From an uncultured Phycisphaerales bacterium (GTDB lineage: Bacteria; Planctomycetota; Phycisphaerae; Tepidisphaerales; Tepidisphaeraceae): DNA of 64,000 bases. The notes beneath the pieces are model-generated. The model saw only the letters and a program-made list of their open reading frames with translations, was not told the origin of the DNA and searched no databases. Position 1 is the stretch's first letter. Each line of letters starts with the position of its first letter. The DNA is taken from positions 1-64,000 of the forward strand of contig CAVWVQ010000002.1 of NCBI GenBank assembly GCA_963758525.1, read 5' to 3'. The position numbers were made by a program, and so were the translations under genes. This document shows positions 1 through 64,000 of the stretch, in pieces.

Positions 1-909
1 CTGCACGTCGTTGCCGAGGTTGTATTTCGCCGTATACTCAAGACCAAGCCAGAGCCGGTTTGCGCCGCTCGCGCCGTAATCGCGAACACCTTGCTCGTCG
101 TTGTACGTCACTAGGTCGATACCCTGATTCCAGGCTACAAGTGCAGTTTCGACCAGATGGGCTATCCCGCCCTGGCTGTGTCCCTGATCGCGGCCGGTCT
201 CGGCGTCTTCGCCGGTGGCGTCAATGTACTGTGTCACCGAGCAGCACCCGCCCTTCAACGAGCCGTTCACAACAAATCCATGTTTGTACACCTCAACGGC
301 ATGGTCAAACATTTCCCGGTCATCGCAGAAGACGGACATTGAGATGATCCCGGCCAGCGCGCTGGTTCCCCAGTTCGCAGATGCGCCATCTCTGACGTGC
401 GGATAGAGGACGGTCTTGAACCAGCTTCGGCATCTGGCCGCGTCCGCGGCGGACCACCCGGCCGAACCACCGAAACCGTGACACAAGATCTCCGCGGCGT
501 TGGCCATCTGATTGCTGCCCAATCCGTTTCGCATCGGCTCATTCGCCACTGATTGCACGGTCGAACTCCAGTCATCAATAATATGCATGGACGCCGTGGC
601 ATATTTGATGTCACCGGACGCCACCCATTTGATCGCCAGTACGTATGCCGCATGTCCGTCCCGCTGGATGGCATACGCATCTTCGATGTTGGGCTTGACG
701 CGAGCCTTGTAGTTGGTGTCCGCGTCGTGACCTTGCAGCGCCGCCCATGCGCTCTTCCATGGGTTCAACCCGGCGGCAACATTCGTCCTGATGCGCTCCA
801 GATCCGCTTCGGTGTGCCATCCTCCCGGATGCACCATGGCGGCGCAACAAGCTGGTGCGGCGCACATCAGGACAGAAAGTGCGATGATAGGGGGTGTGGA
901 CGGGTGCAT
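1..909 (-). CDS. Secreted alginate lyase family protein (PF05426-like), 3' end runs off the window
   Basis: Not in ORF track (no stop in window). Manual translation from ATG at 909: signal peptide MHPSTPPIIALSVLMCAAPACCA, then HPGGWHTEADLERIR..G.NPW, ANWG, ETGRDQGHSQGG, AWNQGIDL, GLEYTAKYNLG motifs typical of this family. Confidence 0.8.
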   Translation of the reverse strand, partial: MHPSTPPIIALSVLMCAAPACCAAMVHPGGWHTEADLERIRTNVAAGLNPWKSAWAALQGHDADTNYKARVKPNIEDAYAIQRDGHAAYVLAIKWVASGDIKYATASMHIIDDWSSTVQSVANEPMRNGLGSNQMANAAEILCHGFGGSAGWSAADAARCRSWFKTVLYPHVRDGASANWGTSALAGIISMSVFCDDREMFDHAVEVYKHGFVVNGSLKGGCCSVTQYIDATGEDAETGRDQGHSQGGIAHLVETALVAWNQGIDLVTYNDEQGVRDYGASGANRLWLGLEYTAKYNLGNDVQ

Positions 910-929
910 GGGTTCTCTTTGTCCCTGCT

Positions 930-1400
930 CTAAGGCGCGACCGGTCGGATGTTGTCGCTGGACTGACCATCCGGGCAATGCGGAATCAGGCTCGCCATGA
1001 CCTCACGATTGGACTCGCTTTTCCAATCGGCGCTGCCAGGCAGCTTCACGAGTCGCGGAGGCCGGACATTGGCGTCGCCCAGCGACCCGCTCTCGATCGC
1101 CTGCCGATCCTTCTCACTGTATTTGGCGAGATACGCAACCCACTGCGTCTTGCCGCCATCGCACGTGAAGACATAAGCCGCCACTGCGGGCTTTCCTTCA
1201 TGGTCAAATGGCGGCACTCGATCCGAGGTATCGGCAAAGAGTGTCTTCCCATCATCCGTGGTAAAAAACTGTCTTACAGCCGGAATCCGCGGCGGCCGTG
1301 ACTGGAGAAAAATGGTGAACATGGAAGCGGCAATGACGAGCACTGCCGCGGCTTGAACTGCTCGCGGATGCCTGCCAAGTTGTTCGCGAAAACCCATCAT
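930..1400 (-). CDS. Conserved hypothetical single-TM protein, partner of prepilin-like gene
   Basis: 156 aa; N-terminal TM segment, then FFTTDDGKTLF..D...PPFDHEGKPAV.AYVFTC.GK..WVAYL; co-oriented and closely spaced between the prepilin-like and lyase genes. Confidence 0.7.
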   Translation of the reverse strand: MMGFREQLGRHPRAVQAAAVLVIAASMFTIFLQSRPPRIPAVRQFFTTDDGKTLFADTSDRVPPFDHEGKPAVAAYVFTCDGGKTQWVAYLAKYSEKDRQAIESGSLGDANVRPPRLVKLPGSADWKSESNREVMASLIPHCPDGQSSDNIRPVAP

Positions 1401-1443
1401 TCCAACCTGGCAGTCCTAACAGTGCGACTGCCGCCACCTTCGC

Positions 1444-2496
1444 TCACTGCGGCGTATTCGCCTGAATTTTCTGCTGACTCCAACCCATGAGATTCTTCTC
1501 GATGTACGGGATGCCGCTGGGCCAGGCCCGCGGATCGCTGGCAACTCCGTACCACGGGCTCCATCGCGACGCGCCGCTGTATTGCACTCCAATCGGACCG
1601 GCGACATCCGGTCCAACGCTGTGCGGAGGTGTTGGCGTCGGTATTTCAGAGGGATAATTCGTCCCGGAGAAAAGCTGCTCGGCCGGATAGTTCGGGTTGC
1701 CCGCCGCGTTCCCGGGATCGGGATAGAACCAGGCGGATCCATCGAAGCTGGCAATATTGTAGCCGTTGCCATGCGCCTCCTGCGTCGCGCCCTCGCCCCA
1801 GAAAAAAACGTCCATCGCCAGGATTGTGTCGGGAGCGCATTTGCCGATCACATGCGATTTGCCCATATCCACGGTCCGATCCTGGGTCCGGTCCGAGGTG
1901 GCGACGAGATACCCCGCATTCCCGTCAATCCACTGAGACCCTCCGGCGTTCCAGCCGGGATTCCAACTCCACCCGGCTCCAAGATTGATCTGCGATGGCT
2001 TGTACTGCTGGTTCCAAGACATCGGATCGGTATCCTCCCGGCCCGGACAGAAAAACATGGGCCCCCAGGTCGCATACCCCTTGAAGCACAACAGCCCGAC
2101 GTTGGCATACCCAAAGCCCGATATCGAGCCGTACAGGCGTCCCCCGCCGAACGCGAGCCGATTGGCGTATGGCGTGCAATAGTTTTCGCTGCCATTGGAC
2201 CACATCACGCCAGGCATTGCGCCGTGGTTATCGTTTGCGTACATGATCAAGGTCTGACCGACCTGTCTGAGATTGCTCAGGCAAGACGTTGCCCGCGCGG
2301 CTTTCCGTGCCTTTCCGAGCGCGGGCAGTAAGATCGCGACGAGCGCTGAGATAATGCCGATGACCACCAGCATCTCCACCAACGTAAACGCCTTGAGCTT
2401 TTGTCCCCTTGCAGAAGTCCCGTTCGAAACCTTCGACAGTTTGATAACCGATCCAGCTGGACGGTGACCCGACGCTCTTCGAGAGGAGGTGACCAT
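1444..2496 (-). CDS. Prepilin-type N-terminal cleavage/methylation, H-X9-DG (DUF1559-type) protein
   Basis: AFTLVEMLVVIGIISALVAILLPALGKARKAARATSCLSNLRQVG and HGNGYNIASFDGSA. Confidence 0.9.
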   Translation of the reverse strand: MVTSSRRASGHRPAGSVIKLSKVSNGTSARGQKLKAFTLVEMLVVIGIISALVAILLPALGKARKAARATSCLSNLRQVGQTLIMYANDNHGAMPGVMWSNGSENYCTPYANRLAFGGGRLYGSISGFGYANVGLLCFKGYATWGPMFFCPGREDTDPMSWNQQYKPSQINLGAGWSWNPGWNAGGSQWIDGNAGYLVATSDRTQDRTVDMGKSHVIGKCAPDTILAMDVFFWGEGATQEAHGNGYNIASFDGSAWFYPDPGNAAGNPNYPAEQLFSGTNYPSEIPTPTPPHSVGPDVAGPIGVQYSGASRWSPWYGVASDPRAWPSGIPYIEKNLMGWSQQKIQANTPQ

Positions 2497-2601
2497 GGCT
2501 TTTCTTTCTATGTCAACTTCAATGCCTATCCATCGTGCCCGCCACGAAGCAAGGCGAAAACAAAGTCAAACTGGTCCGCGTGCATTATGACTTTTCGTCT
2601 T

Positions 2602-3675
2602 TCATGTTCCGCCTTGGCTGCTGAGCGCGAGAGTTGCCTGGCGCTCCGGCCGCCGGACGCTCGCTTCGATTGGACGATGCGACGAGCGCATCGCCAGCTT
2701 CTCAGTGACTTGGTATTTCAATGGCCTGCCGTTCAGATACCGTCTCAGCTCCTCCACCATGTACCGTCCCATGCGCCGGCACTCCGAGCCGACCGAGCCC
2801 GCGATATGCGGCGTCAGCACCACGTTCTCCAGATCGTAGAGCGGCGACTCCGCCTCCGTCGGCTCGTTGAGCGTCACATCCAGCACCGCCTGCAGGTCCG
2901 GCCGACGGGACAGCACCTCGATTATCTCCTGCTCGCGCACGAGTTGCCCCCTAGCGGTATTGATGAACGTCGCGCCGTGCTTCATTGAGGCGATGTGCGC
3001 CCCCGTGATCATCCCCGTTGTCTCTGGAAACACCGGAGAGTGAAGCGATACAACGTCGCAGCGGTGAAACAACGTCTCCAGTGACGCCAGCTCGACTCCC
3101 AGGATGTTCGCATCCTCTTCGCTCACAAACGGATCGTACAAGAGCACCTTCAGATCGAACGGCCGGAGCAGCTCCAGCAGTTTTCGGGCGATGGCCCCCA
3201 GCGACACAAGTCCCACGGTGCTCCCATAGCAACCGGGCACCTGATTTCGATCAGGATGACAGCGGTTCGCTTTCGTCTGTCGCGCCAGCCGCCAGCCGTG
3301 CTTGAGCGAGAAGAGGATCGTGGCAAGCGTGTATTCCGCCACCGGGACCGCATTGGCTTCCAACGCGCTGGTGACGGCAAGCCCGCGTTCCCAGACAGCA
3401 GGGGTGAGAATGTGTCCCATGGCGCCGGCGCCGTAGAAGACCGCCTTGAGATTTGGAGCGGCGTCAAGAAATGCGGTGTCCAGCCGCGCACCGCCCCAGC
3501 CGGAAAAGATCACATCAGCGTGCGCCAGCAGCTCGCACTGTCCAAGAACGTCGCGTGCTGATCGCGGCGGGCCGATAATATCCACCAGCGCCGCGATGTC
3601 CCGCTGTTCTTCAGGCCCGTAGATCAGGCCGAAAGAATTCGGATCCAGCACATAAAGTCCGCGTTGACGGCGCAT
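2602..3675 (-). CDS. D-isomer-specific 2-hydroxyacid dehydrogenase
   Basis: VPVAEY, GLVSLGAIA Rossmann motif, DVVSLHSP, FINTARG, LDVT..EP, LTPHIAGS. Confidence 0.9.
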   Translation of the reverse strand: MRRQRGLYVLDPNSFGLIYGPEEQRDIAALVDIIGPPRSARDVLGQCELLAHADVIFSGWGGARLDTAFLDAAPNLKAVFYGAGAMGHILTPAVWERGLAVTSALEANAVPVAEYTLATILFSLKHGWRLARQTKANRCHPDRNQVPGCYGSTVGLVSLGAIARKLLELLRPFDLKVLLYDPFVSEEDANILGVELASLETLFHRCDVVSLHSPVFPETTGMITGAHIASMKHGATFINTARGQLVREQEIIEVLSRRPDLQAVLDVTLNEPTEAESPLYDLENVVLTPHIAGSVGSECRRMGRYMVEELRRYLNGRPLKYQVTEKLAMRSSHRPIEASVRRPERQATLALSSQGGT

Positions 3676-3684
3676 GACAGAAAC

Positions 3685-3718
3685 TCGCTATCCATTAGCC
3701 ACTATCCACTATCCGTTG
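3685..3718. repeat. 7-mer tandem repeat (CTATCCA-like) overlapping the stop codon of the PEP-CTERM gene
   Basis: tcgctatccattagccactatccactatccgttg; same family as the arms at 13561-13603 and 14052-14088. Confidence 0.7.
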
Positions 3719-6700
3719 CTTACGCGCCGACGCCGGCGACCCATGAGCATCGGGAAGGCCGCGCCAAGAATGAGCATTGTGGTGCCGGGCTCGGGAGCGG
3801 CGTTGTAGGTAAGCGTCAGGCTGCCGCTGCCGCCGGTTCCCAATACGTCCAACTGAAAGTAGCTGTCAGGCTCGGTGCCGGTGTTCGTGCCGATGAAGCC
3901 TGTCGTGTCCAGGGCGAATTGGCCGGAGTTACCCGCGGCCGTGGCAGGAGTGTTTGTCGCGACGACCGTGTCGCTGCCGGTCAGACTTACTCCGCTGACG
4001 CTGGAGAATGTGCCGATGGTCCAGGTGGTGTTGACCGTCGGATCGAAGCTGGTGGGAGTAACCCCCAGCGAGGAGAGGGAGACCACGAACGGAGTGCTGG
4101 TCGAGGTAACAGTCAGGCCACCCATCGCGAGCACGTCGTTGCTGGTGGTACTGGCGATTTTCTCGAAAAACTTGCCGCCGGCCGCCAAGGTTTCATTGCC
4201 GGTGTTCAAGGTGCCGATGGTGTTTGTCGCCCCGGTCCCAACGGTAGTTCCAAGGGTGGCAGCGGTTGCGGTGCCCGCCGAGATCGTGCTGCCCGAAGCA
4301 ACCGTGAGAGCGCCGCTCACGGTACCGACGCCGCCGAGCACCTGGCCGCTGGCCAGGGCAAAGCCACCGGCGCCAGTGACCGTGGTGACATCCAGCGTTG
4401 CCGTGTTTCCAACGGTAATCGCTTTCGAAGCCGCGATATTGTTGGTGGTGGCGGTTGTAAGCATCAGCGTGCCCGCGCTGATCGTTGTGGCGCCCGCATA
4501 CGTATTTGGACCTGAAAGGGTCTGAACCGCCGAGCCGATCTTTGTCAGGCTTCCGGTGCCACTGAGGATTCCGGAGAAGGTCGTCGGAAGATTGTTGTTG
4601 CCCGTGGTGAGAGCGACGGCAGCACCCGTGCCCTCTGTAAACAGCGCATTCCCATTCCAAGTCTGGAGAGCAATTTTGCCGGTGCCGGACAGCGCGCCGA
4701 TGACCGGCGCGGTAACCACGGTAAAGTTTCCGTTACTGCCGCTGCTGGTGCCGCCGGTGAATCCAAGGCCGTATGGGACTTGAGTTGTGTTTGTACTGAC
4801 GCCTACTACGTTAACCGTTGCATTCTGCAATGCCGTATTACCGCCGATGGTTAGGTCTACGCCATTACCCGTGTTTGCATTGACCGTTACTGTCCCGCTA
4901 TAGCTATTGGAGTTATTGGTAATGAAGACCCCGCTTGACTCGGTGAAGCCGTTGGCGATTCCGTTAATCGTCAATGCACCACTGCCCGACAAGACTCCGT
5001 CAATTTCAAAGGGCTTGCCCGCACCACCCGTGAAGTTGGCAGCTCCGCCATACCCAAAGTTGGAATTGATGGACGTGGCCCCGTTCACAACAACGGTGTT
5101 TGTCGTTCCGCCCAAAATGTAACCGTTGTTCTGTTTAGAGATCGATCCGCCATTGAGGATGAAATTATTAGCGTAGTTCGTAACAGTAGCGCCGCTGGTG
5201 AGATTGAGCGCCCCACTGCCGCCAACGGTACTTCCGACGGTAATCGTTCCGGAGCCCACCTGGTTGCCGCTGATATTGAGCTGGCCGCCGTTGTTGATCG
5301 TCGTTCCGCCGGTGTAATTGCTGGCGGCGTTATTCAGCGTCACGGCATTGCCGGTAATGACCACCGCGAGAACGCCCGATCCCCCGCCGCCGCCGGTTGT
5401 ATCGTTCAGTGCCACGCTGGTGGTGCCCGTTCCGATGGTCAGTGTCGAGATGGTGCTGTTCTGCGTGTTGGTGATCACGCCGCCGGTCCCGGTGGGGGCC
5501 GCGGTGAGCGTGATGTTCTTGCTGTTCAGATCGAGTGTGCCCGTGGTGCCGGTGCCGTTGAGCACCAGGTTCGTACCACCCGCGAGGGTGTTGGCCGGGA
5601 GTACTCCGGAGGCGCCAAGCTGAATCGTGCCGTTGGTGATCGTGGTAACGCCGTTATACGTTTCGGTGTTGTTCAATACGACTGTGCCCGAGCCGGTCTT
5701 GGTGAGTCCGCCCGCTCCCGAGGCGGTGCTGATCACGCCGCTGTCGGTCAGGGTGAATCCTTGTGTGTCAATCAGTGCGTTTTGCCCGCTGTTGACGACG
5801 AAATTGCGGCTCGTCGCATAGGACGCCAGCAATTGCAGCGTTCCGCCGTTGAAGATCGCATTCGCGGCGGTTGCCCCGAGGCTGTTGGCGGTGTTTGCCT
5901 GAAGGATGCCGCCGGTCAATGTGGTGCTGCCTCCGTAACTGTTGCTGCCCGTCAGCGCCAGCGTTCCGACGCCTGACTTGGTGATTCCGCTCCCGACATT
6001 TCCATCAATGGTCCCCGCGAAGGTTGTATTTGCGCTGTTGGTCAGGTTCAGGCTCGTGAACGTGGGGCTGAAGAAGGAGGTGATGTTGCCGCCAGAGCCA
6101 CTGAGATTATTGAGCACAAAGCCGACAGCGCCATTGAGATCCATGGTGCCGCCGTTCACCGTGATGTTCCCAGCGCCAAAAGAGGTCCCGGTTCCGCCCG
6201 CTCGGCTGAGGGTTCCAGCCGTGAGCGTCAATCCCCCTGTAAAAGTATTATTTCCCTGCAAAGTAGTGGTCCCTGAACCACTGTTATTGATGACGACGGC
6301 TACTTTCCCCGCCGACGGCACATCGCCAATCACGCCGGAGATGGTGGATCCCCCGGTGCTGCTGTTCACCAGGTTCAATGTCTGCGTGTTGCCAGTCGCA
6401 GCTGTGCCGGTGATCGTCCCGCCAATCGTAAACAGACTGGACGAAGCGTTGGTGTACGTTTGATTGGCGCCCGCGTTGCCCATCACGAGCGGCGTATTAA
6501 TCGTAAACGCGTTGGCCCCGCTGGCTACGGTTATAGCATCGCCGAGAGTATGGCCGGTGACCAGGCTTCCAGAATCGGTATTTGAATCGGCAAGGGCGTT
6601 GATGGTGAGCGTGTTGCCCGCGGCCACGGTGTTGGTTCCATTGCCGTTAACGGTCAGGCTGTTGATCGTCGTATCAGCGCCAAGCGTCGTCGACACGGTG

Positions 6701-9700
6701 CCGGTCTGATTATTCGCATTGAGGATCACGTCGGTGATCGCGCCTGGAATATTGCCGGCATCCAGTGTACCCGCCTTGTCCAGCGACCAATTGACGACGG
6801 TCGAACTGGTGGTGACGTCATTCCAAACGGTCGTGCCCGCCCCGCCATACCAGTAGGCCACGCCCGGGACCGCCGCGCCGGTGACCGCCAGGGTCAGCGT
6901 CGTGGCGTTGTCGTTGAGGGTATATGTCTGGCGGCCGACGTTAAGGCTGGTGACGGCCGTTGTGCCAGTGTTGCTTAACGAGAAGAATCCGGTCTCTGAC
7001 TTGGAGCCGAAATTCATCAGTGTGTAGACGCTGCCGCTGGTCGCCGTTCCGGAGATATTGACGAATGCGCCAGTCGAGTTGACCGTCAACAAACCGTTAT
7101 AAGCCGCGAACGTGCCCACGTTGATCGCTTCAACATTGGTCCCTGTGCCAAGGGTAAAATTTTCGGTTGAATGGTTGCCCGCATAAGTCCCGCTGCTGTC
7201 ACCAAGCGTCAGGCCGTTGAGGGTCAGGGAATTGGTGCTCAATTGGGCGGACGCGGTGATCGCGCCGCCGCCGTTGACGCTGACCGAGCCGCCGTCGATG
7301 CCGCTGGTCGCTGTGGTGCCTGCCCCGGTGAGCGTGCCGCCGTTTTGCACCGTTGTTGCGGTGGCGCCAGTGCGCCGGTGATGTTCAAAACCCCTTTACT
7401 GGCGATCGTGGTCGCGCCCGCATAAGTGCTTACGCCGGAGAGGGTCAGGCTGCCGATCGGGGTGCTCTGGCTGTTGGTCACCGTCAGTCCGCCAGACCCG
7501 CCAATTGCCCCCGCGATGATCGGTGACAAGTTATTGGTATCCACGGTGCCGGTCACGCCGGTGCTGATCGAGACAGAGCGATTGGCATTTACAGTCGCCG
7601 AACCATTGAACTGAAGCGTGCTGTTGCCGGTGAAAGTGAGGTTGGTGGTGGCTGCGACCGGCACCGTGCCAAGCGCGGAATCGGCCGAGATGTTCAGTGT
7701 CCCCCCATTAATGAAGGTCCCGCCGTTATATGAGTTTACACCAGTAAGGAATAACATCCCGGAACTGTTTTTAGTCAATCCGCCATCGCCGACCGTACCC
7801 AGGAGCGGTGCCGCGACAATAATGTTGTTGCTGTTGGAGTCAAAAATAGCCCCGCCTGCCCCAACCACATACTGGCCGCCGCTCGCGACCGTCGGCGCGG
7901 CAATAAAGCTCCCATACGTCTGGCCGCTTCCCTTGGCCTGGAGAATGCCGCCGTTAAAGTTGAAGACTGACTGGCTCCCTGTGCCTCCGCCGATGTTGAT
8001 CTGCGTCAACGCCAGCGTGCCGCCGTTGAGATTTACCATTGCCTGTCCAGCGGTCGCGGTGGTATCGCTGGAATTGCCCTTGAGGTAGAGGGCTCCGTTG
8101 GTTCCCGCGCCGACCGATCCCGTGCCGCCGCCAATGGTCACGGCGCCGCCGTCCATGTTCAAGGCGAAGGTGCTGTTGTTGCCGGTTGGCGCGCTGCCGG
8201 CCGTTCCGCTGGGGGTTCCGGCAAGGGAGAGGAACGTGCCGACGTTCAACGCGCCCCCCGTGATATCGATCGCGCCATTGACGCCGCTGCCGTTGGCGCC
8301 ACCGAACAACCAGCCATTGCCGGTCGTGCCGGTGGTTGAATTATTGAAATTCGCCGTGCCGCCATCGATTTGCAACGTGTTCTGGGCCGAGCTGTTGTTT
8401 CCGACGTAGTTGGCATTCGCCGAGGTGTTGTCGCCGCCGAATGTCACCGTCGCACCGTTATCGACGATCACCTTGTCCGTGATATTCAAGCTCCCCTTGG
8501 TGGTCAGGCTCGCGCCGCTGAGGAACTGAGTGGTCCCCGTGCCGGCGTTGAATTTGGCATTCTTCAGATTGGAGGCCGTGCCACTCAGTTGCATCAACGC
8601 TGACGAGATATTGCCGGTTTTGGTGAAGCTGTCGGCATTGATCGTGGCACTACCCGCTGCATCCGTCAGATTACCGCTCAAGAGGACCGAATCCAGGCCA
8701 TACTGGCCCTGATTGACGGCTGAATTGTAATTGACCGTGTTGACGGTAACGGTGCGATTGCCGCCATTAATGTCCAGACCGTTGGCGAAGGTGACCTTGT
8801 TGTCGCTCTGCACAACGTTGTTGCCGCCGTTCTGCGCGTTCCCGAAGAATAAGTTGCTGGTGGTGACGAAGTTCGCTGTACTGTTCCAGGTCAATGTTGC
8901 CCCGGCCCCGCCAATATTTACCGTCAGCGGTCCACCGTAAGCAGCAAAGCCCACCGAGTCCGATGCATTGCCCGAGGCGACGAATTTGATCTGCCCCGCC
9001 GACGTTCCCAGTGCGGCGCTGAATGTGCCGTTGCCTTCGATAAAGGAACCGGTGTTACCGAAGTTGTTGCCGAGAAGAATCGCCGAGTTTGCCGACAGAC
9101 CGCTCAGATTATTGCCGAAATTGATGCCTCCATTGTTTATGGTGGTAATGCCGCCATAGCTGTTTGCTCCGTCCAGCACCATTGTGCTGTTGCTGTTTCC
9201 CTTAGTAACGGCAAGGTTGCTGCCGGTGATCGCGCCCGAAAAGATGCTGCCGAACTGGCCGCTGGTGCCGATGTTCAGGGTTGCCGCCGTGCCACTGGTA
9301 TTTGTGATTGTTGCCACGGGCGTACCGTTGAGGTTGCCAATTGTCGGCGTGCTGTTCCCGTTCAGATCGAGCGTGCCCGCATTGATTGTGAGGTTGCTAG
9401 TCGTGCCCAGGGCGCTTGAGGAGGAGGCTGCCAGTTTAATTGTGCCGCCGTTGATCGTCGTCGTGCCGCTGTAACTGTTCGCGTTGGCGCTTCCCAGAGT
9501 GAGTGTGCCGCCGGATGCACCGTTGAAAGTTAAGCCGCCCGAACCCGAGATCACGCTCGAGATGGCGTTGGTGGATTGACTATTGAAGGAAATGACACCC
9601 TCGTCACTGCCAAAGGCGAGCGTCGCCGTGCTTCCGCCGCCTGCGATCGTGCCGCCGTTGAGAATCAATCCCGCCTGGTGGCTGGAGGTGTTGTCCCCAA

Positions 9701-12700
9701 CTGTCAGGATATTGGCATTGGCGATGGTAATCGCACCCGCATTGACCAGGGCTCCCACGGTCGCGGTGGTCTGACCCGAGACGCTGATCCCGCTGTTCAC
9801 GTACTCCAGCTTGCTGGAGCCGGGGTTGGCCGTGTTAAAGGTCGTTCCGTTCACCGAGGTGGTGTCTTTGCTGACAGCGGTTGCCGAGGCGCTGTTCGCA
9901 TTGAAGAGCGTGGTCCCGCTCGTGGCGATCGAGACGAAGTCGGCATTCAGATTGTTGGCGGAAGTGTCGCGCACAACGATTGATGGATTCAGCGTGCCGA
10001 CCGTCGCCGCATTGCTGTTGAGCGTTGGCGTGCTGCCGACTGTGACCTTCTCCGAAGTTCCAAACGTCGCAAAACCGCCGTTGGGCACAAAACTCAGCGT
10101 GCTGCCGGCGGCGCTGCGGGAGAAGGCGCTAGTCGAGAAATTAAGGGTTTCAGTGGTAACCGAGCCCCTGGTAAGCCCAATGGCGGCCGCTCGGTTGAAC
10201 GTCAGCGAATTGCTGAAGTTGTACAGAGCCGTCGAGGCTGAGCCACTGGGAGTGAAATTCACCGCTCCGTTGGTCATTTGCAGACTACCCGCGACGTTGC
10301 CTGAGGGCGCGGGGGTCGTGATATTGACAGTGCCGTTGCTCTGGTTGCTCAGCTGGCTCGTGCTGCCATCGAAAAAGTTAACAGTGTTGAAGTTGTTTCC
10401 GCTGTAGTTCAGCGTGCCCGCGCCATATTTGAAGAAGCTGTTGCCTCCCGGGCTCAGGTTGCTGCTAACGGTCAATGAGCCGGTCGCAGACGTAATGTCA
10501 AAACCAAAGTTATTGTTGCCTGTCGAATAACTGTTCGTGAGCGTCAGTGCCCCGGTGCCGGTATATTGGAGGCCGCCGCTCGCAAACGCGATGTTGCCGG
10601 TGCCGAGGTTTGACTGCGTCGCGAAACTTAATTCTCCCCCGTTGAGATTGAGCTGGCCGTTGAACGTGTTCGTCCCGCTCAACACCAGGACGCCCGTGGT
10701 GGTGCTGTCGTAAGCGACGCCCACGTTGGCCAGCGAACCGCCCACTTTGGTCAGTGCTGCCGTGCCGGAGCTGTTGGTGATGTTGCCGCTGATGATGGCG
10801 GTGCCGCCATCGGTTTCGATCACCCGCGCAGTGGAAGCGCTGTTGAGGTCAAGGGCGTTCTGGAAGGTCAACGTGCCTTGGCCCGTAGGGACCGCGCCGA
10901 TGTCCGCGCCATTCAAAATCAGGTTGCCGGTCCCGAGGTTGAAGCCGGTCGTGTTGTTCCAGACCAGACCCGCGCCGCTGTTCAGATTGACGGTCACCCC
11001 CGCCCCATAAGCGCCGAAGCCGCTCCCAACGTTGGTGCCCGTATTGGCGACTCCGCCGCTGAATTGAAGCTGCCCCGCACCTGTTCCGAGAGTCTGGGTA
11101 AAGCTGGTGTAATCGCGCGTGCCTTCGAGGATCGCGCCGCTGAGCGAGGTGTTGCCGGTGCCGAGCGCGTTCGTGTTGTAGAGCCGGACAATACCCGAGC
11201 TGCCGCTGCCGATGGCAGTCAGGCCTCCGCTGAAACTATTGTTCCCGCGCAGCTCCAGCACGTTGGTGTTGGCGGCGGTCGTGTTGGTGTCTCGGTAAAC
11301 AATCCCCAGGAGCTTGGTCGCGTCAGCCGAATTGTCGGTGATCCGCCCGTAGATGTTGATCGGTACGTTGGCGTTGCTGACGCCGAGCGTGACGATCGAG
11401 GTGCTGCCAGTCGGCGCGGCATTGCTCACGGTCAGGGCATTGAGATTGACCGCTGAAAGTCCGTTATTTCCCGCACCGCCGGTGTTGCTGATGGCCGCTC
11501 CGTTGAGCGCCTTGGTGGCTCCCGCGATGGTGACATTATATCCGTCGCCAGAGGTTACCGTCAGCGTGTTGGCGCCCAAATCAAGCGAGTTCAATTGGAA
11601 GAACTTGTTGCCGCCCTGACTAGTGCGGTCGGATGTAAAGGTCGCGTTGCCGCCCAGGGCGAGGCTGTTGGGGACCTGGAATATTTCAAAAACCGAGTTG
11701 TTCCCGCCTTGGGCAAGAAGCTGCAAAGTGCCACCACTGAGCCTGATCGGGCCGGTTCCAAACGGAGTCACCGACGATCCAGTGCCCAGAGTACCGGTGG
11801 ATGTAAACCTCATCGTGCCGGCATCGACCACGGTGCCGCCCGAGTAGCTGTTGGCGTTGATGTTGAGGTTCACCAGGCCCAGGCCCGACTTGGTCACGGT
11901 GTTCACGCCATTGGCGAGAATGTTGCTGCTGATGTTCAGAGTATCGTTGGCCGCGTCCGCGCGCAGGGCCAGTTCCTGATTGAGACCGCCCTGGATGCCG
12001 GTGCCGCCGCTGATCGTCGTGGCGCCCGTGGTTCCGCCGTTGCCCGAGCGCAAAATGCCGTTGGTGGTGACGGTCTGGCTGGCCCCCAGCGTGAATGCCT
12101 GCGCCACATTAGTCGAGTTGACGATGTTCAGCGTGGTGAAGGTGGCCGTTTGCTGCGCGGTGATCGCCGAGGTCGTTTGCGCGTAGTTCGTGCTCGCGAT
12201 GGTACCACCGCCCGCTTGCGTGGTGGAACCTGCGTCCACGCCGTAATTGATGCCGCGCAGAAAGCCGCCCGAATCATACCAGGCGTAGTTGCTGCCGGGG
12301 GTTGTCGTACTGGTTCCGAAGAAGGTTCCCTGATCGATAAACCCGGTTGATTGGCCGGTCAGGATGATGTTGTTCGTGCCGAGCGTGCCGGGGTTGCCGG
12401 CAGTGCCTGCCGTGCCACCGCTGAGGGTGAAATCGCGGGTCGCACCCGTGCTTCGCGAGCCGAGGGCAAGAGTGAGATTCGAGGAGGTGCTGGCAAACGT
12501 GCTCTGAATAACGCCTTCGCCGGATGCCCAGGTGACCGTTCCCAGGGTCTGCGCGCTGGCGGCCCCTTCGTTGACATTAAGTGTGCCGGCACCCGCGCTG
12601 AAGGTGACACCCGTTCCGGCGGTGAGGCTGCCGCCCGTGCCGATGACGACTGAGCCGCCGCCGATCGCCAGGGCGTTAAAGGTGTCCGTGCCATTCAGGT

Positions 12701-13301
12701 TCAAGGTGCCTGAGCCCTGCTTACTGACCGTAAATGCGCCGGAAATCGCCGCACTGACGGTGGCGGTGGCGGTGCCGGCGACGTCGAAGTTGCCGCTCTG
12801 GCCGAGCTGAATGCTCATTCTGCCTGACCCAAGGCCCGCGCCCAGCGTCAGCGTTCCGCTGCCGCCCACGTAAAGCAAGTCAGCGGAATTCGCGCCCAGG
12901 GTCGAGTTCCCCAAGTCTCCCGATCCGCCAAGAATCAATGTGCTGTTCGTCGTCGAATTGGGCTGGATCGTGATCGTGTTCGCGTTCAAGTCGTCCAACG
13001 AACCGAAGGTGAGCGTGCCCGTGTTAAACGTACGGATACCGGTCGCTGCGCCAATGCCGAAGACGGCGTCATTGGAAATGACCGGCGCCGTGGTAAGACT
13101 CCAATTGCCATTGGTGGCAATATCCCCGGTCGTGGCGCCGGTGAAAAAATCGGGGGTGTTCGTCGTTGCGCCAGCCGGCCGTACCGCGGTGATGGCCGTT
13201 CCCGCCACCGCTGCAAGCGAGAGCATTCGCCGTGCGTTTGGCCGACGGCTCGTCTGCAGCTTGTAATTCTGTCCGCACGTCTTCCTATTCTTCGTCCGCA
13301 T
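3709..13301 (-). CDS. Giant (~3200 aa) autotransporter-associated beta-strand repeat surface protein with PEP-CTERM anchor; one frameshift at ~7367
   Basis: ORFs 7239-13301 and 3709-7350 join in frame by adding one base at ~7367 (..ITGAL-G-ATATTVQNGG..). Many LTKxGxGTLxLxGxNTYxGxTxIxxGTL repeats; signal peptide; C-terminal APEPGTTMLILGAAFPMLMGRRRRR. Confidence 0.9.
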
Positions 13302-13560
13302 TTAATTTCCTCCAGCAACCAATTCCAGCACCAGTCAGCGAACCCGCACTCCTGACACCGACGGCGTCGAAATCCCTCGCAGTGACAAAAACTCTATTTT
13401 CATGACGGGACCGATTCTGCGAGGAAACCAATTTTCTACGGCTTTCCGCACGCCGATCGCGGTTCCACATGCAACGCCGCAAATGTAACCAACGCCCCGC
13501 CCCATGTCGCAGTCAAATTGCGTTTAGTTTCTCTCGATTTGCGACATTCGGCGGAAGGCA

Positions 13561-13603
13561 AATGGATAAGGGAAAATGGACAACGGATAGCGAAGGGCAG
13601 GCA
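13561..13603. repeat. Left 7-mer-periodic arm flanking the four-helix-bundle gene
   Basis: aatggataagggaaaatggacaacggatagcgaagggcaggca; imperfect inverted complement of 14052-14088. Confidence 0.65.
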
Positions 13604-13670
13604 TTGCAAGGGGCATGGGATCGGCCGCTCGAAGTGGAGAGAAATGCGAGGGATCAGCCAGAACGAAAGG

Positions 13671-14023
13671 ATGAAAGACGGGCCATCCACGTCAAGTCAT
13701 TTGCATTCGCCGTGCGGGTGATCAATCTTTATGAGCACGTATGCGCGGCGAGGAAGGAGTTTGTTTTATCGAAACAGTTGCTGAGATCCAGCACCGCGAT
13801 CGGGGCGCTGTGCGCGAAGGAGAGCAGCCGGAGGTAAGCCGGATTCTGTTCCCAAGATGGCGATTGCTCTGAAAGAAACCAGCGAAACCGAATACTGGAT
13901 CATGCTGCCCCGTCAGGCGGGGTATCTGAAAGGGCAGAATTCGACTCAATTTCTCAGGACGTTAACGAGCTCCTGAAACTGCTGATCAGCATCATCAAAT
14001 CCGCCAAACGGTCTGGCCAATGA
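13671..14023 (+). pseudogene. Four helix bundle protein (TIGR02436 / IVS-protein family), several frameshifts
   Basis: Pieces across frames: KSFAFAVRVINLY..KEFVLSKQLLRSSTAIGAL, KMAIALKETSETEYWI, EFDSISQDVNELLKLLISIIKSAK; ATG 13671, TGA 14021-14023. Confidence 0.8.
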
Positions 14024-14051
14024 AAAGTTGACAATTAATAGTATAGTCGCT

Positions 14052-14088
14052 TGCCTCCCCCGCTATCCACTGTCCCATGTCCACTACC
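14052..14088. repeat. Right 7-mer-periodic arm flanking the four-helix-bundle gene; overlaps xylR-like stop codon
   Basis: tgcctcccccgctatccactgtcccatgtccactacc. Confidence 0.65.
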
Positions 14089-15262
14089 TACGCCCGCGCA
14101 GGGCGGAGCGGCGATAGGCGGCAGGCGTGGTATCAACCAGCGCCTTAAATGCGACGTGAAAGTTAGCCATTCCCGAGTAGCCGCAGCGGCGGGCGACTTC
14201 CAGGAGCCCCAGATCGGGTTGCAGGAGAAGTGCCCGTGCCTTGTCGATGCGGACGCGAACGATTTCATCGTGCGGGGTTCGCCCCAGTTTGGCGAGAAAC
14301 TGCCGCTCGAGCCAGCGCCGCCCGACCGGAAGGTGGCGCAGCACGTCGTCGACGGAGCACGGGTCGCTGGCGTGCTCGCGGATGAACTGAACCGCCTGGG
14401 CAAGGTCCTGGTCTTCAATGGCGAGAATGTTGGTGCTTTGCCGCTGAACCACGCCAAGGGGTGGGAGCCGGGTCAGGCGTTCTTCGGGGGAGAGAACGTC
14501 GCCCGCAAAAAGACGGTCCAGTATTTTTGCGCCATGATACCCCATCCGGCTGAAGTCTGCTTCGATGCTCGAGAGAGGCGGCCACGCGCTTTCGCAGAGC
14601 AGATCGTCATTATTCACCCCGACGATCGCGACCTGCTCCGGCACGGCAATTCCCGCTTCGAGACACGCGGCGGCCAGATCGTGGGCCATCGTGTCGTCCC
14701 CCGCCATGATGCCGATGGGCTTGGGCACCTCCTGCAGCCAGCGGATCAGCCGGGGCCATTTCGCGTGGGAGATCCACTCGGCCTCGGAAGGAAGTTCGAC
14801 CGGCACGATCGTGCATTCAAACCCATGTGTTGCCAGCTTCGCACGGTAGCCGTCGAAACGCCGCGGAAGCAACGTAGCGCCGTAAAAGGCGAATCGCTGG
14901 AGCCGGCAAACCATGAGGTGTTCGGCGCCCATCGCCCCCGCGGCTTCATCGTCCAGCGCGACCACCGGCGAGACAGCCGGGTCTCCCCGGCCCGAACAAA
15001 AGATGCAGTGCTTGTATCGCTTGCGAATGATGTCGAACATCGCCCCGGTCGTGCCCGCGACGATCATCCCGTCGCATTTGGGCCAGCGTGCCATCGATTC
15101 GAGGCTGTGTCGCAAATCCTTGTAAAGCACCCATCGTCGTTCGAGGTTCGCGTAGCGCATCACTCCCCGCAGAACGCCGCGCCCGTAGCTGCTGATGCCG
15201 TCCACAACGACTCCTACCAACGGTCGTTTGTTCGTGGCCCTAGCTGTTCTCGGGTGTCGCAA
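14084..15262 (-). CDS. XylR-type transcriptional regulator (periplasmic-binding-like sensor + AraC HTH)
   Basis: SYGRGVLRGV, PKPIGIMA..D..A, VPEQVAIVGVNND..LCE...PPLSSI, RQSTN, LERQF...LGRTP..EI..VRI..A..LL, FKALVDTTPAAYR. Confidence 0.9.
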   Translation of the reverse strand: MRHPRTARATNKRPLVGVVVDGISSYGRGVLRGVMRYANLERRWVLYKDLRHSLESMARWPKCDGMIVAGTTGAMFDIIRKRYKHCIFCSGRGDPAVSPVVALDDEAAGAMGAEHLMVCRLQRFAFYGATLLPRRFDGYRAKLATHGFECTIVPVELPSEAEWISHAKWPRLIRWLQEVPKPIGIMAGDDTMAHDLAAACLEAGIAVPEQVAIVGVNNDDLLCESAWPPLSSIEADFSRMGYHGAKILDRLFAGDVLSPEERLTRLPPLGVVQRQSTNILAIEDQDLAQAVQFIREHASDPCSVDDVLRHLPVGRRWLERQFLAKLGRTPHDEIVRVRIDKARALLLQPDLGLLEVARRCGYSGMANFHVAFKALVDTTPAAYRRSALRGRR

Positions 15263-15307
15263 AGTGGGATAATTTATAAGGCGGCCATGTGAAAAAACGA
15301 ACTTGTT

Positions 15308-17045
15308 CTATTGCTTCGGCGGGGGGGATGCCTGACGAATCCAGAACGAGCGTGTTACCGGACCCGCCGATTTGACAAGCGGCGCAACGGCTCTCCCCCA
15401 CTGAAATGCGCTAACAATCACTTCAACCGGGTATCTCGCGCGGGGCGGCATCGGCAAGAGCGCGAGTGTGCGGCCGTTCGCGGCGATCTGCGCAGGCCCG
15501 GAAACCACGAAATACTGCACTGGCAAACCGGACGACGCTTTGGCGGCAAGTTCGATGGGCGCGGCACTTGCATCTGCTTGATCGGAAAGCGGCGGGAACT
15601 CGAGCGTCTGCGCCGCGCCCGCCGTGTTGATGATGCTGACATTGATGTGCGCCGGACGCTCCGTGGGACGGTAGGTTTGATCTCCCAGGTTGTAAGCGAC
15701 GATCGTCGGCTCCCACGGATTTCCCTGCGGCACGATCGGCCCCGCATGCGGCCGGATCCGAAACGTGTCAGGACCTGTCTGCACGACCGCCCCGCTGTTG
15801 ACCCGAAATAAAATCGGTGTATTGCCATGGCCAAGCTTCTGCCCAGGGTAGAGATCAGAGCGCACCGCCAATTCGTCAATGAAAGCCGCCCGGACCCTGA
15901 ACGTCTCGCCGTCACTGAGGTATTGCGGGCTAAAGCTGTAAGTTCCGCCACCGGTCGAGGGGACGCCGTCTTCGCTGAAGAAGTTCATCTGCTGGGGTTT
16001 TTTGGAGAGCTGCTCGAGCATGTGACGATGCACCTCGGTCGCCAATGCTTCGTCCACGTACCACAGTCCCCTGGCGGGATCTTGCTTCCATTGCGCAAAG
16101 GAACGGGTTTGCCGCCAGGACGGCCAACAGTGGCCGGCTCGAGCATCCATCCGGACTCGGCCGAAACGGGTTTGAGCGAAACCGGGCCGTCAAGAGGAGC
16201 ATCGACTGGAATTCGTGCGGCAACCGCCTCCTTGAGGAACAGGGAAACCATCGCGATCGAATCATCGCTGACATTGCAGTGACCCGACCCGATATCCACA
16301 TAGTATCCATAGAGACATTTGCCGTGGTTTCGCGGCCGGACAATTCCATCGGACGGACCACTGGGAGACCAGCATCGATGAGAAGCGTTTCCATAGTCAA
16401 ACCATTCCGAATTGACCTCGAACACGGGAATCCCCTCCGGGCCGTCGTCCTTGGCGCCGGTTTTGAAAGGCATCATCGCAAAGACGCGTGAGGGATCCCA
16501 TCTATAGAGATGCCAGACGAAGCTTCCGGCCGAGGAATGGCCGACGGGCATCAGCGGCACGTGGCGGAGCTCGCGATAGCCTGAAAGGTCGGCGAACTGC
16601 TCCAGCAGTTTTTGCAGGTCGGCTCCCGCGCCGCGGGATCTTCGGCGCCCTTGGGATAGTTCGGGTTCAAAAAAATGTCGAGCGCGCTGCGTCGCGGATG
16701 ATCGGGGTTCTTGTCGTCGGTGCCGATGCGGTCATGGCCGGAGAAGATCAGCAGCAGTCCCAATCCGTTTTCCGCCGCCGATCTGCGGAACCCCGGGCGC
16801 TGAAACAACTGTTTTTCGAGCATGTTGTGGCAGGCAACGACGAGTCCGCGCACGCGATCGCAATGATCGGGAATCCACAGAAACGCCCTGCGATCAGGAA
16901 TCGAAGGCGCTGGAATCGACCACTGCCAGACCCCGTCAACGGCAGCCTCTCCCGACGGGGGCTCGGTTGCGGCGATGGACCCTCTGCCGGTCACACACAA
17001 CGTGATCATCGCCAACAGCGCAATCCGCGACCCCTGTGATGTCAC
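15308..17045 (-). CDS. Secreted hypothetical protein, possible alpha/beta-hydrolase-fold N-terminal domain; two frameshifts (~16630, ~16100)
   Basis: Three consecutive ORFs (16551-17045, 15985-16560, 15308-16150) read continuously after single-base fixes; signal peptide, WQWS..AFLWIP..C.RVRG.VVACHNMLE, P.MPVGHSSAG elbow-like motif, C-terminal Ig-like ASSGLPVQYFVVSGPA. Confidence 0.7.
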
Positions 17046-19627
17046 TGTTTCTCCTTCCCTGAATACAGCACGACGGTCGAAAGCGGCCCAACTTTCATAC
17101 TCGGACCGCTGAACGCGTGGCTGCCGGTTGCATCCAACCGCTCCAGCGCGCCGCCGTCTGGCGGAATCTTCAGAACGAAGGTCTGGGTCTTCGTCGTGTT
17201 CATCCCGATCAGGTAGGGACCGTATGCGAGCGAATAGAATGAGCCACGGCCTGCAAACGGGCTTTCATCGCCCGGGTGAAATTTCTCCAAGGGTGGAATT
17301 TTGGCGATGGGCAATGTTTCGCCGGCAAGCGCGGAGTGCAGCTCGCCGGGATAGCGCACGCCACCGCCGCCGAAGCCCATGTTGATCCAGTCCGGCCGTT
17401 TGTACGTCAGCCCGCTCGGATCAAATTGCACGTCTTCGCGAACCACCGCGATATGCTCGGTTTGCGGCTGGATGTAATGCACGCGAGCCAGGAAATTCAC
17501 CGCGTACCGCGCCCGCCAATAGAGGGATGCATACAGAATATCCTGACCGTGCTTGATGGCGACCACCCCGTCTTCCTCGTCGGCAAAGACAAGCTCCGGC
17601 TGGCCGTTCGACATGGGCAGGCGTTTTGCGCTGTCGGGCTGTGATTTGAGCAGCTCGTACTGATCGGGAATTCCCAGCAGGCCGGTCGTCGTGCGCAGAC
17701 CGCCTTGCTTGTCGGTGTTTTCCTTGATCGACTCGAAGAACTGGTTGTCCGCGAACATCTGCTGCGCGTACCCCACCGCGTCCGGATCGAGCGTCGCGGC
17801 GGCCGTATACAGCGGGGAAGCGTCCCAGGTGGTCCGCTCCCCATAGCACACATCGCCGGGATAGTGCTCGTCGCGCCACCCGACCACTGATTCAATGCGC
17901 ATTGCGCGATACCCCTGAGCGTCAAGAGCAGGATATCGAAACACCCCCCGGGCTCCGGCGATCTTTTCCAGCTGCGCCTTGATCTTGGGATCACCCGGCT
18001 CGCCAGGTGTGGGGCGCGTGGCGTCGTAGATTTGCGTGACCCAGTCGAGCACCTCGCCGTAGTACCCGACGTACCCGAGCTCGCGGGTCAATCCGTTGGG
18101 CGTCAGTTGATAATAATCCGATCCGAGCGGCTTGAGCGGTCCGCTCGGCGAGTCGCTGCCAAGCCACGGCTGCAAGCCGATCGATTCGTACAGATAATGG
18201 CGCGACACCGCTTCCGGGAGAGCGCGCTTCGGATCGACCGTCGCGACGCCGCGGTTGGCCCGCTGAATATTCAGATCCGTGATCATCGACTGATTCGTGT
18301 AGAGCCGGCGGTGCTCGCGATGCCAGTCGCGGCTCGCCACGAACATGTCGGCCCACGCCTGGCGACGCTGAATTCTTCCGCCGGCGCCGTCATCGAATTC
18401 CTCATCGAGCAGCGGCTGCAACGGCTCCGACAGCAGATGCACCGCCTCCCCGGCCGGCCCAAGGCCAAACCAGTCCGCGTTGTACATCCCGGGATCGGAC
18501 TGCGCCAGTTGCGGATTCTTGCGAAACGCCATCGCGAAAGCGTCGGCGCTGGCGGCGATCTGCGCAACCACTCTCGGATCGTGATACGCCGGGGTCCATT
18601 TCACATGATACGCCTGCGCCAGAAATATCATCTGCATTTGCGTGAGCGGCTTCTTGTCGGCCAGCAAACCGGCGGTTTCGTGATCAACCCGCGCCTTGAG
18701 CCGGTCGAGCACCTCCGCCCCCGGCTCCGGCCGCACCGGCGGATCGACTGGCGCAGGCCCCTGCTTCTCGTCATCGGGCGGGACGAAGCAGCCGTCGGTG
18801 TGCGTATAGACGCGATAAAGGCCGCGAGTCGGCTCCTTCATCATCTGCTGATACTTCTCAAACGTGGTGCCGTATCCCCAGATATGACCGGTGCTGTGAA
18901 TTTCGAAATGCAATTGTGACTTTCCCTTGGTCATTTCCAAAGGCAGCGGTGAGGTTGTGTAATAGAACCGGCCATTGAGCGCGGGCGACCCGCTGTCGCT
19001 TCCGAAATCGAGCACGTCGATGTCGCCCAGATGACGATAGCCGAGCTGCTTTCCCTCGACGCGCAGGATCAGCATGTCGGGGCTGGCGTCATCGCCCCAA
19101 AGACGGGCGGTAATGTAGTTCGCACGAACCGGATCCACTTTGAGTGTGAATGCAACGCTCCCACCCTCCCAGTTTTCGGTAAGAGGAGGCAGCAGTCGCC
19201 TCGCGGGATCGCCCAGGCCACCGGTGACGATCTCACTGTGATCCTCGACCAATGCATGCGATGTTTCAGAGGAAGGGACGCCGAAGACGAGCGTATCGAG
19301 CGGAGCCGCTGCGCGCGCCGCCGGGAACGGCATGAGCGATGCTGTAGTGATCCATGCGATACAAAGCAACCGACCGACGAAGCGTCCACTCGCTCCCCCG
19401 GCCCGCGACCAGTCAAGTCGAGTGGTGCTCCCCGAGAGTGCGGAGTTGAGAAAGTTTCTCCATTTGTCCCAGTAGAAGCTTCCCCGCGGCACGCTGCGCC
19501 GCGAACGATCAAGAGCCGAGGTAAGCATTTCATCGCTGCAGGCGCGCAATATGTGGCCTCCTTGTGCTGGAGTTTCGCTGCTCAGCGGCGATGGCCGCGT
19601 GCGCTGGGCCAATCGTACTACCCTCAT
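17042..19627 (-). CDS. Large secreted hypothetical protein (true start probably ~19340-19420)
   Basis: Long ORF with coding-like composition from a signal-like segment (RLLCIAWITTASLMPFPAARAA); aromatic-rich motifs RRLYTNQSMI, TRELGYVGYYGEVLDW, ESVVGWRDEHYPGD; stop overlaps the next start. Confidence 0.75.
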   Translation of the reverse strand: MRVVRLAQRTRPSPLSSETPAQGGHILRACSDEMLTSALDRSRRSVPRGSFYWDKWRNFLNSALSGSTTRLDWSRAGGASGRFVGRLLCIAWITTASLMPFPAARAAAPLDTLVFGVPSSETSHALVEDHSEIVTGGLGDPARRLLPPLTENWEGGSVAFTLKVDPVRANYITARLWGDDASPDMLILRVEGKQLGYRHLGDIDVLDFGSDSGSPALNGRFYYTTSPLPLEMTKGKSQLHFEIHSTGHIWGYGTTFEKYQQMMKEPTRGLYRVYTHTDGCFVPPDDEKQGPAPVDPPVRPEPGAEVLDRLKARVDHETAGLLADKKPLTQMQMIFLAQAYHVKWTPAYHDPRVVAQIAASADAFAMAFRKNPQLAQSDPGMYNADWFGLGPAGEAVHLLSEPLQPLLDEEFDDGAGGRIQRRQAWADMFVASRDWHREHRRLYTNQSMITDLNIQRANRGVATVDPKRALPEAVSRHYLYESIGLQPWLGSDSPSGPLKPLGSDYYQLTPNGLTRELGYVGYYGEVLDWVTQIYDATRPTPGEPGDPKIKAQLEKIAGARGVFRYPALDAQGYRAMRIESVVGWRDEHYPGDVCYGERTTWDASPLYTAAATLDPDAVGYAQQMFADNQFFESIKENTDKQGGLRTTTGLLGIPDQYELLKSQPDSAKRLPMSNGQPELVFADEEDGVVAIKHGQDILYASLYWRARYAVNFLARVHYIQPQTEHIAVVREDVQFDPSGLTYKRPDWINMGFGGGGVRYPGELHSALAGETLPIAKIPPLEKFHPGDESPFAGRGSFYSLAYGPYLIGMNTTKTQTFVLKIPPDGGALERLDATGSHAFSGPSMKVGPLSTVVLYSGKEKQ

Positions 19628-19791
19628 TTGCGCGACGCCATGTCAGAGTTCCTGGCGCACCGATGGTGGACACGACGGTGCAGAGTGGGTGTTGTTTGGC
19701 ATCGCTCGAAGCCAGTTGCGGGAAGTGCTGCATCTGCTGCGGCCCAACGCGATACGGAGATTCTGCTTCCGATGCCGGGCGCGCCTGCCCC

Positions 19792-20562
19792 TCAAAGATT
19801 TGCCGAGTCGAGGGAATTGATGAGGTTGATTCCGCACTCCACTTTTCCGCTGCCCTGCCACCGGCCCGAGCGTGCGTCTTCGCCCGCCTGTATTGGCCGC
19901 GTACAGGAAAGAGGGCTGCAACCGATGGAGGCATACCCCTTCTCGTAGAGCGGGTGATGCGGAAGATCGTGTCGCTTCATGTAGTTGAAAATGTCGCGCG
20001 TCGTCCAGTTGAGCAACGGTGAAATTGCAAAACAGTTGAAACGCGCGGACCACTCGACGAAACGGTTGCGTCCGCGAACGTCGGTCTGATCCCGGCGGAC
20101 GCCGCGCAGCCAGCCCTTGGGCTTCAGCTCCCGCATCGCCCGCTCGAATGGCTCGTTCTTGTTGGCGGCGCAGCATGCATCGATGTTTTTCCGCCAGACG
20201 GGGTTCTCCTCGTCCGCGATCCGCAAATACGTCATCGGATCGTTGCGGGTGCGATAGATCCAGACGTTCAGGTCGAATCGCTGGCGCAGCCGCTCCATGA
20301 ACGTGTGCGTCTCGGGAAAGAGGTAGCCGGTGTTGACGAAGACAATCTTGATTCGCGGCATGACCCGCGTAGCCATGTGAATCAGCAACGCCGACTCAGC
20401 GCCAAACGACGAACTCATCACCAGGTCCGGAGCAAATTGGGCGTGCGCCCAACTGACAATCTTTTCGGGATCGGCAGCGCGCAGCACGTCATTAAAATCC
20501 GCGGCTTCGCGCGACGCGGCATCCAGCGCACCGACATTGAGTTGTGTCTCAATCTGACTCAT
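19792..20562 (-). CDS. cysH: APS/PAPS reductase (Fe-S type)
   Basis: MSSSFGAES, NTGYLFPET, ACC..NK.EP, GVRRDQ...R, PLY.KGY.SIGC.P..CT, RSGRW, ECGI. Confidence 0.92.
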   Translation of the reverse strand: MSQIETQLNVGALDAASREAADFNDVLRAADPEKIVSWAHAQFAPDLVMSSSFGAESALLIHMATRVMPRIKIVFVNTGYLFPETHTFMERLRQRFDLNVWIYRTRNDPMTYLRIADEENPVWRKNIDACCAANKNEPFERAMRELKPKGWLRGVRRDQTDVRGRNRFVEWSARFNCFAISPLLNWTTRDIFNYMKRHDLPHHPLYEKGYASIGCSPLSCTRPIQAGEDARSGRWQGSGKVECGINLINSLDSANL

Positions 20563-21427
20563 GACTTCGTCGCGGCCTTCTCGCGACCCGCTCGTTCGAC
20601 CAGCGCGTCGAACCATTCCCGAGGCACGCGCCGGCCGTTGGCGATGCCCAGATCGATCTTCTTGTTCTTCCCGTGGAAGTCGCTTCCACCGGTCTTCAGG
20701 AGGCCGAATTTGTCGGCCAGTGCTGAATACTTATCGACCAGTTCGGAGGTGTGATCGCTATGAATCACTTCCAGTCCGATAAGGCCCAGATCGGCGCAGT
20801 CCTTGATGATACGCTCAAGCTCGGCATCGTTCCCGGCACGCAACTGAACCGGATGCGCCAGCACGGGAAGGCCCGCTGAGCGATGAATGAGATCGAATGC
20901 TTCGCGGGGCGGGATACGCTCCTTGTCAAAATAAGCCGCCGCGCCGACGCCGAGATATTTGTCGAATGCCTGCTTGATCGAGCTGACGTAACCCTTGCGG
21001 GCGAGGATTGCCGCGATATGCGGCCGGCCCACCACGCCGCCGCCGGCCTCGGCTTCCACTTCCTGCATCGTGATCGCGACGTTCAGCTCGTTGAGCTTGC
21101 GGATGATGCGCGGATTTCGATCGTCGCGGGCTTCGATCAGCCTGCGCGTCAGATCCCGCAACACGGAGCTGGCCGGATCAACGCCGTAGCCGAGGAGATG
21201 CATGGTGCCGGTGGCAAAGTCGCAACTGATCTCGATGCCCGTAAGGAAATCCAGACCGATCGACGCCGCCTCCGCCGCCGCTTCTTCGATGCCGCCGATC
21301 GTATCGTGATCGGTAAGGGCCAGCGCGCTCAACCCGCTGCCCTTGGCCAGACGAACCACCTCGGCTGGCGCAGGGTTCCGTCGGAGGCGGTGGAATGACA
21401 ATGCAGATCGACGAATTGACTCGGCAT
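20559..21427 (-). CDS. PHP domain phosphoesterase (TrpH/YciV-like); frameshift at ~21371
   Basis: MPSQFVDLHCHSTASDGTL in an adjacent frame joins ALTDHDT, GIEISC, HLLGY, GRPHIA, VLAHP, TGGSDFHG. Confidence 0.88.
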
Positions 21428-21459
21428 GCGCGGTTGCCCTACTCCAGGCGGCTTCCCCC

Positions 21460-21569
21460 GTGGCACGGGCATCTTGCCAGTGTTAGCAGCGTGGGATTGA
21501 AAAAGAACCCTGATATCGAAATCTGTTCTTTATTTTGCGCCGTCAGCACGGGCAGGATGCCAGTGCCAC
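21460..21569. repeat. GTGG-type REP doublet (REPIN-like)
   Basis: gtggcacgggcatcttgccagtg (21460-21482) ... cacgggcaggatgccagtgccac (21547-21569), inverted. Confidence 0.8.
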
Positions 21570-21613
21570 CGGGAACCCTTCTATAGAGGATGCCAATACC
21601 CGCCGCAAGTAAA

Positions 21614-22427
21614 TTACGCGCCCAGCTCTTTGCTCCGGCGAGCGGCGGCTTTGACCGCCTCGACAATCGCTTCGCCAACGCGCTTTTCGTCAAGATGGGT
21701 AATCGCGGCTTGCGTGGTGCCGCCGGGACTCGTGACCTTTCGCCGCAGGTCCGCGGCAGCGTCGCTGCTCGACGCGAGCATCGCTGCGGCGCCGGCGGTG
21801 GTCTGGACGGCAAGCTGCCGCGCGTCATGGGGCGATAAGCCCAGCTCCACACCCGCCTGAATCATCCGCTCGACGAGGTAGAAGACATATGCCGGGCCCG
21901 ACCCGCTCACCGCCGTCACCGCGTCCATCAAAGCCTCGGGAACCTCCACAACTTGAGCGGCAGATTCGAACAATCTCCGGGCCTCGGCAATGTCATCCGA
22001 GGTGCCATGCCTGCCGCGCGAAAGTGCCACCATTCCCTGTCCGACCAGCATCGGCGTGTTTGGCATCGTCCGAACGACGCGCCACGCCGAGCGCTTTCCA
22101 AGATGCTCTTCGATAAAGGCCGAGCTGATTCCAGCCGCGATCGAGATGATCAGGGTATCCGCCGCCAGCTCTTCCGAGAGGCTCGCCAACGCTCCAGCCA
22201 TCTGCTGGGGCTTCACGCTTAGTAACAGACAGCGCGGTTTTGTTTTTACCACTTCGGCGCTGGTCTCGACCGCAAGGATTCCAAGCCCTTTAAGGAACAA
22301 CTCGCGCCGAGCGGGCGAAACGTCCGCGGCGATAATTTGATCGGCCGATACCACCTTCCCGCGCACCACCCCGCGCAACCGCCTCGGCCATGTTCCCGGC
22401 TCCGATGATTCCAAGGTGATACGCCAT
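21614..22427 (-). CDS. proC: Pyrroline-5-carboxylate reductase; frameshift at ~22375
   Basis: MAYHLGIIGAGNMAEAV in an adjacent frame; LSVKPQ, ISIAAGI, VRTMPNTP, AVSGSGPAY, VTSPGGTT. Confidence 0.93.
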
Positions 22428-22472
22428 TGCGAAAATGGTACTGTGAATTTCCTGATTGGCGAAGGAGGTGCG

Positions 22473-23027
22473 ATGAAAAGCAAAGCGCGGACATTTGCCG
22501 ACCACATTTGCGCGGTGCTTGGCGCTCAGGACGCCATTCGCGTATTGCCTGCCACGCGAGCTGGGTTGCCGCCCGTCTGCTGTTTCATCTTCCGCGATCA
22601 GCCGCAGAGCGACCTGATGACTGCAGTCACGTACGGATTATCGCTGAGCGATCACGGCGAGTGGGGAACAGAGAAACCCGAGCTGATCGCATGCGTTCGA
22701 TCATGCGACGAAGAGTGGGGACTTGCCATCGCAGGGTTCGCGGAGCGCCTGCGCGGCGAACACTCATTTGCGTCCGGCTCGATTCTCATGAGCCCATCAC
22801 CCTTCTCAGCTGAGTCGGAGATCAGCGGCTTTCTCCTGGGCGACCAGCAGGTGATTCCGCCCGGCGCGGAAAGCATTGCCTTGGCGACCCGATCGGTACG
22901 ACTGCGCGAAGCCTATCCGATTTACGAATGCGAAGCGGGGTTTATCGGCGATATCGGGCCAACCGCGTTTTTATCGCGACCCGGCGTCGACTTTCGCGAC
23001 GTGCAGCGCGAACATCTCTGGAAGTGA
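22473..23027 (+). CDS. Suppressor-of-fused (SUFU) domain protein
   Basis: RBS gaaggagg; D.P...MTAVTYGLS....W...KPEL, W..A.A, YPIY..E motifs. Confidence 0.75.
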   Translation: MKSKARTFADHICAVLGAQDAIRVLPATRAGLPPVCCFIFRDQPQSDLMTAVTYGLSLSDHGEWGTEKPELIACVRSCDEEWGLAIAGFAERLRGEHSFASGSILMSPSPFSAESEISGFLLGDQQVIPPGAESIALATRSVRLREAYPIYECEAGFIGDIGPTAFLSRPGVDFRDVQREHLWK

Positions 23028-23251
23028 AGGATTCACATGTTCACATGACGTTTAAAATAAATGTCGACGGCTTCGGCGCTTACTAAGGCACTTTGGTGAT
23101 GCAATCACCTGCCCGATGTTCCTTTCTTCGCGCCTGTCTTCGCTGCTTCGCGTCTTCGCGGCTCTTTCCCTTTTTGGGTGGCAGTCGGGAAAGGCGAGAC
23201 CGCGCGAGCGGCTCTTTTTTTGGGTCAAAGCAGCGCTACTCTGAAAGCAGA

Positions 23252-23674
23252 ATGAAATCACATACCCAATACCTCTCGTTCAACATCCCTTCGAAAATGG
23301 CCTTCCTGAACATCACCTCCCAGGTCGAGGAAGCGGTTCGCAAAAGCGGCGTGGTCGAGGGAATCGTGCTTTGCAACAGCATGCACATCACCAGCAGCGT
23401 CTTTATCAATGACGACGAGCGCGGCCTGCACCACGACTTCGGCGTCTGGCTCGAACAACTCGCCCCCTTCAATCCCGACCCCGATCACTACCACCACAAT
23501 CGCACCGGCGAAGACAACGCCGACGCTCATCTGAAACGGCAGATCATGGGCCGGGAAGTGGTTGTGGCGATCACGAAAGGGAAGCTCGATTTTGGTCCGT
23601 GGGAGCAGATCTTTTACGGAGAGTTCGACGGCCACCGGCAGAAGCGGGTGCTGGTGAAAGTCATTGGGGAGTAG
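23252..23674 (+). CDS. yjbQ: YjbQ/UPF0047 family protein
   Basis: NITSQV...[56 protein letters not shown]. Confidence 0.9.
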
Positions 23675-23699
23675 CATAGGATGAGGTCGAGGAAGGCAC

Positions 23700-23957
23700 A
23701 TGACGATCAAAGCAATACTACGCGACGGTCGGATTCAGCCGATCGAACCGCTTCCGCCGGATTGGGCCGAGGGGCAGGAACTGCTCATCGAAGAGCCGGA
23801 GTTGAGCGAGAGGGCGACAGAGATTCAGCGATGGGCAAAGGAGCTCGAAGATTCGACGGCGATTCCAGAGGAGGAACATGATCGCCTCGAACTGGCTCTA
23901 AAGGAGATCGAGCGCGAAAGCAAGGATACCGTTCGGCAGGAATGGGGACTGAAATGA
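23700..23957 (+). CDS. Putative antitoxin (AF2212/DUF104-like N-terminus)
   Basis: 85 aa, acidic; MTIKAILRDGRIQPIEPLP..W.EGQEL; stop overlaps the PIN gene start (ATGA). Confidence 0.7.
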   Translation: MTIKAILRDGRIQPIEPLPPDWAEGQELLIEEPELSERATEIQRWAKELEDSTAIPEEEHDRLELALKEIERESKDTVRQEWGLK

Positions 23958-24371
23958 CGTCGGGCTATATGCTTGACGCCAATCATCTCTCGAAGGCGGT
24001 TCGGGCTGGATCGATTGTTCAACGAAGGATCGCCCGACTGCGACTTGGCGGAGCAAAAATTGGCACTTGCGTGCCAGTGCTCTGTGAGATCGAAGCCGGC
24101 ATTCAGCAGCTCAACCAGCCCGACACTTACCGCCGGGATTTCGCAAGCCTGCTGCGGCAAGTCCGCATATGGCCAATTGATCGATCGACGGCGCGCTCTA
24201 CGGCGAAATTTACCAAGACCTGAAGCGACGCGGCCGGATTCTCTCCCAAGTCGACATGATGCTTGCCGCTCTCACTCGACAAATGAATTTGGCACTCGTC
24301 ACCTCTGATTGGATTTTGCGGCACTGTCGGATATTGCAACCGAAAATTGGATATCCGACGGCGGGACGTAA
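23954..24371 (+). CDS. vapC: VapC-like PIN-domain toxin; two apparent frameshifts (~24195, ~24310)
   Basis: YMLDANHLS, VLCEIEAG, then YGEIYQDLKRRGRILSQVDMMLAAL, LVTSD.DF..L......NW across frames. Confidence 0.8.
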
Positions 24372-24499
24372 TCGTCGATTGCACCATCAGCGCGTGCTTG
24401 GCGCGTCATGACCCGTTTTATCAAGGTCGCGCGGCAGCAGAGCAATCAGCCGCCCGAGCATGGCATGATTCCTGCAATGATGAGTGAGCCGCCCAGAAT

Positions 24500-25471
24500 C
24501 TAGTGAATCCCCTGCCCCGCGAGCCAGCGCTCGGCATCCAGCGCGGCTTTGCACCCCATGCCGGCGGCGGTAATCGCCTGCTTGTAAACCGGATCGGCAA
24601 CGTCTCCGGCGGCGAAGACACCTTCAACGCTTGTCGTCGTGCGATAGGGGTCGGCAAGGATGATGAAGCCCTGCGGGTCAATTTTGAGCTGGTTGTTGAG
24701 AAACTTTGTGTTGGGCGTGTGGCCGATGGCGACGAACATGCCGGCGGCTTGGATCTCCCGCTGTTCGCCGCTGACCAAATTGCGGATGCGCACGCCGGTC
24801 ATCTTCTCACCGGTGCCGAGCACTTCTTCCACGACCGAATTCCAGACCGGTTTCACCTTCGGGTTGTCCAGCAGACGCTTGGCCATGATCTGACTGGCGC
24901 GCAGCGTGTCGCGGCGATGGACCACATACAGTTCCTTGGCGAACTTCGTCAGGTAATTGCCTTCCTCGGCGGCGGAATCGCCGCCGCCGACAACCACGAG
25001 ATTCTGATTGCGGAAGATCGGCAGCGCCCCGTCGCAGACCGCGCAAGCCGAGACACCGTGATTCTTGAACCGCTCTTCAGACTCCAAGCCGAGATAGTTG
25101 GCGCTGGCGCCGGTGGCGATGACCAGCGAGTGAGCCTCGTGCTCGTCGCCGGCGGAGTTCACAACCTTGAATGGTCTGTGGCTCAGATCAACGGAGACCA
25201 CGTCTTCGGTGAGCACGCGCGTGCCGTAGCGCGTCGCCTGCAGGCGCATGTTGACCATCAGGTCCGGGCCGCGGATTCCGTCGGGGAAGCCGGGAAAATT
25301 CTCGACTTCGGTGGTCAAGTTGAGCTGCCCAAGCGGAAGACGGCCGGCCGTGTGGTTTTCATGCGTGCGCGCGCCTTCGATCACCAGGGGATTCATGTTG
25401 GCACGTGCGGCATAAATCGCGCAAGTCCACGCGGCAGGTCCGGAACCGATGATAATGATGTTCTCTGTCAT
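24500..25471 (-). CDS. trxB: Thioredoxin-disulfide reductase
   Basis: [59 protein letters not shown]. Confidence 0.96.
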
Positions 25472-25509
25472 GGGTGGTTGATTCTAGGCTTGTCGAAGAA
25501 TTTCTTTGC

Positions 25510-25576
25510 GCAGGGCGGGATTCATCCCGCCGATTGACTCGCGCCAAAGGAGGCGGCAGGATGAATCCCGCCCTAC
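25510..25576. repeat. GTAG-type REP doublet (no outer shell); supplies the leuB TAG stop
   Basis: gcagggcgggattcatcccgcc ... ggcaggatgaatcccgccctac; same REP as inside the 143-bp element. Confidence 0.85.
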
Positions 25577-26649
25577 GTGTCCCTTCCGAGAGCTGCAATA
25601 ACTGCATCCGTGATCTGCGACGTCGATGCCGTCCCGCCCAGATCGCGCGTGTGATTCTTCGGGTTGGCGACGACCTGCTGGCAAGCCTGCTGGATCGCGC
25701 GGGCGGCTTCCGGTTGATCCAGAAAGTCGAGCATCATCGCAACGGACAGAAACGTCGCGATCGGATTGGCGAAGTTCTTCCCGGCGATGTCGGGAGCGCT
25801 GCCGTGCACGGGCTCGAACATGCTGGCGAATTTGCGGGTTGGATTGAGATTGCCGCTGGCGGCCATCCCCATTCCTCCCTGAATGGCAGCGCCCAGGTCG
25901 GTGATGATGTCGCCGAACATATTGGTGGTCACGATCACATCATAGACGCCCGGCTTGGTCACCATGTACATCGTGCAGGCATCGACATGGTGGTAGTCGG
26001 TCGTGATGTTCGGATATTGTGCTTTGACCTCTTCAAACGCGCGGAGCCAGAGGTTGTGGGCGAAGCGAAGCACATTGGTCTTGGCGACCAGTGTCACCTT
26101 CTTGCGATCGAACTTCACCGCCGTTTCAAATGCGTAGCGAATGCAGCGCTCGACGCCGCGGCGGGTCGTCACTTCGATCTGATTGGCGACCTCGTGCGGC
26201 GTGTCCTTATAGAGAAATCCCCCGTTGCCGCAGTACAGGCCCTCGGTGTTCTCGCGCACGATGATCATGTCGATGTCGGCCGGCGACGCGTTTCGCAACG
26301 GCGTCGGGACGCCGGGCAGGAGTTTGGTGGGCCGGAGGTTGATGTACTGGTCCAGCTCGAACCGCATCTTGAGGAGGATTTCGGTTTCGAGAATCCCTTG
26401 CGGGATCTGGGCCGACCCGCGCGGGTCGACGCCCACAGCGCCAAACAGAATCGCGTCGTGCTGGCCGAGTTCTTTGATGGCCCCGTCAGGCAGCGTTTGT
26501 TTTGTCGCGAGGTAATGTTCGCCGCCGAACGGATAGTCGCTGGTCTTAAACGAGAATCCGAACTTCTGCGCCACCGCATTGAGGACGCGCAGACCCTGTG
26601 GGACGACTTCTTTGCCGACTCCGTCACCAGGCATCACTGCTATGTTCAT
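25573..26649 (-). CDS. leuB: 3-isopropylmalate dehydrogenase (isocitrate/IPM dehydrogenase family)
   Basis: MNIAVMPGDGVGKEV, AILFGAVG, LDQYINLRP, RENTEGLY, NMFGDIITD, SMFEPVHGSAPDIAG..ANP. Confidence 0.85.
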   Translation of the reverse strand: MNIAVMPGDGVGKEVVPQGLRVLNAVAQKFGFSFKTSDYPFGGEHYLATKQTLPDGAIKELGQHDAILFGAVGVDPRGSAQIPQGILETEILLKMRFELDQYINLRPTKLLPGVPTPLRNASPADIDMIIVRENTEGLYCGNGGFLYKDTPHEVANQIEVTTRRGVERCIRYAFETAVKFDRKKVTLVAKTNVLRFAHNLWLRAFEEVKAQYPNITTDYHHVDACTMYMVTKPGVYDVIVTTNMFGDIITDLGAAIQGGMGMAASGNLNPTRKFASMFEPVHGSAPDIAGKNFANPIATFLSVAMMLDFLDQPEAARAIQQACQQVVANPKNHTRDLGGTASTSQITDAVIAALGRDT

Positions 26650-26732
26650 AGGGGGACGGAGAATATCGGGAGAAGCCGATGGGGGAAAGAGGCGGACAAG
26701 CCGGCCGGCTTGGAAGCCCGGCTTGGAAGCCC

Positions 26733-26791
26733 GAATGACGAAACCCGAAATCAGAATCAAAGAATCAAACCCGAATGACGAATGACCGAAT
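26733..26791. repeat. GAATGAC/GAATCAA 7-mer-family repeat arm
   Basis: gaatgacgaaacccgaaatcagaatcaaagaatcaaacccgaatgacgaatgaccgaat; its last ~38 nt match the reverse complement of the arm at ~51737-51775. Confidence 0.8.
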
Positions 26792-26863
26792 TGACTTGTT
26801 CCCTGCCGAGTTTCCTGCGCAATTACAGCTCTGCTGATGCAGGGTAGCTGCCCGTCCGGGGAC

Positions 26864-27827
26864 TCACAGCCGAGGCGCCTGCGCCGCGTTGAGGGTTGCG
26901 TCGGCGATCGCCTCGGTCGATTGATCACCGGCGATCCACCGGACATTTGGAAACCTGCGAAACCACTTCATCTGCTTGCGCGAGCTGCCTTGTGGCGATT
27001 TTGATCTGCTCGATCGTGTCGTCCAGCGGCATCTCTCCCTTGAGATGGGCGATCAACTCGGCGTAGCCAGTCGCTTCCCCGGCGGTATCGGAGAAGCGTC
27101 CGAAGGCATTCAATATTCCGCGGACCTCGTCGAGCCACCCGGCGTCGATCATCCGCCTGGCTCGGGCATTGATGCGGCGATTGAGCGCTTCTCGATCCCA
27201 ATGCAGCCCGACCCACATGGCGGCGTGCCGGGGCGCGAGCCGGCCCCAATCGGTTTGCAGCGTGGAGATCGGTTGTCCCGTGACGTGAAATACTTCCAGC
27301 GCTCGAATCATCCGCCTCGTGTCGTTGACGTGAATCCGTTCCGCCGCGGCAGGATCTACTTTCCGCAGGAGGGCCGCGAGCGCGGGACCATCAAGGCGGC
27401 TCAGGTGATTGCGAAGCGTTGGATCAGCGGACGGACCGGAAAATAAGCCTTCGAATAGCGCTTTGTAATACAGCGGCGTCCCGCCGGTGGCGATCAAGCT
27501 TACACTGCGCACCTTGGCGTCCGCGATTGCTGCATCAGCGGCCTCGACGAAACGTGCGACGGTAAACGTCTCGTCCGGGTTGACCAGATCCAGCAGATGG
27601 TGGCGGATCTCGGCGCGGTCAGCCGAACTCGGCTTGGCGGTTCCGATGTCCATTGCCCGGTAAACCTGCATCGAATCCAGCGAAAGGATTTCGGCGTTGA
27701 GTCGGCGTGCCAACGCCAACGCGACATCCGATTTTCCCGATGCCGTCGGCCCAAGCAGCACCCATAAATTGCAAGGGACTGCCAAGTCGGCACCAACTGC
27801 ATGAATGGCAGAATCCGCCACGTACAC
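26864..27827 (-). CDS. miaA: tRNA dimethylallyltransferase; frameshift at ~26980
   Basis: LGPTASGKS, DSMQVYRAMDIGTAKP, HHLLD, GGTPLY, RALEV; C-terminal TRQLA-RKQMKWFRR continues in a shifted frame to TGA at 26864. Confidence 0.93.
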
Positions 27828-27900
27828 CTCTGAAAATGCTGCAGCTTTTAAATTGCCGTATTTGCAAGACTTACTCTATCACAGGGACGCTCCAAGCTCC

Positions 27901-27915
27901 TGGCATCGGCTTTGT
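27901..27915 (+). promoter_or_regulatory. Possible sigma-54 (-24/-12) promoter of hsp20
   Basis: TGGCATCGGCTTTGT ~50 nt upstream of the ATG; -12 element is GT, not the canonical GC. Confidence 0.35.
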
Positions 27916-27964
27916 TTTACTTCCCCCTGTTGGGATTCATAGTTCAATCAAAAGGAGTTTTATC

Positions 27965-28426
27965 ATGGCACTACCGACAAGAGTTTCTCGTCAGCAGAAC
28001 GAATATCCGTTCGAAGGGGCGCAGCGCGAATTCGAACACATGCTGGGCCGGTTTTTCGGCGGCGGCTCAAACGATGAGGGCGGGCGTCTGGCGCCCTACG
28101 GCGTGGACGTGCGCGAAGACGGCGATCACATTTATGTCGAAGCGGAGCTCCCCGGATTCAAGAAGGATGACGTCGACATCACGCTCGAGAACCAGACGCT
28201 GACCATCTCTGCCCACCGAAAGGCAGAGCAGAAGCAGGGAAATGGCGGCGGCGACAAGGGCGACTGGCTCCTGCGGGAGCGCAGCTACACACGGTTTCTC
28301 CGCAGCTTCACGTTGCCGCCCACTGTCGATGAGCAAACCGTCAACGCCAAACTGAACGACGGCATCCTGACGATTACGCTCAACAAGCGCGAAGAGACCA
28401 AGCCCCGCAAGATCTCCGTGGCGTAA
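27965..28426 (+). CDS. Hsp20/alpha-crystallin small heat-shock protein
   Basis: RBS aaggag; VDVRED, AELPG..KDDVDI, ERSY.RF.RSFTLP, A.LNDGILTITL.K. Confidence 0.95.
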   Translation: MALPTRVSRQQNEYPFEGAQREFEHMLGRFFGGGSNDEGGRLAPYGVDVREDGDHIYVEAELPGFKKDDVDITLENQTLTISAHRKAEQKQGNGGGDKGDWLLRERSYTRFLRSFTLPPTVDEQTVNAKLNDGILTITLNKREETKPRKISVA

Positions 28427-28499
28427 AGACGCCGGATCGGATCGTGCAACCACGCGGCCCAGGGGCGTGCATGCCCCCCTTCCGTGGAGATTTGCCTTC

Positions 28500-28617
28500 T
28501 CCCCTCCCCTGGTACTCCGGGGGAGGGTTGCGGTGGGGGACGTGTTGTGCGTAAGCGCTCTAGGCATCTTTGTCTACCCCTGAATCCGGCTCTCCCCCGA
28601 AGTACCGGGGGAGGGGA
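28500..28617. repeat. CCCTCTCCC-type palindromic element (two inverted halves) between convergent hsp20 and queG
   Basis: tcccctcccctggtactccgggggagggttgcggtggggg ... cccctgaatccggctctcccccgaagtaccgggggagggga. Confidence 0.8.
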
Positions 28618-28649
28618 AAAGAGAGCTCGCCCGAAGTGGCACGCCGCTT

Positions 28650-29645
28650 TCATGTCAAAGATGCGGCGCGCTTTCGCGCCGTTGCGTTGGCCGCAACAAT
28701 CGCGGCGTTGCGCTTGAGGATCGGCAGCTTGACGCGCTTCATCGCCGAGCCGCGCAGGCGGGCGCGGTATTCGTCGTCGGTCCACGTCAACACCTCGTTG
28801 GCGTCGAGCGTTCCCGTCGCGAAGCGCGGCTTCCATGCCGGGTCGCTGGCGATGGGCGCCTTGCGATTAAACGGGCAGACGTCCTGACAGATATCGCACC
28901 CGTAGAGCCAGTCGCCGATGGCGGGTTTGAATTCAGGCGGAATTTCGCCTCGATGCTCGATCGTGAGATAGGAAATGCATCGGCGCGCGTCGAGCTGATA
29001 GGGCGCGGTGATGGCATGCGTCGGGCACGCGTCGATGCAGCGGGTGCAGGAGCCGCAGTGGTCGGCGACAGGTTCGTCCTCCGGGAGCCACAGCGTGGTG
29101 ATAATTTCCCCCAGGAGCAGCCAGGAGCCCAACTGGGGATCGATCACGCACGTGTTTTTGCCCATCCATCCGATTCCCGCCCGGGACGCCAGATCCTTTT
29201 CCAATACCGGCGCCGTGTCGACGCAGGCGCGGGTCTGACAATCGGGGACAGTCTCGCGAATCCAATCGGCCAGCAGATGCAGCCGGGCTTTCATGACCTC
29301 GTGATAATCATTACCTAATGCGTATCGACCGATCTTCCCGGGCGCCGCATTGGAGTCTGGGGCAAGCGGTTCCAGCGGAACATGATAATTCATCGCCACG
29401 CAAATGGCGGTCGCCGCGCCCGGAAAATAGCGTGCCGGCGCGATACGCTCCTCAAATCGCGCGCCCAGATAACTCATCTCCCCTGCCTGCCCCGCATCGA
29501 GCCATTGCCGCAGATATCCGGCATGCGGCGAGTCGTCGCAACGGGCGATGCCGACGCGGTCAAATCCGAGTTCGGCTGCCTTGCGTTTGACGCAAAGGAG
29601 CAAAGCGTAATCGGCTAGATTGATGTCGTGAGACACGGGGGGCAC
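28650..29645 (-). CDS. queG: tRNA epoxyqueuosine reductase
   Basis: LGFDRVGI, RYALGNDYH, VDTAPVLEK.LA..AGIGW.GKN, CGSCTRCIDACPT, CISYLTIE, GCDICQDVCP.N; GTG start approximate. Confidence 0.95.
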   Translation of the reverse strand: MPPVSHDINLADYALLLCVKRKAAELGFDRVGIARCDDSPHAGYLRQWLDAGQAGEMSYLGARFEERIAPARYFPGAATAICVAMNYHVPLEPLAPDSNAAPGKIGRYALGNDYHEVMKARLHLLADWIRETVPDCQTRACVDTAPVLEKDLASRAGIGWMGKNTCVIDPQLGSWLLLGEIITTLWLPEDEPVADHCGSCTRCIDACPTHAITAPYQLDARRCISYLTIEHRGEIPPEFKPAIGDWLYGCDICQDVCPFNRKAPIASDPAWKPRFATGTLDANEVLTWTDDEYRARLRGSAMKRVKLPILKRNAAIVAANATARKRAASLT

Positions 29646-29646
29646 G

Positions 29647-30048
29647 TTAGCGGGCTCTGAATTGTTGCAATTCCGCCTCTTCCGAGAGTGGCGCGACGGC
29701 ACCAGGCAATGCGTTGGCGCCCAGTGAGTTGATGCGCTGTACCAGACTGTTGATTTGTGCGACTGCGCTGCGCACTGCGGCTTCATCGCGAGCGTTTGCG
29801 AGGCGCTCGCGCAGATGATCGATCGCCTTGCGCCACATCACTTCCTCTGGGATCACATCATTCTGTCGAAGGATCTTGAGCGCCCACCACGTCAGGCGGG
29901 CGTTTTCATCCGCAGGCAGCGGCTCCAATTCAATCGGTTTGCCGTGGCCCGGGAGGTTGTCGAACTTCCCTTCCCGCATCGCCTCTTCAATGCGCCGATC
30001 CGCCACCCGGCGCATGACGCTTTCCATGTCGACATTCTTCAGTGCCAT
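29647..30048 (-). CDS. DUF1992 domain protein
   Basis: RIEEAMREGKFDNLPG.GKPI, KIL..N...P. Confidence 0.85.
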   Translation of the reverse strand: MALKNVDMESVMRRVADRRIEEAMREGKFDNLPGHGKPIELEPLPADENARLTWWALKILRQNDVIPEEVMWRKAIDHLRERLANARDEAAVRSAVAQINSLVQRINSLGANALPGAVAPLSEEAELQQFRAR

Positions 30049-30057
30049 TGGGCTGGA

Positions 30058-32411
30058 TTATTGCTGGCTGATAATGAGATGCTTGGCCTCGTCGGCGGGC
30101 AGATTGAGAGCTCCGCGGAACTGAGCGGCGGCGGTGCGAACGTCGGGGGAGGCGGAGCCTTCGATCACCTTCTGGAGGGAATCGATGTCGGACTGCTCGA
30201 GGCGATTGCCGAAGGTGCGGGCGCTCACGGCCAGGCTTTTGTAGAAGCTGGCTTTCACGTCGTCGGTGGTCTTGTCGTCCAGCGCCTTGGCCAGGATTGC
30301 GGGCTGGGCAGACTTCGAATCCATGAGGCTCAACACCGTTGCGGCGGCCTCGGCAACTTCCGGCCGCTTGTCGGCCAGCGAGTTGAGGAGGGTCGGTTCG
30401 GCCGCGGAAAGATCGAACGCGCTCGAGTGGCTGATCGCAATATTCTGCAGCAGGCGCGCGGCCCGGAGTGCGTAATCCGTCGCAATCTTCTCGTCCAGCG
30501 GAAGCCCGCCAACGCGCTGCCGGGCGGATTCAACGGCTTTGGCGAGATCCGCCGCGTCCACCGCCTGCGTGGTGAAGAGGAGCGGATCGCCCAGCGCCTG
30601 CTCTGTCCAGTGAGAAGCCTTGGAAGCGGTGATGATCACGCGCGCGGCACGAGCGAGCCTGGGGCTTTGATTAGCCAGGGCGAACGCGCGTTGAATCTCG
30701 GCGTCACCAAGGGCTTCGGGGATGACGATCACGTCGATGGCGGGAAGCGTCAGCGCCTGCGCGAAGGCAGACTGTGCGTCCGTGCCCGCTGCCGTGCCGT
30801 ACCCCTTCAGGAACCCGGCATACTTGGTCTGCTCATCCTGCGACGGCGCGATAATCAGCACGTTTGCCACGCCGGTCTGCGTGATCGCTTCAGCGAGGAG
30901 CGGCGTCACTTGTTCACTTCCGGTAAACGGCTTTTGCGAAAGCGACGCGGCCAAGGCGAAGGCCGACTCAAAGCGCACCACGCGATCCGGATAGCTCATT
31001 GCCTGAATCAGCGGAGCGTTGCCGCTGGTATCGCCACTGGCGAGGCTGCCGGGTCCCACGATCTGGGCCAGCGACTTGATCACCTTCACGGCGACGGGGG
31101 CGTTGTGATCGGCCATCGAGCGGAGCAGCACTGCATTGAGATACTGGGTGCCGGCATCAACATTATAAAAATCGGCAGAGAGTTTGGAGGCAGTTGGATC
31201 CGTGCCGTCGCCAAGATCGACTTCGCGCTTGTTGTTGGCGGCAAGCCAGAGGCTCAAGGCGTCGGATCGGCCGGAACCCAGATCCAGCGCGTAACGCGCT
31301 TCGCGCATCGCCATCAGGTCGTTGAAGATCGACTGCGGCACTTCGGTCGCCGAAAGTGTCGATCCGTCGCAATTCCACAGGGAAGCCGTAGGGGCTTTAG
31401 GATCGAAGGTGATCGGCGCGTTGCCATAGTAGAACCTCTCGGCCAGTCCGTAGAACAGATCTGCGAGATTCTTATTCGCGAGATTGGCCCCCATTTGGAT
31501 CAAGGCGCTATCGGCCGCGGCATGAATGGCGGCGCTTTGCTTGGGATCCGCCTTCAATTTGGCGAGATAGGGGATGGCAACGTCATAACCGATCTGCGCC
31601 AGCGACGAGATGATCGTCATCAATGCGGGATCATTGTTGGTCAGGGAGGTGGCGGCGAGAAGCGGATTGAGCGCTTCGCGCCCAGCGCGACCAGGCCGCG
31701 GCGAATTGGTTCGTGGAGTTCGGCTTTGGCCGGATCCTTGAGATCTTCGATCATCTGTGGAACCGCCAGCTCGCCGCTCTCGCGCAGTCGCGTGACCGCG
31801 TTCATGAAGGCGCGCTCGCCGTTGCCGAGGCGCTGAATGTTCTCCTCGATGTACTTGGGATCCTTGCGGCGCACCTGGCGGCCGGTGTCGAGCAGCTTGT
31901 CGAGCTGCGAGGCGGCATCGTGCATCTGCGCCTCGGGAGAATTCTTCGCGCCGTCAAGGTTGGCCCATCGGAGCATCCATTCATCCAGCGAGTCATGCCG
32001 GTCAGTAGCAACGGCTTCGAAGTTCTGCAGAATTTCCAACGGCGCCTCGGTGCGGCCCAGCAGCTTTTTGCCATACGCAGCGGCGAAGTCGTAGCGGGCG
32101 ATCTTCCCGTAATGCCAGAAGTCCTCCACGTCGTCGCGCAGGCCCTGGTTCTGATTGATCTCGACGGGGGCCGCGGCGGCAGGTGGTGTGGACGCATCGG
32201 CTGGCGCGGCCGCGGGAGCAGGCGCCGCGCCGGCGGCCGCCGGCGCAGCGGCGGGAGCGGGAGTCGCGCCGGCGTCGGCTGGCGCAGCGGCAGGCGGAGC
32301 AGCCGCGGGCGCGGGGGTTGCCGGCGCAGCAGCGTCCTCGGCGCGCAACATCGGCGAACTGATCATCAACGACAAACCCACGCAGGCAACGAATGATGGC
32401 ACGGGGCGCAT
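30058..32411 (-). CDS. Exported HEAT-repeat protein; frameshift at ~31680
   Basis: Signal peptide, Pro/Ala linker, helical repeats (LRESGELAVP, AMSYPDRVVRFESAFALA, LADKRPEV..AAA); two ORFs join. Confidence 0.8.
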
Positions 32412-32601
32412 GGTGCTGGCCTCCAAGGTGAGTATGCGAAGAAAACGTACTGCTCGGCCGACTCTCGGGGCCGAATTCATCTCTCCGCGGCGGCGGGTGC
32501 TCTCAAGACGGAACGTCCGAAAGCTGGCGAATATCATCGCGTGTGAGGATAGAATCCCAGTCAAATAGTGTCAAGAAAAGACGGAATTGTCACTAGCCGG
32601 C

Positions 32602-32744
32602 GGGTGTGGCGCTCGAAAGTGGCGATCGGCTCCGAGTAGGGCGGGATTCATCCCGCCGATTTGTTGGCCGGCTGAGAAAACGGCGGGATGAATCCCGCCC
32701 TACGATCGCAAAATCTGCAATCGCCACAAATAAAAGTTACACCC
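32602..32744 (+). mobile_element. 143-bp MITE-like element with internal GTAG REP doublet (copy 1)
   Basis: Reads as the exact reverse complement of 47469-47611; both ends begin GGGTGT-N11-GTGGCGAT; core GTAGGGCGGGATTCATCCCGCC..GGCGGGATGAATCCCGCCCTAC. Confidence 0.88.
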
Positions 32745-32759
32745 CTTGCCGGCAATCCC

Positions 32760-32905
32760 AAATGACGAAACCCGAAACCAGAATGGGACAGGAGCCAGGA
32801 GCCAGGAGCCAGAAGCCAGAAGCATGGAGGGAGTCAGTAGAAAGGGGAATCCAGAGCCAGCTTGCTCCTGGCTTCTATTTGACTCTGGTTTCGTCATTCG
32901 GCTTT
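32760..32905. repeat. Composite 7-mer element: AATGACGAAACC arms around GGAGCCA tandem repeats
   Basis: aaatgacgaaacccgaaaccagaat..ggagccaggagccaggagccagaagccagaagc..ctcctggcttct..tctggtttcgtcattcgg. Confidence 0.75.
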
Positions 32906-32963
32906 CCGCGGCTGTTGGCGGCCAATTGCTTTGACCACCGTATCCATTACACTCCCCCCTCCC

Positions 32964-33823
32964 ATGAAAAGTGATCGACGGCACGACCTGAAGACCAACG
33001 CCCTTTCGCGGGGTATCGCAGAACTGCCAGAGTTCGGCCGCCGATACGGCAACAAGGTGCTGCTGGTCCTGATCTTCATCCTTCTGGCGGTCTTCCTGGT
33101 CCGATATCGCGCCAACAGGCCGAGCAAGACCGGATCACCGCGAGCAGCAGCCTGAGCACCGCCGAACGGGCGATTCACGATCTGTGGTACCAACCCGTGT
33201 TGCTCATGGGCGATCAACCGGCGATGGCCAGGTCGCGCGACTCGCTCAGTGCCGAAGCCGAATCCGCGCTGGAGGTGGCGCTCCGCACCGCTGTCGATCC
33301 GAGGGTGCGGGCCGACGCCTATGTGGCGCACGGCAACCTGGACTGGCTGCTGGCGAATTTCCCCCCGCTGCCCGCCGCGGCGACGCAGCCGTCGCTGGCA
33401 CTGCCCAAAAGCAGCGCGGACTATCTTGCTGCTGCCGCCAGCGCATATTCCGAGGTGCTGAAGGATCCACTTTCGAAGAATCAGGCTGCCGTCACCGCTG
33501 CTCGATTTGGGCTGTCGGCGATCGCCGAGAACAAGGAAGACTGGGCGCTCGCCCAGCGATATTACAACGACGTGATCAATGATCCCGGCACGGCCCCCGC
33601 CATGAAAGAATACGGCCAAGGCCGGCTGAAAGTGCTCGAAGATCTCAAGCGCCCGGTTCTGCTGGCATCAGAGCATCCAATTGATGTGCCTCCACCCGTC
33701 GCAGTTCCGACGCTCGGGCCGTTTGGGCCGACCACAGCGCCGGACTCGATCAACGGGCTCTCCCCTTTCTCGATTTCGCCGGCGCCCTACGTGCCAGCAA
33801 CGACACAACCCGGCGGGCGCTAG
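32964..33823 (+). CDS. Single-TM TPR-like protein (YfgM-like architecture); frameshift at ~33118
   Basis: MKSDRRHDLKTNAL, TM segment, helical repeats (AAASAYSEVL, ARFGLSAIAE....ALAQRYY), Pro-rich tail. Confidence 0.7.
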
Positions 33824-33835
33824 CTCTCGCAGTCA

Positions 33836-34933
33836 GTGACTGACGACCTGCCCAATCTTCCGATCGATCCCGATTCGTCTCCCATTGAGCGGGATGACGA
33901 GGCGGACATCGAGCGCTACCGGTTTCGCGTTGGCAAAAACCTGACACGCCGGATCGATCAATACCTCGTCGACCGAGTCCCCTATCTTTCGCGCAACGGC
34001 GTGCAACGGCTCATTGATGACGGCCTCGTCAAGGTCAACGGCAAGCCGACCAAGGCGAGCTATCATCCCAAGCTCAATGATGAAGTGGAGATGGTCGCGC
34101 CGCCCGAGCCGGTCAATGAGCTGGTGCCCGAGCCGATCCCGCTGGAAGTTGTCTATGAAGACGATCACCTGCTGGCATTGAACAAACAGGCCAATCTGAT
34201 GGTGCATCCGGCGCGCGGCAGATGGACGGGGACGCTCGTCAACGCATTGGTGTATTACGGTCAAAAGTGGAGCAGCATCAACGGCAACTGGCGGCCGGGC
34301 ATTTTGCACCGGCTGGATCGCAACACCACCGGCATCATGCTCGTGGCCAAGAGCGATGAGGCCCATTGGCGGGTCGCCCGGCAATTTGAAAATCGCACCA
34401 TCCAGAAGACATACATGGCCGTGATCCATGGTGTGCCGGAACTGTTGGCGGACGTGATCGATATGCCGATCGGGCGCGACCGATACGTCCGGGAAAAACA
34501 GGCAGTGCGGAAGGAATCCAACGGCGGCCGCGCAGCAGTGACGAAGTACGAGGTGCAGGAGGTTTTCGAGTCGCCGGCAGAGGTGCTGCTGGAAGAAAGC
34601 AAGTTCGCCGCCGACCACCGGCTCAAGAAGCCGCCGGCCAGGTTCGCCCTGGTCAAGCTGACGCCCAAAACCGGACGCACTCACCAGTTGCGCGTTCATC
34701 TGGCTGCGATCGGGCACCCCATCGTGGGGGACACCATGTACGGCGGACGCGTGTTTCGAAGCGGTGATTTCCTGCTGGAACGCCAGGCGTTGCACGCTTT
34801 TGAGATCTGCTTCACCCATCCGATTCAACTGGAATCGCTGACGCTTCAGGCCCCCCTGCCGGAGGATATCAACGCGCTGCTTGCAATTTTGCGAAAACCC
34901 GCCGTTTCACGTTCGAGCGGTTCGGGCGTATAA
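33836..34933 (+). CDS. rluD: RluA/RluD family pseudouridine synthase with S4 domain
   Basis: RIDQYL..SR..VQ.LI..G.V.VNG, VYEDD..LNKQA..MVHP, GILHRLDRNTTG, TGRTHQLRVHL..IGHPIVGD..YG, RQALHA. Confidence 0.9.
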   Translation: MTDDLPNLPIDPDSSPIERDDEADIERYRFRVGKNLTRRIDQYLVDRVPYLSRNGVQRLIDDGLVKVNGKPTKASYHPKLNDEVEMVAPPEPVNELVPEPIPLEVVYEDDHLLALNKQANLMVHPARGRWTGTLVNALVYYGQKWSSINGNWRPGILHRLDRNTTGIMLVAKSDEAHWRVARQFENRTIQKTYMAVIHGVPELLADVIDMPIGRDRYVREKQAVRKESNGGRAAVTKYEVQEVFESPAEVLLEESKFAADHRLKKPPARFALVKLTPKTGRTHQLRVHLAAIGHPIVGDTMYGGRVFRSGDFLLERQALHAFEICFTHPIQLESLTLQAPLPEDINALLAILRKPAVSRSSGSGV

Positions 34934-34981
34934 TCGTTTGAGTAATGTCCCCGGTCTACTTTTTCTTGAAGGACGCAGACG

Positions 34982-35350
34982 ATGTCTCACGTTTTGGCCT
35001 TTGGCATGCCGTCCATGGGTGAGTGGGTGGTGGTTGCCGTCATCGGGCTTCTCTTTTTCGGCAAGCGTCTTCCCGAGGTTGGCCGCAGCCTTGGCAAAGG
35101 GATTGTGGAATTCAAGAAAGGGCTCAAGGGAATCGAGGACGAAATCGAAGATCAGGTGGACGCCAGCGAGAAGGAGCAACAGCAGCGGCGTCTCGACCAG
35201 CAGCAGAAGCCGAAGTTCGATCCCTACACCGGCAAGCCTGTCGTCGAGCCGGGGCACAAGTTTGATCCGTATACCGGCAAGCCCCTTGACGCCGAGCCCG
35301 CGGAAACTGCCTCGAACGTTGCTTCGGGCGATGCATCGCAGCACGGATAG
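34982..35350 (+). CDS. tatA: Twin-arginine translocase TatA/TatE subunit
   Basis: GMP.MGEWVVVAVIGLLFFGKRLPEVGRSLGKGIVEFKKGL. Confidence 0.92.
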   Translation: MSHVLAFGMPSMGEWVVVAVIGLLFFGKRLPEVGRSLGKGIVEFKKGLKGIEDEIEDQVDASEKEQQQRRLDQQQKPKFDPYTGKPVVEPGHKFDPYTGKPLDAEPAETASNVASGDASQHG

Positions 35351-35459
35351 GGCCGAAGCTCGGGCTATTGAAATAGCTTTTCTATTGCATGGGCGCTGAC
35401 CGTCCGATTACAATTGGGGAGCAATCTTTTATTCAAAACTTCCACTGAGAGAGAACGCC

Positions 35460-36184
35460 ATGCGCATCACTCCGCTGCGGCTCATCGCTCTGTTGTTCGT
35501 CGCGTCACTTCTTCCCGCCAAGCTCCAGGCGGCGAGCGTCGTTCGACACCAGTTGGACGCGGTGCTGCCGGAAGTGAAGTTCGACGGGGTTTCGCTTGCC
35601 GACGCGATCGACTTTCTCCGCGATGTCTCGGGCAAAATATCACCGTCAATTGGAAAGCCCTCGAAGGCAACGGCATCGGCAAAGACACGCCGCTCAACGT
35701 GAAGCTGCGATCCATCTCGCTGCATCGCGCCTTGGATCTGATTCTCGGTGAAACCGGCGGCAGCGGTAAGATCGGCTACACCGTCGACGAAAACGTGATC
35801 GAGATTACCACGCAGGATCTGATCGACTCGCGCATGTATACACGCGTCTATCCGGTCGAAGACCTGATCATGGAAGTGCCTGATTTCTCGGACGCGCCGG
35901 ATTTCAGCCTGACTTCAACGTCGAACAATTCCAGCCAGAACGGCGGCGGCAACAGCGGTTCCGGATCGAGCCCATTCAGCGGCTCCAGCAGTTCCGCCAG
36001 CGCCGATAAAGGCAAAACCAAAACAGAGCGTGCCAATGAGTTGATGGACCTGATCCGCAGTGTCGTTCAGCCTGAAATCTGGCAGGAAAATGGCGGCAAA
36101 GCCGTCATCCGCTACTACAACGGCAACCTCGTCGTCACCGCTCCCCGCTCCGTCCAGGAAGCGATCGGCGGACCGTTCGACTGA
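35460..36184 (+). CDS. Exported STN/secretin-N-domain-like protein; frameshift at ~35635
   Basis: Signal peptide; PEVKFDGVSLADAIDFLRD, NITVNWKALE, LHRALDLIL, TRVYPVEDL, LIRSVVQPEIW..NGG, LVVTAP..VQ. Confidence 0.75.
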
Positions 36185-36202
36185 AATTAGTGCCGCAACT
36201 AT

Positions 36203-36257
36203 GTAGCACGGCCGTCCCGGCTGTGGTCCTAAATCACAGCCGGGACGGCTGTGCTAC
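36203..36257. repeat. GTAG-type REP doublet (second family)
   Basis: GTAGCACGGCCGTCCCGGCTGTG-gtcctaaat-CACAGCCGGGACGGCTGTGCTAC. Confidence 0.85.
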
Positions 36258-36382
36258 GGGGGCATCGCCCCGATCATTTGAGCAGGTTGTTCGTTCGCCG
36301 CGCCTGAGCAACGAAATTCGTGTTGTGGTGCGGATCGTTCCGCACCACATTTCGTTTGAACACGTCGGGAAAAGGTATCTTC

Positions 36383-36820
36383 ATGTCACCGCACCGGAGA
36401 CTCGGACCGAGCGCAGGCCTCATGGCGGCATCGGCCGCGGGTCTGTTGCTTTGGCCGACGCCCGCGCGAGCGGGGATGCCCCCACCTTTCGTGTTGACTG
36501 ATTTGGCGCAAATGCGCGTCGAAGCAATGTCATTTTTCCTCTTTTTACTGCTTCTATCGGCTGCAATTATTCAGCAGATCTGGAACTACCTCCGCGGCAG
36601 CTTCAAGCGCCTGCCGAGACTGAGTTACTTCAAGGCCGTATCGCTCGTCGCGCTCTGGGGCCTGCTCTTCATCATCGTGCTGGCGATGATTTCCGGCGGC
36701 CGTGAGTTAATGACGCCTGGGGCGTGGGAGAGAAATGGCGTCAGCTATCGTCTGGTCCCACCGGCGACGACCGAGCCCGCATCCAGACCGGTGGATGGCG
36801 ACGGAGGGTCTGCCAACTAA
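36383..36820 (+). CDS. Conserved hypothetical membrane protein
   Basis: AGMP...D.A..R.E..SFF, WNYL...F..LPRL.Y, LWGLLF..VL.MISGGRELMTPGAW; stop overlaps the next ATG (TAATG). Confidence 0.7.
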   Translation: MSPHRRLGPSAGLMAASAAGLLLWPTPARAGMPPPFVLTDLAQMRVEAMSFFLFLLLLSAAIIQQIWNYLRGSFKRLPRLSYFKAVSLVALWGLLFIIVLAMISGGRELMTPGAWERNGVSYRLVPPATTEPASRPVDGDGGSAN

Positions 36821-37683
36821 TGTCCGTCGCCGGGAGAATAACTCGATGGGGATTTGCGCTGGCATTGCTCTTCTTTGTGACGCAATGCATCGGCATTCAC
36901 CTGCCCGGGGAGGAATTCGTATTCTTTCTCATCATCGGTTGGCTGCCTTTCCTCGCGCATGTCGGCCCAAAGGTCCATGTGCGTTGGGACGCGATTGTGA
37001 GCACGGCGATCTATGCAGCGATTTTCGTCGCGGGCGCGCATTACTTTCTCCGCTGGCTTTTCCGCGAGATGTCGCGGGAGGGGCGGCAGCAACATTGGCG
37101 CTGGTCCTGGACGATCTGCGGCTTTGTAATCGTTCTGCTGATGTTCACCGCGGGAATGGCCGCCATCGGCATCGTGCATCAGACGGCGTGGCTGGCCTCG
37201 TCGAAAGCACCGTTGTACGAGCCTTACGGCGCAATCATCAACCGAATCAGATGCAACTCAAACCTCCGTCAGATCGGACTGGCAATCTCGAACTGGGCCG
37301 AAAATCACCACGGCAAGCTGCCCGACGACTTCAGCGAGGTTTTCGAGAGCGGGGACCTGATGCCAGAAAATTTCATCTGCCCGGCCAGCGATGACCAAAT
37401 CAGATCAGGGCAGAGGAACGCCGCGCCGGCAGCAAACCTGCTCCAGCCCGGCGCTTGTTCATACATTTATCTGGGAAAGGGGCTGACTCAACCGCTGCAG
37501 CCATCGCACGTTATTGCCGTCGAACCGTTGGAGAATCACAAGGACGCGGGCATCAACGTTCTCTTTGCGGATTGGCACGTCGAATGGCTGGATCGACCGC
37601 AGGCCGAATCGCTCCTGCTCGGCCTTGGCTTCCGGCGCGTGGAGACTGATCCAGATAAGCAAACCAACGCGGCAAATCCATAG
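36820..37683 (+). CDS. Multi-TM protein with C-terminal DUF1559/H-X9-DG-like domain
   Basis: 3-4 TM segments, then RIRCNSNLRQIGLAI, HGKLPD, FICPAS, SYIY, NHKDAGINVLFADWHVEW. Confidence 0.8.
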   Translation: MSVAGRITRWGFALALLFFVTQCIGIHLPGEEFVFFLIIGWLPFLAHVGPKVHVRWDAIVSTAIYAAIFVAGAHYFLRWLFREMSREGRQQHWRWSWTICGFVIVLLMFTAGMAAIGIVHQTAWLASSKAPLYEPYGAIINRIRCNSNLRQIGLAISNWAENHHGKLPDDFSEVFESGDLMPENFICPASDDQIRSGQRNAAPAANLLQPGACSYIYLGKGLTQPLQPSHVIAVEPLENHKDAGINVLFADWHVEWLDRPQAESLLLGLGFRRVETDPDKQTNAANP

Positions 37684-37731
37684 GACCAAGCGATACGGGT
37701 CACCGAGAGCTGCCCCGCCGCAGCCGTTGGA

Positions 37732-38176
37732 TCACCCGAAAAGCCTGACCCACAGCGGCGGCCCAAGAATCAGCAGCCCGACGCCTACCGACGCCATCGC
37801 CGCGATCAGCACCATTCCCGCGGCGAGATCTTTCGCCGCTTTGGCTCGCGGGTGAATCTCCGGCGACGCGAGGTCGATCGCGGCTTCCACGGCGGTGTTC
37901 AGCCCCTCCAGGATCAGCACCAGCGCAATTGTAAAAATGATCACCGCCCACTCGGTTCGGCTGATGCGCAGCCATAGGCCCAGCGCAGGCACCGATGCCG
38001 ATGATCAGTTCGATCCGCGCGTTGAGCTGGGTGCGAAAGAGATATCCCAAACCCGCGAACGCGAAGCCAAACGAGCGGATGATGCGAATCTGAAGAGGAT
38101 CTGCGGATGCTCGCGGAGCGATCGGCAGCGCAGCACCGTTGGAAGGCTCAGACTTTGCGATTTGCGGGTGGTCCAT
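37732..38176 (-). CDS. dgkA: Diacylglycerol/undecaprenol kinase (DgkA family); frameshift at ~37988
   Basis: RSFGFAFAGL..LFRTQ.NARI, LVL.LEGLNTAVE..IDL.SPE.HP.AK.AKDLAAG.VL. Confidence 0.85.
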
Positions 38177-38180
38177 CGTA

Positions 38181-39161
38181 TCAGTCGGTTTCCGTCCACT
38201 CTTCGCCGGCTGCGCGAACGATCACTCGATCGCGATCGCGTCCCGCGGCGGCAAGCATACGCTCGATCGGCTCATGCATCGGCTCATGGCTTAGACGAAA
38301 TGTGCTGTGATGCATTGGTAAAAGCCATCGGCCGCCCACGTGCTCGAACATCTGCCAGACCTGCTCGGGGGTCGCATGCGCCTGGATATACGGGTCATAC
38401 GCTCCGATTCCAAAGATTGCCAGATCGACGCCGCCGACGTCGGTGAAACGCCGATAGGCAGTGTCGCCCGCATAGAACACGCGCCGCGGCCGCGTACGCA
38501 GTCCTTTTCCCCTCCCTCGGTACTCCGGGGGAGGGTCAGGGTGGGGGCAATGCGCGGCGCCGGCGTCCATTACGTACCCGTTGTACCCGCGATAAGTGTC
38601 TTGAAACGTTCGCGCGCCCCAGTGCTTCACTTCGCAGGCACGCAACTCGATGTTATCGATTTGGGTTGACTCGCCCCACCGCAATTCCGTGATGTTTTGA
38701 AAGCCCAGGTCGCGGATCAAATCCCGCGTGCGGCTGGCGGTGACCACGGGCGTGCTCTTGTGCAGCTTCACCAGCGTGGGCCGGTCCAGATGATCGAAAT
38801 GTGCGTGCGAAATCAGAATCAGGTCGAGCTTGGGAAGCTCGTGCGGGCGCAGGGCTGCGGCCACGAGTCGTTTGGGGCCGGCCGTCATGACGCCAAGTCC
38901 GACGCCAATGCGGTGGCTCAGAACGGGGTCGGTGAGAATGGTTTTCCCGGCAACCCGCAGGAGCACAGTAGCGTGGCCGAGCCAGACAGCGGAGAAGTTG
39001 CGCGAGTCCCAATCCCGCAGATCCGGCTTGCGGCGAGGGCTCGGCGGCGGGTTGAACTGATCGAGCACGCGCAGGCGTCCCCGTCCGCGGCCAAGCCCGT
39101 CCGCGAGGCGCAGGGCGCCGGGACGGCTTTTTGCCCAATCTGCGATGCGCCGCCAACTCAA
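38181..39161 (-). CDS. MBL-fold metallo-hydrolase (NAPE-PLD/RomA-like)
   Basis: VWLGHATVLL, ILTDPVLS, ISHAHFDHLD, KHWGAR, FYAGDT, IGAY.P, H..PE, PMHH.TF; TTG start overlaps the upstream stop. Confidence 0.88.
   Translation of the reverse strand: MSWRRIADWAKSRPGALRLADGLGRGRGRLRVLDQFNPPPSPRRKPDLRDWDSRNFSAVWLGHATVLLRVAGKTILTDPVLSHRIGVGLGVMTAGPKRLVAAALRPHELPKLDLILISHAHFDHLDRPTLVKLHKSTPVVTASRTRDLIRDLGFQNITELRWGESTQIDNIELRACEVKHWGARTFQDTYRGYNGYVMDAGAAHCPHPDPPPEYRGRGKGLRTRPRRVFYAGDTAYRRFTDVGGVDLAIFGIGAYDPYIQAHATPEQVWQMFEHVGGRWLLPMHHSTFRLSHEPMHEPIERMLAAAGRDRDRVIVRAAGEEWTETD
38508..38548. repeat. CCCTCTCCC-type half element inside the MBL coding sequence
   Basis: tcccctccctcggtactccgggggagggtcagggtggggg; 35/40 identical by eye to 28500-28539. 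Confidence 0.8.
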
Positions 39162-39934
39162 CTTTCGGCCTCTGCTTCGATCTCCGCTCCGATGGGAAAA
39201 TGATCGCTGCAATATTTTGCCAGGCGATCCTGCTCCACCCAGGAAGAGCGCAACTGGCGGGAAGCAAAGCCGTGCGCGAAGATGTAATCGACGCGCTGGC
39301 CGGGGTGTTGCGTGGAAAATGTGCCGGTGGTCGCAGCGTCGGCCCCGAGTTCGGCAAAAACGTCCGCATAACCCGAATCGAGCATTTTCTGAACAGCGCG
39401 CCGCGGCAGCGATCCGCCATTGCGCTCCCATTGCTCGCGAGTCTTCGGCTTGCACCGGGACGGATCGATGCGCTGTGATGGCGCATTGGCGTTGAAGTCG
39501 CCGGCGATAATGTGCGGCTGAGATGCCTCTCGGTGACGCTCGAAGATTTGCAGCACCGCGCCCAATTCGATTTCGCGGCGGCGCTCATCCGCGTCGGTAG
39601 CCCCGGCAGGCAGATGCAGCGCTGCCACGATCCACTCCCGCCCTGCGGGATCGATGACGGTCGCTTCCAGGAGCGACCGGGAGATTTCAGGAACGAGCAA
39701 TGCGTGATTGATTGAGTCGCGAATCGGCCAGCGGCTGAGGATCGCCGACGCGTGCGACTTGCCCATGCCTTGAATGCTATCCATCGCCAGTCTGCGGGAA
39801 ATTCGGTCCAGTACGGTCGGATCTTCCGCCTCGACCAGCACCACGATGTCCGCCCGCTGCGCAAGAATCACCTCCGCCAAGGGGTCGGCACGCCCTTCTC
39901 CGCCGTCGAGGATGTTGTAGCTGATGAGGCGCAC
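39158..39934 (-). CDS. Endonuclease/exonuclease/phosphatase family protein
   Basis: RLISYNI, ADIVVLVE, ILSRWP, IAGDFNA, RVDYIF, SDHFPI. Confidence 0.9.
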   Translation of the reverse strand: MRLISYNILDGGEGRADPLAEVILAQRADIVVLVEAEDPTVLDRISRRLAMDSIQGMGKSHASAILSRWPIRDSINHALLVPEISRSLLEATVIDPAGREWIVAALHLPAGATDADERRREIELGAVLQIFERHREASQPHIIAGDFNANAPSQRIDPSRCKPKTREQWERNGGSLPRRAVQKMLDSGYADVFAELGADAATTGTFSTQHPGQRVDYIFAHGFASRQLRSSWVEQDRLAKYCSDHFPIGAEIEAEAES

Positions 39935-40072
39935 GTATTTATCGGACCAAAGCGCCCCCGAAGGAATCCACCAGCGGGTTTGCTGCTCGCGAATACGTAT
40001 CGTAGCTTCGATCCGCAGGGCTGTCAGCGCGGGGTCGCGATGGCAAGATCCTGCGGTGTGGGAGAGATTGCG

Positions 40073-40516
40073 ATGCGACATGCGTTATTTGGAGAATTGC
40101 TCAGCCGGCACGTCAGCCTGAGCGATCACGACATTTCCGAGATCCTGCTGGATCAGGCGATTTCGCATCGCCGATTCGGCGAGATCGCCATGGCATTCCA
40201 GTGGTGCCGCCCGCAGCACGTCTGGCAGGCGTGGTGGGCGCAGCTCGGCGAATCGGCGCAACACGTTTCGCTGCCAGCGGTTGGCGTGGACACTCAAGCG
40301 TTGGGGTCGGTCTCGAGAGCAATGGCGGAGGAATACTGCGTGATTCCGATCCGCGTCTATGGAGATCAACTGGTTTTGGCCGCGTCCGAGGCGTCGCAGG
40401 CCAGGGCAGCCGCGGAACTGCCTCAACTGGTGCAAAAAGCGCTGCGCTTCGTCGCCGCGCCCGAGCGGCAAATCCGGGAGGCAATTGATTTGCACTACAT
40501 GGATGACACAAACTAA
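40073..40516 (+). CDS. Stand-alone MshEN/GspE N-terminal domain protein
   Basis: FGELL....LS..DI.EIL..Q....RRFGEIA, then A..Y.VIPI......LVLA, L.FV.A...QI..AI..HY; no ATPase domain. Confidence 0.7.
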   Translation: MRHALFGELLSRHVSLSDHDISEILLDQAISHRRFGEIAMAFQWCRPQHVWQAWWAQLGESAQHVSLPAVGVDTQALGSVSRAMAEEYCVIPIRVYGDQLVLAASEASQARAAAELPQLVQKALRFVAAPERQIREAIDLHYMDDTN

Positions 40517-40787
40517 AGGTTTAAGCGGGTTTCACGTTGTGCCGCGGCTATACACCAGTGTGCGGGCATTGCCGAGCTAACACTTTGCAATGCCCGCGAC
40601 ATTATCTGCCTTTTGGATGCACACAAACTAACCGCCACCCCGCATCTCTTTGGCAAGATTGCCTAATCCATAATCAACGACTCTAAATTGTCGCAAACCC
40701 CGGTTTCCCGGGCCACAACGCTGTTCTTGAAGTGCCAGGCAACGTTTTCACGCCGCGGGTTGACACCATGCCTGCGCGACTTCTTAT

Positions 40788-40802
40788 TGGCACAACCTTT
40801 GT
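40788..40802 (+). promoter_or_regulatory. Possible sigma-54 promoter of the APC permease
   Basis: TGGCACAACCTTTGT ~115 nt upstream of the start; non-canonical -12 (GT). Confidence 0.35.
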
Positions 40803-40915
40803 TCTAGGCGTTCCGATGCTGCACCGTCGCCGGGCGTGCTATGCGCTCAGCCCCAGCGCGGGCCGAGGTCGTTTCCTCTGCGCAGCCAGAACCAATCTGA
40901 CAAAGGAGAGTATTC

Positions 40916-42826
40916 GTGGCAGATACATCGACGATAACTACGCCTAAGCCAACCCTCGGGCTGACGGGCCTCACCTCCAACGCCATGGCGTTGATCGCGC
41001 CGGGCGCGTTTCTCTGGCTGACGTTTGGTGGCCAAGTGCTCACCGGCGCGCCTGCGGCCGGCATGTCCATGTGGCTGGGCATCCTGTTCGCGCTGTTGCT
41101 CTGTCTGGCAACCGCGGTGGCCTATGCGGAGTTGTCCAAGCTGTATCCTGGGGCTGGATCGAGCTACTTCTTTGCCGAGCAGGCGTTCCTCTCGAAAAAG
41201 AAGGCGTTCAAGTTGGCCCGGCTGTCGAAGTTCGTTGTCGGCTGGGCGAGCCATCTTTATTACTGGGTCTACCCGGGCGTCATGGTGGGCGTTACCGCGA
41301 TGATCGTCGGCTACATGACCGGCCAGATCGACGCGCACTTTTCCGATGGCAGTCATCTCAGCACCCTGATCCCGAGCCCCATTTTCATGTATCTGTTCTG
41401 TATCGCCTTTGCATTCGGTGTCGCATACATCGCCTACCGCGGAGTGGTGGGATCCACCGGCGTGGGTGTTGCGATCAATATCACTCAGATCGTGGCATTG
41501 CTGATCTTCTCGGTCATGGCTATTCGCCATCGCGTCGCTCACCCCGAAGGCAGCGCGATATGGGTGCTGGATTCGACCGGCACACCAACGCAATACGTTC
41601 AGGATACCGTGCCTGACACGACCAAGACGATCGCTGACCCCAAAGATCCGACAAAGCAGATTCAGGATCCGACCGCCACGATTCCCGCCGTTGATAAGGA
41701 CGGCCATGCAATCCCGGCCAAGGGTCCGGACGGAAAACCACAGTTGGTAACGGTTTCCTACCTTGGCGGCATCACCAAGGATCCGGCGACAGGCGTGGAA
41801 ACATTCAATTATCATGAAAGCGCCAAGTCCGTGGTAGCACCCCATCAGGCGGGTTACGTGATCATCCAGGCGTGTATCGCGATTCTGATCCTGGTTGGAT
41901 TTGAGTCGGTGACGTCGATGGGTGAAGAGGCGAAGAACGCCAAGCGAGACATCCCAAAGGCGGTCATTCTCTCGCTGCTGATTCAGGGCGGCTTCTGCTA
42001 TCTCTTCGAGTATTTTGCGGCGAATTACTATCTGAACAACGGTTACACCGCAACCGCCGCGGGCGGCTCTTCCGCGCCGATCGGCGACATCATGCAATTG
42101 GTCGGGGCTTCGGCATTCGGAAGCGCCAACGCCGGCTGGTGGTTCATGATGATTGAAGCGTGCACCGTCTTCCTGGCTCTGATCGGCACAACCCTCTCGT
42201 GCATGAACACCGGCGCGCGCGTCACCTACGCGATGGGTCGCGATCAGGAGATGGGCGCTCACTTTGGCATCCTCCACGGCAAGAACGCAACGCCTCATAA
42301 GGCGATCTGGGTGCTCGCGACGCTGTCGGCGGCACTGGGTATCCTCACTGTGATGTTCTGGTTCTGCGGGCCTGCCGCACAGGCGGATACGGTCATCGAC
42401 GCGTTGCCTAAGAATTTCATGTACAAGATCGGCATCTTCCACAATGCGTGGTCATCGAAGATTCCGCAAAGCTTCCTTTGGATAACGCTGGTCAGCAACT
42501 TCGGAACGTTCCTGCTCTACATGATGAGCTGCTTCATTGCCATCGTGGCATTCCACGAACACCAAATGCATGGCTTTTTCAAGCACAAGGTGATTCCGAT
42601 CTTCGGATTGCTGGCTAACTTGCTGTGCATGGTGTTCTATCTGGTCGGTCCGATCCCCGGCTGGAAGTACTCTGTGAACGGCATGAGTTGGAAGGAGCCG
42701 TATGTGGCTCTCGCTGTTGCCGCCCTCTGGGGCATCTACGGTGCGATTTATTTCATCACCGGCAGCAAGAAGACCGGCAAGTCCGTCTTCATCGAAACGC
42801 CCCCAGCCGTGGCGGCCTCGGTCTGA
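40916..42826 (+). CDS. APC family amino acid/polyamine permease
   Basis: RBS aaggag; ~12 TM; AYAELSKLYPGAGSSY, LVGFESVTSMGEEAKNAKRDIPKAV, ARVTYAMGRD, TPHKAI. Confidence 0.9.
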   Translation: MADTSTITTPKPTLGLTGLTSNAMALIAPGAFLWLTFGGQVLTGAPAAGMSMWLGILFALLLCLATAVAYAELSKLYPGAGSSYFFAEQAFLSKKKAFKLARLSKFVVGWASHLYYWVYPGVMVGVTAMIVGYMTGQIDAHFSDGSHLSTLIPSPIFMYLFCIAFAFGVAYIAYRGVVGSTGVGVAINITQIVALLIFSVMAIRHRVAHPEGSAIWVLDSTGTPTQYVQDTVPDTTKTIADPKDPTKQIQDPTATIPAVDKDGHAIPAKGPDGKPQLVTVSYLGGITKDPATGVETFNYHESAKSVVAPHQAGYVIIQACIAILILVGFESVTSMGEEAKNAKRDIPKAVILSLLIQGGFCYLFEYFAANYYLNNGYTATAAGGSSAPIGDIMQLVGASAFGSANAGWWFMMIEACTVFLALIGTTLSCMNTGARVTYAMGRDQEMGAHFGILHGKNATPHKAIWVLATLSAALGILTVMFWFCGPAAQADTVIDALPKNFMYKIGIFHNAWSSKIPQSFLWITLVSNFGTFLLYMMSCFIAIVAFHEHQMHGFFKHKVIPIFGLLANLLCMVFYLVGPIPGWKYSVNGMSWKEPYVALAVAALWGIYGAIYFITGSKKTGKSVFIETPPAVAASV

Positions 42827-42861
42827 TCTGACGCCTCGCGCGGATCAATCAACGGAACGAC

Positions 42862-42896
42862 GGGCGGTCACCTTCGGGTGGCCGCCCTTTCCTTTT
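42862..42896 (+). terminator. Rho-independent terminator between convergent genes
   Basis: GGGCGGTCACC-TTCG-GGTGGCCGCCC followed by tttcctttt. Confidence 0.8.
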
Positions 42897-42923
42897 GCTG
42901 GACGCTCCATGGGCGTACCTGGG

Positions 42924-44744
42924 CTATTCGCGTACCGGCGCCCGAGGCAGCGTGAATTGAAAGATGCTTCCGCCGCCGGGTGGTTGAACGTATTCGATCG
43001 TACCGCCGTGGGCGTCGACGATTTCCCTGGCGATCGACAGCCCGAGCCCCGCGCCGCTCGGGCCGCTCTTGCGTGGAACGCGGAAGAATCGTTCGAACAA
43101 GTGAGATTGAAATTCCGGGGCGATACCTGGTCCGGTATCGCGGACGCCAAAGAGAACATCCTGAGGTTGGAGTCGGGCAAAAACCGTGACCGAACCCCCG
43201 GCGGGCGTGAACTTGATCGCGTTGACCAGAAGATTTGATAGCGCGTAGCCGACACAGCTCGCATCGGCCATCACCTCCGGGAGCCCAGGCTCGACATCCA
43301 TAGCCAGTGTCAGCGGCGCGGTGTCGATTTGCTCCCGCAGCGGGTCGACGGCTTGACGCACGATCTCCTCAGCCCGCATCGGCGCAAATTGAAAATGTTG
43401 GCCGCCCGATTCAATTCGGCTGATGCTCAGCAGATTATCGATCGTCCGATAGAGCCGGTCGCTGTCATCGCGCGCGGCCTCCAGCACTTTCTTTTGCGAG
43501 GGTCCGACTGGCCCCAGCTTTCCGTCCACCAGCATCAGCACGGCCATGCGGATGGCCGTCAGCGGGGTGCGGAGCTCGTGTGACACCGTCGAAACCAGGC
43601 CGCTCTTGAGCTCGTCGGCGTGCCGCAGGCGCGTGACATCGACGAGAATCACCGTGACTCCCATCAGTTGCCGTTGAGTATTCATCATCGGAACGGCCCG
43701 TGGGAGCAGGAATCGCTCCTGACCATTCTCGAAAAGCTGAATCGCCGACTGGTAACCCTGTGGATCGCATGGCTCGCGCGTCGCGCAGACCTGGGTGTAG
43801 ATCCTGTCGAGCCACTTGAGTCCCAGCGACGGCAGAGTCACTCCCGGGGCGACGGAGAAATGACTTTGCGCCGTCCGATTCGAGATTTCGATAATTCCGC
43901 CCGGGCGGATCACGAAGACGGCATCGGGCAGGCTGTCGATCGCAAGCTGAGTCGTTTCCTGGGTGCGCTGCAGCCGTTCGTGATCGATCCGGCGAAACTC
44001 CCGCAAACGTTCGGCCATCGCGTTAAAGGATTCGGTCAGCTGCGCGATCTCATCACGGCCCTTCACCTGCACGCGCAAATCCAAATCCCCTTCACCAATC
44101 TGTTGCGCCGAGCGTGTCAGCGTTTGCAGCGGACGCAGAACGGTCGCGCCAACCGCGGCGACGAGCACCACCGCGAGCAGGGTTCCCGCCGCCGCGAAAA
44201 TCAGCAGCGTATCGCGTACGGAGCCGAGCATGCGTTTCACCCGCCCATCCACCGACACCATATTGGAAATGTTCAGGTCCGCCACCGCCTGGGCGGCGGT
44301 TTTGACCTGTTCGTATTCGGGCAGCAGTTCGTCGCGGAACAGCGACCGCTTCTGAGGAATGTCGGCGGCTCCCTCAAAACGATCGTAGGATTCGCGGTAT
44401 TTTTGCCACGAGTCCTGGATTTGCGCCGTGAGCTGCTTCTCGTGCTGCAGCGTGATATTCCTCACCTGGCGCCCAAGGTTCTCGTCAAACTGCTGCCGCA
44501 TCACCACGGAGTTGGCGCTTCCCTCGGCGGCGCGGTTCCAGACGATCCGCTGGGCCCGCGCATCAAGGGCATCGATCGCCTCCTTCATCCGGTCGCAGTA
44601 AACGGCACTGTCATAGTTCTCGCGAAAGACTTGATCCAGAGCCGAGCTGTATCGAGTAAGCACTCCAACGCTCAAAGCGCTGACGGCCAGCAATATCACC
44701 AGCAAACCCCCGAAGCCGATCATCAGCTTGTGCCGAAGGCTCAT
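42924..44744 (-). CDS. Sensor histidine kinase (four-helix sensor, HAMP, PAS, HisKA, HATPase); no adjacent response regulator
   Basis: 2 TM; RDEIAQLTESFNAMAERL, VSHELRTPLT, NLLVNAIKFT, DTGPGI, GAGLGLSI, HGG.I. Confidence 0.93.
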   Translation of the reverse strand: MSLRHKLMIGFGGLLVILLAVSALSVGVLTRYSSALDQVFRENYDSAVYCDRMKEAIDALDARAQRIVWNRAAEGSANSVVMRQQFDENLGRQVRNITLQHEKQLTAQIQDSWQKYRESYDRFEGAADIPQKRSLFRDELLPEYEQVKTAAQAVADLNISNMVSVDGRVKRMLGSVRDTLLIFAAAGTLLAVVLVAAVGATVLRPLQTLTRSAQQIGEGDLDLRVQVKGRDEIAQLTESFNAMAERLREFRRIDHERLQRTQETTQLAIDSLPDAVFVIRPGGIIEISNRTAQSHFSVAPGVTLPSLGLKWLDRIYTQVCATREPCDPQGYQSAIQLFENGQERFLLPRAVPMMNTQRQLMGVTVILVDVTRLRHADELKSGLVSTVSHELRTPLTAIRMAVLMLVDGKLGPVGPSQKKVLEAARDDSDRLYRTIDNLLSISRIESGGQHFQFAPMRAEEIVRQAVDPLREQIDTAPLTLAMDVEPGLPEVMADASCVGYALSNLLVNAIKFTPAGGSVTVFARLQPQDVLFGVRDTGPGIAPEFQSHLFERFFRVPRKSGPSGAGLGLSIAREIVDAHGGTIEYVQPPGGGSIFQFTLPRAPVRE

Positions 44745-44765
44745 GGCCGGAAATCATAACGAATC

Positions 44766-44980
44766 AAGGCGCAGAGGCACGGAGGAAAAGATGCCAAGAG
44801 TTGGGGATTGCAAATTGCAAAATTGGAAAAAACGCCGGCTACTTGTTCCCGTCTTCAAATTGCAAGTCAGGCTCCGACGTTCCGCCGCCGGGCGGACTCC
44901 TGCTCAATTTGCAATTTACAATTTGCAATTTGCAATCCCCAACTCCCCGCATCTTCTCTCCCTCCGCCCCTCCGCGCGTT
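44766..44980. repeat. Nested ~215-bp hairpin (outer CGCAGAGG-type arms, inner TTGCAAA 7-mer arms)
   Basis: Perfect 24-bp inverted pair 44798-44821/44922-44945; outer aaggcgcagaggcacggaggaaaagatgc / gcatcttctctccctccgcccctccgcgcgtt. Confidence 0.85.
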
Positions 44981-45017
44981 TCCTCCCCACCCCTTCTTCC
45001 CGTACCTTTTGTCACCA

Positions 45018-45617
45018 ATGCCTGCTTCAACCCGGATTCGCGCTGTTACGGTTTACTGCTCCGCCAGGGAGGACGTGGACCAGATCTATTTTGACGCCGC
45101 CCGGCAACTGGGCGGCGCGATTGCGCGCAGGAGTTGGCAACTGGTCTATGGCGGCAATGATCTGGGATTGATGGGGACGCTCGCGAACGCCGCCCGGGCC
45201 GCCGGTGGCAAAGTCATCGGCGTCACTCCGCGCCTGTTTGTGGATCAGGGCGTTGCGGACCGCAAATGCGATGAATTGATCATCACTGACAACATGCGTC
45301 AGCGAAAGGAAATGGTCGAGCAACGAGGGGATGCGTTCATCGCGCTTCCCGGCGGACTGGGAACTCTCGAAGAATTTTTCGAGATCGTGGTGGGTCGGGT
45401 TCTGGGTTATCACGATAAGCCGATCGTTCTGCTCAACATTGCCGACTTCTACGCCCCGCTGCTGGCCATGCTCGATCACGCCGTCGGGCAGCGCTTCGTC
45501 CCGGCGCAGGCGCGGCAGTTCTTTCACGTCGCCCAAACCGTTGAGCTGGCGCTGGCTCATCTTGAAGCGCAAGCCGCAAAGCCTTTGCACGGCGCCGTTT
45601 CCACCGAAGCCGACTAA
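45018..45617 (+). CDS. LOG family nucleotide phosphoribohydrolase (TIGR00730)
   Basis: VYCS, LVYGG..LGLMG, M..RK, DAFIALPGGLGTLEEFFE, HDKPI.LLN..DFY. Confidence 0.92.
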   Translation: MPASTRIRAVTVYCSAREDVDQIYFDAARQLGGAIARRSWQLVYGGNDLGLMGTLANAARAAGGKVIGVTPRLFVDQGVADRKCDELIITDNMRQRKEMVEQRGDAFIALPGGLGTLEEFFEIVVGRVLGYHDKPIVLLNIADFYAPLLAMLDHAVGQRFVPAQARQFFHVAQTVELALAHLEAQAAKPLHGAVSTEAD

Positions 45618-45673
45618 CCCGCAAAACCTTCAATGCGACTCCGCCGATCAGGGCGATATCATATACGGCGCCC

Positions 45674-46770
45674 ATGGTCCGGACCGAACGCTACATTTTC
45701 ATCGCCATCAGTGCCTCGCTGCTGCTGCACGCAGGTCTATTAGGCGTGGCGACGGAAAAGGCGCGATATCCGAAAATTTATCTGCCGCCGTTGCGACGCG
45801 CGGAGAGCACCGTCGTCATTGCGCTCCAACCGCCGCCGCCCCCTCCGCCCGACGACATGGGCGACCGTGCCGGGGTCGGCACGGCGTCGAGCGCGTCAGC
45901 TGGGCCGACACCATTGCAGGCGCGGCAGGCGGATCAGGATCAGCCGCAGCTCAGTCGCGATCCGACGGGGCCTGCGAAAATCGCGCATGCGCCCAATCCC
46001 TCCAACATCCCGCCCGGGGAGCGCGGGCGAGGAGGCCAGCGCGGACAGATTGCCATCGAAACGCCGCCACAGCGAGAATCGCCGGTGCAGCCAGCGCTGA
46101 CACCTCCTCCGCAGACTCCGGTCGTGGCGGCAGTTGCCCCGCCCAAGCCGGCTGTCCAGCCCCCTAAACCTGCAGCAGAGCGAGCTACCGCCGATCAGCC
46201 GACAGCCCCGCCGGAAATCAAGCCCGAATCAGTCTCCTTGCCCAAGGCGCTGCTCTTGCCGCCCGACATCAAATTGCCCCCGCCTGCCACCGCGCCCGAG
46301 GTTCAGGTGGCAGTCGTCTCGCCCCCCACTCCCGCGCCGCGAAAGAGTACCGCCCAGGTGAAGCCTCAGGCCGCCACCGGCGACGGGCTGGCGCCCGGCG
46401 CGCGACGGCCGCCGATCCTTACCAGCAAAGCGACTCCGAATCCGATGCGTTCACCACCGTCGGATCGGCGGTCGTTCACGATGGACGGATCAGTGTCCGC
46501 GCCGGTCGAAAAATCAAAACGGTTCGCCCGCTGCTGCTCGTCCCCGGCATCCTCGATACGCTGGGCGAGAGCGATCCATCCGTTCAGTTGAAGGTCAACA
46601 TCGATGCGACGGGTAAAGTGACATCGGTCGATGTGCTGCATTCCAGCGGAAGCAACGACATCGATCAGCCCTGTGTCGTGGCAATGTACGACTGGTGGTT
46701 TGAACCCAGCCGCGACAGCAAGGGAAAGCCGATTCCCGACGTCGTTCTTTTTACGCTCAGTTTTCGCTGA
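45674..46770 (+). CDS. TonB/TolA-like energy transducer; frameshift at ~46403
   Basis: N-terminal ISASLLLHAGLL TM with His, Pro-rich linker, C-terminal IDATGKV..V.VL.SSG..DID......W.F.P. Confidence 0.8.
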
Positions 46771-47459
46771 TGAAACTTTCCGAGCTCTTCTATTCGATTC
46801 AAGGCGAGGGAAAGCTCGCAGGCGTGCCGAGCATTTTTGTGCGGGCCAGCGGGTGCAATCTGCGATGCACATGGTGTGACACTCCCTATGCAAGCTGGAA
46901 TCCGCAAGGAGACGAAGCGTCCATCCAGCAGATCATCAACCGGGTGGCAGAATATCCGTCCCGTCACGTCGTGCTCACCGGCGGCGAGCCAATGATCATG
47001 CCGGACATCGTCGAATTGTGCGCTGCCCTGAAAGATCGCCACTATCACCTGACAATGGAAACCGCAGGGACGGTGCATGCGGCGGCGAAAATCGATTTGG
47101 CCTCGATCTCTCCGAAGCTTTCCAACTCAACGCCGGTGCAACGCGAAGCGGGACGGTTCGCCGTCGCGCACGAAGCGCACCGCATCAACGTTGCAACGAT
47201 CCAACGGCTCATCGACGACAGCCCCGACTTTCAGGTGAAATTCGTTATCTCGGCCGATTCCGACCTTCCGGAGATAGACGCCGTGCTGCAACAGCTTCAT
47301 GGCTGGTCCCCCGCCGATGTGCTGCTGATGCCGGAGGGAACCGATCCGGCAGTGCTGAGGGAGCGTTCCGCCTGGGTCTCCGAAATCTGCAAGCAAACCG
47401 GCTTCCGCTTCTGCCCCCGCCTGCATATTGCGCTCTACGGCAATACCCGTGGAACGTGA
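46770..47459 (+). CDS. queE: 7-carboxy-7-deazaguanine synthase (radical SAM)
   Basis: ELFYSIQGEG, FVR.SGCNLRCTWCDTPY, VLTGGEP, ETAGT, SISPKL, PRLHI. Confidence 0.95.
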   Translation: MKLSELFYSIQGEGKLAGVPSIFVRASGCNLRCTWCDTPYASWNPQGDEASIQQIINRVAEYPSRHVVLTGGEPMIMPDIVELCAALKDRHYHLTMETAGTVHAAAKIDLASISPKLSNSTPVQREAGRFAVAHEAHRINVATIQRLIDDSPDFQVKFVISADSDLPEIDAVLQQLHGWSPADVLLMPEGTDPAVLRERSAWVSEICKQTGFRFCPRLHIALYGNTRGT

Positions 47460-47468
47460 GTAACACGC

Positions 47469-47611
47469 GGGTGTAACTTTTATTTGTGGCGATTGCAGAT
47501 TTTGCGATCGTAGGGCGGGATTCATCCCGCCGTTTTCTCAGCCGGCCAACAAATCGGCGGGATGAATCCCGCCCTACTCGGAGCCGATCGCCACTTTCGA
47601 GCGCCACACCC
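47469..47611 (-). mobile_element. 143-bp MITE-like element with internal GTAG REP doublet (copy 2, inverted)
   Basis: Reverse complement of 32602-32744; lies 9 bp after the queE stop. Confidence 0.88.
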
Positions 47612-47740
47612 GTACAGGCGGATCGCTCCACAACCACTTGTGTTACGACTCGCCGATCGCACCGGCGCAGCTTGCCCTTCGCGGAGCGATCAACCTGCCT
47701 ACAATCGCGACGATCGCCCATTCACCAAAAGGAGCACCAC

Positions 47741-48805
47741 TTGGCATCAGCCCGAGCATTTTCAGCGACAGCAGCCGCCGCGCCTCTTTCCGCGAGCACC
47801 ATTCCGCGCCGGGATCCCGGCCCCAGCGACGTGGAATTTGACATCACCTTTTGCGGCGTCTGCCACTCAGATCTGCACGCCACTCGCAACGAGTGGGCAG
47901 CGTGGCCGACGATCTATCCCTGCGTACCCGGCCACGAGATCGTCGGGCGTGTGACAAAAGTCGGGAACAAGGTGACGAAATTCAAAGCCGGCGACCTGGT
48001 CGCCACCGGCTGCATGGTCGACTCCTGCCAGACCTGCGACAGCTGTCGGGAAGGGCTCGAGCAATATTGTGACAACGGCGCCACCGTCTTCACCTACAAT
48101 TCGCCCGATCCGCACAAGACGGCGCCAGCCACCTACGGGGGCTACTCCGAGCGGATTGTCGTGAACGAAAAATTCGTGCTGCGCGTGCCGGCAAATCTGG
48201 ACGCGGCAGCCGCCTCCCCGCTGCTGTGCGCCGGGATCACGCTCTATTCGCCCCTCAAGCATTGGAACGCCGGTCCGGGCAAAAAGGTTGGCATCGTCGG
48301 CCTGGGCGGCCTGGGCCACATGGGCGTGAAGTTCGCACACGCGTTCGGGGCTCACACCGTCCTCTTCACGACCTCGCCGGACAAGATCGAAGACGGCAAG
48401 CGCCTCGGCGCCGATGAGGTGGTCATCTCCAAAAACGCCGATGCAATGAACGCCCACACCCGCAGCTTCGACCTCATCGTCAGCACGGTGGCGGCGTCCC
48501 ACAACCTCGATCCGTTCATCTCGTTGCTCAGACGAGACGGCACGCTCGTGCTCGTCGGAGCGCCGGAACATCCGCATCCGTCGCCGACCGTCTTCAATTT
48601 ACTGCTGGGCCGTCGCTCCCTGGCCGGGTCTGCCATCGGCGGCATCCGCGAAACCCAGGAAATGCTCGACTACTGCGGCCAGAAGAACATCACTTGCGAC
48701 ATCGAAATGATCCCCATTCAGCAGATCAACGAAGCATACGGGCGCATGGCACGTGGGGACGTGAAATATCGTTTCGTCATCGATATGAAAACCCTCAAGG
48801 GATGA
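47741..48805 (+). CDS. Zn/NAD(P)-dependent alcohol/aldehyde dehydrogenase (YahK/CAD-like)
   Basis: RBS aaggag + TTG; CGVCHSDLH, PGHEIVG, C..C..C.......C, LLCAGIT, GLGGLGH, DVKYRFVID. Confidence 0.93.
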   Translation: MASARAFSATAAAAPLSASTIPRRDPGPSDVEFDITFCGVCHSDLHATRNEWAAWPTIYPCVPGHEIVGRVTKVGNKVTKFKAGDLVATGCMVDSCQTCDSCREGLEQYCDNGATVFTYNSPDPHKTAPATYGGYSERIVVNEKFVLRVPANLDAAAASPLLCAGITLYSPLKHWNAGPGKKVGIVGLGGLGHMGVKFAHAFGAHTVLFTTSPDKIEDGKRLGADEVVISKNADAMNAHTRSFDLIVSTVAASHNLDPFISLLRRDGTLVLVGAPEHPHPSPTVFNLLLGRRSLAGSAIGGIRETQEMLDYCGQKNITCDIEMIPIQQINEAYGRMARGDVKYRFVIDMKTLKG

Positions 48806-48838
48806 CTTTCAGGGGATGACTTTTGTTCTGTTCGAATG

Positions 48839-48992
48839 CCCCTCTGGTCCCCTCTGTTGGTACCTCTCTGGTCCCCTCTCCTGGCACTGAGGGATAGGGT
48901 GAGGGTGATTTCGAGCACCAATTTCGCTCGACATTCCAAATCACCCTCACCCCAACCCCCCCAGCCCTCTCCCGGAGTACCAGGAGAGGGGG
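48839..48992. repeat. CCCTCTCCC-type palindromic element preceded by CCCCTCTGGT-like repeats
   Basis: cccctctcctgg..gggtgagggtgattt..aaatcaccctcacccc..ccctctcccggagtaccaggagagggg. Confidence 0.8.
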
Positions 48993-49087
48993 AGCAAGCG
49001 CCTACTGATTTAGCGTCACCCAAAAACCCTCGACGGGTGACCGCGGCACCATCGTGTCAATCGGAAAATTTGCTATTATGCCTCCAG

Positions 49088-49456
49088 ATGTTCGTCAAAC
49101 TGACCAAGTCCTTCCACTTTGAAGCCGCTCACGATCTGCCGACGTTTCCGGCAGATCACAAGTGCCGGCGCCTGCACGGGCATTCCTTTCGCTTCGACGC
49201 GATCGTTGCCGGTGAAGTTGACCCGGCGAAGGGATTCCTCCTCGACTACGGCGATATTCAGCGGGCGGCGGATCCGATCGTCAGGCAACTGGATCACTAT
49301 TATCTCAACGAAGTGGAAGGGCTTTCCAATCCGACGGCGGAAAATGTCGCCAAATGGATCTGGGATCGGCTCAAGCCGCAGCTGCCGCTGTTGAAATCGA
49401 TCATTCTGTACGAGACGTGCACCTCGGCGTGCGAATATTCGGAGGCGATGCAATGA
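49088..49456 (+). CDS. queD: 6-carboxytetrahydropterin synthase
   Basis: FEAAH.LP, KCRRLHGHSF, LDH.YLN...GL.NPTAEN.A.WIW, YET. Confidence 0.95.
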   Translation: MFVKLTKSFHFEAAHDLPTFPADHKCRRLHGHSFRFDAIVAGEVDPAKGFLLDYGDIQRAADPIVRQLDHYYLNEVEGLSNPTAENVAKWIWDRLKPQLPLLKSIILYETCTSACEYSEAMQ

Positions 49457-50106
49457 GCCGGATGCTGCGGGAACAAATGTGCGAGATCGGCCGGCGCATC
49501 TGGGCGCGCGGCTACTGCGGTGGGAACGAGGGCAATCATTCAGTTCGCTATCGCGCGGACCGCATTCTCTGCACCCCCACCGGCAAGAGCAAAGGCTTTC
49601 TCAAGCCTGCGGACCTCTGCGTCGTCGACATGCAGGGCAGGCAGATTTCCGGCGGCCAGAAAGCGACCAGCGAAATTCTCCTCCACCTTGCCGTCTACAA
49701 CAACCGCCCCGACGTCGCGGCCGTCGTTCACAGCCATCCGCCCCACGCCACCGCTTTCTGCATCACCCACACGGACCTGCCGGCGGGGATTCACCCCGAG
49801 GCGGAAATTTTTCTCGGCAATATTCCCAGCGCTCCTTACGTCACTCCCGGCGACACGCGACTGGGCGAATCCATCCTCCCCTATGTGAAAACGGCAACCA
49901 CCATCCTGCTGCAAAATCATGGCGTGGTCACCTATGCCGCCACGCTGGAAAAAGCGTATTACCAGCTTGAGATCGTCGACGCCTACGCAAGGATGTTGAT
50001 CCTCGCGAAGCAGCTTGGGCAGATTCGCACGCTGGATGCAAAGCTGATCGAAGAGATGGAGCCCCTCAAGTTGCGGTTCAACCCGCCGGGCGTTCCGTTG
50101 TTTTGA
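49453..50106 (+). CDS. Class II aldolase/adducin family protein
   Basis: GNEGNHS, TPTG.SKG, TSEI.LH, AVVHSHPP.AT, LLQNHGV; ATGA overlap with queD. Confidence 0.9.
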   Translation: MSRMLREQMCEIGRRIWARGYCGGNEGNHSVRYRADRILCTPTGKSKGFLKPADLCVVDMQGRQISGGQKATSEILLHLAVYNNRPDVAAVVHSHPPHATAFCITHTDLPAGIHPEAEIFLGNIPSAPYVTPGDTRLGESILPYVKTATTILLQNHGVVTYAATLEKAYYQLEIVDAYARMLILAKQLGQIRTLDAKLIEEMEPLKLRFNPPGVPLF

Positions 50107-50113
50107 GGCACCA

Positions 50114-50458
50114 CTACTCGACGGTCGGCCGGTTCGTATTGCAATGCCAGCACGCCGTGAATTGCTCTTCGATCTTTTCCCCGCAATTCGGGCAGGTCCA
50201 CGTGGGCTTCTCAGGAACGTCGCCCGCTTCGACCCGCGCGATCCGCCGGCGCTCATACTCCTCGACGATCGGCTTGGCCCGCTCCACATCCGCCTCATTC
50301 ACCCACACCGACGGCATGGCCGCTTCTGAAACCGGAACTGCGCCCCACACCTCTTCCAACTGCTGCCCCTGAATCGTCGATTCGATCTCCTGTTCGCTCA
50401 ACAGCCCCCGCAGAAATTCCGCATCCATCAGCGTCCGCCCGAAATAGATCTTTTGCAT
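50114..50458 (-). CDS. DUF2007 (PII-like) domain protein with C-terminal Zn ribbon
   Basis: AEFLRGLL.EQEIE..IQG, VWV...D.ERA; WTCPNCGEKIEEQFTACWHC. Confidence 0.85.
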   Translation of the reverse strand: MQKIYFGRTLMDAEFLRGLLSEQEIESTIQGQQLEEVWGAVPVSEAAMPSVWVNEADVERAKPIVEEYERRRIARVEAGDVPEKPTWTCPNCGEKIEEQFTACWHCNTNRPTVE

Positions 50459-50574
50459 ATTGATAGTGTAGTCGGCCCGCCAGCGGGCGCGAATGCCGGT
50501 GATTGGCCCTGGTGATTGGTGATTGGAACGTGACAAGGATGGGCTGAAACGTGAAGACGTGAATCTCCCGCAGC

Positions 50575-51531
50575 TCACGGATACGGCGCGATCCGCGGCT
50601 CGTCGCCCGGCAGTTGCAAAGCGCCGATCAAATCGCTCAATCGCTCGATCTTCTCGCGCTCCATGTATTGCGCAATCCCTTCGCAGATCTTGTTTGGCGT
50701 AGCCGGATCGACAAACAGTGCGGTTCCGATCGCTACGGCGGTCGCGCCCGCGAGCATGAACTCGATCGCATCGCGCCACGTTTGAACACCCCCCATCCCG
50801 ATGATCGGAATCCCCGCCGAGCGGGCAATGGTGCGATACACCCGGCTGACCATGTGCAGCGCGATCGGCTTGATCGCCGGTCCGGATAATCCGCCGGTGA
50901 CGTTGGCAAGCCGGGGGCGTCGCTTGTGAACGTCGATCGCCATCGCAGTGAACGTGTTCACCAGCGACAGCACATCCGCGCCGCCCTCGATCGCGGCACG
51001 CGCCGTCACCGTCACGTCTTCCACGTTTGGCGAAAGCTTTACGATCAGCAGCTTGTGAGGCAGCACCTTTTTCACCTGCGCGACGAGTTCCTTCAGCCGC
51101 CCCGGATGCGTGCCGAAGGTCAGGCCGTCTTTCACGTTGGGACACGACACATTCAGCTCGACGCCGGAGATGCAATCCAGCCCGTCCATTGCGGCGCAGG
51201 TTTCGCCGTAATCATCGAACGAATGACCGGCGACGTTGACAATGACCGGGCAGGGCATCTTGCGAATCTGCGGCACCTTCTCGGCAAGAAATCGTTCCAA
51301 CCCGACGTTGGCGAGACCAATCGCATTGAGCATTCCAGCTCGAACTTCAACGATTCGTGCCGGCTCATTTCCTACGCGCTCTTCCCGCGTGATCGACTTG
51401 GTGACGAACGCCCCAAGCTGCGAGAGATCCATGAAATCGGCATACTCGAACGCGTAGCCGCACGTCCCCGAGCAGGTGAGCGTCGGGTTTGACAGCCGCA
51501 ATTCGCGAAGCTGAATGGAGAGATCTGGCAC
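50575..51531 (-). CDS. pyrD: Dihydroorotate dehydrogenase, family 1 catalytic subunit
   Basis: SGTCGY, TKSIT, GMLNAIGLAN, ELNVSCPNV, VKLSPNV, NT, GGLSGPAIKP, IIGMGG. Confidence 0.95.
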   Translation of the reverse strand: MPDLSIQLRELRLSNPTLTCSGTCGYAFEYADFMDLSQLGAFVTKSITREERVGNEPARIVEVRAGMLNAIGLANVGLERFLAEKVPQIRKMPCPVIVNVAGHSFDDYGETCAAMDGLDCISGVELNVSCPNVKDGLTFGTHPGRLKELVAQVKKVLPHKLLIVKLSPNVEDVTVTARAAIEGGADVLSLVNTFTAMAIDVHKRRPRLANVTGGLSGPAIKPIALHMVSRVYRTIARSAGIPIIGMGGVQTWRDAIEFMLAGATAVAIGTALFVDPATPNKICEGIAQYMEREKIERLSDLIGALQLPGDEPRIAPYP

Positions 51532-51581
51532 CGGGAAAGAGGGTAAGCGAGGAGGAGCGGAATGTGTAGCGCCGGCCTGAA

Positions 51582-51797
51582 ACCAGAATGACGAAACCAG
51601 AAATCAGAATCAAACCAGAATGACGAATGACCGAAACCTCGTTGTCGATTGTGAGTACCCTTTCAGAGGTTCCATCCACCGACGCGCGTCACGCCGCGCA
51701 GTTTCCACAGCTGTGCGCGCAAATTTCAGCCTCTTCATTCGGTCATTCGTCATTCGGGTTTGATTCTTTGATTCGGGGATTCTGGTTTCGTCATTCC
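51582..51797. repeat. Inverted pair of GAATGAC/GAATCAA 7-mer-family arms around a ~100-bp spacer
   Basis: accagaatgacgaaaccagaaatcagaatcaaaccagaatgacgaatgaccgaa ... ttcggtcattcgtcattcgggtttgattctttgattcggggattctggtttcgtcattcc. Confidence 0.85.
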
Positions 51798-51862
51798 GAC
51801 TTCGGAACTTGCCGAATCGGCGGATCGGTTCCCCATCCCTCGCGTCCCGCCTACACTTGCCC

Positions 51863-52927
51863 ATGTCCAACAATCTTTTCTCACCGCTGAAGATTCGCGA
51901 ACTCACCATCCCCAATCGCGTCTTCGTCTCACCCATGTGTCAATATTCGAGCGACAACGGGCTGCCCACGGACTGGCACATGGTGCACCTTGGCAGCCGG
52001 GCCGTCGGCGGAGCGGGCCTGGTCATGGTCGAGGCGACCGCAGTCTCGCCGGAGGGGCGGATCTCACCGGGCGACAGCGGGATCTGGTCGGATGAGCACT
52101 CTCGCGCGTTCGCTCCGATCGCACGATTTATTGAATCGCAAGGAGCCGTCCCGGCGATCCAACTCGCTCATGCGGGGCGCAAGGCCTCAACGATGCGACC
52201 CTGGGAAGGCCGCTCCGAAGTCCCGATTTCCCAGGGCGGCTGGCAGACCATCGCACCCAGCGCGATCCCATTCAACGACGTCTATCCCAAGCCGCGTGCG
52301 ATGACTGAAGCCGATATCGCGGCGGTCCTGAAGCAGTTCGTGGACGCGACCCGCCGGAGTCTGGCCGCCGGGTTCCGCGTGGTCGAACTTCACATGGCTC
52401 ACGGCTATCTGCTCCACGAATTTCTTTCGCCATTATCGAATCATCGCACCGACGAATTCGGCGGCTCGCTGGAGAACCGGATGCGTTTGCCCCTTCGCGT
52501 CGCCAGTGCCGTGCGCGAAACCTGGCCGACGGAGCGCCCGCTCTTCGTTCGCATCTCCGCCACCGACTGGGTGGACGGCGGCTGGGATTTGCCGCAGTCC
52601 ATCCGCTTTTCCACCGAGCTGCGCAAGATCGGCATCGACCTGATCGATTGCTCCAGCGGCGGGCTCGCCGCTCAGGCGAAAATTCCCGTCTCGCCCGGCT
52701 ACCAGGTTCCGTTTGCTGAAGCGATCCGCCGCGAGGCGGGCATTGCCACCGGGGCCGTTGGACTGATCACCGATCCCAAACAAGCCGACGAAATCATCTC
52801 CGCTGGAAAAGCCGACGCCGTGCTGCTCGCACGAGCGATGCTGCGCGATCCCTACTGGCCCTTGCATGCCGCGAAGGAATTGGGCGCCCAAGGCCGCTGG
52901 CCCATCCAGTATGAACGCGCGACCTGA
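51863..52927 (+). CDS. NADH:flavin oxidoreductase, Old Yellow Enzyme (YqjM/XenA-like)
   Basis: NRVFVSPMCQYS, IQLAHAGRKAS, HMAHGYLLHEFLSPLSN.RTDEFGGSLENR, LRDPYW, QYER. Confidence 0.95.
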   Translation: MSNNLFSPLKIRELTIPNRVFVSPMCQYSSDNGLPTDWHMVHLGSRAVGGAGLVMVEATAVSPEGRISPGDSGIWSDEHSRAFAPIARFIESQGAVPAIQLAHAGRKASTMRPWEGRSEVPISQGGWQTIAPSAIPFNDVYPKPRAMTEADIAAVLKQFVDATRRSLAAGFRVVELHMAHGYLLHEFLSPLSNHRTDEFGGSLENRMRLPLRVASAVRETWPTERPLFVRISATDWVDGGWDLPQSIRFSTELRKIGIDLIDCSSGGLAAQAKIPVSPGYQVPFAEAIRREAGIATGAVGLITDPKQADEIISAGKADAVLLARAMLRDPYWPLHAAKELGAQGRWPIQYERAT

Positions 52928-53002
52928 CGACTGTGGCAATTGACTCCCCTCCCATCATCCGATCTGATGCCCAGACGCGCACCAAATTGAAGGGTATATG
53001 CC

Positions 53003-53872
53003 ATGGATCAGATCGAGACACTCAGAAAGGTTTCGCTGTTTTCGGGAATGGACGATCAGGAGATCGCGGGGGTGCTGGCGATCATGGACTCGAATCATTA
53101 CGTCCCCGGACAGGGAATCATCCATGAGAACGATGAAGCCGAGGCGTTTCACGTCATCACGAGGGGGACGGTCGAGTTTCTCACCTCCGACGCCAGCGGC
53201 GCGGAATTGATCCTCGACCAGGCCGGCGTCGGCGGGTTTTTCGGCGAGTTGTCCGCCCTGACCGGCGAGCCCAGGCTGGTCCGCGTCCGCGCGGTCGACG
53301 ACGTCGAATCGCTCTCCCTGAGCCGCTCGGAATTTCACGACTTTGTCATGGCTCATCCGCATGCCGGGATCGACGTTATGACGGCACTGGCTCATCGTCT
53401 GTATCGAACGGACAAGTTGCTGAAGCAGAGCGTCAGCCGCAACGCAAACGTCGTCGATTACGAACGGCTGACATTGGGCGCGAAGATCGCCGATCAATTC
53501 GCCAGCGGCATGGGCTCCTGGACGTTCATCATTTTGCAGAGCGGGATTCTCGCGTTCTGGGTGGCTTTCAACGTGGTTGCCGTCCATTTCGGCTGGTGGT
53601 CGTGGGACCCGTATCCGTTCATCTTTCTGAACCTGGTCCTCTCGTTCCAGGCGGCTTACGCCGCTCCCATCATCATGATGAGTCAGAACCGCTCGGCCGA
53701 TAAAGACCGGCTCGCCGCGGAGATCGACCACCAGGTCAATATCAAAGCGGAGGTAAAAACCGGCCTTATCATGAGCCGGCTCGACGACCTGGAACGCGCG
53801 ATGCATTTCCTCCACAAGGAACAATGCTCGCTTATGAGACTCGGCAACGGCGATCAGCCCTCATCGAGGTGA
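53003..53872 (+). CDS. cNMP-binding domain + DUF1003 membrane protein
   Basis: FFGELSAL..PR; GSWTFI, DPYPFIFLNLVLSFQAAYAAPIIMMSQNR....DR. Confidence 0.9.
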   Translation: MDQIETLRKVSLFSGMDDQEIAGVLAIMDSNHYVPGQGIIHENDEAEAFHVITRGTVEFLTSDASGAELILDQAGVGGFFGELSALTGEPRLVRVRAVDDVESLSLSRSEFHDFVMAHPHAGIDVMTALAHRLYRTDKLLKQSVSRNANVVDYERLTLGAKIADQFASGMGSWTFIILQSGILAFWVAFNVVAVHFGWWSWDPYPFIFLNLVLSFQAAYAAPIIMMSQNRSADKDRLAAEIDHQVNIKAEVKTGLIMSRLDDLERAMHFLHKEQCSLMRLGNGDQPSSR

Positions 53873-54003
53873 ATCGTCTCAGGAAATTCGCGCGGCCAAC
53901 GCGGCGATGGTATGCGCGTTCGTTGAAAAGCGTAAAGCAAGTCACTACAGATGGGTGTCGTTGGCGTCCGGGCGCGGAGCCAGTAGACTCAAATGCGGTC
54001 CCG

Positions 54004-55569
54004 ATGCCCAGCAAGATCAAATTTGTAATTCTGCGCTTCGCCGTAACGACGGGGTTGCTGCTTGCCGGCTGTCAGGCGAGTCATCCGGCGGAGCGTCCGT
54101 TTGTGGCGCCTGCGAGCAGCGCGGCACATCTCACGCATTTCATTGGGACGCCGCTGTCCGGCCCCACATTGACGAAGCCGACTTCGATTCGCCCGGGCGA
54201 CGCCCTGTCTGTTGAGGTGCGGTTCGTGGCGCTCGAGCACATGGTCCCGCAGGCCGGTGAACCGCTGGCCAGCAGAATACGGATGCTCGTGCAGACGCGC
54301 CGCCCGCTGCCCGTGCTTCCTGCAGAGCGGTTGCTGCGCAGCGCACGATGGATCGATCTCAACGGCAATGCCAACCTGGACAGCGCGGTCTCGCCGATCG
54401 GCGGCCGCACCGCCACGGTCGTGGATCAGCAAGGCGCATTGCCACCCAATGTGACCGCGTCATTTACGCTCGCTGATGCAACGAGCCTGGACGACTCGGG
54501 AGCATCGACCGCATCGCATCGGCAGATCGAGGTGGACGCATATCGTTCCGCGATGGGCACTCTGCAGATCGGCGTGGCGCTGGAAGATCTGGCCGATCAG
54601 GCGCCTGACAAGACCGATCTGGGAGATGAGACCAAGTCCGCCGGCGAATCGAAGGCGGCTAAGCCGCAGACGGGGCCGGCGCGGAATTCGACGCTCTCAG
54701 CGAGAAGCAAGGCGGCGCATGTGGCGGCAGGTCAGCCGCCGGTATTTCAGCGGGAGCTGGCGATCGTCGATCTGCCGCCGCTTTCCACGAAGGGCGAACA
54801 AACCGCGGTGTTAATTCCCATTCATTTCGCCAATACCGATTCGGCGGCGATCGCGGCGGTCATCACGATCATGCCCTCATCCAATGCTGTGGAGCATGTC
54901 AGGGCGACAGCCCGATGTGCGGAGGATTTGCAGCATTCCTGCGATGCGGCCGCGAACGACCCGCAGGCGCTGACGGTGGTCAGCCCGGAATGGTCGATCT
55001 ATCGCGTGGCGCTGGATGCGTTGAGCGATCCGCAGCGCCGGCGGGCGGCGCTGGTCTATCTCGCGGCACAGACAGGCGCACCGCTCTGTCGCGACGTGGC
55101 GCTCGCCGCGGAGGGGTCGGCGCTGGACCGACTTTCCGGCGAAGTCCGCCGGGTCATCGCAAAACCTGCTGCCGAGGCCGGGCCCAGCGGCGAGGAACTC
55201 GGCTGGACGCTCGATCGAACCACGTTTTTGATGCTCGGGGCGATGCTCAATGAGTCGAAGCTTCCACTGGAACTGGCGGCGGTGCTGACTTCCTTTAGCG
55301 GGCAGGTCGGGCGCGACGCGGGCTCTGTTGACGAAGTTTCGCATTCGCTCGGCAGCCGCGCTGCATTCATGGCGCGGTTGCAGGCGGAAAATCTGATTGC
55401 GCTGGAAGACAGTTCGCTTGCCGCCCGGGTGCGCGCCTACGACTGGCTGCGAGCCCGCGATGAGGCGCCGCCGGGATTCGATCCGCAGGCGTCGCGGAAG
55501 GAACGCCGCGGCGCGCTGGAGAATTTTGTTGCAGCTCCCACAACAGCCCCCGCCGGAGCGGTCAAATGA
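54004..55569 (+). CDS. Hypothetical lipoprotein
   Basis: MPSKIKFVILRFAVTTGLLLAGC lipobox; helical C-terminus; overlaps the next start (ATGA). Confidence 0.7.
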   Translation: MPSKIKFVILRFAVTTGLLLAGCQASHPAERPFVAPASSAAHLTHFIGTPLSGPTLTKPTSIRPGDALSVEVRFVALEHMVPQAGEPLASRIRMLVQTRRPLPVLPAERLLRSARWIDLNGNANLDSAVSPIGGRTATVVDQQGALPPNVTASFTLADATSLDDSGASTASHRQIEVDAYRSAMGTLQIGVALEDLADQAPDKTDLGDETKSAGESKAAKPQTGPARNSTLSARSKAAHVAAGQPPVFQRELAIVDLPPLSTKGEQTAVLIPIHFANTDSAAIAAVITIMPSSNAVEHVRATARCAEDLQHSCDAAANDPQALTVVSPEWSIYRVALDALSDPQRRRAALVYLAAQTGAPLCRDVALAAEGSALDRLSGEVRRVIAKPAAEAGPSGEELGWTLDRTTFLMLGAMLNESKLPLELAAVLTSFSGQVGRDAGSVDEVSHSLGSRAAFMARLQAENLIALEDSSLAARVRAYDWLRARDEAPPGFDPQASRKERRGALENFVAAPTTAPAGAVK

Positions 55570-58500
55570 GTGATGCGCCGACGCCTCCTTTCGAACCAGC
55601 GCCGCCCGCCGCCGCGCCCGTGCCGCCCGCGACGGAGAAGCCCGCCCCGGCGAAACCCGCGCGCAAACCGAGCAACTGGCGCCGGCGAATTCTCGTCACC
55701 CTCATCGTGCTCTTCGCGCTGGCGACGGTCGGCCGGCTGCTGGTCGCCATTTCATTGCCGCTCGTGCTGCAGCGGGTGGTGGCGTTTTACAATCTCTCCT
55801 GCACCTACGATCGGGCCGCACTGAGCATCACCGACGGCGACCTCACCCTGTCCAACCTGACCATCCGGCCTAAAGAGGGCGGCGAGCCGATCGCCCATGC
55901 CGATTACATTTACGGCAATATCTCACCGCTCCAACTGCTGCGCGGCAGACTGTACGTGTATCGCGCCGAGGTCGACGGCATCAACGTGAATGTCGATCGC
56001 CAGGCCGATGGAACCATTCCGCTGTTGACGCGTTTTGTTCCCGCGACCGCCAAAACAGCGCAGACCGCCAGCGGTTCGCAAGCTGCGCCGGTAAAACCGG
56101 TCGATCTTGCTTCGCCCTTGAAGGTCGAGGCATTTCGGCTGACGCACGTCGTCGCCCACATCCATGACGAGCATGTGGCGCCAACGCTGGACACCGACGT
56201 GCTGCTGGGCGTGCGCGTCAGCGACCTGGGCGTGGCCGGCAAGGCGACGACGTTTGAAGTGAACGTCTCCGCGGATCAGCTTCTCGATGAACTGGCCGTC
56301 AAAGGGCACGCGAAACTCGACGCGGCATCGCTTGACGCCCAAATGAGCGTCGGTGTTCGCGGCCTGCATCCCCGGGCGGCGGCTGGATACATGCTGCCGA
56401 TTGGCATTCGTCCCGCCTCCGACAGTATCAACATGCAGATGAGCGCCGCGCTGACGGCGGCTCCGTCGAACTCTGCGCCAGCGCGCTGACCGGCAAGCTG
56501 TCGCTCGACAAGATTCTCGCCCTTGCCGATGGCGAGCAGTCGGTCCGCGTGGACAAGGTGAATATCGACATCGATTCTTTCGACACGCTCGCGCTCAAGC
56601 TCGGCGATGTTCTCGTGCAAGGCGTTCGCGTCAGCACCGGCCGCACACACGAAGGCCTGCTGCGAGCCTGCGGGATCGAGCTTGTCACGCCGGCGCAAAC
56701 CAATGCGTCTCCCGCGGCCGCAACTTCGGCGACCGGCGCGGCTCCCGCATACGCTTTGAGCGTCGCTTCTGTTCGGGTGAGCGACTGCCGGTTCGAGCTC
56801 AACGATCAGGCCGTCACTCCCGCGACGACACTGGCGATCCAGCTCGATCAGTTCACCATTGCAGCTCCCGAGTCAGGCGGACCGCTCGCGATTGTCGGCA
56901 AGCTTGAGCTTCCCGGCATCGCAAAACGGATCGAACTCTCCGGCACTACTTCCCCGTTCGCTCAGACCAGGACTGCCGCGGTAATGTTGCGTGTGTCGGG
57001 ACTCGACCCAACCGCGCTCAAGCCCTACCTGAACGCCATTGGGCTTGAATCGCAGTTCACCAACGGCACGTTCGCCTGCGATCTGAACGCCGATCTGACG
57101 CCGAAGCCGGACGGCAACTTTGCCGCCAACGCGCACCTCTCGAAATTAAGTCTTGCCAACACCAGCCAGCTTCTCGGGCTGGACGATGTTTCGCTGCAAG
57201 GCGTTTCCGCCGACGCGCACAAAATCCGTTTCGATTCCATCGCCGTGAGCGGTCCGACGCTCGTGATTCAGCGAGATGCCAGCGGCGCGGTCAGCCTGCT
57301 GGGCTTCAAGACGCGCCCGCCGGTTGCTTCGCCGAAAGAAGGAGCACCCGCAGCGCAGACATCGACGCCGGCTGCACCCCCTCCGCTAACGACGGCTTCC
57401 GCGACACCCGCCCCGCGTCTGGAGATTGGCAAATTCATCTGGCATGGCGTACACGTTCATTTCGACGACGAAGCGGTTTCTCCGCCGCAGTCGATCGGAA
57501 TCGACGATGTGGGAGTGGAGCTGACCGATCTGAAGCTCGGCCTCGATCCGCGGGATTACGCGGCCAACAGCGGGAAGATCAAAGCCTGGCTCGCGGCGCC
57601 GCGGTTTGTCGATCGATTCGACCTGAGCGGCAATGTTGCTCCGGGGCCCAAGGCGCTGCTGCTTGATGTCACCGGCGCGGGAACCGGCATCTCGCCGTCG
57701 GCGCTGGCCCCGTATCTTTCCTCGCTCGGCCTGGCTCCGCTGACGACCAACGGCACGATCAACTTTCACGCGCAGCTGTCCGTCGCCCACGATCGCAACA
57801 CCCTTAGCGCGGGCTTATCCCTGGATCAGATTCGCTACGCCGATCCGGCCCAGACGCTGCTCGCCGTCGATTCGCTCAAAATCGGGAACGTCGCGCTGGC
57901 GGGCAGCGACATCGGCGTCACCGACGCCACGATCGAGCATCCGCAGGCTCGCATCGAGCGTGACCATGACGGCAACCTCGTCGTCGCCGGGATTAAGCTG
58001 GTTTCGAGCAGCCCCAGCCCCCCGCTTCCCGCCGCTTCTCCCACTATAAGTCAGCCGCCATCAGCCCCCAGCCAGGCATCAACAAACCCGCGGCCGAATG
58101 CGCCTGCGACACAGACTGCGTCGAGTACACCGAGCCCGGCGGCTCCAGCGCCGCTCACGGCAGAACTCGACTCGTTGCGCATTGCGCACGCACAACTCTG
58201 GTGGATCGACCATGCGGTCTCCCCGGATGTCAACGCCTCGCTGACGGCTGATGTCGGCCTGCAGCATCTGACCATCGGAAAAGCGGCCGATCCGGCAAAT
58301 CTGCAGATCGTCGCCGCCATCCCCGGAGTCATCGAAAAACTGGATGTCGTCGGCAAGGTCTCGCCCGCGCCTGGGGCGCAATCGGCGAGCTTCAACATTG
58401 CAGGCGACGGAATTGTGATCGGGCCGATGGCGTCGTATCTGCCGCCGGGGATCACGTCCACACTCAAGGACGGTTCGCTTCGGCTGGCGCTCGACGCGAA

Positions 58501-60961
58501 ACTTCTGACGGCTCAGAAAGGCGCACTGGCCGCCAATCTGATTGTGAATCAACTTGACTACCGCGACGCCGGCTCCCCCACTTCGCTCTTCAAACTGGAC
58601 AACCTCACGCTCGCCGCGTCGCGCTTCGATCCAAAGGGCGGCGTGATTGCCTTCGATGAAGTTTCCACCCACGGAATCGCATGCGACGTGACGCAACTTC
58701 CGGGAGGCAAGTTGCAACTGCTGGGATTTCAAATCGCGCCCGCTCCGGCCGCGCCGCAGCCGGCCGTGAAGGCGAAGACCACCGCGGAAGGTGCCGGGAT
58801 GGCCACGCCCGCTGTCGCGCCGTCCGCTCCCGCTTCGCCCACGCCTGCGCCGGACGCGGCGGCGCTGGTCGCGGCGGCTCGAAAGGCGCTTCCGCTGATC
58901 ACCCTTGAGAAGCTCGATCTGAACGTCAGCCGATTCGCTCTCATCGACGGCTCTCGTCCCGCCGCGGCGCCGCTGGCGTTGGAAGATCTGACACTGCGGA
59001 ACACGAGCCGCATCGAATGCCTCGGCAAGGATCCGGAGTCGAAGCCGCCGACAGCGCTGCAACTGGTCACCCGCGTCGCGCCGCTGGCCGATCGGCTGGC
59101 GGTTGACGTCAAACTCTCGCCCTTCACCCGGCAGCCTTCTGCGACACTCGATCTGGCGATCGCCGGAATTCATGGCGACGGGCTCACGAAATACTCTCCC
59201 GATTTGAAAAAGACCATCGACGGCTCCGGCATGACCAACGGGCAATTCGGGGCCCACGTCGAAGCAACGCTGAAGCTCGATCGGCACTCGCCGATCGACT
59301 TCGATCTCTCTCATCCGTTCGGAGTCGAGTTCGACCTGACGAACGTGAAGTACCGCTCGGCGCCCAATGGTCCGGTGTTGGCTGGAATCGACGAGGTCCG
59401 ATCGGAGGGCGTTCGCGTCATCCCGGCAACCGGTGATGTGACGATAAAAACACTGGAGTTGACCAATCCCAACGCCCTGCTGATTCGCGACACGGATGGC
59501 ATTCACGCGCTTGGCTGGGTTCTCAAAAGTCAGCCGCCGGCGACGCAACCAAGTGCAGCGGCAACAGCCAAACCGCCCCAGCAACCCGCAAGAGTCGCCA
59601 CATTGAAGACCGCCGCGCCCGCATCGCAGCCGGCCGCCCCCAGAAGTGAGATCAAGATCGATCACATCGTGGCCAGCGGAATGAACGTGCGAATCGAGGA
59701 TCGCACCACCAAACCGATCACCGTCCTTCCGCTCAACGGGCTCGACCTGGAGATCCGCGATCTGTCGAGCCTGGCGCTCTATCAGGACAAGCCTTTCCGA
59801 TTCAGCGCGCTCATCAACGCGGGGAAGGTGAATCTGCCGGCCCGCACGGGCGGCGGAAGCGAGGATCGCGATTTGTTCTCGCAACTGACGGCTTCCGGGA
59901 AGATCGGCCTCTACCCCGAATTGAACGGATGGAGCAAGATTGCGATCAGCGGGTTTGATCTGTCCGGCGCAACCGCCGAAGCGGCGGCACAGAGCGTCAC
60001 CTTGACAAAAGGCGCCTTCGATACCGACATCGACCTGCACTTTGAGCCGGGTAACGTGATCGCGGTGCAATCGAAGCTGATCTTCACCGATATGTCGCTT
60101 GCTGAGCCGCCGAAGGGCCCGATCTCCAGATTCCTTGTCCTTCCCGCGCCCCTCGATGTCGTTCTGGGCATCCTCGAGGATCCGGACGGATCGATCACGC
60201 TTCCGGTGAATTTCTCGACCAAGGAGCTTCAACCGCAGGGAATCGCCGGAGCGGCCGCGGGCGCTGTCACCAGCGTGATAGCGACAGCGGTTGCCTCGGC
60301 CCCCGTCAAGGCGGTCAACGCGGTCGCGACATTGTTTGGCGTCGGAGCCAAAAAGCCAGGCGAGGAACAGCTCGTCACGCTCGGCTACGCTCCGGGGGCG
60401 ATTGCCCTCGAAATGCCCGAGCAGATCAAGCTGGCGCTCCTCGCGCAGCGGATGATCAAAGAGCCCGCCCTCTCGCTGACGATTGCCCACCAATTTGGGA
60501 GTCAGGATGCGCGGACCGTCGCCGCCCGCGCCAACCCCAGCGCGGATGAAGCGAAGGGATTGGCGTACCGCCTTCGCGCCCGCAAGCTCGAACTGTCGCG
60601 GCTGCGCTCCGAAGTATCGGGAGAAGCCGAAGCTCAGCTCGGAACATTCGACGAAGCCAGCGCCGCCCCGACACTCCTGCGGCTGCGTGCCATCGACCGC
60701 GATCTGGCAGTGACCGAGATTGCGTTGGATCGTACGTACGACATGCTCCGCCCTGGCGCCGATCGGCAGGCCGATCGACGCACCCGTGCGGCCGCGCTGG
60801 AAATTGCCTCCCAGCGTCTGGATGCGGTCCGCACGATGCTTCGCTCCGCCGGCGTGGCTGACGTCGATGCGCGCGTTAAGCTGATTCACCCGACCTTCGA
60901 TCCTTCGAAGGATTCTGTCGGTAGCGTGATTGCGATTCAGCCGGTTCAGACGAAGGGATAG
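55566..60961 (+). CDS. Large DUF748/AsmA-like protein (~1800 aa); frameshift at ~56478
   Basis: N-terminal TM anchor; repeated amphipathic beta segments (F.D.AV.P, L.PYL..L) separated by Pro/Ala linkers; LEDPDGSITLPV; two ORFs join. Confidence 0.8.
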
Positions 60962-61070
60962 TTTGGTTTGCGGGTTATTGAGTTTGAGGGGTTTGCAGTT
61001 TGGCCGCGAAGGGCAAGCCACGGCGGATGCAGGCGCGGATATTGACGCTTTTTTTAGTTCGGGGGGGGAA

Positions 61071-62024
61071 TTATTCAGCCGCAAGCGTTGCGGTCATGCG
61101 GGTTTCGATCGCGGATGTTGGGGGTACGCGAACGTTCCACACCAGCTTGAGCTTTTCGAGCAGTTTGATCACCACATAAGTGGAATCGAATTCCCACCAT
61201 CGCAGCCCGTGGCGGGCGGAGGTTGGAAACGCGTGATGGTTATTGTGCCAGCCTTCTCCGAACGCGAGGATTCCGAAGATGGCGTTGTTCCGGCTCTCAT
61301 CGGGCCCATCGAACGGGCGCGTTCCCCAAATGTGACAGACTGAATTAATGCTCCACGTGACGTGATGGAGCATGAAGGTGCGGATCAGCCCGCCCCACAA
61401 TACGCCTCCCAGCGCGCCCATCCAGGAGTGGAGAATCAGGCCGGCAATTACGCCCGGGATGACCCATCCGATCAGCATCCACAACCAGAACAGCCGGTCG
61501 ACAAAGACGAGCACCGGGTCGGCCAGCAGATCATTCACATTGCTGCGAGCGGCATCCGGGTCTGATGCGAAACACCAGCCGACATGCGCGTGCAGCATTC
61601 CCTTGAGCAGACCAACGATTCCGTCCCCTTTGAGGTGCGGCGAATGCGGATCGCCCGGCCGATCGCTGTGCTTGTGATGTGCGCGATGGACCGCACACCA
61701 TTCCAGAACCGGGCCCTGCGCCGACATCGAACCGGCAATTGCGAGCAGCCCCCGCAGGGCGGGCCCTGACTCAAGGGCGCGATGCGTGAACATGCGATGA
61801 AAACCGATCGTGACGCCAAGGATCGTGAATGTGTAGAAGCCCAGGAGCAGCATGAGCTGCGTCAATCCCACGCCATGGCCCCACATCAGATAGATCGCGG
61901 CGATCAGCCCCAAAAACGGCACGAATACTCCAACGCCCATCGCAAGGTTCTCGATAAGCGGCTTGGGTTCGTGAATGCGCTCTGCAACGACCGGATTGGT
62001 GCGGGGGGAAGAGAGTACGTTCAC
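61071..62024 (-). CDS. Acyl-CoA/acyl-lipid delta-9 type fatty acid desaturase
   Basis: His boxes GFHRMFTH, HRAHHKHSD..DPHSP, GEGWHNNHH; INSVCH; start approximate. Confidence 0.92.
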   Translation of the reverse strand: MNVLSSPRTNPVVAERIHEPKPLIENLAMGVGVFVPFLGLIAAIYLMWGHGVGLTQLMLLLGFYTFTILGVTIGFHRMFTHRALESGPALRGLLAIAGSMSAQGPVLEWCAVHRAHHKHSDRPGDPHSPHLKGDGIVGLLKGMLHAHVGWCFASDPDAARSNVNDLLADPVLVFVDRLFWLWMLIGWVIPGVIAGLILHSWMGALGGVLWGGLIRTFMLHHVTWSINSVCHIWGTRPFDGPDESRNNAIFGILAFGEGWHNNHHAFPTSARHGLRWWEFDSTYVVIKLLEKLKLVWNVRVPPTSAIETRMTATLAAE

Positions 62025-62100
62025 GCGGTTTGCCTCGTGCGTCCGTGCATGACTGCACTTTAGGGAATGCGAACGGGCTTGCAAGCTGAAGAGTCGCTCA

Positions 62101-62302
62101 TCAAATACCGCGGCGCGCCATCCAAATCAATGTGAGCATGACGCCGATGCCGATGAGCATGTGCGTCATGTGAATTGCGGTCATGGTGAAGTAGAAACAC
62201 ATGAACAGTTGCTCCTCGGGCGGGCGATGCCCCATCGAGAACGCCGCCGAGGATGACGACTCTGGCGATCGTGTTCGCGCTGGAGGGAAAGATCTGGGCC
62301 AT
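62101..62302 (-). pseudogene. Chimeric remnant: N-terminus of ActA-like cytochrome c abutting a fragment of cytochrome c oxidase subunit III
   Basis: 62302-~62237 encodes MAQIFPSSANTIARVVILGGVL; 62235-62101 (different frame) encodes MGHRPPEEQLFMCFYFTMTAIHMTHMLIGIGVMLTLIWMARRGI*. Confidence 0.7.
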
Positions 62303-62422
62303 ATCCCGAGTGCGTCATGCTAAGCAGCACGCTGGCGGCGCGCGAATGGACAAAAAAGCTGCAAATTGTTTTGGGATTTGCCCCGATTAGGGAAAGGGTT
62401 AAAATTGGACTTGGTTAAATCC

Positions 62423-64000
62423 ATGCCCAGCGATTTAGTTCCACCCGTTGCCCCCTGTTTCCTCACGCACAACCTCGCGCTGGGCGGCGCGCAGACCGCG
62501 GTTCTCCGGCTTATTAGCGCACTGCCAGCTTGGGCAAGGGAGCGGACCACTTTATATAGCCAGAGCGCCGAAATGCCGTTGCTCGAAGCGGCGGTCAGGA
62601 AACATGGCTTCTCCGTCGGCCATGTCACGAACCAGCCCCCGCCAGATCCTTCCTGTTGGGTGGTGAGCTACGGCAACATTGCGGATCTGGTGCCACGACC
62701 CACTTCGTTGATTCTTCATTCATGGGATGATGCTGGATGGCGCTACGTGACCAGCGCCTACGGCTCGCTTCGCGGGGCGAACGTCGCCGCGGTGTCGCGG
62801 CAGGTTTTGGATCGCTATCGGCCTTGGATCACTGGCAACGCGCATCAGATCGCAGGCATCCTTCCACCCCCGGTGACAGAGTGGTGCATTGCGCGAGGCC
62901 GGCCGCTGCGCGACCGGCTCAACGTCGGCTGGATGGGCCGCCCGCTGGAGTCGAAGGGTTTGCTGAGCCTCCCCTATTTGCTGAAACTTGAGCCGCGGAT
63001 GGTGATCCGCGCCTGGACTGGCGCCCAGACCGGCGGTTCGCCGCATGCCATGAAGGAGCAGGCCGCGACCATGGACGCCCTGGTCAGGCTGGCCGCAAAA
63101 TTGAAGGTGACAAATCGGCTCGACCTGCGCCCGCTCGATTTCGATCCATTCTCCTGCAGGCACCGGCTTGAGGGAATCGACGTGCTGCTGGGCAACAGCC
63201 GGCAGGAGGGATTTCTGCTCACTGCCGCCGAGGCGCTCAGTTGCGGCATTCCCGTGGTCGTCACGCGAAGCTGCGGCATAGCCGATCTGATCCGCGAAGG
63301 CGTCAACGGCTGCCTGATCGACTGGGATGATAATCCCAAACGGCTTGCCGCCGCGTCGCTCGACGCGCTGCGAAGGGCCGCGTCCCTCGACTCCTTCGCA
63401 TGCCTGCGCAGCGCGCGGGAACTCTCGCTCTCCGCGGGATATCGTCACGCCCACGGCCAGACGCTTGCCTCGCTCACGCACACATCGCTGCAATCCTTGA
63501 CGCCGCGAATTACGGTCGGCGTTCGCATCCACCACGGCACGCGCGTTGAATGCCTCGACCAGGCGATCAGCAGTTTGGCGCTGCAAACGTATCGTCACTT
63601 CAAGACGATACTGCTTGTCGACGGGCCCTGGGAGTGGGGCCAGATGCTCGCCGAACGATATGATTTGCCCCTCCTCTGCACGGGGACCAGCGCGGATATC
63701 ACCCATTGCAGCGCGCTGCACCGCCAGGCGCTGGCCGCGTGTGACACTGAATTCTACAAGCCGTTGGATTACGACGATCAGCTTCTGCCAGACTATCTCG
63801 CGCGCGCCGTGGAGACGCTGGACTGGAGCGGCGCGGATGTCTATGGCTGTCTGCTCTGGACGCTCGAAGACGGGGAACTGTCCGAGCGCCGCTGGCCCCA
63901 CAAGCCGCTGGAAACGATGTTCACCGGCAATTCCGACGACAACATGCTGCCGCACTCTTCGGTTTTAATGAAAACGTCGATCGTTCGCGCGGCAGGGAAC
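62423..64000 (+). CDS. Bifunctional glycosyltransferase (GT4-like + GT2-like), 3' end runs off the window
   Basis: Not in ORF track (no stop). THNLALGGAQ, GWMGRPLESKG, SRQEGFLLTAAEALSCGIPVV (E-X7-E), then LDQAISSLALQTY..LLVDG, PLDYDDQL.P.YL. Confidence 0.85.
   Translation, partial: MPSDLVPPVAPCFLTHNLALGGAQTAVLRLISALPAWARERTTLYSQSAEMPLLEAAVRKHGFSVGHVTNQPPPDPSCWVVSYGNIADLVPRPTSLILHSWDDAGWRYVTSAYGSLRGANVAAVSRQVLDRYRPWITGNAHQIAGILPPPVTEWCIARGRPLRDRLNVGWMGRPLESKGLLSLPYLLKLEPRMVIRAWTGAQTGGSPHAMKEQAATMDALVRLAAKLKVTNRLDLRPLDFDPFSCRHRLEGIDVLLGNSRQEGFLLTAAEALSCGIPVVVTRSCGIADLIREGVNGCLIDWDDNPKRLAAASLDALRRAASLDSFACLRSARELSLSAGYRHAHGQTLASLTHTSLQSLTPRITVGVRIHHGTRVECLDQAISSLALQTYRHFKTILLVDGPWEWGQMLAERYDLPLLCTGTSADITHCSALHRQALAACDTEFYKPLDYDDQLLPDYLARAVETLDWSGADVYGCLLWTLEDGELSERRWPHKPLETMFTGNSDDNMLPHSSVLMKTSIVRAAGN

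What the first reader, a model, noticed from the sequence alone, without database searches (positions are those of the whole stretch)
32602..47611. Two identical, inverted 143-bp MITE-like elements that wrap a REP doublet in a second, transposon-style shell
Seen: 32602-32744 is the reverse complement of 47469-47611 with no differences I can find. Each has bipartite terminal inverted repeats (GGGTGT-N11-GTGGCGAT at both ends) around a GTAG REP doublet, and the same doublet occurs without the shell at 25510-25576. Known: GTAG REPs/REPINs are associated with RAYT (HUH) transposases, whereas TIR-bounded MITEs are normally moved by DDE transposases. Inference: this is a hybrid non-autonomous element, with a REPIN riding in a TIR shell or vice versa, that spread recently. 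I see no clear target-site duplication and no transposase in the window.
Basis: partly seen in the sequence, partly recalled or inferred. Interest (0 to 1): 0.72.

Follow-up and report, generated by a model that had tools for sequence, protein, structure and literature searches.

The report
Promoter-seeking mini-transposon carrying REP hairpins
This 143-base repeat, present in about 70 near-identical copies, is a miniature transposon that carries a pair of REP hairpins and sits mostly just upstream of promoter-like sequences; it is likely moved by an ISKra4-type transposase, so these REPs likely spread as passengers, not by their own enzyme.

Summary
Observation confirmed. A close strain in a public run carries it, with a 9-bp duplication, at a site empty here. 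Its ends match a 1,432-bp frameshifted ISKra4-family (Mutator-like DDE) IS in relatives; that transposase is not in this assembly. Most copies sit in one orientation, the left end about 26 bp upstream of a σ70-like −35 box (−10 motif 35/69 versus 1/69 at the other end), as do most IS copies checked. No Y1/RAYT gene is flanked by this REP. 117 of 152 doublets of this REP lie in shells of three types. In 12 relatives, 37 of 38 retrieved shells of this family carry a small repeat, from about nine families. Precedents exist: Coxiella QMITE2 (REP inside a MITE) and promoter-targeting p-MULT elements; earlier scan notes report both themes in other genomes. New variant of a known kind; why shells are nearly always filled is open.

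The parts
32602..32744 (+). MITE copy 1 (143 bp)
32602..32626 (+). left TIR, bipartite GGGTGT-N11-GTGGCGAT; matches the left end of the ISKra4-type IS in relatives
32636..32703 (+). GTAG REP doublet (two 22-bp units in inverted orientation, 24-bp spacer), forming a long hairpin
32720..32744 (-). right TIR; differs at 2 of 25 positions from the right end of the G057 IS
32593..32601 (+). left half of the 9-bp TSD of copy 1 (one mismatch to the right half)
32745..32753 (+). right half of the 9-bp TSD of copy 1
32546..32574 (-). sigma70-like promoter (TTGACA, 17 nt, TATCCT) pointing away from the left end; -35 box starts 27 nt outside the element
47469..47611 (-). MITE copy 2, identical to copy 1; TSD decayed (3 mismatches in 8); intergenic between a radical SAM gene and a Zn-dehydrogenase gene
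47510..47577 (-). REP doublet of copy 2
47638..47643 (+). weak -35-like hexamer 26 nt outside the left end of copy 2 (no matching -10 seen)
25510..25576 (+). doublet of the same REP family without these TIRs and with another spacer, between isocitrate/isopropylmalate dehydrogenase and thioredoxin-reductase-like genes

Best explanation
The 143-mer is a non-autonomous transposon (MITE) with 8-9-bp target duplications and a REP doublet as cargo; it is likely mobilised in trans by an ISKra4-family (p-MULT 4, Mutator-like DDE) transposase of the clade whose IS ends it shares, which likely guides it to a fixed position upstream of housekeeping promoters. Shown: copy number, TSDs, one empty/filled site pair between strains, end identity with one transposase clade, and oriented position about 26 bp before a -35-like box. 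Inferred from the family: the transposase binds the bipartite TIRs, makes a circular intermediate and inserts it, probably by contact with RNA polymerase at sigma70 promoters. Inferred origin: a member of the older, diverse REP population came to lie once between the two IS ends (most simply by inserting into an IS or a shorter MITE, followed by deletion), and this composite then amplified in at least two waves. The REP plays no demonstrated catalytic part. Shells of this family are almost always filled with some small repeat. My preferred reading (about 50%) is that bare end pairs are too short or too stiff to be synapsed and amplified, so that only shells lengthened by an inserted, often hairpin-forming repeat spread.
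For: 69 young copies, 45 identical, 25 substitutions in 9,724 nt; TSD perfect in 53 (40 of 8 bp, 13 of 9 bp); 33 older or partial BLAST matches. Empty/filled pair: in run X1 one contig runs along G000 C3 to position 3827039 and continues with 143 letters that begin with the MITE left end, and a second contig starts 9 bp earlier behind the MITE right end; G000 has no element there. Four complete 1,431-1,432-bp IS with these ends and 8-9-bp TSDs in G057, and similar IS in G068, G125 and G112. Their transposase hits NCBIfam ISKra4 best (E 2e-54), has an A7 frameshift site, and GTGGCGA ends are confined to that clade (support 100/100). p-MULT elements make 8-9-bp DRs and have 18-39-bp IRs (PMC3942029 section 11). 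Promoter geometry outside the left end: TTG at offsets 24-29 in 36/69 (right end 7/69) and TA..[AC]T at 46-54 in 35/69 (right end 1/69); Fisher p 1e-7 and 4e-12. A -10-like hexamer lies at the same offset at the X1 site and, by eye, for the four G057 IS copies. Only 3 of 53 reconstructed empty sites lie well inside a long ORF, against 55% of random sites. G125 holds both the IS and 12 MITEs. 37 of 38 retrieved shells in 12 relatives carry a repeat that is a multi-copy family; background 12-18% of non-coding 95-bp windows in G000.
Against: The cognate transposase is not in the G000 assembly (best identity 26-30%); the assembly is 90.9% complete, so it may be missing or lost. The transposase scores 185 bits, under the 205-bit ISKra4 cut-off (the fragment after the frameshift was scanned). 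Mobilisation was not tested experimentally. The empty/filled pair rests on two separate contigs of one run. About half the copies lack a clear promoter motif at the expected offset, and a crude gene-orientation test was uninformative. 12 of 65 TSDs have 1-3 mismatches against about 4% expected from the element's own divergence, which is unexplained. Against a hairpin requirement: single CCCC-type and G130 cores fold weakly (z from +0.1 to -5), and a 101-bp single-REP deletion variant has a perfect TSD. Linkers do not clearly derive from the IS interior, so the route of capture is not shown.
Confidence: 0.82

Rival explanations
1. Same MITE, but moved by one of the resident ISKra4-like elements of this genome (IS-A, 1,498 bp, two copies; IS-B, 1,466 bp) through relaxed end recognition.
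For: They are the only complete p-MULT elements in the assembly, share the terminal GGGTGT, make 8-9-bp TSDs, and IS-A shows promoter-like boxes 26-27 nt outside one end.
Against: Their inner motifs differ (TGGGAG, GTGGGG) and their transposases lie far from the GTGGCGA clade. IS-A has its right end next to the promoter-like box, while the MITE and the G057 IS have the left end there. No MITE with IS-A or IS-B ends was found among 56 TSD-flanked GGGnGT elements.
Confidence: 0.1
2. The unit is a REPIN moved by a RAYT (HUH) enzyme, and the TIR-like flanks are passive.
For: The core is a GTAG-tagged perfect-palindrome doublet; the genome has 23 Pfam Y1_Tnp matches; the REP is widespread without these flanks.
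Against: Boundaries and 8-9-bp TSDs lie at the TIRs. None of 48 Y1-like hits lies within 700 bp of this REP (nearest 712 and 735 bp). The same shell carries unrelated cores elsewhere.
Confidence: 0.03
3. The filling of shells is neutral: these genomes are so rich in small repeats that any MITE soon collects one, and the core gives no advantage.
For: G000 has 2,094 repeat intervals in dozens of families; MITEs and repeats share intergenic space; nested insertions occur inside the cores (L078, L090); one empty 65-bp shell exists.
Against: Only 12-18% of non-coding 95-bp windows hold 20 bp or more of repeat, against 12 of 14 shell lineages by my grouping (binomial 7e-8; lineages are not independent and the background comes from G000 alone). 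The empty shell is single and has no TSD.
Confidence: 0.2
4. The core is kept because it benefits the host: a two-way hairpin with T-rich tails placed just upstream of promoters insulates them from read-through or stabilises upstream mRNA.
For: Both REP units score as terminator-like, one per strand; the element folds strongly (z -7.8); it lands beside promoters.
Against: Consensus scans are not evidence of function; the tails have only 5 T in 8; cores in relatives are diverse and some fold weakly.
Confidence: 0.25
5. The identity of the copies is an assembly artefact or the result of gene conversion, not of recent transposition.
For: TSDs are more often mismatched than the internal divergence predicts; reads of the source sample were not available.
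Against: Distinct TSDs and 25 scattered substitutions among copies; a new insertion in another strain.
Confidence: 0.03

Closest known systems
QMITE2 of Coxiella burnetii (PMC5896051; abstract, passages and section 8 read)
   Same: About 190-bp MITE with 23-29-bp TIRs and unique 7-9-bp DRs that contains a GTAG REP; shorter REP-only versions coexist.
   Different: Its transposase and origin were left undetermined, it is thought ancient and immobile, and the REP-only copies were read as truncated MITEs. Here the IS clade is identified, the element is polymorphic between strains, it targets promoters, and the unshelled doublets have their own diverse spacers.
ISKra4 family / p-MULT 4 (ISAzba1, ISMich2, ISKra4 groups) and p-MULT 3 TnGBS/ISLre2 (PMC3942029; passages and sections 11, 12 read)
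   Same: 8-9-bp DRs, IRs of similar length, occurrence in Planctomycetes, insertion at a fixed distance upstream of sigmaA promoters.
   Different: The paper reports promoter targeting for p-MULT 3 (right end, about 16 bp) and for the ISKra4 group (both orientations), and frameshifted transposases for the ISMich2 group. This IS is frameshifted yet promoter-targeted, with the left end at about 26 bp (17-18 bp beyond the TSD; whether the published distance includes the DR is not clear from the text). The word MITE does not occur in that paper.
GTAG REPs / REPINs and RAYT (PMC3733652 passages; PMC8266576 passages; bioRxiv 2021.07.10.451892 passages)
   Same: GTAG tag, perfect palindrome, inverted doublets, many intergenic copies.
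   Different: No flanked RAYT found here. REPINs are described as slow duplicators distinct from MITEs; here one doublet lineage has MITE-like uniformity and TSDs.
Pack-MULEs of plants (recalled, not from a call)
   Same: Mutator-superfamily TIRs enclosing sequence that does not come from the parent element.
   Different: The cargo here is another small repeat and not gene fragments; IS630-type shells do the same, so it is not specific to Mutator.

Membership tests
MITE | short, non-coding, terminal inverted repeats | tested here: met
   143 bp, 25-bp imperfect bipartite TIRs; no Rfam family at its gathering score
MITE | multi-copy with target-site duplications | tested here: met
   69 young copies, 53 perfect 8-9-bp TSDs; null 0 of 2,256
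MITE | empty and filled sites in related strains | tested here: met
   one pair, run X1 versus G000 C3:3827031-3827039
MITE | ends shared with an autonomous IS | tested here: met
   1,431-1,432-bp IS in G057, G068, G125, G112; not in G000
MITE | mobilised in trans by that transposase | not testable with these tools
   needs a transposition assay
ISKra4 family / p-MULT 4 (parent IS) | transposase matches the family profile | tested here: inconclusive
   best hit NF033572, E 2e-54, 185 bits under the 205 cut-off; only the part after the frameshift was scanned
ISKra4 family / p-MULT 4 (parent IS) | 8-9-bp DRs and 18-39-bp IRs | tested here: met
ISKra4 family / p-MULT 4 (parent IS) | ISMich2 group: two ORFs joined by a -1 frameshift | tested here: met
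   overlapping frames at an A7 run; placement against named ISMich2 members was not tested
ISKra4 family / p-MULT 4 (parent IS) | insertion at a fixed distance upstream of sigma70/sigmaA promoters | tested here: met
ISKra4 family / p-MULT 4 (parent IS) | circular intermediate | not testable with these tools
   no reads of the source sample
GTAG REP | GTAG tag plus short palindrome, high copy, intergenic | tested here: met
   372 units in 197 clusters; found in several phyla
REPIN (RAYT-associated) | inverted doublet of REPs | tested here: met
   152 doublets
REPIN (RAYT-associated) | cognate RAYT gene flanked by this REP | tested here: not met
   0 of 23 Pfam and 0 of 48 profile hits flanked in G000; 1 truncated Y1 fragment near the REP in 80 loci of other genomes. 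The assembly is incomplete and my profile is biased to local Y1 proteins.
REPIN (RAYT-associated) | cleavage or movement by RAYT | not testable with these tools
   needs biochemistry

The most novel reading that the evidence does not exclude
Hitch-hiking in DDE-transposase MITEs is a general, main route by which REPs and other small palindromic repeats multiply, and the partnership is obligatory for the shell: IS end pairs amplify only after taking up a small repeat that supplies length or a fold-back hinge. With a promoter-homing transposase this places two-way hairpins immediately upstream of dozens of promoters. It would give a RAYT-independent, testable answer to how some REP families spread.
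Probability: 0.3. Interest if true: 0.75.

Novelty: new variant of a known kind. Interest (0 to 1): 0.56.

Why it matters
How REPs spread is described as unresolved (PMC8266576, passages). Here one REP lineage demonstrably moves inside a TSD-making shell, about three quarters of the doublets of this REP sit in shells of three types, and one shell family has taken up about ten repeat families across a bacterial family while empty shells are rare. That gives a compact experimental system (one transposase, one 143-mer, defined target rule) and cautions against reading REP copy number as RAYT activity. It also extends promoter targeting to a frameshifted p-MULT 4 lineage. Each ingredient has a precedent, which caps the score.

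Tried and rejected
Inversion of the 14.7 kb between the two window copies: no swapped TSDs among 48 copies. PF00872 (IS256) in G000: no match. Three solitary end-like matches in G000: C3:4336050 and C3:362740 have no transposase beside them; C1:251285 looks like a decayed shell around another repeat. A fuzzy-regex copy count (48) missed copies and was replaced by BLAST (69). Exact right-end pattern in JGI metagenomes: 0 hits; the allowed second scan was not used. PDB sequence search with the transposase: 0 hits. Rfam: only sub-threshold miRNA hairpin matches. No RNA holder listed. Runs X1-X3 do not cover the two window copies, so read support for them was not testable. Gene orientation beside the copies from a crude ORF model: uninformative. 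Phylum sample with a relaxed shell pattern: 3 of 400 other genomes, control 1; one of the three holds a clear repeat doublet, too few to generalise. No autonomous IS found for shell 2. Literature searches found QMITE2 but no paper on ISKra4-type MITEs with REP cores or on repeated capture; the library lacks most subscription journals, ISfinder was not available, and supplements of PMC3942029 (IR logos, DR tables) and PMC3733652 (REP families) were not opened and may bear on group assignment and REP family name.
Full report
Observation. The two 143-bp stretches are exact reverse complements. Each consists of a 25-bp left TIR, a 9-bp linker, a 68-bp doublet of a 22-bp GTAG REP, a 16-bp linker and a 25-bp right TIR, and folds far better than shuffles (z -7.8). 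The doublet at 25510-25576 has the same REP with another spacer and no such ends. The host looks like a Phycisphaerae-type planctomycete (recalled protein motifs; the same REP occurs in Humisphaera and Tepidisphaerales records). The assembly G000 has 6 contigs, 6.47 Mb, 90.9% completeness.

It is a MITE. BLAST gives 69 copies at 98% identity or more over at least 135 nt, 45 of them identical, with 25 substitutions in 9,724 nt, plus 33 older or partial matches. 53 of the 69 have a perfect TSD (40 of 8 bp, 13 of 9 bp), 10 have one mismatch and 6 are worse; random flank pairings never reach 8 bp (0 of 2,256). The TSD has no fixed sequence. Reconstructed empty sites are intergenic: 3 of 53 lie inside an ORF of 100 codons on both sides, against 55% of random sites. 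A close strain in soil run X1 carries the element at a site that is empty in G000. One contig follows C3 to 3827039 with 2 differences in 299 nt and continues with 143 letters that begin with the left end; another begins 9 bp earlier behind the right end. This is one run and two contigs, but it shows the whole shell-plus-REP unit inserted with a 9-bp duplication.

The parent IS. G000 holds four ISKra4-like transposase genes; three are complete IS with GGGTGT ends and 8-9-bp TSDs but other inner motifs. The exact bipartite end occurs in 39 of 140 relatives, some of them chance single hits. In G057 it bounds four complete 1,431-1,432-bp IS with TSDs. Their transposase is split by an A7 frameshift site and matches NCBIfam ISKra4 best, though under the cut-off. 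In a tree of 24 transposases the GTGGCGA ends belong to one clade (G057, G068, G112, G125; 100/100); sister clades have TTGGCG or CGGGTAG ends and G000's own elements are far away (ends could be called for about half the loci). That clade is absent from the G000 assembly. PMC3942029 (sections 11 and 12) gives 8-9-bp DRs, circular intermediates and frameshifted ISMich2-group transposases for p-MULT elements; the mechanism is taken from there and was not tested.

Promoter targeting. Reading outward from the left end, TTG lies at offsets 24-29 in 36 of 69 copies (right end 7; ten other windows 3-10) and TA..[AC]T at 46-54 in 35 of 69 (right end 1) (Fisher 1e-7 and 4e-12). A strict sigma70 scan hits 18 of 69 at offsets 24-29, mode 26, and none there on the right. 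Copy 1 has TTGACA-17-TATCCT at offset 27. By eye, the X1 site, the four G057 IS copies and many MITEs of relatives show a -10-like hexamer at the same offset; 10 of 27 older copies do. Purifying selection alone would favour intergenic sites but not a fixed offset and one orientation. The paper reports this behaviour for p-MULT 3 and the ISKra4 group; here it appears in a frameshifted element with the left end toward the promoter.

The REP. There are 372 units in 197 clusters. Of 152 doublets, 91 lie in the ISKra4-type shell (3 decayed), 21 in a second shell with CTAG-type ends, 5 in a third with CTWAG-type ends, and 35 in none that I recognised (the second class was called with loose motifs). 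The CTAG shell end matches at 22 of 23 positions the end of an IS630-like element in G073 (NCBIfam E 5e-8 on a fragment). Each shell type has its own spacer lineage, whereas unshelled doublets have varied spacers, which fits separate captures from an older population. No Y1/RAYT gene in G000 is flanked by this REP, and 80 loci from other genomes gave one truncated Y1 fragment, so RAYT association is not shown.

Recurrent capture. A search for both ends 20-260 nt apart, blind to the interior, found 65 elements in G000 and 40 in 12 of 140 relatives, control 0. I retrieved 38 of the 40 (two G146 copies left out). TSDs were perfect in 20, had one mismatch in 11 and were worse in 7. 37 hold a small repeat; one 65-bp shell is empty and has no TSD. 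The cores fall into about nine families by my grouping. Three match abundant repeats of G000, and the other six are multi-copy in their own genomes beyond the shelled copies: 146 units in G146, 522 in G096, 23 and 28 in G136 and G137, 23 in G130, 70 in G131, 10 in G005 (whether those other copies sit in other shells was not checked). G015 has 229 units of the family that fills the G146 shells, yet its own shells carry another core, which points to independent captures. Only 12-18% of non-coding 95-bp windows of G000 hold such a repeat. One further apparently repeat-free shell was seen (L094). Not all cores fold strongly, so a hairpin hinge is not required in every case; length, host-level insulation (terminator-like scores) and neutral filling remain open.

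Comparison and novelty. Coxiella QMITE2 is a MITE with 7-9-bp DRs that contains a GTAG REP, with transposase unknown. Promoter targeting by p-MULT 3 and 4 is published. Nine searches of the held library found no report of ISKra4-type MITEs with REP cores or of repeated capture. Papers seen: PMC3942029 passages and sections 11-12; PMC5896051 abstract, passages and section 8; PMC3733652, PMC3184786, PMC10969869, PMC8266576 and bioRxiv 2021.07.10.451892 passages; the rest as listings only. Earlier scan notes, unchecked, describe shell-plus-REP elements in five other genomes and promoter-seeking MITEs in others; none matched this sequence. I reached both readings before seeing those notes.

Verdict. 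A real, recently active MITE of an ISKra4-type IS that carries a REP doublet and homes to promoters; a new variant of known kinds. The strongest additions are the empty/filled proof, the identified transposase clade and the near-universal filling of shells by unrelated repeats. Unexplained: the excess of imperfect TSDs (12 of 65 against about 4% expected) and why shells are filled. Interest 0.56.

Noticed in passing
G000 C1:81608, C3:567186, C3:2399154, C3:4944801, C4:~114205: Second shell (about 135 bp, ends near GTACACATCCCC, CTWAG target) around a doublet of the same REP; five copies; no parent IS found.
   Followed up: partly
G000 C3:60786, C4:5778, C4:120964 and about 18 more; L289: Third, older shell with CTAG ends matching an IS630-like element in G073, around doublets of the same REP; several tandem arrays.
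   Followed up: partly
G000 C3:3320260-3321757, C5:72113-73610, C3:1464719-1466184: Resident ISKra4-like IS (two families) with 8-9-bp TSDs; promoter-like boxes 26-27 nt outside one end of the two IS-A copies.
   Followed up: partly
G000 C3:3379074-3379174: 101-bp variant with the doublet collapsed to one REP palindrome, perfect 8-bp TSD.
   Followed up: no
G000 C3:4692663-4692920; L077 (G015): Tandem MITE pairs separated by about 8 bp, as expected if the promoter site or an end is hit twice.
   Followed up: no
L090 (G141), L078 (G015): Three-level nesting: an IS5-like element (296-aa ORF, weak match) or another short TIR element inserted into the repeat core of the ISKra4-type shell.
   Followed up: partly
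L206, L213 (Polarisedimenticolaceae MAG): The same REP doublet type inside yet another shared flank with inverted ends near ATTCAGCAC, in another phylum.
   Followed up: no
G000 genome-wide: Very rich repeat landscape: 2,094 intervals, dozens of families, including a 233-370-bp composite family (13 copies, e.g. C4:65385) with nested repeats, and near-identical multi-copy Y1 transposase genes with their own short flanking repeats.
   Followed up: no
G000 C3:1312105: A Y1 domain in a 905-aa frame flanked by another REP family (GTACCACGGG type), a likely RAYT of that family.
   Followed up: no
window 26726-26791, 28495-28621, 32753-32901, 38503-38547, 44785-44958, 48867-48991, 51579-51774: Other small repeat families in the window (heptamer-type and CCCC-type inverted pairs); one directly follows MITE copy 1.
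   Followed up: partly
young copies: 12 of 65 TSDs carry 1-3 mismatches although the elements are nearly identical; gene conversion among copies or a feature of the insertion step could explain it.
   Followed up: partly
G000 C6 versus C3:~57800: A repeat and its flanks at C6:5282 are identical to C3:57797, so the 8-kb contig C6 may duplicate part of C3.
   Followed up: no
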